A stretch of 64,000 nucleotides of DNA. Origin: Vitrella brassicaformis CCMP3155. Taxonomy: Eukaryota; Protista; Chromerida. The stretch lies in NCBI GenBank assembly GCA_001179505.1, contig CDMY01000254.1, forward strand, positions 83,632 to 147,631. The letters run 5' to 3'. A program made the translations under genes and the position numbers. This document shows positions 1 through 64,000 of this stretch, piece by piece. The notes under the pieces were generated by a model, which was not told where the DNA came from, ran no database searches, and worked only from the letters and a program-made list of their open reading frames with translations. The first letter of the stretch is position 1. Every line of letters begins with the position of its first letter.

Positions 1-2054
1 GCTGCATCACAGGGATGACGTCGTGGATGTCGACGAGCTGACTGCACTGGAAGAGCCTCAAGAAGGCCGCAACGGCCTCCGTCCTGTTGGGTGGCAGCTT
101 GACGGCAGAAGAAGAGCCGAACGGGCGGTAGGTGCCGCTGGGCAGGAGGAAGGCAGCGTAGCCGTTGGGACGCAGGACCCTCTCCACCTCTGTCAAAAAG
201 ACACGCACACACGCACAAACGCAAAAATGAAGGCGATTGAAGGGTGACTCACCGGCAGCGTAGTGGAATGTACAGTCTATGCGGTTGAAGACCTTGGCAA
301 AGACAAAGTCGAAGGAGTCGTCTTTGAAGGGCAAGTCGTGCAAATCGCCCCTGACCACCAGTGGAGGCCTCTCCACCAGATCGACACCAATGGCGTACCG
401 CACGCCGGCTTGGTACAATGCCCGCACCTCTTCCCCTGTTGACGCGCCAATGCTGAGGGCATGCGAGTCGCGCGTGATGTAGCCGGCAGACCAATAGCGA
501 TCAAACAATCGCACATGCATGTACCTACACCAACCACAGAAGTCAACACCTCGAGACAAAGAAGCGGCGTGCATACCTTATCCACTCGAGCATATCGACG
601 GAGAGCTGTCCTGAAACGTCTTGCCCATCTGAAGCGCTTCTTCTGATGTAGGCGCCGTTCTCCTGTGTTGCGACGGATTCATTGTACGCCCTTCCATTCG
701 CGAACGAACTGGCGTGGCTGCTGAGGGCAGACTGACACGTTTCCGTTGTATTTCGCGCTGCTTCCCGGCCGATGCTCTGCCGTTGGTTCAGTGGGAGGGA
801 ATCCATGATAAAGCAGCTGTCATTGGCGACACTGGGGCGCACGAGACGCTGAGCAACAAAGGAAGGCGTTTCTTGTGGACTCGTCTTTCGCTTGTCCGCC
901 GTCCATATGTTTAAGCACTCGTCGGCCGCATCGTCGAGGTCGTGCGAAGCTGACATATTCCTAAGGAGAGGCGAGCCATTGGTGCGATGCTCTAATCTGC
1001 TATATCCCCAGCTGACCTTTGGGCAAAGTCAGTATGGAGAATATCAAGGAGGTCCAGCACGGGCCACTCTGAGACAAACAAGACATGCCAGCCGGCCAGC
1101 CAAGGCAGCAACAGCTAGCTCACCTGTGCTCAGTAAGGTCCGCAGAGGGATCTGCCTGATGATGTCTCTCAACGGATCCACGAGAATATCTCTCCTGTCG
1201 ACATTTTGAATCATGGCTGCCGAGATGAGGGCCAGCGGGCACTTGTTGAAATAGCGAGAGGCGTCTTCGAGAAAGAGAGACACACTCTGCCTTTGAGCAA
1301 CCAGATCCTCTGTGGGCCTCCGTGTACCTTTGGGGACCTCTTGGAGGAGTCGAGCCGCCTCATTTGCGCGCTCTTGCAGAAGGGCCGCTGGCGGCTGGCC
1401 ACCATTGATTTGCTCTTGCCATGTGCTTACCAGTTCCATGAGAGAGCCGTGGAACGCTCGGAGTGCTGAAAAGTGGTGAAAGAGAGGACAGTCATACGAG
1501 TCAAGATCAGGAAGGCCCTCTTTCAACAGAGCAAGCATCCTTAACAAGAGAAAGAATACAAATGAGGGAAGACATCTGGCCCTCTGCGCTGACCTGAGAA
1601 TCGGCCATGTTGTATTGAGTATGTGGGAAGCGAGACCCAACTTGTCGTACATCTCGTCGAGCTCAGCCAGGGTGTGGGACATGTACTGCTCGAGGGACGC
1701 GATGACAGCGTCATTCTGGGGCGGATGGACGGCAAAGAACAGGCGTGCCACGAAGACAACCACATAGCTGTCGGGTTCCCGTGACAGCGAGTTCCAGTCT
1801 GTTGACTCGACTTGCCGCAAAATCTTCGCACTTTCTCTTGCTGCGCATCGAAGGGACAGTTCTGTGTCAGCGAAATCAACAGCCTCTGATCGGATGTCAG
1901 CCTGATGACGGGCTCTACTGTGTTCCGGTCGCGAGGCTCGGTTGGGAAACAGCAGCTGGAGATGATCGTGGAGGAGTGAAACACGGAGAGATTGGTTGGC
2001 GCATGACGCCAGGGCTGCAGTGACGAGGACCACTCCGAGTTTGGCATACATCAT
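1..2054 (-). CDS. Secreted/type II membrane protein with an unknown N-terminal helical region and a C-terminal class I SAM methyltransferase (Methyltransf_11-like); 5 exons seen, runs off the window start
   Basis: Hydrophobic N-terminus (MMYAKLGVVLVTAALASC). Phase-compatible GT-AG introns join ORF 1044-2054 to a short exon (EWPVLDLLDILHTDFAQ), ORF 543-956 and then ...SHALSIGASTGEEVRALYQAGVRYAIGVDLVERPPLVVRGDLHDLPFKDDSFDFVF...|EVERVLRPNGY, which contains MTase motifs I, II and post-II. The catalytic exons are in a frame absent from the ORF track. Confidence 0.85.
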
Positions 2055-2311
2055 CTACATCATCTAAGCAAACATCCGTTTGTACGGAATCGGCTCGATA
2101 TACGGCGATGTCTCCTGCTCGCCACTCTAGATCTGACTAGAGAGGGCCGGGCAGAAATGGGACCTATGGGTGGTTGAGAGTGGCTGCTGATCAGCTCGCG
2201 TCCATGCGCCCTCTGTGTGGCGCGGCAGATCTCCAACTGTCAGTCGGGCTAGCACAATTCACGATGGTGAGGGCGTGAGGGGATGATGCGACCCGCATGT
2301 TGATGAGCACT

Positions 2312-2532
2312 CTATGCCGGTGGTTTTGCATCCTGTGTGGTATCTTGGGTCGGATCAGCCGGTGCTTCCATTGTCGTCTTGGCCTCGTCGTTGGGTCCCC
2401 CTGATTTATTGCAAGTCCATGCAGGATTCAGAGTCGTGTGAAAATACCTTTTTCTGATGTCCGTATCAGCAACCAGAGAAGGAATGAGGCGATGACAGTG
2501 AGAACGACTGTTGCTGACAGTGACGTTTTCAT
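2312..2532 (-). pseudogene. Truncated duplicate of the first two exons of the HtrL-like gene at 45925 (signal anchor plus stem), ending in a stop
   Basis: Near-identical to about 45925-46130. Spliced reading: MKTSLSATVVLTVIASFLLWLLIRTSEK|GGPNDEAKTTMEAPADPTQDTTQDAKPPA*. Confidence 0.7.
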
Positions 2533-3187
2533 ACAGACTGTGGCACATCAGTAACGAAGTGTCTCCGTTTGGATCCACCTTCACGCACCTAACGCCGCGA
2601 GTCTACCAACTCTTCTGGTATGCTCATGTCATTCCTACAACCGTCAACCATGCAATTCAAGTTATTCAACTGAATTAACGTCACTGTCCCGATTTGTCGG
2701 TTGTAAAAATCGGTGGAAGATTGCTGTAGAAGAATTGCTTCCATTGCAATCCGACTCTGTCAACAACTAAGCGGTCTCTGTCGACAACGACCCTTCTGTC
2801 TCGAATTACGTAATTGATGTGTGACTCATTACTCGAGAGAAAAGAACTCCTACTCGTAAAGAATAAAAACCATCGGTTTTACCGAATTACTAAGCTGGGA
2901 CTTCGAGGCCAAGGTCCATTGTAAAAAACGCGGAAAACCCTGGCGCAAAACTCAACAAGGATTTCAACTGTCCTGTAGGACATGGTTTCCTTTCCCATTT
3001 ATCTTCATCAGAACGTTCTCATGGTGTGCTTCTCGCCCTTCTCCGGTCGTTCGCTGCGGAGAAACAATTTCCTTAGGTCTTTTCTAGCCCATTTCTCGAC
3101 ACGAGACCGGTCCAGATCCACACACGAGCCCCGAACCCCTTTTTTACTGATCGGACCGCCCCTATGCGTATGCATTAATGAAAGAAA

Positions 3188-5461
3188 GTGGCGTTTCCCG
3201 CTGCTTTTTCTGGGATGTCCAGCTTTGGCAGCCGCAGGATGCCCATTGCGCCAGCGTTGGCGCTCGCTGTTGCTGCTTCCGTCGTGTTTCTCTTTCGTCT
3301 GCGTTCGCTACCGGTCTGGGTCAGTCACTTAATGTGTCCGTCACCTGATGAGATTGCGGTGGCCATACGAGGCGCAATGGAGCGGACCACCCACGAGACA
3401 GAGCGATTGCACCATCCTCTCGATCTGTACAAGAATTTGAGGTGTCTGAGGGCACTCATGCCGAGAGAATGGACAGTGTGGGAATCTGCGCCGTACTACG
3501 GTGCGAATGTTTCGGTTCGCTCGACAAGCGAGGCGTCCAGAAGGGCAGATGCGTTGTTTCCCGTCAGCTTCCGTCCAGGGCAATTCAAGCCTTGGCTTGA
3601 CTTTTTGGATTCGGTGCTTGCCGATGTTAGCCTGTCCTTTGCTGACGACAATGCCTTTCTCGAGAGGCACGGGGCTTTTGGTGTCATTGAGGGGTACTGC
3701 CGTCATGGCTACTTCAAATACGGTAAAACCCATGACTTTCTCGGGTGCATTTGCGTGATGGTCACATGTCCACCCCTATGGATTGGCGATTTATTTATCG
3801 TGCAGGACAGTTCTGCACGGAGTACTGGATCCCCTTTCTCTTGCAGACACTTCGTATAGCCGGCAAGAAAGTGGTCACCGACTGCGACAAAGCTGACTTT
3901 ATAGTGTCTTGGTATTTTCAGAAGGTAAAGAAGAATAAGCGGCTTATTGATGCAGTCAAATGGGATGATAAGTTTTACTACTTATGCTCCTCTAACGTCC
4001 CTAGATGCTGAGAAAGAACAAGGTAATAAGGTAGGCTGCCGTGTATTTCTTATTCGCCTTTCGTACAGGTGTTTCGCCCTGGTGCCATGTGGAGGGGTGT
4101 AAGCTCTTCCAATCCACAGGGGCATCGCCAATTTCTGCAACGATGGCCAGAAAATTGCGAAAGAAGTTCGTTAATGAGCCGTCTCGTTTCTGGTTTATTC
4201 TAAGCAGTGGCCAGATCAAGTAAGTCTTACTGTTCAGCTCAGGCACCCACCTAGAAGTATATTTGGCATCTGATCAAGTTTTGGTGCTTGAAGGCTCTAC
4301 GTCAACAAAGCCTTCATGCACCTGACGCCGCGAGTCTCGAAATTTGCAGTGGAGGGCACCAACAAGGATATCCGGTTCTCACGAAGCAACGCGGTACTTG
4401 CGGTACTTGTCCCCATAGTAAGTCTGTTTGCGTGTGTGTGTGGCTGCAGATCATAATCCCCGGCTACGTGCAACTTGCAGAGAGACAGCGAATTATTGGG
4501 ATGACAGATCATACGCCCCTAAACGATTCCAACAATGCCAGTTCAGTTCGTCGACCCCTTCTGTTTGTCTACTGTGGGCACTTCCGGAGGAACGAGGAGA
4601 GGAGGTATTTGAAGAAACTTATCGAGTTGAAGCAAATCAGACAAGATGGCCAGAAGGTGTATGTGGGCCACTGCAAGGTGGGGGCGTGGCAATACACTGC
4701 ATGAGAAAGCGAGGCGCGAAGAGCCGAGCATCACAAGCCATGCAAAGGCGCACAATGGACTGTCATGCAGATAAAAGACTTTGTTACGCGGCTGGTCTCA
4801 AGCAAATACTGCGGCACTCCTCGCGGAAACACTCCCTGGACCTCGCGGTTTTACAAGAGCCTCGTGGCCCTCTGTGTGCCCGTGCTATTCTCGCGCTCCT
4901 TCCTCCTGCCCTTCCGGCACCTGAGTGAGTCAACGGATAAAGGCATCAAGGGGACCTGGTTTTTATGTCCGTTTTGCGTTTAGTTCCGTGGCACAGGTGG
5001 GATTTCCCATTCAAATGCACACACAAGCGGCCACCACACACGGCTGGTATAGTCGCGTTCATGATTAAGCAACTGTTGTGTGGTGTCTCACCTGGGCAGA
5101 GTCGTGGTGTATCGCGAGATGAAGAGAAGCGACGGAAGTATCAAAAAAGCGCATGAGTTTTGGTCTGACCTTGTCCAGAGAGAGCATGAGCTTCACGAAA
5201 GGCGGCAATGGATGAGGTCAACTAGTCTCCAATACATCCTTACACTCACAGTAATACTTACATTTGTGGCTGCCTTTGTGTTTGTGCAGAACCATACGGC
5301 CGTACATTGTGCCCTCGTGCAGACCAGATGATTGTTCTGCAGCCAAACCGTACAGTTCCCTACTTGTACTCGAGCTCAGATTGCTGAAGTTGCAAATGTT
5401 TTTAAGGGTCCCCATGGAAAACTTGATGACTTTTCTAATGCATCTATTCTTGAGAACTTGA
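3188..5461 (+). CDS. Exostosin-family glycosyltransferase (GT47), multi-exon
   Basis: N-terminal signal anchor (ALALAVAASVVFLF). IIIPGY...RRPLLFVYCG and SSKYCGTPRGNTPWTSRFYKSLVALCVPVLFSRSFLLPF match the exostosin C-terminal signature. Confidence 0.85.
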
Positions 5462-5469
5462 CTCATGGT

Positions 5470-8241
5470 TCAGTCGTCGGCTATTCGGTAGGCGGCCGGG
5501 AGGCGCGTCCTCAGCACTCCCTCCATCGAGTCACGAACTACCTCAACCCTGTCAGTTCTCTGCCTTTCTACGATGTCTTTCTCTCCCGGCCTCACTTGGG
5601 CCTCGCTATCTCGATTCCACGCCCTTCTCACTGCACTCCCCTGTTCCCTCTCTGTGTCTGCATCTCTATTCCGAAACACGGGCTTCTCCCCCCGTCTGCT
5701 CTCCTCTGCCATGAAAGACTGAAGCTTCTCCTCGTAGCCTTGTACTCGCAGCGGTCGAATGTCGATGCCTAACATTTTCCTCCACGCTAGCAGGCTGCGG
5801 ACCTCAAAGCTATCACCGATGATGACCGCGGTGCCACCCGCCCCCTGACGTCCCGTTCGGCCTGATCGACGCAAGACAGCACAACACTTTCTCTGTCATC
5901 ATCTGCCAATATCTATTGGTACCTCCTACCCGCGAGGTGCTGGTACTCATCTGGTGTGCGAGGCCTTCCCAGCACGAACACCATGTCGACCTGCACGATT
6001 CCAAATGGCACATTGCCAGTTGTGTACTCTTTTGCATCGTTCTCCGTCCATGCTTCACCTGGTTGAAGTGCAGCCCTCGCGCCCCATCCATCGACGCGAC
6101 CAAGAGAGGCGGAGATGAGTTTTTGTCGACAACCGTATTGTCAATCCTCTCCTGAAGCGCTGCATCAGGGACAGCTTCCTCACCGTCTTGCTTCTTGAAT
6201 CGGCCCTTGAGCTCCTGGTGCTTGGCCAGCGCCTCCTGTGAAGTCTTGACGCGAAGGTCCCTCGTCTTCTTCTTGAAGCCGCTGTGGAAGCCGAGTGCCT
6301 CGTGCAGGGGCATGGTGTCCTGAATAGGCCAACACGCATTCGTCGGGATCGCTTCACGGTTGGCCCGTATCCTACCTGAAACCCCTGTGTCTTCAGGAAG
6401 TGAGTCAGGGACCGCACAGAGTGATGGGGTGCGAGGAATATCAGGGGCCTGGAGGGCTTGAGCGTCCTCAATGCCGCAACCAACCCGTTTACCTTCGCAC
6501 CTGGAGAGCAGACACTACACTCGTGCTGTTTTATCCGTGGATGTCTCTTTCCTGTCTGCTGTGCATACCCAGAGTGTTGTTGGTGAGCGGGAGGAAGAAA
6601 TGCTCAATGGTGTCGGGTACACCTACAGCGCGAGAGTGCAGATACTCCTCCACCTCGAACGGCCTGAACACATACGGAACAAAGAGCACGATGCACGACC
6701 AGGGAGACAAGTCTCTGGTAAGCGCACCGTATGAGTAGTGGCCCCCCCTTGTCCACGTCCCTGACACCCATCATGTTAGCCAGCTCGCGACGCAGCGGGC
6801 GTCCGATCGTTGCCGACGCCGCTATCAGCTGAACGGACTGACGTAAATGACGAGACGTCTCTAGCACAGCCTGAATGCACACAGGGACGCACAAGTGCCC
6901 AAGTCGTACTACGCTGGGTGGTCTGCCGGTCCGTGTGTAATGTACCTGCGCAATGACGGTCGCAGGTCTTGGGTGCTTCTTGCGGACCTCTTTGTCGCGC
7001 AAAGTGGCATAGCGACCTGTGAACAGAACAGAGACACACCTGCGTCCCTGCATTGTGGGTTTCCTCGTCCTCAGCACCACCTACCCAGTGGTGACACCAG
7101 TCTGTCCACTTCATCCATGATGAGGTGCCTGACGTTTTGTAGCAACCGGTGCGGCTTCACACGCGCTAGGTGATGATGCTGGGAAGACGCAGTGGAGTCG
7201 TAGCGGAGAGCGCGCAGGAGCGACGTGGCGGTGCCAACAACATACGGACAGGACGTCCTGACAGGACAACCAAACGGCTGTATTGGAGACCCGGCATCTG
7301 CGGATGCGGCTCACCTCAGAAGCGTTCGCTCAAGGGGCAGATTCTCGTCGTCGATCACCAGATGCACGAGATCTGGCCGTTGAAGTGGATCATTTGATCG
7401 ACTGCCCGTCAAGGCACCCTCAAGTTCCAATATCTGAACACAAAACACAGTCACATGTCCCGTGATGCAAGAGCCCGTGTATTAGGCTAACCTCTTGTGC
7501 AAGCTGGATGGCCAGCTCTCGTGTAGGAGCGATGACGAGCGTCTCCATGGGAGCCCGCTCCCTCGCCGCCCCTCTTGCCCGCCTCGCTTGAGCCAGTCTC
7601 CTGACCATGAGGGGCAGGAGGAACGCCAGTGTCTTGCCCGACCCCGTCTCGCTGTGGAGCAACACATCCTCTCCAGAGAGTATGAGGTCCATAGAGGCCC
7701 GCTGGATGGCAGTCGGTGAATGGATGTTGCGGCCTCTCAAAACAGAGGCGACGGGACCCGGCAGCTCCAGTGAGCCGAACGACATAGGCCGACCGTCTTG
7801 TTTGTTGTGAGGTTGGGGACGCGTCGGGATCGGAACGGCGGGGGGCTCTGAGTGCGGCTGCGAGACCCCAGGTAGTGGCGAGGTCTCCATCTCCGTTCTT
7901 CTCAGGTCCGCCAGTCGATGTTCGAAGGTCTTCTTGCGTCGCTGCCGCTCGCGCCAGGTGACAGGAGGCGTTGCAACAGAGGTGCTGCTGCTGCTGGACA
8001 TGAATACTCCTGATCTCCTGACATGCCGACAGTCAGTGCTGGCTGCTGACGGAAAGCCGTCGGCGAGAGGCCAATTGGGGGAGGTTGGCAGAGTGAAGGC
8101 GTGTGTACGGCTGAGGGGAGCCATAGCACACGCAAGTGCAGTGAGGCAGCGGGAGGAGCGCCATCTCTGCCGGGGCGCATGAGATGCACAAGTATGTCGC
8201 TGATCCACGCTGTCTGCGGTCGTTGCAGCGTCTGATTCCAT
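5470..8241 (-). CDS. DEAD-box RNA helicase, probably plastid-targeted, multi-exon
   Basis: Q-motif (PTAIQ), motif I HSETGSGKT, Ia APTRELA, II MDEVD (about 7110), III SAT, Va ARGLHF, VI HLAGR|SGRTGR. Leader CLTALACAMAPLSRTHA-F followed by an S/R-rich stretch. Confidence 0.92.
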
Positions 8242-8386
8242 GCCGTGTTGGACTCGTAGATCAGAAGTCTGATCACGTGCTTCCGATTTTTGCGAGCTCA
8301 AGTAGCAGATCTCCCTCCCCTGGGATTACGCGTGCACGTCGGGTTCGGCGGTGGTTGGGTACTTGGAGGAACAGAAGATCGACACA

Positions 8387-10374
8387 ATGGTGCCAACCAA
8401 CGGCCAGCTGTTCATGCTGGCGAACGGCATTCTCGGTGGGTTGGTGGTGCTGACGAACTTCGTGCTGCTGCCAATCATCCTGCAGATGATCCTCTACGCT
8501 GCCACCATCATCTACATCGGAAGCCACCTCTCGCTCAAACTCAAAGAGGTGCGGCGCGACACGTGTACCACAGATCTGCCACGTGTGTGTCTGTGAGCAC
8601 AATTCTCTGGTGCCTGTAGACTGACCCAGTCACTGGCGAGAAGCAGATGGGAGAGTCGATGAGCCAGAAGGATGCCATGATGTTCCCAATCATCGGATCG
8701 GTGTCCCTCGTCACTCTGTACAACACGCCAGACAGCAGACACGTGCCAGCACCGACTGCAACTTCGTTTGTCGGTTGCTTCTCAGGTACGTTTTTTACAA
8801 GTTTCTGTCGCCGTACTGGGTGAACCTGCTGCTGACGACATACCTGTCCATCCTGGGCATCGCAGCGCTCGCAGCCACCATCTCGCCGGTTCTCGAAAGG
8901 GTGAGTACCAATGAAGGATGTGTCTGTCGTCTGCGCCTTGCGTCATGTCGTTGGCTTGCGTTGGCTTTCCGGCCTTGTCTTGCAGGTGGTGCCCATCCCT
9001 GCAAAAGTGTTGGACCGCAAGTTCCACATCACCTTTCAGCTGCCGGGCCCGCTGAAGCGAAAAGAGGGTGAAGAGCACCCGAGGGAGGGACACATGTGAC
9101 TTGTAGAGTCATTCCTGATTTCAGGTCCGCATGACTTCCGTTTCACCGTGTTGGACATCGTGAGTCACGTGGTGTCGCTGCTGGTGGCCATCGCATGGCT
9201 GGTCACCAAACACTGGTGCCTGCACAACATATTCGCCATCGCATTCTCCATACAGGCAAGCTAGGCCAAGTCGTGCACCCGTGTGACTGTGCCCGTCCAC
9301 GTGTCTGGGCTGCGTTGTCTGTCTGTCTGTCTGTCTTTGAGTACAGATGATCTCTCTCGTATCACTGGGGAGATTCCAAGTCGCATTCATTCTGTTGGTA
9401 ATGACACTATGGACGAAGCACTTCTTGCAAAGCACGAGTATGATTGTGTCGAGTCCCTCCTCTGGTCCCCCAGAGTGGTCTGTTTATTTATGACATCTTC
9501 TGGGTCTTCGGAACCGACGTCATGGTCACTGTCGCTAAAGTGAGAACACTCAGGAGCCACACATGAGCGTTTGTCATCTGCACATCTGTCTGTGGGTATG
9601 TCAGTCGTTCGAGGGCCCGGCTAAGCTTGTTTTCCCGGTGTCGTTTGACCCGTGGAAGCAGTCCATCCTGGGCCTTGGGGACATCGTCATACCGGGGATA
9701 TTCATAGCCATGTGCCTCAGGTGCGCGTCGCACCCCCACGAACCGACCAATGCACGCGATTGTCTGGACGGTTCATTGAACAGATTTGACCAGCATCTGT
9801 TTGAGGAGGGTCTGGAGGGGGCTCCGGTCAAGAAAAAGGACGACGTCATAGACATACACCAGGTACCATTTTTCAGCATGGAGCACGCCGCGTGTGTGTG
9901 ATGGCGTTTCTTTGTGCGTCATATAGGGTTTCCACAAGGTCTACTTCACCAGCGCCATGGTTGCTTACTGTCTGGGTCTGGCAACCACTGGGGCGGTCAT
10001 GTTCGTCTTCCAGGTGAGACGACGAGCCGAAGACGACAGGGAGAACGCATTGACGTCTAGTGTGCTTGTGTTTGCAGCACGCCCAGCCAGCTCTCCTTTA
10101 TCTGGTGCCGTTCTGTCTTGGCGCTCTGCTCCTCACCGCAGTCATTAGACGAGAGTGGTCGCACGTGTAAGCACCCCACAGATAAGCGGACGCAGGCAGT
10201 GGTTTCGAGCTGTGTATTTGTGACGCCGTCCGTGGTGGCTGGTGCAGGTGGACATACAAAGAGGAAGAGGACAACAAGGATGATAAGAAGGAGGCCACCG
10301 ATGCCGACACAGCTGCTGAGGGCACACAAGATGACAACGACGAGTCGTCCATGGAGAGCAAGAAGAGCCAGTAG
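8387..10374 (+). CDS. SPP: Signal peptide peptidase (A22B intramembrane aspartyl protease), multi-exon
   Basis: GLFIYDIFWVFGTDVMVTVAK (YD motif), SILGLGDIVIPGIFIA (GxGD), QPALLYLVP (PAL motif), multiple TM segments. Confidence 0.95.
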
Positions 10375-10477
10375 CTCAGCCTGTGTGACCAATGTGAATT
10401 TGTGTAGGCGCATGCTAATTAATGTGTGCTGACGGTCTGTTGGGCCTGTTGGTTGTTGCTGACGGTCTGATTTTAAT

Positions 10478-12324
10478 TCATCGCCAAACATAACCCATGT
10501 CCACGTCTCTGGCGTGCGCAGCATACCGGCACAGATGGCACGCGCTGTGGGGGCTGTTGAGCTCCAACAACTCGTAGAAGGCCCGAGAGGGGCCGACCTG
10601 ATGCGAGAAAATAGCGCAGCTTCTCATGCTTTCCTTCCTGTACCCTTTTCCATTCCAGATATTCGTCGTATTCATCGTCATGATTGTTGAGGTAGGACAG
10701 ATAGTCGGCCAAGGCCTGTGAACAGAATCGAGGCTGCCTTCCTCTGTCCTGTCGATTTGTCCTGTCAATGCAGGCCCGTCTGTACCTTGGGCGATGCGAA
10801 GTCTTCCGCGACGACGTAGCTGTGCGGATGGGGGGCGAAGAGGTGGTAGTTGTTCTTTCGCGACTTGACGATGGGCACGGTGCCGGCAGCCAGCGCAATC
10901 CCAAACTTCTCGGTGACGTAGTCAGGCGTGTCACTGTTCTCGAGCGCCAGATGGAACTTGAATGTCCTGATGAGCTCCATCTTCTCACGACAGTTGCGCA
11001 GCACGTCCTGCAGTGACCTGTTCCTTTTCCGCATTCTTTCGTGTGAGTCGGGCATTGGCTCGTCCATGTAGTCGCTCGCTTTCGCATTGTTGAGGCACTG
11101 GCCGAACGAATGGATGAACACGTGCTTGCCCAGCTCTTTCATGTATCTCAGGCGACCATTCCTTTCACGCGAACAAGACAGAAAAATCTCTGCCTTGCGT
11201 TGGGTGTTTTTCTCTGTATCTCACTTGTCTTTCTTTCCGCAGTTTGACACGACGAGGCTGACAAGACGATCCTTCCTCTTGGCCCGTGGAGGCGTCATCC
11301 AGTGGAAGCTGAATATAGTCAGAGGTCACAAGAAAGAGACGATCATTGAGTTTTGGCTAACTCCAGAAATGTCTCAGGGTTCAGTCGGTCGTGTCCCAGG
11401 TAGATTCTCGGCACGTCGCTGTCGAGATGATACGTGGCCTTCAGGTCGAATTTCCTGTCTCAAACGAAGGGAAGCAATCATGTTTATTGCCATGCCGTTA
11501 GCCTCTGCTTACTTGAGATATTCCGGCCGGCTTAGGTCTGGAAACAGAGTGGAAGGCTCCATCGAACTCAGTGCAAAGTGCTGAGCAAAATTACTTAGAA
11601 GGTTACAGACTGTCTACAGATCTTCTCACCTGGTGTGACTTTTTTGCACCCTGCGCAACGAGAGTGTCGACTTCAGAGCCTTGATTGAACGAAAACAACA
11701 CTAAATCGGCTGTCCCATTCCACAAAAACTGCCTGCAGCGAACACCCCTTCATATTATTCTTGCCAGTTCTTTCCACCTGACCTTTCTTTGGTGAGGTGG
11801 CAGGGCACGTCACACGGCATCCGTCTATCCTCGAGATAGCTCCCTATCCCCCGCCTTGTTCCCCATTCCAACAGCCACACAGGACGTGACTCAGTCACCG
11901 TGTAAAACTCCCATGATTTTTTACTGCTCAAACCGCTGAGCGGCGGCGGCCTTTCCCCGGCAGCGATAGCCTTGGCATCGCTGCACTTGTATCGGTAATC
12001 AAAGTAGTCGACCCACCGATGACGGCGAGGCCGGCGAGGATCACTCGGATCCAGGCGGTTCACCTTCGAACGGCCTGGCAAAGCGGGAAGTGTCGGTTGC
12101 TGACCATGGACGAAAGGCAATGGATGAAACGGACGGGGAAGGTGTCGCGAACACTCAGGCAGGCGGTCCTCCCTTAATAGGTCTTGTCTAAGCTGGCGGT
12201 ACCGCAACGACGGGTAGATCCGTAGAAGATGAGCAGAAAAGGGGATAAGCAGCGACGCAATCAGAGCCGCGACCAAAAGGACTGCCGGAGGAGGAGCTCC
12301 GCGCATTTTCGAGGGTAAGGGCAT
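10478..12324 (-). CDS. Alpha-1,3/4-fucosyltransferase-like (GT10), multi-exon
   Basis: FKFHLALENSDTPDYVTEKFGIALAAGTVPIV, AEDFASPK and ALADYLSYLNNHDDEYDEYLEWK are GT10 signature motifs. N-terminal signal anchor (AVLLVAALIASLLIPF). Confidence 0.9.
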
Positions 12325-12512
12325 TTTGTGCTTCTTTCCAAACACAATTTGGAAGGAAAGAGTTTGCGTAAACTGAAAGTGTTCCGGTCCATGGGTTCCG
12401 GGCGGGAAGCGAGCGCATTGTATGCATGCACATTGTTTACACACAGCGCACATATGCACAAGTGCGATGAGACATTACAGCATGCATTTGGGTCTGTACA
12501 AGAGGGACACAT

Positions 12513-14920
12513 TCACTCAATATCATTGTTTGGATCGTTGAGACGACGATGAGACAGGACGTTCGTATTGCCCAGCCAGCCACCACTCTCTGAGATCCTT
12601 GAGCTGCTCTTGGTGCTGGTCGGCCACTTGCTCGGTGCCGTCCCAGCAGAAGCTGCAACGACGCCTGGAACGGACGTTGAATTAAAACACGTGATGTCAC
12701 ACGAGATTTCTTCCCACCTTAGCGGCCCCCTCATTCCGCTCTTCTGTCTGCGTTGTCGTCCTGCTGTCCTGAAGCTGCTCTCCTCCATACATGTGCACGC
12801 TCTGTCGGGGAGGTCCACGTCTCTGGACGCTGTCGCTGATGTTAGGTCACGGTAGGCCAGGAGCACAGCATGCCAGTACTCTCGCAGCGCCGACGCAGAC
12901 ATATATTCGCGGAAGAACGACAAGGCGTTATCTGAAACGCATGGCCGCAATGTGCCGCCTGTCAAAGCAGTACAGATTACCTGCCAGGCGCTTGGCCTCA
13001 TGGTCGTTGTCTCGCAGCCATTCCACCTGCAGGAAAAGACAGACAGAGGGAGGCCGTCCGATGTCCCACGTCCTCAGCAATGTGTTACGTACCACTTCGG
13101 TGACATTATTTTCGTCGACGATGAGATACTCGTGGCCCGGGCGAGCCGCGGCGTAGAAGAACTCAATGGCGGGATTCGCCCACCTCAAAACAGTCGCACC
13201 TAATGGGGTACGTCATTATACATCATGTCGTCCGGTGTGACTTACGGAAGTGCTGTTTTCGTCTCACCAAGTCCCATGATGTGTTGCAGGTGTCTAGAGT
13301 ATGTGTTGGCGAGCTTGCCGGGCATCGACAACACGTATTTGAAGTCCGCAACATGCGAAATGTTTGCTGAACTGCCAAGGACTTCTCCGCTCGACACGCG
13401 AACGAGGTCTTCGTCGCTGAACATGTGCAAATCAGCCTATAAGATAAAAGTTTGCGGACGTTGCACACCGGTGTCTTGCACTATTTGCCTGCCCACCCAT
13501 TGTTTGATGACATCGGCGTTTGGCTGCTGTCCGTCCACCCAGGCGACATCGAACACATCTTGCCGACGCGACGCCGTCAACACCAACTTAGCACGTTCAA
13601 TGCCACTGAAATACGGACTGAACAACGAATGCGCATGGACAAGCGTGCAGGCAATCCAGAGCCAGACGTTGTTTTTACCCGCATGTTCCCCGGTAGAATG
13701 CCTTGGTCGTTCTCCTTTGCCATGGGTGCGACACGGCGAGCCGCATCAGCTCCTCCGCCCTGTCGCCCCACAGAGGCTGCATGATGTATCGCTGGCCCTC
13801 GGTAGTGTTAGACGCAGACGTGAGAGCACCGAAATAGATATTCGGTGTCAAGATGCACCCTGCAGATGACAGGCACATGACACGAAATATCTTGTGCATG
13901 TCCGGCCTACCTGGCATTTCCTGCATGCGTTTGACTGGGTCATCGCGCGTCGATCGCGTCATGCACAGGGCGGGGAGGGCCTTCCAGTTGAGGGAGTAGC
14001 GCTTCGTGTGCACCTCCTGGTGACGGTGGTAGTGTAGGTGCCCATGAGTCCTCCTCACACGAGCCCGCATACGCCTCAGGCTGACCCTGTGACTCGGCCC
14101 ATGTGCGCTGGTTCGCGTCGCGTTGGTGGCCAGCAGGACTGTGTCAGAGCCCCCTTTGCCAGCATGCTGCTCATTGTCGGATCTCAGGTAGCAGTTGCGT
14201 CCTACGATCGAAAAGCCGATGAACAGAGGCGTTCTGTCCGTCTGGTATCAAGTCGAATACCATCTTGTGTCGGGTCGAAGAGGAACATCATGTCAGGGAA
14301 ATCATACTGCAAAACACGCAGACGCATGACCGTCATGTGATGGATCTTATTCATTCAGCTGCCTATGTACCTCTTGCACAAGACTTCGCATTGTTTCGTC
14401 AAACAGGGTGAACCTGAATATCTGGTTGCCGTAGAAGTCGTGCACCTGACGGCGAGAGTCACTTCGGAGACCAGTGGATATGCGTATTCATGTCGCTTCT
14501 TCAGTCACCTTAGAGTCAGGCAGATAGTAGATCCCTCCCTACCATGCCCACATTGCACCATCCCCGCAACGGGCATGAAGTTGCACGTTGCGCCGTTTGC
14601 GTGTACCTTATAGATGTAGACCGCCGCATGCTGACCTGTCCGCGTCCCTGTAAGACAACAGCACGGAGGCAACAGATCATCCCCTTCTTTCCGTAAATCA
14701 CCGCAGTATTCCAGGTCATCCTGTGAGATTTCCGCGGATGCAGATGAACGGAATGGGTGGATCTGCTGGTGAATCTCCTCGTCAAGTACGTGCCTACATC
14801 ACTCAGTCATATCCATTCCGTCGCGTCCGTTTGTCCTCCCACCTCATTCTTTCCTTACCAGGCCGGATGGGCAGTGACGAGGCCTAAGCCTATGAATGCA
14901 ATCGTGAGAAGTCGACTCAT
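12513..14920 (-). CDS. GT90 (CAP10/Rumi-POGLUT-like) glycosyltransferase, multi-exon; C-terminus uncertain
   Basis: Signal peptide MSRLLTIAFIGLGLVTAHP; HPWQRRTTKAFYRG; FKYVLSMPGKLANTYSRHLQHIMGLG; IEFFYAAARPGHEYLIV; VEWLRDNDHEAKRLAGN; LREYWHAVLLAY. Confidence 0.82.
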
Positions 14921-15020
14921 AGTGTCATATGGATGGATCTTTAGTGCCTCGAAAAACCCTTTCCTAGGGTTTGGGTTGCGACGGCGACTTCCTCCCTTCC
15001 ATCCCCCATCCTTGGCGAAA

Positions 15021-16411
15021 ATGTGGAGCCGGTCCGCTTGTCGTCTTTTGAGAGGCTGCGCAACTCACTCGTCAACAGCGCAGTCATCGGTGGCCGCATG
15101 CCAAGCAGCGACGGACTCGGCTCATCGTCTGGGTGTGACCAGCCTGCTCGTGGGTGCATCCGTCTGTGTGGGAGGCGCGGCGTGGTGGGAGAGGCAGCGG
15201 TATCGTCAGAGTGGGAGAGTGGCGCGCTGTGACATCAACACCAATGCCAATGCCAACGCCAACAATCACCGGAACCCGCTGTGGCGGAGCCAGGAGCGCA
15301 AGCCCATCGAGAAGAAGATCGAGGAGTCGCTCATCTTGTCGGGCAACTCGAATGTGCCTCTGGCTGAGGGCATCGCCAACCACCTGGGCAAGAAGCTCGG
15401 CTCCATCCAGCTCAAGCGGTTCGCCGACGGGGAGGTGTCGCTGCAGATCATGGACTCTTTGCGCGGCAAGGACGTGTACCTCATCCAGCCCACATCGCCG
15501 CCCGTCAACGAGCACCTGATGGAGCTGCTCCTCATGATCAGCACATGCCGCCGCTCGTCAGCCAAGAAGATCACCGCCGTCATCCCCTACTACGGCTACG
15601 CCAGGCAGGACCGCAAGCTCAGCAGCCGCGTGCCCATTTCTGCCGCCGACGTGGCCCGGCTGATCGAGACCATGGGTGTCGACCGGGTCGTCGCCGTCGA
15701 CCTGCATTGCGGCCAGATCCAGGGCTTCTTCGGTCCTCGAGTGCCCGTCGATAACCTCGAGGCACAGATCATCGGACTCGAGTATTTTTTGAACAAGAAC
15801 CTCCAGAAGCCCATCATCGTGTCACCCGACGCAGGTGGCGTCTACCGCGCGCGCAAGTTCCAGGAGGGGCTGATCTCACGGGGCATGGACGACGTCGGCA
15901 TCGCCATGCTCATCAAGCAGCGTGCGGGAGCCAACAAGATCGACAGGATGGACCTCGTCGGGTCCGTCAGGGGTTCGGATGTCATCATCGTGGGTAAGCT
16001 AAATCGCACGCAAGGTGGGTGGGAGAACCGTGACATGTCTGTTGTGACATTCAGATGATATGATCGACACTGCGGGCACGTTGTGTGAGGCTGCTCGCGA
16101 GCTGCGGAAGCACGGGGCACGCCGCGTGTTCGCCTTCGCTACACACGGCCTGTTCAGCGGACCTGCACTCGACAGAATCGAGGTTCGCACACATTGACCA
16201 AGGCGAATGAAGACACATTACACACTGATGGTGTTTTCTTCAGGCGTCTCCTTTGGAGGAGGTGGTGGTCACGGATTCGATCCCGTCCAACGACCGTGTG
16301 AGAAAGTGCACCCGCATCACGCAGCTCAGCATTGCGGTGCTCGTTGCCGACGCCATACGAAGGATCCACCAGAAGGAGTCCCTCCATGACCTCTTCCACA
16401 CCCGAGCATGA
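15021..16411 (+). CDS. PRS: Ribose-phosphate pyrophosphokinase (PRPP synthetase) with N-terminal extension; 3 exons
   Basis: [62 protein letters not shown]; introns at about 15994-16034 and 16174-16243. Confidence 0.97.
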
Positions 16412-17087
16412 GGATCCACGCATGAGGTGAGGAAATGAACATTGAGCGAGCACTCACCTGATGCGATCTGTTCCTGTCGTTTCCCAGGATGCGATTGAGA
16501 GAATGCGACGAGGAAGGTGTTGCCGCATCGATGGTGATGAGGTGTCTGACAGGGCCATGACTCGATATGGTGTGGATGCATGCAGAGGGCATCCAGTGGA
16601 ATGGCATGCATGTCGTGTGTGCATGTGCGGCTGTGGGTGCATACGAGATGTGTTTCTGTGTTCGTCGGTCGGTTGGTGTAGTCACTGCAGACTCGAAGGG
16701 ACATAACGTGATCGTTACGGATTGAATCAGACTCCGTTCGTGGCTCTGTTCACACGTCGCACACAACCGACGACCAAGCGAGACACAATCACTTTGCGTC
16801 TTCTTTTGCCAACCAAGAGACGGTCATTCCGAGAAACATTCCCAACGAGAACTCCCCGACAAACATCCCAACGCATGAATCCATCAGCCACACATGAATG
16901 CATTCATCCATACCGACCAGCAGATTGTGGTGCGCCTTTAGATCGCACAGACAGACAGACAGACAGACGAAGACAGACACATCAACCAATCAACCCAACG
17001 TATCCAAATAAAAAAGCCCTTCGCACTTTCTTGTGATCACTGGAAGCCGCGTTTGAGAAGAGAAAAACATAATTAAAAAAAAAAACA

Positions 17088-18657
17088 ATGGAGATGACTC
17101 CCTTTTGCTTTACAGAATTTGAGGCACGATTTATACTGTCATGTGACCGAGCATCGGTGGTATGGGAGGTGCAAGCAACGAGTAAGTATATATCCGAGCA
17201 CAAGTGCATGTTGCCGCTCCACTCTGACTGTGGCTGTTTTATCTGCAGCGCCGACCCCGGCTGGCTTCGATCGGCTCAGGCTTCATCGACAAGGGCACGC
17301 GGATGGTCAGAGGAGGAGGACAAGGCGCTCCGCGAGCTCCATGACACCATGACGAAGGATGGCGGCGTCATCAGGTCAGATACAGACTCATGGTTGGTGG
17401 CTGACGATGGTGGCTGTTTGGTTCTCGTCAGATATGAGGCGCTGCGTGAGCAATTGGCGGCAAAGGGCTACAAGCGTGAGGAGCCGGAGATCTGCTTTCG
17501 CTGGATACTCCTGGACAAGCTTTTGGCACTAGCGGGTCCTGCGACAGCAAGGCGTTCCGGTCGTCACTGGACACGAGCAGAAGTAGAGGAACTCCTCCAC
17601 GGCGTACACTGCAACATCCCGTAAGCTGCACCCATTCAATTCATGACAACGAGTTGTCCTCATTTGGTCGTATCAGGAGGGATGTCATTGCAGCGGGGCT
17701 GCGCAGAAGCGTGTCGGCGTGTCTGCAAAGGTGCGCTCTCTATCGATCTTCCGCTGACGAACTCCGCCTGGCCCGTCACTCCATCTTTTGGCTTCCATCG
17801 GACCTGGAGCTGCTCAAGACAATGCGTCAGGAGGGACTCAAGTAAGCAAACAGTACCACCACAGTCATTGTCTGATGTTTGCTGCTTCTCCCTGTGTCAT
17901 GTGTGTCCATGCAGGTGGTCTGCCATCGCCATGGAGCTGGGTCGGTCTGAGGCTGCCTGCAAGCTCAAGTACTACAAGGAGGTGCCGCCTGAGGAGAGGG
18001 ACCGGGCGGCCGGTCGCTGGAGCGTCGCTGATGTCCAGCGGCTAAAGGAGTTGTACGGGAGGCGGCGCGAGTATGCTTACACCACTTCCAAATCGACAGC
18101 CTCTTACCTGAGTGTCTCCCTGTGTCATGTGTGTCCATCTAGGTGGTCTGCCATCGCCATCGAGCTGGGTCGGTCTGAGGGTGCCTGCAGGTTGAAGTAC
18201 AACAGGGAGGTTCCGCCAGAGATGAGGAGGAGGGCTGCGCCATCCTCTCTCTCTTCCCCCTCTTCATCGGCAGCCGTCCCACATCCGTCACCCTCAGGCG
18301 TCCCCAGCATCGTGGACTGGGGACCGGGAAGGGACCTCTGCGGGTCCCTTCCCGGTGCCCAGGCCGCCCTTCTCTGCGGGTCCCTCCCCGCCACCAACGC
18401 TGACGGGACAGCCATCCCAATTGGTCCCGGTGATCCCGCCGCTGCCTCTAACCGCTCCGCCGCCCTACCTCCAGACCTATCTCCAGTCGCGCTGTATCGT
18501 CCAAGATCGCAAAAGGCCAGCAGAACCGCAATTGAGTCGGGGCCCTCAGACCAAGCGGTCACGCATTCATTGGATAGAAGAACGGTGGAAGGTTCCATGC
18601 ACCGAGTCTGCTTCTGTGTCCGGGGGACAGGTGGCTGACATCCATCCGTCCACCTGA
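17088..18657 (+). CDS. Myb/SANT-repeat DNA-binding protein, multi-exon; 3' end uncertain
   Basis: Repeats WSEEEDKALRELH, WTRAEVEELL, W...SDLELLKTMRQEGLK|WSAIAMELGRSEAACKLKY and WSVADVQRLKELY...|WSAIAIELGRSEGACRLKY. Confidence 0.8.
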
Positions 18658-18681
18658 CCAGTGAATCAATCAGTCAATCAC

Positions 18682-19028
18682 CGGTGACCCGGTGACGTGT
18701 GACGGTGTGTGGGGACACGATGCCAACGTGTTCATCGCCCACATGGCTCATGCGCTGTTGGAGAAGGAGGGGTGGAAGGGTCGGGGGTTCAGTCATGTGT
18801 CTGGATGGATTCGCTCTCGCTTGTCTATCGCCCTCGCGCGTGCGACTAGCTTCTGTCTGCGTGGGGGAGGGAGGGGAGGGTTTGCGGGACTGGGGTGTGC
18901 TGATGGGGCGGGGATTGATCCCTCCTCCCCTTGAGCCTGTTTGAGTCTGCGTGCTGATGGGACTGTATTTGTATGAGTATCACGGACACACAGACGAGTG
19001 TTACGGTTAATGACAGTTTCCCCCCCCC
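18682..19028 (+). mobile_element. 5'-truncated non-LTR retrotransposon (REL-endonuclease, CRE-like clade) 3' end with C-run tail and 13-bp flanking direct repeat
   Basis: DGVWGHDANVFIAHMAHALLEKEGWKGRGFSHVSGWIRSRLSIALARATSFCLRG resembles the C-terminus of REL-type elements. ATCAGTCAATCAC occurs at 18669-18681 and 19029-19041. Ends in TTT-C9. Confidence 0.8.
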
Positions 19029-19239
19029 ATCAGTCAATCACTGAATCACTCAGCCGCGGCCGTCTCGCCGGCTAGAGCTTCTTCTGTCCCAGCAGTGCTG
19101 AGCAGTGCGGGAGAGCTCCAGTATCTCTCCCGCCGCACTATTTATGGACACCTAACACTTTCTGACTGCATGCACCGTCGCGTCAGTTACACGAGCGCGC
19201 CCATATAAAAGTATGGAATAGGCACATCGATTCCCATTC

Positions 19240-21668
19240 ATGAATTCCCTTCGGAGACTGTTTCCATCTCGGTGCTTCTGCTCTGCATCCGGGGCTGTCC
19301 GTGCTGATTCGTCCCTCCTCATCACGTCCACTCATGAGGGTCTCGAGAAGGCATTGGTTGCAGAGATAGCCGAGATCCAGAGAACGGCGAGGACGCCATG
19401 TCCCCCGATCCACAGCTGCGCCCTGCGCGAAAGTCCATGTGGCTTCTTGCGCGGCGTTCACATGGTGCCCTCAGCGGATCCTTCATCGACTCCGGCGCTG
19501 TCAACGGCAACGTGGGTGGAGATCAGCCATTATCTGGCGCTCTGGAGTCGCGTTGCTGAGCACATTTGGCTGCTTCTCGGCGGATCTACTTGTGTTAACG
19601 AGATGCAGCTTCTGGATTGCGTCACCTCCCTTCCATGGACATCGCTGGTTCCTTTTACTGGAGCTATTCCTCGAGTGCTGGTGCGGAGCTATCGATCGAG
19701 GCTTTGGGATGGTCCTCGTCTGTCGTCCATTGTACGTGAGGCACTTATGCGCTTCCCACATCAACCAAGCTGCGATGATGCAGTCGTGTCTTCGGAGGAG
19801 TGCCTAGTATTGGTGACACTGGAGCACAACGAAGCCCGCATATGGCTGCACATGGCGGGACAGCTCACACCGAGGCCCTTCAATTACATGCGAAAGCGGC
19901 CCACCGTCACACCTACCGACCATGAGACGACGGAAGCTGCAGCGAGCGCAACAGAGAAAGCCCGGAGCGACCCACCTATGTGGTCGTTACTTGAAGCCGC
20001 CAGATACGGGAAGGAGGCCAGCCGCTACACCTACTTGCCACCACCTCAATGGTACCCAGATCCACTTGGGAAAGGCAAGCTGACATACTTCAAACGGCGT
20101 CGATTGCAACGAGAAGCCGCTGAACGACAGGATTTGCAGGCTGAAGACCGAGGCAATGGGGAAGGAGCGGTGGCTGCTTCAAGCAGCCCTGAGAGGAATG
20201 TCAATTCGTCACTACTGCGATCTCGTCGTGGCTATCAACGTGCGGAGGTCTGGAATTGGGAGACTCCTGAGCCTGTCGCAGCTGCGCTACTTCGGTATAC
20301 GGCTTTGCCACAGTGGTGTCACAATGTGCTCAGTGAGGGGCCGAGGCGAGTGACTACAAGTCAGTCCATCGATGAACGCCTAGTGGTAAGGAGAGAGGCG
20401 GGGTGATTGTGGGTAGTGGTGGTGGTGGATTGCCTTTGATGTTCCTAGGTGTGGGACCCCTTTTGTAGCAGTGGCAGTCTTCTTCTTGAGGTGCTCGCGT
20501 ATGTAGCTGGATTGCCTGTTTCCACTCCAGAACACCCATGGACAGCGCAACGGCTGCTACTGAGGGACGAGTGGGTGGGTATGCGACAGTGGCTCGAAGA
20601 GAACCGCGACGGTTGGTGGCCGACCGATGCAGCGGCAAAACTACTCGCTCGTCTGACTCTTGTGGGGTCAGACCATCGTTCCCTTCCTGTCATTCATGTG
20701 AGAAGCCGAACAATGTTGCATGCAGGCCACAGTCACATTGCCTTTGCTCTTTCTTGTTCTTACTTCAGGCCCGCCGTCGCCTTCATTCCTTCCTGCAATA
20801 CTATGATGAAGCAGGGCTTCTTCCGCGACCCACGGAGGCGTCAACACGAGAGAGTACACCGTCTGCATCAGTCGTGCGGCCGGATGGCACCGGCCCTCGC
20901 GTGATCAGACACGTATGCTCACTCGGACATACAGCGCAGCACCCTCTAGGTCCTGCCATCCCTACATCATCTTCTGGAGAGCCTCGTCAGTCGCCAAGCC
21001 TCAAGGTGCCGCTGAACGCCGTAAGCTATGCATTGAAGGATGACCCAGAATGGAATTCAAGGTAAGGAAATAATGGATGCAGGAATGACTCAAGCTACTA
21101 CACTTTGGTCCACGAAATGCATTGACTGCAGGTTTGGCGCGGACATCTCCATCCATCGTGTGGGATTCTCACAGCTGGCTCCGTTCATCAAAACGCCTCT
21201 CATCCTCACACGGATCCCATCTGTCACGTGCGATGTAAGCGAGTGTAAGTAAGATGTGAATCAATCGGGCAGGCCAATGCGTGGAGGATCCAATTCTGTT
21301 GTGTATGTGTGTACCTGCAGCGTGGTTTGGTATCGAGCAAGATGCTGATGCTCTACGAGCAATTCGGCCAGCTTCTTATGTCCAGGCCGGACTGGAGGGG
21401 CGTGTATGTCATCGCACAGGTTCGTTGGTAGAGTGCCGCGTGGTGTAATGGATTCGATTCGCATTGGTTGCCTGTCCTTGTTCTTCAGGGCAAGACATTC
21501 ATGAACTACTCACGTCTTGCGTGGGAGGATCTCGCTACCATCACTGACGGAAAGGGACGAAAGATGAAACTGCTCAGGTCCGTCAGAGAAGCGGCTCACT
21601 CACCTGCTCCCTTCCAATCACACTCGTCATTGACCACTTGTCGTGCTGTTTTAGGTGGAGGGCTAAGT
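19240..21668 (+). CDS. THUMP-domain RNA methyltransferase (RlmL/UPF0020-like) with organellar-type presequence, multi-exon; 3' end approximate
   Basis: THEGLEKALVAEI...LALWSRVAEHIWL...LPW...VRSYRSRL (THUMP), ETPEPVAAALL, VWDPFCSSGSLLLEV (SAM-binding motif). N-terminus MNSLRRLFPSRCFCSAS looks mitochondrial. Confidence 0.8.
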
Positions 21669-22046
21669 AGACAGCGTCGGCCAATCAAAGAGATGTATGG
21701 GACCCCACGCGAACGCGTGTCGGCGAACTGTTACGAGGGGGGAGGGGCCCCCGAGTAATGGGAGGCTATCGGCCAGACGGAGAGCATAGGAAAAATGTCG
21801 GGCAACAAATAAAGACATGTTTTTCGAGAGTAATTTTTTTCGTTCCGAGGTTGGTTATGTATCCCAGAAGGGTCAGACAAGCGGACAACGTTGGAGGCTG
21901 TCGTGGAAGCTACGCATGGTGCACAGAAACTCGATTTGCTGCAAGTTTATCGTTCTGTTTGCTGAGTATATGCGGCGATTGTTGCGGGATGGGGAGGCTA
22001 CAGCTACACAAGCTTTGACGAGAGAAGCGATTCAAATCCCCCCCTT

Positions 22047-23130
22047 TTGAATGGGGGGGGGCGGGGGCCTGGTAAGAATTCAAGGCAGAAAGATGATGGG
22101 CAGGAAGAAGGACGGCAGGCATTGGCAGCTGTGGCAAAGCGTTTTCGAGGGAGACTGCAGTGCGCGCTTGGGCGCCCGGGGCGTCTGAAATTGACGTTTA
22201 TCTGTGGTTCAGTGACCATTGTTGTCGTATGCTCTCTTGTGGCTCGATAAACTGGTGGATACGCTCAGTCGCCCATGACGAAGACATCGAGAAATGGCTC
22301 AGCTTCTCATTGATTTCGCATCACCAAGGCACGTCCGGCTTGCGCCTGCCTCTGCGGAGGCCACAGACTTACAGAACAATCACGTATGGCCATCTTTGCA
22401 CTGATTGATTTGTCGTATTGTGTTCGCAGGATGTCGATTAGAGAGGTTGTCGACTATTATCGGCATTTCCCATTCACAAGGTAAAGATGAAGCCTACACA
22501 ACCGTGCGCTAGTATGGGCTGTCAAGATGCAGCTACAGCAGGAGAAGGGCCTCCTCGCCTCAAAGAAAACTGTCACCCATCAGTCGACCAAGATGGAGGA
22601 CAACCGTACACTGTCTCTATTCCTTGAGTTTTGCGCATTTTTACAATGGACACTCTTCTGACTTCCTCTTCCTCCCTGCCCTCGTGCGCCTAGCCACACA
22701 CTCCTTATCCTTCCTGTCCTTGGCGCTCTAACGACAGTATGGAGGACGCGACTCTGCACTTGGATTTTCCGTGGGGACACTCATATTATGCCCGAGTGCC
22801 CTTTCTGACTGTTAATGTATGGCTTGCAGTGTGCGTGCAGGCCCTTTCGACCAGTGGCCGTTACGGTTTCTCGAAAGAGAATGGCGGATCACGCGGCGAC
22901 CACTGCGAGTGGCGTTGTTGTTGATCAGCTCCTCATTGCCGTTGCCGTTCACCTCGTCACTGTTGTCCTCCTGGCCAACGGTATTGTTGCTTCGAGGCGA
23001 GCACCAGTGTGTCGGCCGAGGAGCTGTCAATGCTAACAGAAATGGGCCTGGGATGGCAAAAGGCGAGGTGACAGAGGCCTTCAGGAGCATACTCATCAAC
23101 ATCCTGCTCACCAAGCTTTGCAAGAGCTGA
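22047..23130 (+). CDS. Possible hypothetical multi-exon gene or gene fragment, function unknown
   Basis: Several short plus-strand ORFs with plausible splice sites and one hydrophobic segment (LTFICGSVTIVVVCSLVA). No recognised motif. Confidence 0.22.
22653..22704 (+). repeat. Dispersed ~50-bp motif, copy 1 of 3
   Basis: ctcttctgacttcctcttcctccctgccctcgtgcgcctagccacacactc; matches the minus-strand copies at about 48555-48600 and 56855-56903. Confidence 0.75.
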
Positions 23131-23353
23131 CCACACGAGACACAAGATGGAAAGACAATGAGACAAGCCTCTCAATCTTGCATCGATGCATGTATGCAGG
23201 CTGGCTATTGTAGTAGATGCTCACACATAAATAGAAAGAGCACGTAGCCAAAAATATTGAAAGAGTTCGACACTAGTGTGCTGAATTCGGGACTATCGGG
23301 TATGAGTCACTATAGCTACAAGTTCAAATGATGACAACAAAGCGACAGGAGAC

Positions 23354-23990
23354 GGGGGGGGGGGGGGGGGGAANNNNNNNNNNNNNNNNNNNNNNNNNNN
23401 NNNNNNNNNNNNNNNNNNNNNNNNNNNNNNNNNNNNNNNNNNNNNNNNNNNNNNNNNNNNNNNNNNNNNNNNNNNNNNNNNNNNNNNNNNNNNNNNNNNN
23501 NNNNNNNNNNNNNNNNNNNNNNNNNNNNNNNNNNNNNNNNNNNNNNNNNNNNNNNNNNNNNNNNNNNNNNNNNNNNNNNNNNNNNNNNNNNNNNNNNNNN
23601 NNNNNNNNNNNNNNNNNNNNNNNNNNNNNNNNNNNNNNNNNNNNNNNNNNNNNNNNNNNNNNNNNNNNNNNNNGGGGGAGACTCAACGCCGACTTGTGCC
23701 TGTCCGCCTCCGAGCTCACCAAAGCTCGCCACCGTCCTCTTCGATCTGCCGCCCGGCCGACGTGCATGGCTGCGGCTGACCTGAGTGTGGTGGGCGGTGG
23801 ACCACCGTGACGTCGGACAGGACACCTTCGCCGTCGATGGGGAAGAAGAGGTCCATGCGCTGACTGTTGGGCTGGGCGTTTGGGGGGGTTGATATCGAGA
23901 GAGCGCAGGGGCACTTCTGTGACAGCCGCGATGCCCACCTTCGCAAGGATGGCACCCCGTGGAAACCTCTTCCTCTGACCGCGCATTTTT
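23354..23990 (-). mobile_element. Degenerate REL-type non-LTR retrotransposon fragment spanning assembly gap 1, with a C18 tail on its coding strand
   Basis: ILAKVGIAAVTEVP...QRMDLFFPIDGEGVLSDVTVVH...GVESP (frameshifted) resembles the REL domain (RxD...DVTVxH). On the far side of the gap the minus strand reads TT-C18, like the 19020 copy. Confidence 0.68.
23374..23673. other. Assembly gap (300 N)
   Basis: N run flanked by G homopolymers. Confidence 1.
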
Positions 23991-24537
23991 CAAACGTCTC
24001 AAATGTGCCGAATATTTATTCCGGCAAACCGCCGAAAAATATTTAAAACAGGGCAAATAAATAAAAAATCAAGGAGGAATTAGGAAAAAAAAGAGAAACA
24101 AGGATTCTGAAAAACTGCGAAAAAGGAGAAATAAAAAACAGGCCGGACAGCTGTGTCCAATGCCATTTTCTTCTCTCACAAACCAATGTCCTTCACACAT
24201 CGAGGTGGATAGCATCGTTTGTATAATCCACACAGTCGGTCCATTTGCCCTCACACTTACGCACACATACGCACGCACACAGAAGACCATGCAGAAGACA
24301 GACATAGGATTACACACACCAAATAGAGACAATTCGTACAGACAAACAGCCAGACAGTGTTGGCAGAGGTATCACATTCATTCACAGAGACAGACAGTTG
24401 GGGCTGGTACGTACATGAACCAGCAATTAATCAACCAATCAATCAATCAACCAATCGATCAACCATTTTCCTCGATTTTTCCGGTGTCTCGGTGATGTGA
24501 CTCAGGGGGCTTGGCCCCCCCCCCCCCCCCCCCCCCC

Positions 24538-24837
24538 NNNNNNNNNNNNNNNNNNNNNNNNNNNNNNNNNNNNNNNNNNNNNNNNNNNNNNNNNNNNNNN
24601 NNNNNNNNNNNNNNNNNNNNNNNNNNNNNNNNNNNNNNNNNNNNNNNNNNNNNNNNNNNNNNNNNNNNNNNNNNNNNNNNNNNNNNNNNNNNNNNNNNNN
24701 NNNNNNNNNNNNNNNNNNNNNNNNNNNNNNNNNNNNNNNNNNNNNNNNNNNNNNNNNNNNNNNNNNNNNNNNNNNNNNNNNNNNNNNNNNNNNNNNNNNN
24801 NNNNNNNNNNNNNNNNNNNNNNNNNNNNNNNNNNNNN
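24538..24837. other. Assembly gap (300 N)
   Basis: N run flanked by C homopolymers. Confidence 1.
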
Positions 24838-24859
24838 CCCCCCCCCCCCCCAATCTCCC

Positions 24860-25053
24860 TTTCTAAGACGTCACAAACCCCTCGAAAAATCGAAGGAGTA
24901 CTTTAAAAAATTCGCAAACAAAAAACCGGAGTCCTTTTGGGGGACAACCTGTTCCTCCGCAGCCGCGCGACGGCGGAGCGCGTGTTCAAGCACAACACGC
25001 TCCTGGACGTCTTCAAGGCCATCCTTCACCCCGTGGAAGCCTCCTCCTTTTGA
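24860..25053 (+). mobile_element. Probable degenerate REL retrotransposon fragment (region after the zinc knuckle)
   Basis: GDNLFLRSRATAERVFKHNTLLDVFKAIL resembles the GDH..C......R..RHNxxRDxL segment of CRE-like elements. Adjacent to a gap, so read quality is probably low. Confidence 0.5.
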
Positions 25054-25428
25054 TTTGAATTTTGCGCTTGTCACCTCGGTATATGCGGGGATGGCACAGA
25101 GGGCCCAAGGAGAGAAGGGCGTGAAACGCTTTGGCTAACGATCTTTGCGCGCGTCTTTGAATTCCGAATTCCTCACCGAAAAGGGACCCTTGGGCGAGTC
25201 AGCCGCCGGTGGGCCGGCCCCGGTGACAGGCCGTCTTTTTCTCATCGTCCACAGGGCCCGGGCCGAGCCCGTGCGCCTTCAAGTTGGCGCCGAAATATGA
25301 GTTTTCCACTCCCCTCATCCCCACTCGCTCAGTGGGTGGGCACCAGGAGATTGTCTTTCTTCATTGGGAGTGGTACGGAGGGGGGGTAAACAGACCAGAA
25401 CACGAATGCACTTCTCCATGTATTATCT

Positions 25429-26325
25429 GTGTCAGTGGTGCTTCTTTTTCTGCTTCCGAAGATGTGGCTATTGTTGTTGAGGTGCCGGTCTGCCATAAAG
25501 CCGGAGGAGACCAATGCGCTGCGTGGCGCCTTCTCGTCAATCTACAGTTCGGCCAAATGGGGGAGGAACAAGGACGGGAAGGGGCACAGCGGCGCGGGCA
25601 GCACCGAGGAGGCAACAGACAACTTTCGCCTGTTGCTGGAGGACTTTCTGCGACAGCGAAACATCAGGTCTGTCGTTGATGCGGGATGCGGCGACTGGTA
25701 CAACAGAGACAGACAGACAGACAGACAGAGCACAGAGCCCCGCCCGCCATGCACGTCTATGTGCATTGCATTGCAGGGAGTGGACACAGTTTGTGGATTG
25801 GCGTCCCGTAGAGGAATACACAGGTGTGGATGTGGTGCCGTCCGTCATTGCTCGCAATCAGGACTTGTATAGCAGCCACAACAGGACTTTCCACGCGAGG
25901 AGCATCTTGAAAAGGGACAACCTGCCTCCTGCAGACGTGAAGAACCGACAGAAGAAGACCAATTACCACACATAACCTCTCTTTCCGGCTTCATTCTGTT
26001 GCAGCTGTTGATGTCCAAGGATGTGTTGCAGCACCTGCCTACACCGATGGTACACCAATTCATTGCGAACCACCTCAGTGCTCACGACGGCCGATACAAG
26101 TACAAGTATGCCCTCTTGACTAACGATAGATGCAACGTGACAAGATTGCATCGCCGCTGCGTGGACAATCGGGACCTGGGCCAGCCAGGCGGCTGGCGCG
26201 AGGTGAATCTGGCTCTCCCGCCCTTCTCTCTGCCGGCGTTTGACTTCTATCGGTGGCCTCACCATTGGTGGGATGACAACGAAAGGGAGAAGGTCACGGT
26301 GCTGATGGACTTCACTAGGGTATAG
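25429..26325 (+). CDS. Class I SAM-dependent methyltransferase, bacterial-like, with hydrophobic N-terminus; 3 exons; start uncertain (ATG at 25462)
   Basis: FSSIYSSAKWG...SGAGSTEEAT...IRSVVDAGCGDW|..YTGVDVVPSVIARN...PPAD|LLMSKDVLQHL...YALLTN...GGWREVNLALPPFSLP. Confidence 0.88.
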
Positions 26326-27098
26326 ACGTGCCCGAAAAACTAGGAGACAGCTGAGTAGTGCCACAACATGTAGCGTCCAATACCGTCAGCGAATATTGCC
26401 GCCGATGTCGAGGACACGAAATGCGGCTGGCAAGTGGAGACATAATATATGACCCACCCGTTCATAGTTGGGCTTCGGAAGGTATGACTCTTTCGGCGTG
26501 TGGGCGCTGCCTCTGAAGTGGCTTCTTGTGCCAACTGCCCCCTTCACGACACTCAACGATGCTGTGCTTCGGACCTTCAGCGTCAGCCTCAGAGTCAGCC
26601 GGCAAAGCTCGAAAACTCAGAGTCAGCCCTGAAACTGGACTGTCAGGGGTGTGATTGATTGAAGGCTTAATTTGAAGCTGCAGGAGGCGAATTGCCCAAG
26701 GTCTTTTCCTTTGAATATGCACCAAGCTGGTGGCAGCAAATATTGGACTCTCGTCGTGCGGCTGTTGCTTTGAATATGCCCTCGTACTCATAATCATCAG
26801 AATGATGAAAAAGCGAGTGATCTGCTTGCGTTCCATGAGGCAACGCCGAACTGCAAGGGACCAACGGCAATTGCTGGAGATGAGTCATCTTCTCTTCCTC
26901 TCACCGAACACGTGCAGATACTGGCCATCACACTCAGAATCAAAAGAGGACGCGCCGTAAAAGGGAAGGTTTACACGACTGTCACAGCTCAGATCAGTTT
27001 CACGAAGTGTGCTCTAGGGGCTCTTCACTGCCTGACACCCCACAGCATATGACCACCCACCCATCCCCCTGACCACGTCTTGTCAATACCACTCCAGC

Positions 27099-30000
27099 CA
27101 TGCGGCAAAGCTGCATGCTGTTCGTTGCTGGTTCACTCACATCACCTGGTGTGCATGCCGCTGTGAGATAGATCTGGCAACGACGCCATCTAACACCTGT
27201 TTTGGTGTGTTGTTTGCCAGATCTATCTCAATTCCCCTTGGTCCAGAGGCGAGGCGCCTTCCTGAGTACAAGGCCTCCCTTCCCCATCCGTCCCTTGCGC
27301 TCTCGCTCACAGCTCCTGCGATCAGCCGCACCACCGCTGGTGGAGGAGGGACCGCCTGACAGCCGTGGAGTCCGTGCGGTGCCTGGGGACAAAGGCAAGG
27401 ATACCGAGGCAAACCTTCCGCTGCTCGTCGACTTGCCAACTGAGCTCAGGTGATGCATGAGCACACCACAGCCTGCTTCGAGTCGCATATGGAGTACATC
27501 CCACTTAATCGTCCGTATGGGTGTGTCAGGATAAAGCTGTTGGATGAAGGCCGCACGGCTCCACGCCGTCAGCGACTCATCCGGGACGAAATCAAGCGGC
27601 AACAGAAGATGACTCCAGGCACTAAAGGGCCAGCATGGTACGGCACATGGCAACCTACCGCAAGCAAGTGACAGCGTGCGCCGTTTGCCGATGGCGCTGC
27701 CGCCTTGTTTGTTCCTCCCCTCAGGCAGCCGAGGAAGAGCATGATCAAGATACAGGAGCGGCTGGTGATCGAGCAGCTGGTACGCAGTCAGGCCAAGGAC
27801 GGCGAGCGGCAGAAGTGGCGAAAGGTGAAGCGACTGGCGCCGCAAAAGAAATTGTTGCCAATCTCAATGTTCAGGGTGAGTGCGCCAGCCAGAAAGCAAA
27901 GCAGCAAGCTCAAAGGAGGGGGGACGTACACATGCAAGTGGCACATGGGGCTGAATGGACGTGTTTGTGCAGGTTGGTGAGAGGATTCGTGGTCGTGTGA
28001 TTCAGCTAAAACAGCACGGCGCATGGATCGATATCGGGTGCACACAGAAGGCACTGCTGCACATACGGGTGAGGCGATAGATAGCGACTGCCCGCTTTCG
28101 TGTGCCCTGTGTGCCTTACTACCCCATCCTGTGTGCTGGTGTTTCAGGACATGGCGGAGGAGGGCGAGGGGTGGATCTCAAGCCCAACTGATAAACTTGT
28201 CCCAGGTCACACACTTGCGACCAATCTGACATGCCTTGGAGCCTTTCTCTGCCGCTTTCTCCGCAGGCCAAGAGCTCAATGTGACCGTCAAATATGCCGC
28301 ACCATCACAGGTGGGCATCGACCCACTCATGTCCCCTTAGAAGGCAGGGGTGCTGTGCTTGCCCGTCGTCGCCTCTCTAACAGGGTGTGTTGGCCGTAAC
28401 GCTCCGACCCAACGATGTCCAGAGGCTGCAAAGCCAGCCGGCAGTGGTGCCGGAACAGGCAGGGCCGGCAGAGCGCCGAAGACCAGTGGATTCCTTTCGC
28501 TTGGAGGAGAGGGTCGACGGAGTGGTGACGCGGGTGACTGAGAAGGGCTGCTTCGTCGACATTGGGGCTGATGTCGATGCATGGATGCATACGGTAAGGT
28601 ATCATCCATCATGCGCAAAACCATACGGCACATGTCGTTGATTGATTGTCTGTTGCCGTTGTTAGATGGATGTGGAAGATCCCTATCGGGATCGTGGGCG
28701 CAACTTCAAGGCCACGTCGGATTTCTTCCACGTTGGCCAGCACTTTCAGGGGCTGTACATCAAAACAGTCGACAAAGTGCGAAATCGGTGAGTAAGCGAA
28801 TCTTGAAGAGCCCTGGGCGGTGCTTCATGCTCCTTTTAGTCTCTGTCTGGCTCTCTTCCTGTAGGTTGCGTGTGACTCCTTGGTCATACCGAGAAGAGCT
28901 GGACCGTCGCGTGTGGCATGGATTCGAAACACTGGAGGAACAAGTACACAGTCATACCTAAAGGCACCGACTCTCTCTCCCATGTCACTGTGCGTATGTC
29001 CAGCACGAGTACGCCCCCGTTCCGGCCTATCAGCGCGAGGAGATTTTGCGGCGACAATCCTCAGAGCACCAACAAGAACCGATCATGACAAGACAAGCGA
29101 CACTACCAGCAGCAGAAGAGTCGCATCAGATGTCCGAAACGGTGTCCCGCGATGAGGCGCCACAGCTCCCTTCTCACCCGACATCAGCACCTCTGTCGGC
29201 CCATGCTCCCGTCACTTCCACAGACCCCTTAACCTTGGATTACCAGGACCTCCTGCAAGTGGCGCAGCGGAAAATGACGGGCAAGGATGAGAAGGAGAAA
29301 GAAGAGACGGTCGGTGCAGCAGGTCTGCAGCCAAAGGCAGCTGTAGCTGCCTCTCAAGCAGACACGAAATCAGAGGTGCCACCCGTCACTCGCGCAGGAG
29401 ACGTCAACCAGCGCCTCTCCACGTCTGATGCTGGCCGAGCTCCTGCTGGACGGAGGAGGACGTCTGAGGCTCTTTCGTCTATCGAGGAGAGCAGGATAGA
29501 TGAGCTGACGAGTCGGATCGAGGGTCTGAATGAGGGCATGAGCATCACTCCTGAGATGCGGCGCAAGATCATGCAGGAGGAGCCACCGGAGCTGACAGAA
29601 GAGGACTTCAACTTTGACAGGGACAAGGCGCTCGACATCAGCCAGTGGGACGACGAAACCAGAGGTCACCCGAGATGAAATAAGCGGCATGCGCACCCAC
29701 TCGCACGGCATGCTTGTTCGCATGTTCCTCCTTCTGTCATTCGTGCAGCGGCTGCCCGCGCCATCTTTTCGGAGGCTCCCGAGGATTGGGAGAGGATAGT
29801 CTACTCCAAGCCCGAGATGGATGTGCCGACGCTTGATAGCTTCGTCAACCCCGCCCTGCGCGACCCATCCAAGGTGAGGCTGCTGAGCTCGGAGGGGGAG
29901 GTGAGGCAATACCTCAAGGGCATCGAAAGAGAAGAGGACGCAACCGATGAAGAGATTGCCTACGAGGAGGACATGCCGCTCACCAAGGACCAGCAAGAAT

Positions 30001-31281
30001 ATGAAGACTACCTAACCAAGTACGCAGACAAACGATGCAAGACGCATTCATCCACTCATTGTGGGTATCGCCGTGTCAGGATCTTCGATGCCGAAGTGGC
30101 TCAGCAGGTCGCTGGCAGCAACGGGACTACCCTGAAGGATGATGGCTTTGTCGCACCAACCTTCAAGGGCCACCAACCGTCGTCACTGTCGTCCCAGACC
30201 ATGCTATCCCCTCCCCCGTCTTTTGAAGACGACGACGTCCCGACTGCTCCGTCAGCTGGTGTGATCAACCTCTCTGCCATCCGAGCGAAGAAGAGGGCTC
30301 AACAGCAGATCAACAGAGAGAAAGAGATGGCGTTTGAGGAGCACGAGCAGATGCGGGAGGAGAGCATGACGGCTGCTGCTGATGCACAGCAAGTGTTCTC
30401 TTCCGCGAGCGATTACTCACTGCCAGCTGACTGGACGGTTGCAGACGTCTTGGATGCAGATCAGCGTTTTCGAGGGCGCACGTTCGATCAAGATGTAAGT
30501 AGACACGACACGGACACGTAGGGCAGGTTGTACGCACCTCACCCTGCTGTTCGGTGTTCTTTCCAGCTGGATGACTTTGGGTACGCCAAGTTGGTCGAAG
30601 AGCTCAACGACGAAGACCCAGAGATGCTCAAGTGAGACGGACGGTTGCAGGCTGAAGACGCATTCTAGTGCGATGCTGGTTTCGTGCATTGCTTGTGTGT
30701 ACAGGGATCCTGCAGTGCAGACTATTCTCAAGAGCCTGAGAGAGTACGAAGCAAATCCAGAGGAATGGTAAGAGATTTACCTTGCGGGAGCAAGTGACCG
30801 CAATGGCTCATGCCCCTGTTCTGCTGCATAAATCAGGTATCGCAACAACAAGGAAGGAGACGAGCCATCAGCAGAGGCGCTTCTGCTCCGTGACTTACGA
30901 AGGGCGTCAATCGCCAGCGGTGAAGTCGTGCGAGTCAATGCGCCGAAGACAGGAATTCTGGACGCCGCACCCACTGCCCGCGACTATGATGCAGACGAGG
31001 CGGGTTTTCTGCCCCTTGACAATGCGTTCTCGTCGCTGCTCGCCAACACACTCGGACGAGGCGATGTGGAGGAGCCTCCCCCTCTCTCAGAGAGAGAGAA
31101 ACTTCGCCAGCTCTTTTCTTCCCCCGCATTCGCCCAGAGGCTGAAGAGGTTAGGTCTGAGTCTTCAAGCTGAGGACATTGACATAGACAGGTTGGCGGAG
31201 TTCCGTCGGAAGGTTGTGGAGGACGCATTGGTTTTGAGTCGTCAGAATCCAAAACTGCGTTTTCGAGAAGACGGTAGCTAA
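27099..31281 (+). CDS. S1 RNA-binding domain protein (two S1 domains plus a long acidic/low-complexity C-terminus), possibly plastid-targeted; start uncertain
   Basis: VGERIRGRVIQLKQHGAWIDIG (about 27975-28050) and ERVDGVVTRVTEKGCFVDIGADVDAWMH (about 28510-28590). Long downstream plus-strand ORFs. Transit-like GAFLSTRPPFPIRPLRSRS. Confidence 0.75.
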
Positions 31282-31599
31282 GTGTAGCTAAGTTGGCCGT
31301 GTGTTGAACAGTGCGCGTGTGCTAAGTTGACCGTGTGTCCGACCTCTTTGTACGATCAACGCATTAATCTGCATCCACGCCATCTACTCAGTCAAATCCA
31401 TCCATCCATCCATCCACCCCTTCTCTCTCACACTTTTCTCTCTCCTTCTTTTCGCGGTTCCACTCTGGTGACTCATCCCTTTGTCTTGGTACTCAGCCAC
31501 CTGTGTGTCCACTCTGGCTTGTTCAGCTCGCGCCTCATCCCAACCACCAGCGATGAAAAGGTCTACCGGGGTGTCCCGACAAAAAAAAAACGCAATTCG

Positions 31600-32901
31600 C
31601 CGTTTAGTATTGTGACACACGTAAGTATTGTCGTGAGGTATATCCATTTCTGACCGATTGTCTGTTCAACGGCGAGCCTGTACAAAGGGATACTGCACTG
31701 CTTCAGCATCTTCCCGCTACACCCCAGGATAGTGGCTGGCGGCAATGTCCGGCGCAGCTGTGCGAGATCACCTAAACCCATATCAGTCATGACAAACACG
31801 CCCTTGGGTCTCAGTTCCAGCCATGCTGTGATCCCCTTGAGGATGTCCGGGATTGAGCCGGCCTTTCTTCAAGTTCGCAATTCATGCGCACACACAGACA
31901 CACACAGAGCAGATAAACACAGCGGAAGCACGGCGACTTTCTTTATGCTCTGTTTACATGTCTCCGTGCCAAATATGAAAGCAGGCGATTGAATTACCAG
32001 GAGTCACGGTCAGCTTGTCGAGCAGCTGGCGTGGGGCCTTGTCGACCTCATGCCTGAAGTGCACAACTTTTCGCGGGCAAGCGGGACGAGGGCCAAAGAA
32101 AGCCAGTAAGCCCCTAAATGCGACGAGTGGACAGAATCAGTGCGAACAGTCACATCTATGTCATGTCTCACCTGGCGGCAACAATTGAGAAGTTGTTTTC
32201 CCTCATCAACCGTTCGATTCCGTCGCGAGACTCAATTGTACGTAGGGATCCCGGCTGCGTCCAACGGATAGTCTCATCCATGCCTCGCTCTGTCCAGTCA
32301 GTAGGCACTGGAACGCGTCCGTGTGTCTCAGAACTTTATGTGGGCTGCTCATTGCCAAGCCGCTCGTGAACAAGCCGGCGTGGTACCATGGCCTCACCAG
32401 GCAGTCCGCTGACCACCGGGCTGGGTCTCGCCATTGTGCACCCATGGACGAGAGGCGACCAGAGAAGAACAGTGCTAGCTGGGGATCCGCAGCCGCATGA
32501 TCCTCAAAACAACAACTTGACAACGAGAACAACGATCCCCAGTATTCAGTGCTTCTGCACTGAATTTTTGGGTTGACCTGCATCCACTGCTCGTTCAACG
32601 CCCAGCTGACGCCCATGCCTGGGCTACCCATTGGGCAAATGAGAAGAGCGCGGCGCGAAATCTGACAATAGGCAGCGAGCGACTGTTACACACTTGGTAC
32701 CTGTGCAATGTCAAGGTTGTTTGTGCGATTGGTATACCTTCCTCGTGGGCTGTACGCCATCGCGTGGGTCGTGTCAAGCAGCGGCTTGGATTTGTTTGTT
32801 CGGCGCTTGTCGGACAGAGCCTTCTCCGGCGACACGGCTGTCTGCGTCGACAGCCAAAAGATGCAGATGACAGCCCAGATAGAGAAAGCAAGACGGGACA
32901 T
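31600..32901 (-). CDS. Possible secreted hypothetical protein, multi-exon; model not resolved
   Basis: Signal peptide-like MSRLAFSIWAVICIFWLSTQTAVS followed by a GT donor, and several short open minus-strand segments. No recognised family. Confidence 0.35.
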
Positions 32902-33537
32902 GCCACTTGTTCCTCAATTTTCTGTCTCGGATCACATCGCCACCAGACTAGCGGACAGTCGCGGACCCATGGTCGCGGACGTAGGAATCAGACGCCCCAT
33001 TTACCGCAGCACTTGAAGGCATCTGGCTTTATGGAACGTGTACAAAGCAACCAGCCCTCCGCTCCAGGCCCCCTCTGTGGTGTTTTGTTTTTTGTTTACA
33101 TTTTTGTTTCTGTGTGTGCGTTTTCTCTTTCTCTCTTCCTTCTTTTCTTCTTTTCTTTTCTTTCCGGTCTGGTGCGATTTTTCTGTCTGGTGTCCTCCCG
33201 GTCCTCGCTTGCGTGTCTTTCTTGACGATTCAAGACAGTGCTTATCTGCTCACTGAACGTCCGCGCTTTGGGCTTCGGTGCGCCCCGCGTCAGTCGTCTT
33301 TTCCAGGTTGGCGAAAAAGACACTCGGCTCGAGGCCCATGCAAAAGCGGTTCAGCTTGTCCCGTCTTCTTCTTGACGTCGATTGTTCGTCAAAGTCGGCA
33401 CTGCGGAGCTGTCGGTCGTTACCACAGCCTGTTTGGGGGTCCTTAGCTATCGCCGCACACGTCCCCATCATCGTGTGTCTGCAGCTCACAGACATACACT
33501 GCGACCCGTGGGGTTCTTTATTTTTTGTTTGCGAATT

Positions 33538-34896
33538 TTAAAAGGAGACGCTTCCGCTGTTTTCTTGTCCCAGGAAGTGAGCGCTGGTACGCCATAAATT
33601 GTCAATGTGCGTCTCCGTTAACTGTGGCAAATTCAATCGGTGGCTCGTCCCGTCTTGGTCACTTTCCTCTTCTTCGACAAGACGCGCCACGTGGAGGCCG
33701 TGGTAAGTCTCCTGCTGGTCGCCTTCTTGCTCTTGCTCATCCTCCGCGACATCGGTAATGTCGGCATTCTCATTGAAGTAATCGCCCACGTCTAGCTTCG
33801 ACCGCAAGGGAGGCCACAAGGTACAGTCTGGCCGATAGTACGAGAGCCATAAGCACACATCATGCGCACGCAATCTCCACGGCTTCTGCCGACCGCTATA
33901 ATGTAAGATGCGAGTCTTGGCTAGCCGGCCCATGGTGAAGCTGCGCTGGGCACACCACAGAGAGTTCCATGTCTCATCGAGCGCCGCGAAGCCCCATTTA
34001 TGAGCCAGAATCGAGAATGGCAGAGAGAATGCTTCTTCGAGATATATTCCTTTCCCCTGCGTCGCATGATGGCCCCGTAGATGGTGTATAATGCTTTCAG
34101 CGGCAAAAATCAAATTCAGCGCTCGCCAAGCTGACAAGTTAGCAACAAATACCTGCAGACAAAGGTATATTATCATTGCCATTCGCATATAAGCATCGTA
34201 TCATCATTCACGGAGACCCCAGGATTGAGAAGACGCGATGCCGATGGATCAATCCTCAGCTGCCGACAGATACGTTCTCCTCTCGTATGAAACGCATCCT
34301 TCAGCAGTGGCGAATCCGACTGGATAGGCACAGCAAGCGCATTTTGGCCGGCTCTTGCGAGTCGAAATGCCCCGCCTCCTCCCAGCCTTATCTGCTGCGG
34401 TCGTCCAAGTGCAGCGAGCCCTTCATCGTAGAGCTGTCCAATATCGGCTCCGGCCAGTATATCCGTGTCAAGCCACAACACAACTGAGCAGGATGGCAGG
34501 AGCTCAGGCAAATACAATCGCAAGAAGTTCATATGTGTTTGAGGAAGCCGTCCATGAGCGATGCGGATCAATGAGGAGGGAAGCAGGGAATGCTCGCCTT
34601 CACCAGGGTCACGGAGCTCAATCTCATGGAAAGTGACAGATGGCTGGCTCCCCGGGTGAGTGAGTCCGGCTGTGTAGCATCTGTATGCGCTTGCGACGGA
34701 CGCAGATAGAGACGCGGGGATGAACAAATGAAAATGCAGGTCTTCAGGCGTTTGTGAATGGTAAACAACGGACGCAAGCGTCACCAGGATCCCAGCCAGA
34801 TGGTCATGCGTAGCTGTCACAAACAATAATAATACTCCCGTGCAATTTTTCAATCACTGTCTCACCTGCCATGGCAATTTGTACAGTGCCAGCCAT
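33538..34896 (-). CDS. GT8 glycosyltransferase (GATL-like)
   Basis: VQIAMA|ATHDHLAGILVTLASVVYHS...LHFHLF, NFLRLYLPELLP...VLWLDTDI (DxD), LNPGV|FVANL, WN, ILHYSGRQKPW. Confidence 0.9.
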
Positions 34897-35047
34897 TCGG
34901 GGCAGGAGCGATTCAAGTCTTGCTCACGTGTGAGGCAAGTTTACAGCATGGGTAAACTTCGCTTGCTTCTTTGCAACAACGCGTGTGTGGCCCCCCGCGC
35001 ATCGTTACACATCAATCATCTGTAGTCTGTACAGCGTAGTGTTGCAC

Positions 35048-36378
35048 ATGAAAACGTCAGTGTCAGCACTGGTCGTTCTCACTGGCGTCGCCTCATTCCT
35101 TTTCTGGTTACGGACATCAGAAAAAGGTACGAAAGGATCTCCTGCTCAGCGCCTACTGTGGCTGCTGTGTGTGCTTTTCTCTGCTTGTCTCCGGCCAGTC
35201 ACCTTATCACGAACCTCGTTCCCAAGGCGATACCTCATCGACGACTACTGACCGTTGCGGTCGGGAGGTGAGAAGAGACAGGGACGAAAAAGACGGTTTC
35301 ATATAGGAGAGAGATGCTCACACAATTACTGCAGGGCAGGGTCGTGCCCTGAGAAGTGCCTGTTCATCCATCGTTATCTCCCGGAGTGGGTCAGGTAACA
35401 AGAGACAGGCTGCGAGTCGATATCCAAGGGTCTTTCGTTCAGATATCGGATTGTCGAATACGGTGACATCAGCGAATTGGAGAGTCAGCTCCAGCATGAC
35501 AGTACGGATGTCATCATCGTCGCAAGGAACACCTCTGACCTCTCCATCTCACGCCTTGGGGAGTGCGCTCAACGACGCAAAGAGAAAGGCTCGTCGGTTG
35601 GTCTCTACCACATGGCAGACATCGGCAACAGCGGCTTCGGGCGGGACTACGGCGAATTTGATTATGTGATACGGATGCACTACTTTTCTAGGCTGCGTCG
35701 TGCCGCTACAGGACTGTTTCTGTATTCCCTGTCGAATCTGACCTGCTCACGATCAAATGGACCTGATGGATGGCCGCCAGTATTGAAAGGTGACAAGGAC
35801 GACCGTTTCATCCCTAGACTGTCCACTGGCAGCTTCTGCCGCCTGGCTTTCCGGCCGACATGTACGACAGAGAAGGCTATTCAGCTTGGCCTGCTTCCAT
35901 GCGGAAATACGACTGCACATTCGTCGGCTGGCCAAGGACACACGGTAGCAGAATACTCTTGTCCGCGCTAAAGAAGCACCCTTTCGGCAGGCGGCTCAAG
36001 TGTCATTTATCTGTGCAGAGAAAGTTTAGACGAGAAATCGGGCCCTATTCTTACCAAGTTCACTACTTGTCCACAAGCAAGATCGGTTTCTGCCCAAGGG
36101 GAACAGGTCCTGAAACAATGCGTTTTGCTGAGGTCCTCGGCGCCGGAACAGTTCCTGCCATGCTGCCCTCGAACTTTCATTCGGTGACTTTTTCTCGATT
36201 TCCCGGCGTCATCGCAAGCTCGTGGCCGAAAGTGTTTGCGAAGATTGGCGAGCTCCTCAAGGATCCAGAGAGGCTAGACGAGGTCCAAGAGGAATGTGTG
36301 AAGTGGTACAGGAGACTGCGCGAGTGCGAAAGGGCCGGAATAGATGTGCTCCTGAGACACGCTTTGACGGACAAATGA
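35048..36378 (+). CDS. Exostosin-like glycosyltransferase (GT47-like), multi-exon
   Basis: Signal anchor MKTSVSALVVLTGVASFLFWL; FDYVIRMHY; SKIGFCPRGTGPETMRFAEVLGAGTVP...WPKV...LLKDPERLDEVQEECVKWY. Confidence 0.8.
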
Positions 36379-36647
36379 AAGGACGAGAGACAAAGCACTT
36401 CTCTCCTCCTCTGAGTCCTCCCCGACGAGACGACATACAGCACAGAAAGGAGGCAAGGGCATTGCGGTGATCAGATGAGGCATGGTTGTCTGTTGGTCAC
36501 CTTCGTGAGGGACCTGCCGTGTTTGTCTTCTTCACAACTCCTGCTGGTGGTCAGGGGGACTGCTGTGAAACGGATCTACACCGTGACGGAGTAGCATTGG
36601 ACAACCATGGGCGACCAGAACATCTGATCTAGACACGAGAGCTGAAG

Positions 36648-39600
36648 ATGACGACGTGCTTCCCTCCTCTCGGGATTCTCCTCCTCCTCATGCTTCTGTT
36701 GGTTCAGATCTTTCATCCTGCTTTCATCGTTGCCGCATCCGAACCAGACGTACACGAGGATTTGATTGGCTGCGAGGGACATATCATCGGAGAGGTGTGA
36801 AGAATGAAGGTGGCATGTACGCCACGCTTCCTGCCCGTGTTTCTGTGTCAGGACGGCCTCATCGTCACTGAGGCCATGTACCCCACTCATTCAACTGGCG
36901 AGGAAGACGGTGATCAATCTCCTGAAATGAAGATGGACCTGTCAGTTGTCAAAGTGTCCCTCTATACCGAGGAAGGCATTCTTAAGGAGTCCCAATATTG
37001 CACTCCCAACGGGTAGTTTATCGAGAGAATTTGCATAAACCGTAACACTCGCGTGTGTGTCTGTCACTATGCGCCCAGGTATTACTTCTTACCGATCCCG
37101 GATGCGCCGAGGTCGGCGAGCCACAGACGCGCATATCTCATCCGAATCGAGGGGCCTGCAGGATGGACCTTTCAGCCCAGCGAAGTGCGGGTGGAGAGCC
37201 TAAGCGACTGCAAGAAGGATATCAACTTCGTCTTCGCGGGCTTCACTTTACGCGGACAGGTGCTTGCGGCTGACGACACAGGAATGAAGAGGGGACCCCC
37301 TGGTGTCATGGTGACGCTGGTGCGTGGACGAGCAGGAGGAACGAGTGAGGCGTTACTGGCAACAACAGTCACCCAAGAGGATGGCTATTACGAGTTTGCG
37401 AATGTGTTCCCTGGTTGGGTGACGCTGCGGGCTTCACATCCGCATTGGCGCTTCAGCCGCGATGAGATGGAAGTACAAGTGCATTGGCGGCATGTCAACT
37501 TGACATCAGCGCGTGAGGGTGATCAGCTGATGGTGGCGGGCTTCGATGTGGAGGGTCGAGTTGTCACGGGTAAGTCAGGGGAGGAAAAAGGACAGAAGGT
37601 CTGAAACCTGGTGCCTTCTTCTTGTTTTCGGTCAGCCAACGACGACGAGCCCGTCTCTGGCTTAGCCGTCCTTATTCGATCCTCCAGCTCTGCTGTGTCC
37701 CCTTTCTACAACTGTCTGCCCTCAGCCACGCAACCAACTGAAGAGGTTGCCGAAGCCATCAGGGACGCATTCGGCATGGACGCATCGCAAGAAAACGCTC
37801 TCGAGGACATCGCAAAGCTGGAGGCGGGCAATGCCTGTGTGACGCTGTCTCTCGGAGACGGTTCATTTCGTTTTCCTCAAGTTCCAATCGGAGATTATAT
37901 TGTGAAGGTCATGGGGCGCCCTGTGGACGTTCTGCTTGGCTCGAACAAGGGTGCATCCTTACCCCGCGCACTCGAGATCTCGCCGAGAGATATGCCTGTG
38001 AGGGTCGAGCCCAAGAGCAACCAATTACTGGATACGTTCCAGGTGACGTCACGCTGCTGATCAGGAGCAGAAGGTGTGCACGTGTGCCTCCCTTTCTACC
38101 GCAGGTCGTTGGCTTCAGTGTTGAAGGCCGTGTTGTACACGCTCTTCCAAGCAAAGGCACCGGTAGGAAAGAGAAACAGCGACCGAAGCCCCGTGTGAAT
38201 GTGCGTCCGTCTGCTGTCATTTCAGAGGACAGCATTGGGGTTGAGGGCGTGTCCATCATCCTTGACGGCCAGCCTGCTGGCGTGTCGAGGGATGATGGAT
38301 ATTTCACCCTGCCTCGAGTCAGCCCTGGCAGCTACACAGTCGAGCCGATTCACGAGCACCTGTACTTTGATCCAACACAGGTGACTCCCATTGGATTCGC
38401 AAACCAGTGGCGCTGCATGATCGCGTCATGTGTGCATTTCCGTGCATGTGCAGGTCCGTTTATCTCTTCACGAGACGGAGCTACCGTGGATCCCTGTCTC
38501 GTCCTATGACCTCTGTGGACATGTGGGCATCGAACAAGACCCCCAAACTGCACCAAGCGGGAAAGGTGCGCGTGACGAATGAATGGGTACATTAAGCTGG
38601 TTCCTTGTGTACGCGCAGGCAGGGGAATGGTTCTGCGGTCCCGGCAGGATGGAGGAGAAAGGAGGACAACAACGAAGCCAGATGTACGCAAAGTCTTAGA
38701 ACACTTTCACATGCACAACAGGCGGCGTGTACCGTATTTCTGTGGCCCTGTGTACAGGGGGGATTCTGCTTCGAGGTGCCCGCTGGCTCCTACGAAGTGT
38801 ATCCGATCATCTCCGAGGAGGAGACGAAGAGGGGACTTGTGCTCACGCCAAAGACAAGGGTGGTCCATGTCACAACGGCTCCGCTTCTCACAGTGGACTT
38901 CCGGCAGAGCAAGGTGGCTGTGCAGGGCACCATCCTACCTCTGGGTGAGAGATAAAACTAGACGACAGAAAACGCATTTGTTACCTGCGCTTGCTTGCAG
39001 GCAGCGCACCGAGTGTCGAGTTGAAGCTGACGCACCGAGCTGATGCCTCTGTGTCCACAGCAACGGCAACACGTGACGGTACTCATCCGTGGCAGTCGAG
39101 ATGCGTCTACGCAGATGCTATTGCCACATCCCTTTCGCTCTGGACATTTCAGGCATGCCAAAAGGCTCGACAGCGCTGGCTTTCCGCTTCCCCGACGTGC
39201 TTCCCGGGTCGTACGATCTCAGTGTGCAAGAGCACAACTGGTGCTGGGCACAGGATACATATCAGGTGAAGGCATGAGGCGTGCGCTCAACCTTTGCGAT
39301 CAACATATCTCCTGTCCTGTGCGTCGTCAGCTTGACGTCGGCGAAGACGACGTGACATCCCCCCCGTTCCAACAGACGGGCTACCTCATATATGGCACCG
39401 CATCGCATCCCTTCACCTTCACCCTCACGAGTCAAGAACAAAGCGGCAACGCATCAGCTCCTCTATCGCTCATCGACTCGCAGGGACTCCAGACCAAGCC
39501 GCTATCGCACTCGTCCCTCATGGTGTCATTCGCCGGTGTGCCTTTCCGGTTCTGTTTGCCCGTGATCGGCAAGTACGTGCTGGAGCCGACGAGCGACTCG

Positions 39601-42246
39601 CTGACGGGGTATCAATTCACCCATGCTGCGTATCCGCTCGACACTGACAAGCTCGGAGACCCTCTCATACTGCAGGTGGGTAGGAGCGGGAGAGGATGAA
39701 AGGCCGGACTCACAGTTGCACTGTGGTGATGCAGGTGACTCATACGAAAGTGTGGGGCTCGATCAGCATCACCTCTGACAAATCGAGAGGCCTTCCATCT
39801 GAGGTTCAAATCGCAGTAGAGGATGACAAAGGCAATGTTATTGATCATATTGCAGCCCGTGCGAGCCGAGCAGACGACCAGCCATCCACTTACAGCTTTG
39901 AGTACCTGACTCCCTCTTTGGGCGACGGCATCGTTTCAGCTCTCTTGCGCCCTCTCGCTCCTTCGTCGTTCCCTTCGTTGCTGTTCTATCCGTCGACTGT
40001 CCCGCTGGTTCAGGAGGGAGGTGCAGCGGCCAAGGGCGGGCTTGTCATTCGTGCAAAGCCCGGCAAGAATATCAGAGGACGCATTGAGCCACCCGTGGAA
40101 GGTATTATGCATGCGGCGACAAACAGATGCAGCATTCTTCGCACATCCATCTGTTGCTGTCTGAATGCAGGTGTGCGTATTGAGGTGCGGCAGGTGTCTG
40201 ATGGGTCCACCAAAGGTGACGTGACCGTGTACAAGACGGATAGCACCGGCAAGTATGAGACAGGGCCCGTCTACGATGACAGCGACGCGGACAGGAAGGA
40301 GAGGGGACGGGTGCGCTATGAGATCGTGCCCTCACTTGATGGGTACTTCTTCGAACCTCTGCCGAACAGCCCACATGACTTCAAAGCAAGCAGGTATGAC
40401 ACATCAGACGCAGGCAAAGTAGCGATCCAGAAAGGCTGCATCTGTTTTTCGTCTCATGTCCAGGTATTCCAGCATCGAGGTGACAGTCATGCATCACTAC
40501 AGCGAGCCCCCCTCCTCCGAACCACTGCCTGGTGTCCTAGTCTCACTCTCATCCTCAACACATCCAAACTTCAGGGCGAAGAAACTGACACGTACACGTG
40601 CAAGCATTCGTCGCTGGTCTTCGCAGCACAGGCCTTGTGTGTGTTATCAGGTCCTGATGGTACACTGGTCTTCGGTCAGCTGATACCCGGGGTGTACTAC
40701 CTCCGTCCGCTGCTGAAAGAGTACGAATTTGATCCGCCCCAAGTGAGCTTGACTTTGTCACAAGGAGAGCAGCAGCAGCTGCAGCTTAAGGCGACCAGAG
40801 TCGCGTACTCATGTGCTGGTACGAGAATGCACAGACAGTCAGAAACAGTCTGTCAAACACGTGGGGTGTGGCTTTCAGGGAAGCTGAAGACACTTGCTGG
40901 TTCATCTGAGGGGCTGGGGGCCCTGGTGGTGCAGGTCAGCGCTGCGCCAGTCCCTCGATCCAACAAAACTGCATCAAGTAGCGTTGTTTTGTCGTGTGTA
41001 TTGCAGGCCCATTCATCCGGCGGTCAAGTGGAGGAGTGTGAAGTGTCGGCGACGGGTGACTACATCCTGCGCGGTCTTCAGCCCCACAACACGTACTCAC
41101 TCACCGTCAAGTCGAACAGGCCGTCGACAGAGGAGGGCGCGGCAGCCAATGTATCCTCTGTGAGGTACGAAAGGGCGTCCCCGGTTAGGCGGGAGGTGGC
41201 GCTGGAGCGTCGGGATGCGCACAGCATCGACTTCTATATCTTTCCTGCGAGCACATTGATTGTCGTCTCGGGTGAGGAGAACAGCGGAGAGAAAAGATAG
41301 AGTGGAGTGTAAGCTTTGTCGACGTAGTGCTTGTCAATGGAAATGCAGGTGATGTCATTGATTTTGTCATGACACCCAGCGGCCACCCTTCTGTCCCCTC
41401 TCAGCTGTCGGCAAAGAGCAAGATGCCTATCAGGACTGGGACCTCAACGCTGACGGAAGCTGAGGTCATTTTATCGAGGGTAGACAAGGGGGAGGAGGAC
41501 ACGGAGACAGTTGAAGGTGCGTATACCAGGATGGGAGGGTGCATGAAAGGGTCCTCACAACGTCCCTGTGTGATTGCCCAGAGTTGGCTCGCCGGTCGAT
41601 GTCTGCTCTCGGCTACTTCGAGTTTCCCGGGGTGGAGCCAGGCGTGTACAACGTCACCTTGCTCACACAAACGAATAACAAAGCACAAGTAAATAACTAC
41701 AGAAGAACCATGTGCGCATCAGTATGCATGGTTTCATTTCAGGTGGTGTTCCAGAAGAGGCTCAACCTGACATCTGCCCAGACAGCGCAGATCACTAACC
41801 TCTCCCCTTCTGCAATGGACGTCAACCAGTCGGCACCTCTTGTCCTTCCTGGACTCCTGATCTCATCTGGCAGCACTGCGAGAGAAAACGCCGCGTCCAT
41901 GAGCGCGATAGCGAGCGCGGAAGAGGCTATCGCGGTTGCTAGCGACAGCGAGTGCCTCTTGAGAGTGACGAGAGATTCTCGGTATCATCTCCACATCTTT
42001 TCATCATCCCTCCCGGCCTTCCCTCCGGCTTCCCACAAAGGCGCGACTTCGCCACTGATGGTCATTGTGGTGGTCGTCGCGCTCGTTGTAGGCCTTATCA
42101 GGCAGTCAGGCGTCACCTTGCAGCATCCATCAATCAAAAGATTGCAGGAGGGCATTTCGACGAGGTTTCCAGCCACCTGGCTGAGAATCAAGAGCATTGT
42201 GGAGAGTGGTACTCTTGTGATGTCGCGAAGTAGAGAACACTGCTAG
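36648..42246 (+). CDS. NOMO: Nodal modulator (NOMO) ER membrane protein, multi-exon
   Basis: Signal peptide, LIGCEGHI, KVSLYTEEGILKESQYCTPNG|YYFLPI...IEGPAGWTFQP...DINFVFAGFTLRGQV...GPPGVMVTL, repeated carboxypeptidase-regulatory-like beta domains (DGYYEFANVFPG, YYLRPLLKEYEFDP), C-terminal TM segment. Confidence 0.92.
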
Positions 42247-43163
42247 GGATAAGGCAGAGAAAACGAAGTAGACATGCACTCCGGAGCATGTCTCATTGGT
42301 TTGTATACGTGTGTGCATGCACTGGCGAAGGCGTGAGTCTATAAGTCATGTGTCTTTGACATGTAGCAACCAGGCGCTGTGTCATCGAGCGTGAACAATA
42401 CGGTCACATTCAAAAAACCACTCTCTCCTCCCGCGTCTATCTCATCTTCACTCGCAAACCACATTCCTTGACATAGAAGTGTCTGTCTCTTGACGTGTGG
42501 TCTGTGTCCCTTTTCAAATTCTCTCCCCTTGTCCCCTCCCGGGTTTGAAAAAAAGAAATAAATACACACACACATCCGAGGTGTCTTGCACTCAAGACAG
42601 AAGCACACAAGACAGAAGCAACATTGAGCACTCGACACCGAGTGTCGCGGATACATGTAAAATGCACGAGAAATGTGCTGTGTTACGGAAAGAGGTGGCT
42701 GTCTTTACGCGCATGTGGGGTGGAAGGGTCAAGGGAAGGGTGGGTGTAATGCATGACCAATCCATGACAGTTATGACCGCAACCAAAAAATCCCTGCTGA
42801 AAAACCAAATAGGCTATAGCCGGTGTTGTATCTCTGCAACACATCATTTCCCAACCGAACAAAAAAAGGGATTAGTAACTTACGTTAAACGGAATAACAA
42901 CTTTGATCTCCCCAAAAGGAAGAACCTCGCGCTCGGGTTTTTTTGATGTACATGGTAACCTACAGCCAGAGGAGCTCCGCGCAATTATATTCGCGGAGGA
43001 GCACCTGTGCGTTCGGGTTGGTATGAAACGAAACAGAAAAAGCACGCCGACGATGAAGAAAGACATTACACACTCGAGATTGGGGGAAGCTGGTGGCCTC
43101 GCGCGTGCGATCGCTTGAACTTCACAACGGCCGCCGAAGGCGGCCGTGCAAGCGATCTTGTCA

Positions 43164-45414
43164 ATGATTGATTCGGGCGTAGATCAGCGATGTCCCGGCT
43201 CAGGCGATGAGTCATCTAATTTGCGTCTTGCCTCTCCGCCACGGTCTTCCCCTCCGCCTTCCACCCTCTTTCCTCTCCTGGTGGTTCTTTGTATGACAAC
43301 TGAGGCATCTGCCGCCTTCGTGTGGCAACCACCGCTGGTGAGATCTTCCGGCGTTTCAAGACGATTGGAAGTGTACCCAAGGACAAGCAGCCTGTCAGCG
43401 CTCCCTGTGTCACTGAGCAATCTTCACATCCAGCGCGGTGCACTGGAGGCGTCGAGCAAGGTATAACTGATGGGTTTGAATACCAACGGGCCTATGCATT
43501 GCCTCTTCAGGCGGTACTCGAGTTGCTCGCTCTCATCGGCATTGGCGCAGCCAAGAGGGATGATCTGGACCAAGCGGCCCGATCCGTCCTCTCCAAGCTC
43601 GTTCGCAATGTCAATAATTGAGTCTGGCACTAATTCACGAAAAGGAGGCCAGGGAATCTGTTGTCGCAATGCAATGTATTCCAGGTGTTCCAGCCTGCCT
43701 TCCTGTGCACGTCCATCGCGGCCACCCTCGCGTCCCCTGCGGCGAGAGTCCGAGACCTCCTCCCACTCCCGTTCTTCTGCGCCTCGCAGATAATTCTGGT
43801 AGGTCTGTCCAAACACAGACATACATACATGTGCATGCATTGGTGCGGTCAGGGCTCATTCGTGGGCGAAGCTCTCCTGCGCATACTGAGGATATCTCCG
43901 AAGGTTGGCGCGTCTGGTCAGTGTTTGCATGGACATTCAGCTGTTCTGTCCCATGCAAATGCTCAGTCTCAAAGTGGCCGTCGCTTGAAGATGCTGTGCT
44001 CGTTCTCCAATGCTGGACGTGAGATGAAACATGAGCAGGCACAGAACACTAACATCGCTGTGCCTTTTCTGTTCGTCTGTTGGCGTCCCATGTACTCTGT
44101 GTAAAGCGCTCCCAATACTGTTCACGTGAGGCGAGCACGGTAGCTACAGGACACCAACACCGCTGCACTTTTTCTGTTTTGGCATCGACAGGAATGCGCT
44201 GTTCCGTGACCACCCCGATCCCAGTGTCATGGCGAAGGTCAACAGCTATATCGCGTTCTACCTGACTGTACAGGCGCCCATGATGTGGTCGTACGGCTAC
44301 TCCATCCTCGCAGGAATGCCCACTCGACCTGTCAAGCACCATGTATGGAGCGCTACACTGGGCACGGTGCATGACACTTCACATGTCACTATGCTGGTTG
44401 GTTTGGTCTGCAGGTTGACGAAGATGACCCGCAATGGGCAGACGCATTTGCCGATTGGGGCATGTCACCATCTCTAGAACAGGTTCCTCCCCCTCCCCGT
44501 CCTGCGCCGCCACCCTTTCCCCGATCCCTCTTTCTACAAGTGCGACGGACGGTCAAGCAGCTTTGGCTTCACCCTTTTCGGCCCCGGCTCCTCTCCCCAG
44601 CTGTCATATCGTGCCTTGCGGGCATTGTCATTGGCACCTCGCCCCTGCTGCGACAGATGCTAGTGGCTCCAGGCGCGCCCCTGACGTTCATATGGGGCGC
44701 CCTTCAGATCCTTGGCCAGGTCAGCCGCTCTGTCTTCTCTCTGTATCTGTCGCTCTATGTTTCTCACTGAGTCTCTCTGTGTTTCTCACTGTTTCTCACC
44801 TGGCCAGGGGTTCAGGTGAGACGCTCTCTCACTGATTCCACGCACACCTGTATCCGCTTTCACTGATGGCGCCGTATGTTGTTCAGACCCGCAGCGGCCC
44901 TTGTGCTGGCAGGAAGCTTCGTCACGCGTATGAGGGGAGAAGGGGAGAAGAAATGCCCGACATGCATTGGCGCACTCCCGACCTCTCTGTGTGCCCTTAC
45001 CCCCTTTGTCGCAGCGAGTGGAGGAGAGTCTGACACTGTCATTTCACTGAGAAACTTCAGGAGGGTGCTTCCCGTTGCCTTTGCCCGGTTCGTCTGTGCT
45101 CCCACTATAGCATTTACCTTACTCACGATCGGAAGGTGGGATTGACATGGCCATCTTTCCAGTCAATTGCAGTGTCTTGACCTGTGTGTGTCCCCAGGCG
45201 GTTGGGTCTGATAATGAACGACCCATTCTTGTGGTTCGTGTTGCTGATGCAGGGGTGCATGCCCGCCGCGCAGCAGTCCGTCGTGATATTGCAGCTCGAG
45301 AATCAGCCGCAGGCTGCGACGGTCATGGCTAAGACTCTTACTCTGCTGTATTCTTTGGGTGTGATTCCCGTAGCCCTCCTTATTAGCTTGGTGCGTGGAT
45401 ACACGGGTGTTTGA
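43164..45414 (+). CDS. PIN-LIKES (PILS)/Mem_trans family transporter with bipartite-type leader, multi-exon
   Basis: VFQPAFLCTSIA, YIAFYLTVQAPMMWSYGY, LSPAVISCLAGIVIGTSPLLRQMLVAPGAPL, ARFVCAP, DPFLWFVLLMQGCMPAAQ. Leader LFPLLVVLCMTTEASAA-FVWQPP. Confidence 0.85.
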
Positions 45415-45924
45415 GGAGAGCGTAGAAAGTTAGGTTGTAGAGTCTGACACAGAGTTCGAGTGGGTCAGCAGACTTCGACACTCTGACTTCGCCATGCCCG
45501 CGGGCGTCTGGAGAGGCGCCAGCTTGCAGCTCCTCGTCCATGGCAGTCAGGGCACGATTTTGCTATCTACGATGAGGGTGGGTAGGTCAGCGCTCGTAGA
45601 TTCAACAGTACCAGCACACAGATCAGCGCCCCGTGGTCCTCACACACCACACGCTCACACACATTCTCTCATCTCCGTGAAACAAATTGAGTGAGGCGGT
45701 CACAGGTCTGCCAGCCAGCAGTGCACTCGAGCCTTACATACACGACCAGCCAGCATGCACTCGAGCCTTACATACACGAAACTTAGCACGAATCTCATGC
45801 ACGAACTTGATGAATGAATGAATGAACCATGCACGCACTGGTTTACGATAGCCCTAAAACAGGGTCCCAACACTTTGCAAAATGACTGATGAAAGCAGTG
45901 TCCCTCAGAGATTTGGTGTTGCAC

Positions 45925-47420
45925 ATGAAAACGTCAGTGTCAGCAACAGTCGTTTTCACTGTCATTGCCTCATTCCTTCTCTGGTTGCTGATACGGACAT
46001 CAGAAAAAGGTATTTTCACACAACTCTGAATCCTGCATGGACTTGCAATGAATCAGGGGGACCCAACGACGAGGCCAAGACGACAATGGAAACACCGGCT
46101 GATCCGGCCCAAGATACCACACAAAATGCAATACAAACATCGCCCAAGTGTCCCACACATGCACTGATGCACAACAAGACTCAATCCCCTCCCTTTCTTC
46201 CCAGGCCGACAAGCCTCACGGTCGTGACGATTTACTTTCAGCTTCCAGGTGACTTCCAATACTGTTATGGTCATGTGTAGTATATCTGAGCGTGACAGAG
46301 TCAAAACACACAGTTGAAGAGTACTATAAATGAATGGAGCTCCTCCTGGCCGTCGAGCATCCCATGGTACAGCACTTCTCATGAATGCATACCGTGCTTC
46401 CATCACCAACAACTAATTGGGCCTTTCGACTCCCTCAGGTGATCTTTTGTGGGAAGTCATCGTACGAGGCCATCGAAAGGGCTCGGCGGCCCCTTCTTGG
46501 ACGGACGAGAATCCATGTGGTGGAATATGACGAGTTTCTCGTGGCCAAGCACCGGGAAGCCTTCGAGAAACAAAGGAAACTCCTCATGTGAGAAAACACC
46601 TGTCTCTTCTGTCTTTTGTCTGCCTCTCACTGTCTCTCTTCTCTTCGTACGTCTCACAACATGCCTCTTACCTATGTCATTCATACTGTGCGTCTCCGAA
46701 GGAAAAACGCCTTCCATGGCAAGAAGAGGATTCCATTTCGAAAAAACTACTCCGCCAGGCTATTCATGATCTGGTGACTAGTCTTTCTTTTATCTAGATG
46801 GTAACGTAACTGCGTCTCTCTTTCATATGCCTTCAGGAACGAGAAGATCAATTTCTTACATCGGGCAGCGTCCGAGAATCCGTTCAACACGAAGTTGTTT
46901 CTCTTCGCTGACATAGCTCTTTTGAGGTTCGTCTGTGCGGAAAAGAAGCAGAGACATGCCATGTTTCTTTCGGATGCATGTTTCCCCACATTGCTGGCCC
47001 GATAGGAAGCTGTCAGCAGAGGAGATGGCAAGTGGACGTTTCAAGAAGTGGCCAAATGCACAGAAGCTGGCAGAGGCGCCTCACGATAAGATGTTGCTCT
47101 TCCGAGTTGACCCGTTCAAGAAGAAATGGTCCCGGTGCAGAAGGCAGCGCTGCCTACCTTATTTTCGACCCTATTATAACAAGATCATCGCAGGCTCGAT
47201 GGGCGGAACTCAAGATGCCATCCAACGGTTTCACACAGAATACTACGCGATGCTCGCCTACTTCCTGCAGACCAAGCGGTGGGCTGGCCAGGAGCAGCAG
47301 ATCATTGACGCTGTCTGCCTGATTAATAGCGATATGTGCTACATTGTCGTGGCACCTCGAGGGAGATCTCAAGGAAGGAGCAGCTTCTTCCATTCTCTTG
47401 ACTATTTTATGCCTCCATGA
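45925..47420 (+). CDS. HtrL/YibB-like putative glycosyltransferase, type II membrane, multi-exon
   Basis: Signal anchor plus stem, LTVVTIYFQL, VIFCGKSSYEAIERAR...RTRIHVVEYDEF, NEKINFLHRAASENPFNTKLFLFADIALLR, IIAGSMGGTQDAIQRFHTEYY...AGQEQQII. Confidence 0.78.
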
Positions 47421-47425
47421 ATAGA

Positions 47426-47870
47426 TTTGTACGATAAACGCATTAATGCACAGACCAGTCTCTTCATAGCGAGCGTCTGTACAATCTATCAACATTGGCT
47501 CCTCACTCACTCTCTCACTCACTCACTCACTCCTCCTCCTCTTCCTCCTCGCTATCATCTACGGCCATCTCATCGGGCTGCTCTCAATCTGCCCCCTTGC
47601 CGACATGCAGGTAGTGCAGCCTCTCCATCTCCCGCCTGGGAGCGATGGCCATCTGCTTGGCCTCCTCGAAGCCGTACTTGTTGCAGGAGAAGGACTTGGT
47701 CTTCGTCTCGCCGCCTTGCCTCCATTGCGCCTGCCATGCGCCCGTTCTGTAGTGGACGCCCTTGACCCCGCTCTGGTGCTTAGCCGGCTCCCGCACAGAT
47801 GCCCGCCGCAACGCTCCATCTCGCGACGATGCTCCTCTGCCAACGCCTGACATACACATATACAGAGAGT
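47426..47870 (-). pseudogene. AP2-domain gene 3' fragment (end of one AP2 domain plus a full second AP2 domain), frameshifted, with in-frame TGA
   Basis: Intron acceptor then ALAEEHRREMER, frameshift, HQSGVKGVHYRTGAWQAQWRQGGETKTKSFSCNKYGFEEAKQMAIAPRREMERLHY...GAD*EQPDEMAVDDSEEEEEEE*. Confidence 0.85.
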
Positions 47871-48253
47871 CGCGGCGGTGGTTGTGTCGCGGCGGCGGCC
47901 AGCGTTGAGTCGTCCCATTCGCCCGTAGAACTATCATGTTGATACACAACAGAGAAGATGCCCTTCGCCTTTATGTTTTGTCGTGCTATATTTGCATTCA
48001 CCCCACCTCCTCGCGCCACTTGAGAAACCCCTCCTCTCAATCGCATCATGCGCAAATGGAACGCCTGCCTCCCCCTCTGGGTCCTCTGTAAAACAAACAC
48101 GAAGTGACCGTAAAACAAAAGGGGCGGCATGTCAATTTCTCACCGCGCTGCACAACGCGCGATAGGCCACATATACAACGGGCACATATACCATCCCTGT
48201 GAAAAAAGATATTGCACAAGTGCCGTGTATATGTGGCCGTTGTGGCTCCTCTC

Positions 48254-48574
48254 TCACCCCTGCACACGAGGCTGCACGTAGAGGTAGTAGAAGTCAGATA
48301 TGGCCATCCTTGCACACCTCTCGATCAGCCACCGCTGGCGCGGCATCTCCTCCTCCAGCCACCTCACGAGATTGACCGCATACTGCGACACATAATGCAG
48401 GAAGTCAGCGCAGGGAATGTCAAGCGCAATGCGTACCTTGAGCTGGTGGGACCTGACGAAGCGATCAAGCTCAGCCCACTCAATTCCTGCACACAAAACA
48501 TGGAGAGACTCCGACGTCGACTCCTTCGTCTTCAGTTGACCAGTCAGTGCAAAGGAGTGTGTGGCTATGCGCAC
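48254..48574 (-). CDS. Hypothetical exon or gene fragment
   Basis: Open frame after a TGTGCAG acceptor (IEWAELDRF...WLIERCARMAISDF), weak similarity to the ORF at 56492-56854, preceded by the shared ~50-bp motif. Confidence 0.3.
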   Translation of the reverse strand: MRIATHSFALTGQLKTKESTSESLHVLCAGIEWAELDRFVRSHQLKVRIALDIPCADFLHYVSQYAVNLVRWLEEEMPRQRWLIERCARMAISDFYYLYVQPRVQG

Positions 48575-48600
48575 GAGGGGGAAGAAGGAAGTCAGAGGAG
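48555..48600 (-). repeat. Dispersed ~50-bp motif, copy 2 of 3
   Basis: Reverse complement reads ctcctctgacttccttcttccccctcgtgcgcatagccacacactc. Confidence 0.75.
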
Positions 48601-49057
48601 TTGCTGACTGATTGACATGGGAATTTTACGTAAATGCATAACGGGCGAGAAAAAACTCACATATGACACCCCCTAACAGCTGTGAGGAATAGTCCGACAC
48701 AGGTAAACCGACTTAGGCATGGGGTATCGCTCTACATGAGTCAAGGCGGAGAGGGAGCTTGGAAAGGGAGACTGCGCGCTAGGGGGCGTGCCACGTGGAC
48801 GTCCCTCGTGTGGCTCAATGGGTGATTATTCGACCTTATCAGTGGTTCGACCTTATCGTGCCACGTGATCGTATGCACGACTTGTGGCTCGAAGAACTAA
48901 GTGGAGCTCTATCTGTCGTCGTGCTCCACTAGTCAAAGACATGAATCTCAGCTCGCAGCGCGGGCCGCGTTTTCTCCTCTACGAGGCTTTTTTCAAGGTT
49001 GAACAATTTCATGGGGCCCCTCCCTCAACAGTTGTTCCCATGTCCATTGAATTTACC

Positions 49058-50406
49058 ATGCGGCCCGGTCTCCCCCGTATGCGGCCGCCTCCTCGATTCT
49101 TTTTTGCCCATGTCAGCCTGGGATTCGTGCTGTGTTTGATCCTTGATGTCAGCGCCGTCTATTCGGCCATCAACATCTCTTACCCAGCGACGGACCTCTT
49201 GGCCAGGGTTCTGCGCTTGACGTCTAGCGACTTCTTTTCGGACGACTTTCGACGGCTATGGTGAGTTAAACATTTGTGCACAGCCGAACAGACGCTGCTC
49301 TCATCTTCTGAATGCTCCTTCAGCGAGCCTATCAATATAGCCCTGGCGACTACACGATCATATTTTCTCGGCACGACAGCAGCTATTGCATCCATTCTTG
49401 CACATTCACAAGATCCTGACAGGCTGCATTTCCACATTTTCGTACCACAAAGCTCTGCTGCCCTCTTGGAAGACGTCATAGAGTGCTCTCACGTTGCTGC
49501 CGACAAACTCGCACGAATCAGGATTCATCCCGTGGATATTGACATGAACCTCCCGGAGGTACATCAAAGCCCCGTCAGCATTGCACAGGGTGGCTCCCCC
49601 GCCTTGCACTTCAACTATCTGCGATTTTACCTCGGGGAGCTGCTTCCGAACATCACGGACTGTATTTGGCTTGACTCTGACGTTATCTTCCAAGATGCAA
49701 TCGAGAGGCTCCATGAAGAAGCATGGGGTATGATGTCACATTTCCAATTGTCACTTGTACGAGATGGGGACCACGAAACGTGCGAGGACAAGGAGGACCG
49801 TGACGGCTCAGGATGGCGGCATTCAACTAATGCGAGCCAGGAGGTGCCTTCTTGGATTCCCCTCTCGGATGTTCGCAGCTTTCCTGCAGCCTTTGCAATA
49901 CCGGCCCCACCCGACCCGTTCCCTCTCTCTCATGCGCTCAACGCTCGAGGCAAATCTGTCCTCACGGGATTGAGAATCAGCCCAAGACACGCACTTCTGC
50001 TCAACCCAGGGGTCTTCGTGGCAAATTTGACATTATGCCGCAAGCTCCGCGTTTCGAAAAAGTTTGAGCAGGTGATCAATACTTTGCGAGAGAATGATGC
50101 TGGTCAAGGGCCAGGGATGCACTACAACGAGAGTATCAGAGAGTCTGCAAACCTGCCCTTCTCTCTGTTGGCTCAACGCGTGGGTTGGGCCCCGCTGTCA
50201 CACAACTGGAACGTGCTCTGGGCAGGTGTGGAGACACGCAGCCGCCAGTGAACGATTCAAGAAGGAGTGCTGTGTATGCAGGCCAGAAGAGCTATTACAT
50301 GAATAATCTGCACAGGGCGCATGTACTAAACTACTCAGGCCCAGTCAAGCCTTGGACATGGCTAACGAGAAATGCGGTTCTGTGCACGGATCAAACAGGA
50401 CAATAA
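49058..50406 (+). CDS. GT8 glycosyltransferase (GATL-like), paralog of the gene at 33538-34896
   Basis: Signal anchor, INIALATTRSYFLGTTAAIASILAHS...LHFHIF, NYLRFYLGELLP...IWLDSDV (DxD), LNPGVFVANL, NLPFSLLA, WN, VLNYSGPVKPW. Confidence 0.9.
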
Positions 50407-51010
50407 ACCTGAGATTCGTACTTTTTTTAGAGGCTTTTCAAGCAGTACACTATATCCAAGCAATGTCTCGCAGGTCTGCAAATGTATCGTTTGTCTCCCG
50501 GTATTTATCTGTTAACAACTTGCTTTGCGCAGACAGGGAGGAGTCGGAGAACGACTCAAGGCAAGCGTTCCACTATGTGCCTTCGTTTCGTTTCTACGCT
50601 CGCTGTTCATCTGTCGGAGACGCGGAATCGCAATTCTGTGAGATCAACCAAACCGTCAGTCAATCCCTACAGCGAAAAGCACAGTACATGGTAAAAAGCG
50701 TTGACCAGACGACCGTGGAAGTGTCTCCTCCGTAGACATGGTTTCGTTTGTTGTCTCAGGAGCTTAGTCTGCAGAGGATTGAACGAATTGCCATGAAATT
50801 CGTTTGGAAGAAATGACGTTACAATCATTTTACGAGAGTGATCAATAGATGCAAATGGCTGAGTGTCAACACATACGAGAATTCATACGACAAAGACAGA
50901 CATTGATACAAGAAAGGCCCCTGAAGTCGACGCTAGTTTCCACATCCAGACAACACACAGACTGCCACGACACACACACACACACACACTACATCACCCC
51001 ACGATGTGCA

Positions 51011-52379
51011 CTATTGCTCTACATACTTATACGTCCCCCACAGGTCCCACCACGTCTTAACCAGCGAAGATCGCATAGACGGTTTCAAATACTGGCATCC
51101 ATCATCATACGTCTCAAGAGGTGGCCCGTCAGAAGCGCTGCGCCAGCAAGCACGCCGCAACCACGCGTACTTGTGTCTCCTTGTGCGGCTCTTGACGAAG
51201 TTTGTCCAACTATTCGGACCACTCCACGGCTTGACACCACCCTTGTAGTGCAAAATGACAGGTCGCCAGGACGGGTCATCCTTGAGTTTGCCATTGATTG
51301 CTTCAAGGTCTACAGGAACGACCAAAAGACATTATGAGCACAGGCAGACATCGACACAGCTCGTTACCCTCCGAGCCCACAAAGACATTATATTCCATAG
51401 GCAGCTCACGAAAGCTTCCATTGAAGAAAAAATTGAGTGCGGTCTGGTCGTCGAATCCCCACTGACGGTTCCATCCGCCAATCGTGGATGAGGCATTCGA
51501 GCACCGGAGCGCTGGCAGACTCATTAACAAGACGCCTGCTATGTAGAAAGAAAGTGTCGTTTGAAAAATCGCCGTGAGCCGCACACCTGGGTTGAATGTC
51601 TTGCTGCCTCCCTTCCACATAATCTTGTCTTTCAGTCCTCCTGTTTCCAGCCATTTGTCGACAGATCCCTCGGTGCTCTCGACATGTCGCGGCTTAGCCG
51701 CAATGGCTTCGTCAGGTCCCAGTGGCATGACGAACAAAGGCTCGAGGGAGCCATTCACGATGACATCGTAGTCGAGGTAAAGGACTTTTGCGACAGAAAG
51801 AGGTAGCAGGGCAGGCAACAAGATGCGGATGTTCGTCGCGCTCGTGATGGGGGCTTCGCCGGTGCTGACGTCGTTGCGTCGCATTGCCGCACCGACTCGA
51901 TTGCTTCGGAAAGTCAGAAAAGCACCTTCAAGTTGAGTGAAGTTGATCAGGTGCAACTGCAAAGAGGGCCACCTTCTCCTGGACACGGCTTCGTCCTCAA
52001 GCACGATGATTGTTGGGTGATGAGAAGGGACGTCCATCGTCACAAGATGGACATCAACGCACCCCGTCACTGCCGTGTCGCGATGGTTGACGTGCAGTGA
52101 GTTGAGGAGCGTCGGAATGGGCTGAAGGCCAGCATCATCCACCCCGAGTGCTATGTGGGCCCTACGGTCACCACAGGCCTGGTCCGTTGCAGTTCTGCCC
52201 TGTGCTCGCGCCATGCACTCGCGAAAGGCGTTGCTTCTAGAGCTTCCATTCACCCAAGGAGATTGCGACGAAAGCTCCAACAGCTGACGGCCAGGCGGGT
52301 GGAACGGAGGAATGAACTGCGCCAGGAGAAAGAAAGCCGCCAACGATGTAACGCAACAAACGAAACGAAGGTAGGTCAT
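51011..52379 (-). CDS. GT8 glycosyltransferase (LgtC/RfaJ-type DQ motif)
   Basis: Signal anchor, HIALGVDD...LLNSL, NIRILLPALLPLSVAKVLYLDYDVIV (DxD), FNPGV|LLMSL, DDQTALNFFFNG...LPMEYN, ILHYKGGVKPW. Confidence 0.92.
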
Positions 52380-52613
52380 GAGTCCAAAACATGGGTCACA
52401 TTTTCCCCTTCCACAGGATATCACGACTGATACGCGATTGCAACCCTAACTCGTGCACGTACTTTTCTGATCGTTATCGTCCGGGAGACACGAGTCAAAC
52501 ACATAACCAGCTAAGCGGCCTTTCTCCCAATACCCGCGGCGAGGCCGCCTCGCCTCCCCGCGAGCATTAACCACTGCCCACGGTCCTTTCCGGCCACTGA
52601 TGTAGAAGACGTC

Positions 52614-54561
52614 CTATCGTTTCTGTCTTTCGCAGACGACTTGCTTTAGCCAAAGTTCAAGCATTGCCATGTCACTTGCGTCGCCCGACTGCAGATTCAT
52701 ATGATACATGAAGTGGTGTCGGAGAAGGAGCAAATCGTGTTGCTTCTGCATCACTTCAGCCACAGACATATTCAAAAGTATCTCCCTAGTCTTCCTTACA
52801 TCCGCCTCCCGAACCAGCACAGCGAGAGTCGTCCAGTCCCAGAAGCATCCCTGTGGCATCCAGTAGTCATCAGCCAGCACGACTGGGATGCAGCCGAAGA
52901 ACATCGCCTCCATCAGCCTAGGGCTCCAGCCTCTCCATCCCCTCGGACACAGACAGAAAATAGAATTTCGTAGTCCGCTCTCATACTCTCGCCGCCTGAA
53001 CTTGTGCTGGACGACAAACGACCCGGGCGTATCTTGAAAGATCTTGACAAGGTCAGCACGCACAGTATTTCTTATCTTTCCCGCGAAGAAAACGAAATAG
53101 CGCCGACCAGTGGCTTGAAGCAACGTAGAGACCGTTGATGCAGACGAGTGCTTATATTCTGGCCCGATGATCGGTCCTGTGACGTCTCTAAGTGCTCTCG
53201 CTGCAAGCATGATGTTACCTGACAGGCTAATGGAGACATCGCGGCGCGGATCGAAACTACACCATAATGTGAACACAGCCGGGATACAAAAAGGGGAACA
53301 TCCATAATGTGATTTCAATGAGGCCGCACTTCCACAGCTGACATGTACGGCGGCTTATAGGGGATCTTGATCGGCTTACTCGACGACCAGGACTTGAATC
53401 TCTCCACGTTGTGCATCTATTCAGGATGGATTGGACAATATGTCTCAATCCGATGCTACGGACTACCTTACCGTTTCATACTCATGTCTCTTAACCAGGT
53501 CAGCAGTGCATGTGAGTACACTGCCGTTATGGACAAAGACGGGGTCAGCAAACGCGAGAAAGTCTGCTCGTCCACCGTCGTGGGATGTTGTCAAAAAATG
53601 CAATCGCCCTTTTGAACGGTTGAAGTAGGGAAATTGCTTCGTGATGTCCTCGATCGTTTTCCTTATGTCTTCTGCGCTCCGCCAGACGTCAAAGTTCGGA
53701 ACAGTCAAATCTGGCATGAAGTGAGCCAGCAACTGATTCCAATGGACTCTGAGATCATTGCGGTGCGCGAAGGTGGCTGTGGTCGGGAAGACAGGCAAGG
53801 CAAACAGAGCATCGGTTTCTTCAGGCAATGCTGTTTCCGACGGTAAAACCGCGAAGTTGGGCAACTGCTGCATGTTTGACCTGTGCAAGATGCATCATAC
53901 TTATCGCGACAGTGTGGGTCAATGTTCATATAATGCGTGGTGGGCCGACTGACCAGATGATGCGCTCCGTCTGATACCCTGTCAGCAATGGACAGAATAG
54001 AAAATCACTGGCAGAATGTGGTCATGTGTTACCCGGATTTCCTGACGCTCTGAGAATCTGTCGAACCGACAGGAATTCAGGAATCATCCTGAAGTCTGCA
54101 AATTAGAACCACACTGAAAGTGGATACGCCTCTGCAAGGCATGTACCTGTGGTGGTTATCGGATATTGATACACAGTGAGATTGCAGTGCATTTCGTTTA
54201 GAAGGTCCGCCACCAATTCGTCCATATGTGACAAACCGCGTCCCTTTGCATTCTTCCCGCCGAAATGCCTCGTTGTCGCAACGAAGTCCGGCACACCATT
54301 AGACCTCAAAGGGTGAAGGAGGCATTGGCAAAGTTGTTCAACTTCGCTCCTCTCAGGCTGAGTCTCTTTCCTCCTACGCGCCAGGCATCTCACGTTTGTC
54401 CCGTGGAAGTCGTTCCCAAGAAGCAAGGCCAAATTCAAGATATCATTTGATAGGCGCATCTCGAAAATGAGCTCCTTCACGACGCCTCGCACGACCAGAA
54501 AGACAACGACAGCGGCCAAACTGACCCCAAGCAACAAGCGGAACTTCACTCTCATCACCAT
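52614..54561 (-). CDS. Exostosin-family glycosyltransferase (GT47), multi-exon
   Basis: Signal anchor, LTVYQYP, FPYFNRSKGRLHFLTTSHDGG, FDPRRDVSI, RRYFVFFAG, RNSIFCLCPRGWRGWSPRLMEAMFFGCIPVVLADDYWMP...DW. Confidence 0.93.
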
Positions 54562-54779
54562 GAATCAATGCAGCACCCTGAGTTTCAGCCAGCGTTTCCA
54601 TCGACATGAGGACTCCACATGGAGACAAAATCCGGTTGTTTTAGGGGAAGCGGCCGTAAAAGCGCGAGGGGGATTCGTTGCTACCTTGGTGAATGGGGTG
54701 AACCCCGAGCATTCAGTCGGCAAAGACCAGAAAAATCACCCGGGAGAAGGGAAAAGGCAATGCAGGCAGGAATCGCAAC

Positions 54780-55983
54780 ATGCCTGTGCTCTCCTTGTTT
54801 GTGATTTTTTTGGTATTGGCACTGCTCGCCACGTCCCTCTTCTTCGCGGTTCAATCACCCGAATGTGTGACTCTGACGCTGGGAGACAGCCATGGCTTTG
54901 CAGTCAGCTGCGACGGCACACAGCCCTCGATACCGCGACAGGTAATGCAGCATCGCAGCCATTGGTCCCCAGAAATAGTAGCTCTGTTGTGCAGGTCTTT
55001 CTCACAACAAAAGACAAAGCAACAATGAGAACGTGGGAAAGAAAGAACATAAAGAAGTGCAAGAGTGTGAATCCCGGATGGGCTTTTAACTTGTACAACG
55101 ACACGGAGATTAATGACTACGTGCAAGAAAGATTTCCTGAGATGATGGATGTGTGGGGATTCTTTCGGAACAGTGTCGAGAAGACGGTAGGAGTATGGCA
55201 TAATTATCACGCAGTAGGTGGCACTACTGGCAATGCGACGATCTGAGCAGGACTTTTGGCGATATCTAATTGTCTACGACTACGGAGGATTATACATGGA
55301 CACCGACATCGATTGTCGCCGCCCCATTGACGAGTTGATAGTCAACAAGAGCATTAGAGGTCAGTACTGAGAAGCAGAAGAGGAAGAAGAGGAGCCGTCT
55401 TGTTGATGCGTCACAAATGCGCTTTTGCAGGCCTTGTTGGTCTGGAGAACGTGCAAGAAGGGGATGACGTAGTGCAATTTGCGCAGGTCCAACTCTCGCT
55501 CGTTTGCCCGAGGATCGCAACCTTTTGTCTCATTTTGAACTGCAGTACAGTTTTGCCTTCGCCCCACGACATGTAGTTCCACTGTGGACCCTCAAGGAGA
55601 TACGCAACAAAGTGCAGGCAATCAAGGTATCGGGCTCTTCAGATGTGTACGCCCTCAACCTTACAGGACCCATCATATGGACGAGCGCTATTTTGCAGTA
55701 TATGAGTGTCTTTGGCATGGGTAAGGCGGCAACCTTCCAACGGGGGGATCACCTTGTCGGCGACATGCAGCTGCTGGACATCAATCGATTTGGCGCGATG
55801 AAAGGGCGGTCAATTGCGACGCGTGACTGCAAGCATCCCGACATCTATATGATCCATCAATTTGCCGGAAGCTGGGTTGCCAAGTACAGAGGGTACACAG
55901 ACGAGCAGATGGCAGACGGAGGGAAACAGACACGATCAAGCAGTCGAAACAACTGGAGACCCCGTTGCGCGGACAATCGGTGA
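54780..55983 (+). CDS. GT32 (OCH1-like, DxD sugar-binding) glycosyltransferase, multi-exon
   Basis: Signal anchor, SIPRQ|VFLT, SVNPGWAFNLYND, EKT|DFWRYLIVYDYGGLYMDTDIDCRRPID, LQYSFAFAPRH, LTGPIIWT, MIHQFAGSW. Confidence 0.92.
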
Positions 55984-56208
55984 GGGCAACAACATCTGTG
56001 TCTAGCCACAAGGCAAATCGAGCTGCCGGAGGAAGACCGGTCATGTAAAATATTAAGCTGATTGATTGTGTGGAGAACTGGACGGTTGCAGGAGAATGGG
56101 GTCGGGCATGTGTTTTCAGCACACAAAAGACTTTTCTTTGTCCTTTCACTTGAATGTGACCTCGTCGGGAGACACTGGCATATTGGTAACATCGGATGGG
56201 CAACGCTT

Positions 56209-56854
56209 TCAGGGGATCGGCAATAAGACGTGCGAAAGGGCCTGACGAAAGTGAATCGAAGCAGTGGAATTCAGATTCTTTGAACCAGTGTGAATCACAA
56301 ATGTGTGACATCGACATTTTCTCGGCCATGCCGGGTGTGGGTCTACGCACTGTTTGGTGTTCACGCAAAAAGGAGACGGTATTGTTGATATTGTCGCGTG
56401 AGACGAATTTTTTACCTGGAAGCATTTGTCTCCTTTTTGCGTGAGACATACGGAGGCGCATCGGTTGGGACGACGATACGGACATGTCAGATTACAAGTT
56501 TGCCAGCCAAGAGGAGGCCGCGAGGTGAATGCAGCGGTGCATCAGGGGCTGGACTTTTTGTCCCCCAGAGACGGCTGGCCAGACAGGAAGCAATTGTGTG
56601 TTGCACTCCAGCCAGAGAGACTTGATCCGCAAAGCCGATGGGTCTACATTCAGTGTCAGCTCAGTCGGTAGGGTCCGTAGATTCATCAAACACTTCCCGG
56701 TATTGTCTGCTGACAGAGAGGATATAGATATGGCTATTGAGATGGCTATTGAGATGGCTGTTGAGTATAGGGAGTGCGCGAGAGGAGGTGCGTTCGTTAG
56801 AGCTCGCCGCTGAGGCAGCAAAGGCCCAGGCCTTGTTGGAAGTGGAGAAATCAT
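56209..56854 (-). pseudogene. Chimeric or partial duplicate locus: unrelated upstream exon plus a copy of the GT34 last intron and terminal exon
   Basis: About 56165-56420 is homologous to about 57010-57255. Terminal exon reads CVDPHPAWPRKCRCHTFVIHTGSKNL...LLPIP*. The upstream ORF has a 12-bp tandem repeat (AISI x3) and no GT34 core. Confidence 0.45.
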
Positions 56855-56903
56855 GAGTGTGTGGCTATGCGTACGAGGGGGAAGAAGAGGAAGTCAGAAG
56901 AGT
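56855..56903 (-). repeat. Dispersed ~50-bp motif, copy 3 of 3, directly upstream of an ATG
   Basis: Reverse complement reads ctcttctgacttcctcttcttccccctcgtacgcatagccacacactc-ATG. Confidence 0.75.
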
Positions 56904-57055
56904 CGTTGCTTACAGAGGACAATTAGTAGTTGACTGATTGACTGGTTGTGGCGAGCATAGAATCGGGTGACACTGATTGAGCTAGGAGAGGGGGTTAGAA
57001 TTCAGGCGGTCGTTGGGAGACACTGCATGTACATTAAAAAATGCATCTCAGTGGA

Positions 57056-58480
57056 TCACATGGGCAACAAGACATGCCCAAGATTCTGACGAAAGTCCAG
57101 CAGAGCTTTGGACTGCAGATTCTTTGAACCAGCGTGAATCACAAATGTGTGACATCGGCACTTTCTCCGCCATGCCGGGTGTGGGTCTACGCACTGTTGG
57201 CGTCACAAGGAAAAGATTTATCGTTGCGTGATATCGAGGTCTTAACTTACCTGGAGAAGAGTTGCCTGTGACGGACCATTATCGACAGCAAGCAAGAATG
57301 GGACAGTTTTAAAATCTTGTAGCCTTTGCTGTCTTCGCCCGATGCAGTAGAATGCGCGGTGACAGTGATACCACCGAATATCAGCACTTTTAGCACTTCT
57401 CCAGCATTCGTTGTCCTTCAATTTTCTGTGAATGCAGGCGTCGTTGTACGAGAAGCTGCCGTTCGCATACGCTTGGAAGGCGTGTTGAATGGCATGCTGG
57501 AGTGACGTCTGCTCAGCCGGATGCCGCTGGAAGAAATGTCCATCGTCCCAGGCCCGAGTCAGAACCATGTCTGTCCACTTTCCTTTCCTTCTGAAGATCA
57601 TGACACCTGCGACGGAAGGCAGAGAAAGGCAAAGGCGGGTCATATGGACAAATGAAAGGCGGTACCGGTATTCAGCCATGAGTCCTTCTGCACAATGAGT
57701 TGAACATTAGAGAGCACCTGAGGTTCCCGGGCGATTAAGTCACTGTAAGCGGTGTAGAGTCGAGGCGAAAAGAAGTCTGTGACAAGAAGATTGTAATCTT
57801 TGACAAAGGCGTCACTATCCATCCACAGCACAGTGGAATACGCCTTCAGTAGACGGCGAATAAGCAATATCTGAAAAAGAAGTGTGTGGAACGTATGAAG
57901 GCACAAGAATTCAAAGGCTACCTTTACATAGTACACCGATCTCCCTTCCAGGTTGGAGTGACTGCTATCTTGGACAAATAGAGGAATATTTCGTAGGTGA
58001 GCATAAAGTGCGATATTAAAGATGCAGTCGAGACATGCCAGGTTGATCAAAGTGGCATTTTTGGCGCCAAATAGAAACTGCACATATACAGACACCCACA
58101 CACTCGCCCGTCGGATTCCCTCTTGCACTATGGTTCATTCTGTATGTTACGTTCCAGGCCGTGGCCATGACCACAGACGGCGACTCTGTTATTGCCTCAA
58201 TTTTCGCCCCTCGGCGACTCAATGTTCGCAATGCCAGTGCCAGCGTATCGCCCTCGAAATAGACTCTGTAGGTCTCGCAAGGCTCCTGTCTTGTCTTGAT
58301 ATGAGAGGTGACATGAATGTCCGCAGCGAGATCTGTCTCATTCCCTCGCAGCCTGCAAATGAGGGGGCACGGGTCGTCTAGTTGCTGTTGAGTCTTCGGA
58401 GGAAGAGGAAACGAGTCGAACGGGAAGAAGAGGAGACGAATCATAGAAGAAGAACGGCTGCGACGATGACGAGACTCCAC
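57056..58480 (-). CDS. GT34 (GMA12/MNN10-like) glycosyltransferase, multi-exon; N-terminus unresolved
   Basis: NIALYAHLRNIPL, YYVK...IRRLLKAYSTVLWMDSDAFV (DxD), LIVQKDSWLNT|AGVMIFR...WTDMVLTRAW...EQTSLQ, terminal FVIHAGSK. Confidence 0.82.
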
Positions 58481-59492
58481 CAGAGTGTGTGCACGGGATT
58501 AACGGAAAGCGCGTCAGCACGAGGAGTCCGTCAAGAATGCAAACTAAAAACTAGCTAGCTGTCCCTTCCATTCAATCACTGCAAGCATGCCAAATGTAAC
58601 CCTCTGCCCGACCACCCACCGAGTCCGTCATAGATCATCAACCCTTGACATATAGAGTGCACATAAGTGATGCCCCTGGGGAAGTGGCCGTCAACCAGAT
58701 GTTCAAACGACGACGCACAAAGGGACTCCACCAGACCATCTTCATTTTGTTTCTTCCCTGAACGCTGAATGTGAAATAGTTCAGAGACCTCGAGTCTGAA
58801 CCCCATCTCAAATGGCAACGGCCCATCCACGGCTGACCGACGAGGCCCTCTGTACTGAGGAATTTACATTGACAGTGCAAATTCGCAGGGGCCGTTGTCC
58901 GCGGAACCCAATGCGGCGGCGTGACTGCCCGACGAATGCAAACAAGTACAAGCGATGCAGCTGCAGAAACACGTACTTCTAGCGTTCTTCTGACAGAATT
59001 GCGCAGGAGTCGGCGAGTCGCCCCCCATGTCGGCCATCTCGGTGATGCATGATCTGATTGCCCAGATGCTGAAATATCTCTTCCAATGCAGGCATGCTGT
59101 TCCAGCCTGCCGGCACATCAGCGTTCAGCCGGGTGCCGAAAAGAAGTGATCTTCCGGCAATGTCCGTGCACTTTCCCTTCTAACGATCACAACGCCTGCC
59201 AGGACAACAGAAGGGAAGCGGCTCATTGACAACAGAAAGGCCATGCCCTTCTGAACTTTCCCGCGTAACTCAATCAGGATTGGTGCACAGCAGAGGAGCT
59301 CGAAATTCTTGATCTATCTCGAGCATGGCTCAGACACAATGTGCCAGAGCCAGTGGTTTCGCGGGGAGAGAAATCAATCCGTCAATTCTCTCTCTCTGAC
59401 GGAGAGACGATGTTCTGAGGAGGGTGCCGTCAGCCACGAGATAAAAGAAGGGCCGTCAGCGGCGAGACTTCGCGCCCAGCGGTCAGCCGCGC

Positions 59493-60380
59493 ATGGTTCG
59501 TGGACTTGTCATTGCGTCTCTGGCTTCCGTATCCCTTTGGGTCATTGCAATGACTCGTTTCCATTTTCACGGTGGCCGACACTGTCCTGAGGACGCCAGT
59601 GCCGGGGGAAGACTGCTTTCGCTGGCTAGCCACCCAGCCAAGCAAATCAGTGGTATGCATGAATGCCTGTGGATTCTTGTAGACCAGCTCCAACGCCACA
59701 TCCAAACGCTGCCCATTCTCGCACACCGGAACCAGCTTGGTGCGATGCTTCAAAGGCTGGATAACATGGAAGTCGGTGCTGAGATTGGAGTACAGCAGGG
59801 CCACTTCTCCAAGATTACACTGAGCCGCTGGTCCAAGGCGAAGATGTATTATCTCATTGACGTCTGGCTCAAAACAAGACGCCAGCTATGGAGGCACGGG
59901 GTTCGGTGACCAGGCTAACAGGGATGACCAGACACAAGAGAGATTCTATCGAGAAGCCCAAGCCGCTCTGTCTCGCTATGAGAACAAAACGGTGTTCATC
60001 AGGGACTTCTCCACCGAGGCGGCAAAGCAGATTCCGGACGGCTCGCTAGACTATGTGTACATCGACGCTCGCCACGATTTCTGTTCGGTATATCAGGACC
60101 TGACGACTTATTGGCGCAAGGTTCGTGACGAGGGAATCATGGCCGGCCATGACTACGATTCGTTGCCGAGATGGAGCACATGCCCGAATGGGACGGTGGA
60201 GCCGTCCGCTGTGAAAGGGGCGGTGAATAAATTTGTGACAGAGAAGGGTGTATCTTCAAGTATGAGGCTGACGGTGAAAAGGAGTACCGATCGTGGTACT
60301 TCCGGAAGCCTGCCATTCATACAGTCGAAGATCTTCCCTCTTCATCCCGCAGGCTTTTAAGAAGTCACTGCGGACTCTGA
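59493..60380 (+). pseudogene. Methyltransf_24-like SAM methyltransferase with signal anchor, split by two apparent frameshifts
   Basis: GAEIGVQQGHFS...YYLIDVW / QDASY...QERFYREA...RDFSTEAA...SLDYVYIDARHDFCSVYQDLTTYWRKVRDEGIMAGHDY...AVKGAVNKF / IFKYEADGEKEYRSWYFRKP, read across three frames. Confidence 0.78.
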
Positions 60381-61304
60381 AGACAGTGCCCGTCTACTCA
60401 TCGAAGAGGCTATCCTGGTCCGAGGAGTACCATCCATCCATCAGTGATATTCATCGGCCTTTCTATCGGGGAGGCAGCGATACCACACAGAATGGACGCA
60501 TGTCTCCGTTGTGCTCCAATGGGAGCCGGTTCAATGACCAATGTCTCAGTGCTCTCGAAGATAGAAAAGGATTGTTTCCGGAAATGAGACTGGATACGGA
60601 AATGCAACTGGATGTCCTTGCAGACAATGGACAAAATTCTTGCTGTCCCTGTGCAGCGAATGTCTGTCTATCTTGTGATTACTCGCCATTCCGTGCGTGC
60701 ATGGATGGGTGTGTGCTTTTGAGGTAGTTTGTATTTCCCCAGATCGACAACTTCGCAACACGCCACGCAACACGAAAGAAACGACAGGCACACGCACCAC
60801 GCCCTACGCTCTTCCCTCTATATCTCTTCACTCCCCTGTTTGGGATGTCTTAAAAAATGGATCGACGGCAGGACATGTTGAAAGACCCTCTCCGCATGTC
60901 TGTGATGCCGATTTCGGCCTGCCGAGGGGAAAGTGGAGTAACGTCCCGTTTGTTAAGAACACGCTTTCAAGCAGTGCACGGAGCAGTGCTGGTAATCACG
61001 AGTCGAGCAAGCGACATCTGAACAGCATCCGTACACGTCATCTTCTTCCCATCTGGCCTTTCTCTTGGCTGTCGTCTGTATTTGCTTGGTCTGAGTCGGG
61101 TGATTCGACATCATTGTCGTCTGCATTTGCTTTGCTCCGTGGTGTTGCAGTCGTTCAATGATGGGCACAGTAGTAATTTCGACGTCCACCGGGTGTTTGT
61201 CCGATTGACCAGAGCTGTCGACAGCGGCCAGCCAGATTAGCCACCGAGTTGGCATGTCTTGACAAGACACGGTTTGACCAGCGCAGGCCGAGGAGCGGGG
61301 GAAG

Positions 61305-61460
61305 GAAGAAGAAGAAGAAGAAAACAACAACAACAACAAGAACAACAAACAAACAAACAAACACACAAAAACAAAACAAAACAAAACAACAACAACAAAA
61401 AAACACAGACACACAAACACACAAACACACAAACACACAAACACACAAGCACACAAACAC
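61305..61460. repeat. Low-complexity AAG/AAC/ACAAAC simple-repeat tract next to gap 3
   Basis: Direct inspection of the sequence. Confidence 0.8.
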
Positions 61461-61558
61461 ACATGGAGGGGTTTTGGGGGATGGTGATGCGACGGGTGGT
61501 CCCGACTTTGTGTCTTTCCGGGACCGAAAAGAAGAAAAAATCCGGCATATGCACCCCC

Positions 61559-61858
61559 NNNNNNNNNNNNNNNNNNNNNNNNNNNNNNNNNNNNNNNNNN
61601 NNNNNNNNNNNNNNNNNNNNNNNNNNNNNNNNNNNNNNNNNNNNNNNNNNNNNNNNNNNNNNNNNNNNNNNNNNNNNNNNNNNNNNNNNNNNNNNNNNNN
61701 NNNNNNNNNNNNNNNNNNNNNNNNNNNNNNNNNNNNNNNNNNNNNNNNNNNNNNNNNNNNNNNNNNNNNNNNNNNNNNNNNNNNNNNNNNNNNNNNNNNN
61801 NNNNNNNNNNNNNNNNNNNNNNNNNNNNNNNNNNNNNNNNNNNNNNNNNNNNNNNNNN
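61559..61858. other. Assembly gap (300 N)
   Basis: N run flanked by C homopolymers. Confidence 1.
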
Positions 61859-62003
61859 CCCCCCCCCCCCCCCCAAAAAAAAGAAAAAAGCCTGCGGAAT
61901 TTTCCCGTTCTTATTGATTTTTCTTGGATGCATATGCACTGAATCCCTCTTCGGACTGGTAAAGCGATCATCAGTGTAATTTCCATTTGCCGTAGACTTC
62001 AGG

Positions 62004-62757
62004 ATGATCTCTGAACTCGTCTCGGTCCAAAAGCGTGTCCTTCTTTCTCTATTGCTGGTATTTCGCGGCGCCTACTCGTCAGCGGCGGGCTGCGGTGATG
62101 ATGCCCTGACTGATCTCTTCCCACCCTTCCGTGCGAGTGCTTCCAACAGATCTATCGAGCCGGCAGTGCTTGCAGCAACACTCGAGAGGGCGGAAATCCA
62201 GTCTGGCCAGCGAGAGGCGATTGACTGGCTCACAGCGGCCGCCCGCGGCAACGTCTCGCGCCCACTGCACGCTACGTCTTTTGCGGCCTTTCTCACTCAT
62301 GTTCTCGCTTCCAACACTGTCATGACGCCACACAGGGATGAACTGCCGCTGTCAATGAAGGCGATAGACCTCATCAAGGCGCATCTGCCACTGCGTGACC
62401 TCCTGACATCTGAATCATCCTCAATATTGTTCAGGTGACACAGAACGACAACATACAGGAGCGTCAGACGGTCTTGCTCCTTTTTCTCTCTGTTTCCTGT
62501 TGCTGGGTTGCAGCATGCTGGTGCACTTACGTTCTGCGGTTGATGCGGCCGGCCTGGAGAAGGGAGATGCGTCGTGTCAGCCGATGGGCAATTCTAGTTG
62601 GTCGTTTCCGTTTGACGCATTAGCAGGGCGGTGGAAGAAGAGGAAGTTCTTTTCCATCAAGGAGCATGGCTTCGAGGAGGCCAAGCAGATGGCCATCGCT
62701 CCCAGGCGGGAGATGGAGAGGCTGCACTACCTGCATGTCGGCAAGGGGGCAGATTGA
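62004..62757 (+). CDS. Putative chimeric ORF: signal peptide and unknown domain spliced in frame to a truncated AP2 C-terminus
   Basis: MISELVSVQKRVLLSLLLVFRGAYSSAAG...ILFS; the phase-2 donor at about 62435 and acceptor at about 62513 give ...WKKRKFFSIKEHGFEEAKQMAIAPRREMERLHYLHVGKGAD*. Confidence 0.55.
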
Positions 62758-62915
62758 GAGCAGCCCGATGAGATGGCCGTAGATGATAGCGAGGAGGAAG
62801 AGGAGGAGGAGTGAGTGAGTGAGAGAGTGAGTGAGTGAGCCCATGTTGATAGATTGTACAGACGCTCGCTATGAAGAGACTGGTCTGTGCATTAATGCGT
62901 TTATCGTACAAAAAA
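62668..62915 (+). repeat. Near-identical inverted copy of 47426-47673 (AP2 C-terminus, acidic tail, 3' UTR-like sequence)
   Basis: About 245 nt matches from ggcttcgaggaggcc to tttatcgtacaaa, differing mainly in the GAGT repeat. Followed by an A6 run. Confidence 0.93.
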
Positions 62916-62922
62916 GCGGGAT

Positions 62923-63234
62923 GTGTCGTTGCGGTTCACGACGTGGTACCAGATGATTCGGAGAGACTTTCCCAACTTTCTGCCGCTCGTCGCTCACGTC
63001 GCTACAACGAGGTTCTTTCTTGAGGGCGAAGTCCTTCAAGACACGGGTACTTCAGTGTGGACCCCTTGGTTCTCTTACTTCTCTTCCCTCTCTTCTCCCC
63101 CCTTGTACTGTGTCTACGCACACCTGCCTCTGAATCGAACCTTTGCGACCCACCATTTTGAGCCAGGAGAGCATTCCTCGGGCGCGCCCCACATGGATGC
63201 AATTCCCCTGATGTACGGTTGTAAAATTCGGTAG
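62923..63234 (+). pseudogene. C-terminal fragment of a plant AT5G12260/AT5G60700-like putative glycosyltransferase
   Basis: FTTWY...P....T..F...SVWTPWFSYF...YCVYAHLPLNRTFATHHFEPGEH resembles the family motifs IWTPWFIKF and STNHMEPGAH (recalled, not searched). No 5' exons are visible because the AP2 copy abuts it. Confidence 0.55.
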
Positions 63235-64000
63235 AAATTGCATTCTCTTGTCTCCTGTGAAACCACAGACCATGTCTCTACTGAATGGTCATTGCTTCTG
63301 CCCTGGTGGTGGGCATACTCTCGCTTAAAATCCGCTCGACAGGAAGGTTCTTCCATATTGCATCTATCCGATAAACTGCACCTTCATAAGTCTGCAGAAC
63401 CTCAGGCAGATCCAGAAGGAAGTTCTCGAAAGCTGCCACGATCAGCCAGAATAGGCTGGCACTCAGAATGCCTTGGGGGCATCGCCGAATGTCATCTGCA
63501 AAGTCGGGACGCATAACAGACAATGCCAATGGCTTAATCGAACATTCGCGTAGCGCAAACCTAGGGTGATCTGGTTAGCAATGCGGATTAACATCCTGGT
63601 TTACGTTGTTGAAGTTGTTGTGTGGATAGCAGAGTCCCACAGATCACGAGCGTTGATAAAAGAGCGGCAGAGAGGTCCAACATAAACAAGCAGGCAGGCA
63701 AACACGAAGGCGAACACGAAAAGGCACGTGGCCTTGGCGAGCTGGGCTATCGGCGACCCACGATGACATGCAGGCTGGCTGGGCTTATCGGCGACCCACT
63801 TACATGAAGGCAGAGGCAGGAAACAGGCAGCAAAGTCAGTCAACGCTCAAGTGTGCCAAAACAGTAGGTAGAGCGCTATGACTCGTAAAACACATGGCAA
63901 ATCCCAACACCCCTCCTCACGTCTTGCAGGCTACTGCGAGACGTGGACCACACAGAAGCTAATTACTTGTACGCAGTATGTAAATGTATGCAGGTAAACC

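What the first reader, a model, noticed from the sequence alone, without database searches (positions are those of the whole stretch)
45925..63234. Dense, non-paralogous glycan-biosynthesis gene cluster in a protist genome
In about 17 kb, nearly every intact or decayed gene encodes a Golgi-type (signal-anchored) glycan enzyme from a different family: HtrL-like, GT8, a second GT8 subtype, GT47, GT32, GT34, Methyltransf_24 and an AT5G12260-like GT. The whole 64 kb adds two more GT47, GT10, GT90, another GT8 and two more SAM methyltransferases. Tandem duplication does not explain it because the families are unrelated. The mix of GTs and secretory-pathway methyltransferases suggests a pathway for a branched, O-methylated surface or cell-wall glycan, organised like an operon-like biosynthetic cluster. 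Motifs are seen in sequence, family roles are established knowledge, and the shared pathway is inference.
Basis: partly seen in the sequence, partly recalled or inferred. Interest (0 to 1): 0.82.

Follow-up and report, generated by a model that had tools for sequence, protein, structure and literature searches.

The report
Mixed glycosyltransferase gene island in Vitrella
The coral-associated alga Vitrella brassicaformis has five or six unrelated sugar-chain-building enzyme genes side by side at a scaffold end, mixed with broken copies and transcription-factor gene fragments, but nothing yet shows that they build one product together.

Summary
The window is the last 64 kb of Vitrella brassicaformis CCMP3155 scaffold CDMY01000254.1.

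**Confirmed above Pfam's own cut-offs, within about 14 kb (46.4-60.4 kb):**
- HtrL_YibB
- Two unrelated GT8 subtypes
- GT47
- GT32
- Methyltransf_24

**Not established:**
- "GT34" is only a DxD-bearing GT-A-like orphan.
- The "AT5G12260-like GT" has no support. The only annotated gene there is an AP2 fragment.

**State of the genes:**
- Methyltransf_24 carries a frameshift and shows no spliced RNA.
- Three of the eight annotated genes are not glycan enzymes.
- GT32 is spliced and expressed in three RNA runs. It sits head-to-head with GT47, about 30-90 nt apart.

**Arrangement:** Genes lie on both strands as separate mRNAs, so this is not operon-like. All-against-all comparison confirms the families are not paralogous.

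**Context elsewhere:**
- Close paralogs of one GT8 sit on other scaffolds outside such clusters.
- No orthologous neighbourhood was found.

**Assembly gap:** It lies in low-complexity intergenic DNA. It affects only the AP2 piece to its right.

The scan has already noted several similar multi-family glycosyltransferase neighbourhoods on other DNA of this genome.

**Verdict:** this is a real, non-random GT island. A single shared pathway remains unproven.

The parts
45925..46009 (+). Signal-anchor first exon (28 codons plus 1 nt, beginning MKTSVSATVVFTVIASFLLWLLI). It ends at the donor AAG|GTA. Near-identical copies head a gene at about 2.5 kb (-) and a GT47-like gene at about 35.05 kb (+).
   Evidence: Self-blastn gives 95% identity over 210 nt to 2532-2323 and 85% to 35039-35129. 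Translations are and the conserved donor. Use by the HtrL-like gene is untested. A direct join to the annotated exon-2 acceptor is not in frame.
46364..47420 (+). HtrL_YibB-like gene (annotated protein P0010, 242 aa). The annotated N-terminus is doubtful: a 3-nt first exon, and the Pfam match starts at profile position 41.
   Evidence: No relative other than itself was found.
47584..48046 (-). AP2-domain gene (128 aa). It is not a glycan enzyme. Its 3' end is repeated, inverted, at 62623-62912.
48254..48639 (-). Annotated 69-aa gene with no family.
49040..50248 (+). GT8-B, a second GT8 subtype with a DSD motif. No protein is on record for it. It has an anchor exon and a canonical in-frame 63-nt GT..AG intron (49261-49323) that holds the only stop codon. 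It looks intact.
   Evidence: Pfam 53.9 bits, translation, intron, 27-42% identity to the GT8 at 33.5-34.9 kb. No gene is listed here. Expression was not tested.
51011..52379 (-). GT8-A (P0001, 364 aa, annotated from 52214). An in-frame upstream ATG at 52379 adds a signal anchor. DYD motif.
52614..54561 (-). GT47 exostosin-type gene (P0005, 419 aa, annotated from 54192). An in-frame upstream ATG at 54561 adds a signal anchor. RNA contigs reach 54605-54624.
54653..56178 (+). GT32 (Gly_transf_sug) mRNA. The CDS is open from ATG 54780 to the stop at 55980. It has a signal anchor, a DTD motif and four GT..AG introns (54939-54991, 55186-55249, 55358-55428, 55483-55541). It lies head-to-head with GT47.
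   Evidence: Spliced contigs in three RNA runs from two studies, exon-wise translation, Pfam 43.7 bits on exon 3, annotated protein with PF04488.
55784..56491 (-). Relic ORF with 'LWLDTDVV'. It is a partial tandem duplicate of the GT34-like gene and lies antisense in the GT32 3' region.
   Evidence: Translation. 52% identity over 67 aa to 57051-57278. DNA repeat 57060-57198 / 56216-56354 at 85%. No Pfam hit.
57056..58134 (-). GT-A-like DxD gene ('WMDSDAFV', 'NTGVMIFR'). It is annotated as 189 aa starting at the M inside the DxD motif. GT34 membership is not established.
   Evidence: RNA support comes from run X1 only, and the longest laid contig carries 7 mismatches.
58485..58693 (.). Dispersed high-copy repeat just upstream of the GT-A-like gene.
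   Evidence: DNA run depth is about 10-20 times that of the neighbouring bins, with very high RNA depth and loose ends on both sides. No Rfam family.
59493..60357 (+). Methyltransf_24 gene remnant. It keeps a signal anchor and the SAM-binding motif, but the reading frame shifts by one base at an A-run near 59866-59872.
   Evidence: Pfam 45.2 bits and the frames. It is collinear and unspliced in the DNA run and in run X1 only. It is not annotated.
61559..61858 (.). Assembly gap in low-complexity intergenic DNA.
62322..62757 (+). AP2-like gene fragment (118 aa, weak AP2). 62623-62912 is a 93% inverted copy of 47426-47719.

Best explanation
This is a genuine glycosyltransferase-rich island at the end of a Vitrella brassicaformis scaffold.

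**Members.** Five apparently intact, mutually unrelated glycan-enzyme genes lie here: HtrL_YibB-like, GT8-B, GT8-A, GT47 and GT32. There is also one orphan GT-A-like gene. They sit within about 12 kb, mixed with decayed copies (a frameshifted Methyltransf_24 and a relic of the GT-A-like gene), AP2 gene fragments and a dispersed repeat.

**How it is expressed.** Each gene is its own monocistronic, intron-bearing unit, and most encode an N-terminal signal anchor. Co-regulation is most likely local, not cluster-wide. GT47 and GT32 diverge from one promoter region of under 100 nt, and GT8-A follows GT47 in tandem.

**Likely function (inferred).** The products are Golgi type II enzymes that add different sugars to wall-matrix or surface glycans.

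**Likely origin (inferred).** The island grew by local birth-and-death and module shuffling. Three unrelated genes of the window share one anchor exon.

**What it is not.** It is one of several such mixed GT neighbourhoods in this genome. It is not an operon, and it is not shown to be a single-pathway cluster.
For: - **Identity and annotation.** GCA_001179505.1 scaffold CDMY01000254.1; the window end is the scaffold end.
- **Families.**
- **Non-paralogy.**
- **Anchors and DxD motifs** read from the sequence.
- **GT32 expression.** It is spliced in three RNA runs. GT47 transcripts end at 54605-54629 and GT32 transcripts start at 54653-54699. The GT32/GT47 contig depth ratio is 2.0, 2.2 and 2.2 in the three runs, which the tool itself calls a poor measure.
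- **Decay and turnover.** Methyltransf_24 frameshift, relic duplicate, AP2 inverted repeat, high-copy repeat, gap.
- **Shared anchor exon.**
- **Chance placement is unlikely unless GT genes are very common.** Four GT genes in a row would be expected 0.004 times per genome at a 2% GT frequency. Six or more of 10 would be expected 0.0003 times.
- **Similar neighbourhoods** were noted elsewhere in this genome by the scan. These are leads only.
- **Plant-like wall linkages.** The wall of the sister chromerid Chromera has xyloglucan-, xylan- and galactan-like linkages (PMC9293442).
Against: - The genome-wide GT frequency was not measured. With the strictest count (4 Pfam-confirmed GTs among 8 annotated genes) and a frequency of 3% or more, such a run is expected by chance about once per genome.
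- Expression was examined only for 54.4-60.4 kb and only from contigs. HtrL-like, GT8-B and GT8-A were not examined directly.
- No localisation or activity data exist.
- HtrL_YibB has no known activity (PMC4172580).
- No ortholog or conserved neighbourhood was found.
Confidence: 0.6

Rival explanations
1. This is a dedicated biosynthetic gene cluster. The neighbours act in sequence on one branched, O-methylated wall or surface glycan and are kept together by selection for co-regulation.
For: - Unrelated families lie adjacent.
- GT47 and GT32 share a promoter region and keep a stable depth ratio.
- The families are those used for plant matrix polysaccharides (GT8, GT47, GT34-like). This rests on established knowledge of these families.
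- Chromera wall linkages fit such polymers.
- Mixed GT neighbourhoods recur in this genome (leads only).
Against: - The methyltransferase is frameshifted and shows no spliced RNA.
- The GT34-like gene is barely seen in RNA.
- AP2 genes and an orphan gene interrupt the run.
- Neither GT8-A paralog sits among a run of GT families, and the nearest named GT47 relative sits next to non-GT genes.
- No conserved neighbourhood was found.
Confidence: 0.17
2. The neighbourhood has no functional meaning. A repeat-prone scaffold end accumulated fast-evolving, lineage-specific GT genes by insertion, partial duplication and exon capture. The adjacency is a by-product.
For: - Scaffold end, gap, high-copy repeat, inverted AP2 fragments and two decayed genes.
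- The anchor exon is shared at 95% nucleotide identity, including about 125 nt past the splice donor, which suggests recent recombination.
- Members have almost no relatives outside Vitrella.
Against: - Accretion alone does not explain why the inserted genes are so often glycan enzymes.
- Five members keep open frames, anchors and DxD motifs.
- GT32 and GT47 are clearly expressed.
Confidence: 0.2
3. This is an artefact or foreign DNA: a mis-assembly that joins separate loci, or an inserted giant-virus or bacterial glycan locus.
For: - A gap and fragmented short DNA contigs across 56-58.7 kb.
- HtrL_YibB and Methyltransf_24 are mainly bacterial families.
- The atlas neighbours of the GT-A-like exon are viral clusters.
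Against: - DNA contigs of an independent-looking run tile 54.4-60.4 kb without breaks.
- Logan contigs from other runs carry the same ORFs.
- The genes have host-type 53-71-nt GT..AG introns.
- GC content matches the flanks.
- No viral hallmark family appears in any ORF scan.
Confidence: 0.03

Closest known systems
Aspergillus fumigatus galactosaminogalactan cluster (five co-regulated genes; PMC4817252)
   Same: It is a eukaryotic, non-paralogous neighbourhood of glycan-building and glycan-modifying genes.
   Different: The fungal cluster has proven co-regulation, a known product and conservation across fungi, and it contains one glycosyltransferase. Here there are five or six GT-type families, no known product, no conservation, and decayed members.
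Bacterial polysaccharide loci (O-antigen, LOS outer-core, capsule), which also hold HtrL_YibB genes (PMC4172580)
   Same: Several unrelated GT families lie side by side with sugar-modifying enzymes such as methyltransferases. HtrL_YibB and Methyltransf_24 are typical members of such loci.
   Different: Those loci are operons with co-directional genes, sugar-nucleotide synthesis genes and flippase/polymerase genes. Here the genes are spliced, lie on both strands, are separately transcribed and signal-anchored, and no transporter or precursor gene was recognised.
Plant Golgi matrix-polysaccharide enzymes (GT8 GAUT/GUX, GT47 MUR3/IRX10, GT34 XXT); from established knowledge of these families
   Same: The same CAZy families and the same type II membrane topology.
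   Different: In plants these genes are dispersed in the genome. The Vitrella proteins are very divergent (35% identity to the nearest named GT47), so donor and acceptor sugars cannot be inferred.
Other mixed GT neighbourhoods in the Vitrella genome noted by this scan (s1-233269, s1-226914, s1-218579, s1-231158, s1-231044)
   Same: The same genome and the same pattern: unrelated GT families side by side, sometimes sharing N-terminal modules.
   Different: Those loci hold other family sets (GT43, GT14-like, GT25-like, pyruvyltransferases). They are AI notes that I did not re-test.

Membership tests
Eukaryotic non-paralogous biosynthetic gene cluster | Three or more adjacent genes for unrelated enzymes of one type of metabolism | tested here: met
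   HtrL_YibB, GT8-B, GT8-A, GT47 and GT32 lie within 46.4-56.0 kb. The only similarity found is between the DxD relic ORF and the GT-A-like gene; GT8-B matches only a GT8 outside the region.
Eukaryotic non-paralogous biosynthetic gene cluster | Co-expression of the members | tested here: inconclusive
   GT47 and GT32 share a promoter region and keep a contig depth ratio of about 2 in three runs. The GT-A-like gene and Methyltransf_24 are not seen in two of the three runs.
Eukaryotic non-paralogous biosynthetic gene cluster | Members act in one pathway or on one product | not testable with these tools
   This needs glycan chemistry and genetics.
Eukaryotic non-paralogous biosynthetic gene cluster | Neighbourhood conserved in relatives or repeated with paralogs | tested here: not met
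   GT8-A paralogs at 63% and 47% identity lie on other scaffolds outside such a multi-family run; one of them has a GT_PLOD gene about 9 kb away. The GT47 relative in Cymbomonas has non-GT neighbours. No other relatives with flanks were found. Search sensitivity was limited.
Operon | Co-directional genes on one polycistronic transcript | tested here: not met
   The gene strands run + - - + - - + - +. GT32 has its own spliced mRNA, divergent from GT47.
GT8 | Pfam Glyco_transf_8 above the cut-off, with a DxD motif | tested here: met
   GT8-A scores 92 bits with 'DYD'. GT8-B scores 53.9 bits with 'DSD'.
GT47 | Pfam Exostosin_GT47 above the cut-off | tested here: met
   P0005 scores 115.9 bits.
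GT32 | Pfam Gly_transf_sug with a DXD motif, above the cut-off | tested here: met
   Exon 3 scores 43.7 bits and holds 'YMDTDIDC'.
GT34 | Pfam Glyco_transf_34 above the cut-off, or significant similarity to members | tested here: inconclusive
   12.3 bits against a cut-off of 23. The atlas lead is 0.93 with few shared features. There is no PDB hit and no hit among the representatives. The exons could not be joined for a search.
HtrL_YibB | Pfam PF09612 above the cut-off | tested here: met
   38.1 bits against 24.1. The family has no known activity, so calling it a 'glycan enzyme' is inference from its bacterial gene context.
Methyltransf_24 | Pfam match and an intact reading frame | tested here: not met
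   The Pfam match scores 45.2 bits, but the frame shifts by one base between the SAM-binding part and the rest.
AT5G12260-like glycosyltransferase | Any detectable similarity to a GT family at 61980-63234 | tested here: not met
   No Pfam hit except AP2. The atlas shows nothing related. The annotated gene is a weak AP2 gene.
Golgi type II membrane protein | A single N-terminal hydrophobic anchor ahead of the catalytic domain | tested here: met
   Seen in the sequence for GT8-A, GT8-B, GT47, GT32 and Methyltransf_24. Actual localisation cannot be tested here.

The most novel reading that the evidence does not exclude
Vitrella may organise much of its Golgi glycan machinery in mixed-family glycosyltransferase islands. 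In this reading the islands grow by local shuffling of anchor and stem exons onto captured catalytic domains, some of them of bacterial type (HtrL_YibB, Methyltransf_24, LPS-like GT8). Divergent promoter pairs would co-regulate neighbours. This would be a eukaryotic counterpart of bacterial polysaccharide loci, and a mechanism for inventing new wall glycans quickly.
Probability: 0.2. Interest if true: 0.8.

Novelty: new variant of a known kind. Interest (0 to 1): 0.5.

Why it matters
Clusters of unrelated metabolic genes are well known in fungi and plants. Clusters made of several Golgi glycosyltransferase families are not described for alveolates. My searches of the held papers found nothing on glycosyltransferase clustering in Vitrella.

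If the neighbours are functionally coupled, gene position could be used to assign partners and products to dozens of orphan glycosyltransferases. These belong to the closest photosynthetic relatives of apicomplexan parasites, whose wall chemistry is barely known.

If they are not coupled, the island is still a compact case of how new signal-anchored enzymes arise and decay.

Tried and rejected
**Look-ups and scans that gave little:**
- Exact-product look-ups of guessed single-exon genes failed or returned only short Logan contigs.
- Exon-by-exon Pfam scans missed GT32 and HtrL until the right small exon or the annotated protein was used.

**The GT34-like exon:**
- phmmer against 1.84 billion representatives gave nothing.
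- PDB sequence searches gave nothing.

**The HtrL-like protein:**
- The PDB sequence search gave only chance-level hits.
- AlphaFold2 without an alignment gave pLDDT 37.7, which is unusable, so no fold search was run.

**Background and relatives:**
- The supplements of the chromerid genome paper hold no Pfam or GT counts, so no genome-wide background could be taken from them.
- A JGI metagenome scan for GT47 relatives found none.
- The ENA relative's contig holds only the GT47 gene.

**Hypotheses considered and rejected:**
- Operon. The genes lie on both strands as separate spliced mRNAs.
- Viral or bacterial insert. The introns and base composition are host-like, and there are no viral hallmark genes.
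- Tandem duplication. There is no similarity between the families.

Exons were read and searched piece by piece, by reference.

Full report
**Where this is.** A search with the GT8 ORF returned an identical-exon protein of Vitrella brassicaformis CCMP3155 (P0001). Its gene lies on scaffold CDMY01000254.1 of GCA_001179505.1 (147,631 nt). Mapping of P0001, P0005 and P0010, together with a second locus fetch, places window position w at record position 83,631 + w. The window therefore ends exactly at the scaffold end. Logan contigs from other runs carry the same ORFs.

**The gap, tested first.** The Ns at 61559-61858 are preceded by CA/AAC microsatellites and followed by poly-C and poly-A.
- No recognised ORF reaches the gap.
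- The last family-bearing ORF to its left ends at 60357. The next ORF starts at 61980.
- Continuity across the gap is unknown.

**What the genes are.** I scanned all stop-to-stop ORFs of 62 aa or more in 45.5-63.6 kb against Pfam. I added the annotated proteins and one small exon. Scores above the curated cut-offs were found for:
- HtrL_YibB: P0010, 46364-47420 (+), 38.1 bits.
- GT8-B: 49265-50248 (+), 53.9 bits.
- GT8-A: P0001, 51011-52214 (-), 92 bits.
- GT47: P0005, 52614-54192 (-), 115.9 bits.
- GT32 (Gly_transf_sug): exon ORF 55218-55367 (+), 43.7 bits.
- Methyltransf_24: 59824-60357 (+), 45.2 bits.

The public annotation lists eight genes inside the finding: HtrL-like, AP2 (128 aa), a 69-aa orphan, GT8-A, GT47, GT32, a 189-aa protein without Pfam, and a weak AP2 gene (118 aa). 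No gene is on record between 57.8 and 62.3 kb, and none for GT8-B.

**Claims that did not hold.**
- *GT34.* The 189-aa gene (57056-57822, -) is annotated from the methionine inside 'WMDSDAFV', so the model is truncated. Read exon by exon, using splice joints from run X1, it looks like a GT-A enzyme ('WMDSD', 'NTGVMIFR').
  - GT34 gets only E = 0.15 and a weak language-model lead.
  - PDB gave nothing, and so did 1.84 billion representatives.
- *AT5G12260-like.* Nothing supports it. The annotated gene there is an AP2 fragment.
- *Wider window.* GT90 and a second extra methyltransferase were not found among ORFs of 100 aa or more.
  - Confirmed: GT10 (83 bits), a third GT8 and Methyltransf_11.
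  - The GT47-like ORF at 35.8-36.4 kb is sub-threshold.
  - The window also holds ordinary genes: DEAD helicase, PRPP synthetase, Myb, signal peptide peptidase, NOMO1-like and Mem_trans.

**Intact or decayed.**
- *GT8-B looks intact.* The single in-frame stop at 49262-49264 lies in a canonical 63-nt GT..AG intron. The upstream exon encodes a hydrophobic anchor starting at ATG 49040.
- *GT8-A and GT47 are annotated from internal methionines.* In-frame upstream ATGs at 52379 and 54561 add signal anchors. RNA contigs extend past 54561.
- *GT32 is fully supported.* Spliced contigs in three RNA runs from two studies give four GT..AG introns. The frame is open from ATG 54780 to 55980, with an anchor and 'YMDTDIDC'.
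- *Methyltransf_24 is broken.* The SAM-binding part and the remainder lie in frames one base apart, at an A-run near 59866-59872. Both the DNA run and the only RNA-like contig are collinear with the assembly. Two of the three RNA runs have no coverage there.
- *A relic of the GT-A-like gene.* ORF 55784-56491 (-), with 'LWLDTDVV', is a partial tandem duplicate of that gene. It lies antisense in the GT32 3' region.
- *A dispersed high-copy repeat* sits at 58485-58693.

**Is it more than chance, and is it paralogy?**
- All-against-all blastp of ORFs shows no similarity among HtrL-like, GT8-A, GT47, GT32, the GT-A-like gene and Methyltransf_24.
- GT8-B resembles only the GT8 at 33.5-34.9 kb.
- The genome-wide GT frequency could not be obtained, so I computed binomial expectations over a range of frequencies for 22,817 genes (gene count from PMC4501334).

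| Count used | GT frequency | Expected runs per genome |
|---|---|---|
| Four GT genes in a row | 2% | 0.004 |
| Six or more of 10 | 2% | 0.0003 |
| Four or more of 8 annotated (strictest) | 2% | 0.24 |
| Four or more of 8 annotated (strictest) | 3% | 1.2 |

The island is therefore very probably non-random, but the strength of that statement depends on a number I could not measure.

Earlier notes of this scan list several other mixed-family GT neighbourhoods on other DNA of this genome. These are leads that I did not re-test. They suggest a genome-wide habit rather than a one-off.

**Organisation and likely working.**
- Strands alternate, and each gene has its own introns, so this is not operon-like.
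- GT47 transcripts end at 54605-54629 and GT32 transcripts start at 54653-54699. This points to a divergent promoter region of under 100 nt.
- The GT32/GT47 contig depth ratio is 2.0, 2.2 and 2.2 in the three runs. The tool warns that contig depth is a poor measure, so this is only a hint.
- Head-to-head pairing is generally enriched in chromerid genomes (PMC4501334).
- Three unrelated genes of the window share a near-identical signal-anchor first exon ending at the same donor: 45925-46009, about 2.5 kb (-) and about 35.05 kb (+). The 95% nucleotide identity runs on about 125 nt past the splice donor, which suggests recent exchange.
- A shared anchor could also place the enzymes in the same compartment. 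That is inference.
- Whether the 45925 exon belongs to the HtrL-like gene is untested. A direct join to the annotated acceptor is out of frame. The annotated 3-nt first exon and the Pfam match starting at profile position 41 both suggest missing 5' exons.

**Conservation.**
- GT8-A has two Vitrella paralogs (63% and 47% identity) on other scaffolds. One is the only GT among seven genes. The other has a GT_PLOD gene 9 kb away and a GH28 gene next door.
- GT47 has a roughly 50%-identical relative on a 2.6-kb ENA metagenome contig that holds only that gene.
- The nearest named GT47 relative, in Cymbomonas, has unrelated neighbours.
- HtrL-like has no relative but itself at this search's sensitivity.
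- The JGI metagenome scan found nothing.
- No conserved neighbourhood was therefore seen, but the searches reach only fairly close relatives.

**Context from papers.**
- The wall of the sister chromerid Chromera velia is mostly cellulose, with minor linkages read as xyloglucan, xylan, galactan and mannan (PMC9293442). This fits a need for GT8-, GT47- and GT34-type enzymes but links none of these genes to a polymer.
- HtrL_YibB is an uncharacterised family found in bacterial lipooligosaccharide loci (PMC4172580).
- The closest described eukaryotic analogue is the five-gene galactosaminogalactan cluster of Aspergillus fumigatus (PMC4817252).

**Verdict.**
This is a real glycan-enzyme island with at least one divergent co-transcribed pair.
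- It is not operon-like. Its methyltransferase is decayed. A single shared pathway is unproven.
- It is best seen as one of several mixed GT islands in Vitrella, shaped by local birth-and-death and exon sharing.

**Limits.**
- RNA was laid only on 54400-60399.
- Run kinds were guessed by the tool. I inferred that X1, X2 and X8 are RNA from their GT..AG joints.

Noticed in passing
window 58485-58693: A dispersed repeat of about 200 nt. DNA-run depth is roughly 10-20 times that of neighbouring bins, and RNA contig depth is very high (up to about 4,900 in run X8), with loose ends on both sides. It has no Rfam family.
   Followed up: partly
window 47426-47719 and 62623-62912: A 93% inverted repeat covers the 3' end and downstream flank of two AP2-type genes. 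The two copies bracket the block holding GT8-B, GT8-A, GT47, GT32, the GT-A-like gene and Methyltransf_24. The right copy lies beyond the assembly gap, so its position is unverified.
   Followed up: partly
window 45925-46009, 2448-2532 (-), 35048-35129 (+): Three genes with unrelated catalytic domains share one signal-anchor first exon that ends at the same donor (AAG|GTA). They are a methyltransferase-GT77 fusion, a GT47-like gene and probably the HtrL-like gene. The first two copies stay 95% identical about 125 nt past the splice donor.
   Followed up: partly
window 52215-52379 and 54193-54561: The public models of GT8-A and GT47 start at internal methionines. In-frame upstream ATGs would add the missing signal anchors, and RNA contigs cover the GT47 one.
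   Followed up: partly
window 56189-57448: A 390-nt contig in run X1 has 7 mismatches and a non-canonical 858-nt skip (56189 to 57048, with 5 extra letters). It probably comes from a further paralog of the GT-A-like gene elsewhere in the genome.
   Followed up: no
window 33541-36375: A second pair of adjacent unrelated GT genes on opposite strands, apparently head-to-head: GT8 (-) and a GT47/RXYLT1-like gene (+). The first GT8-domain exon and the GT47-like gene's anchor exon lie about 200 nt apart.
   Followed up: no
window 37017-42246 and 43164-45414: A 1,401-aa NOMO1-like gene and a Mem_trans (auxin-efflux-carrier-type) gene lie directly left of the island. Neither is a glycosyltransferase.
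   Followed up: no
window 23374-23673 and 24538-24837: Two further 300-N assembly gaps lie in the lower-GC stretch at 22-26 kb.
   Followed up: no
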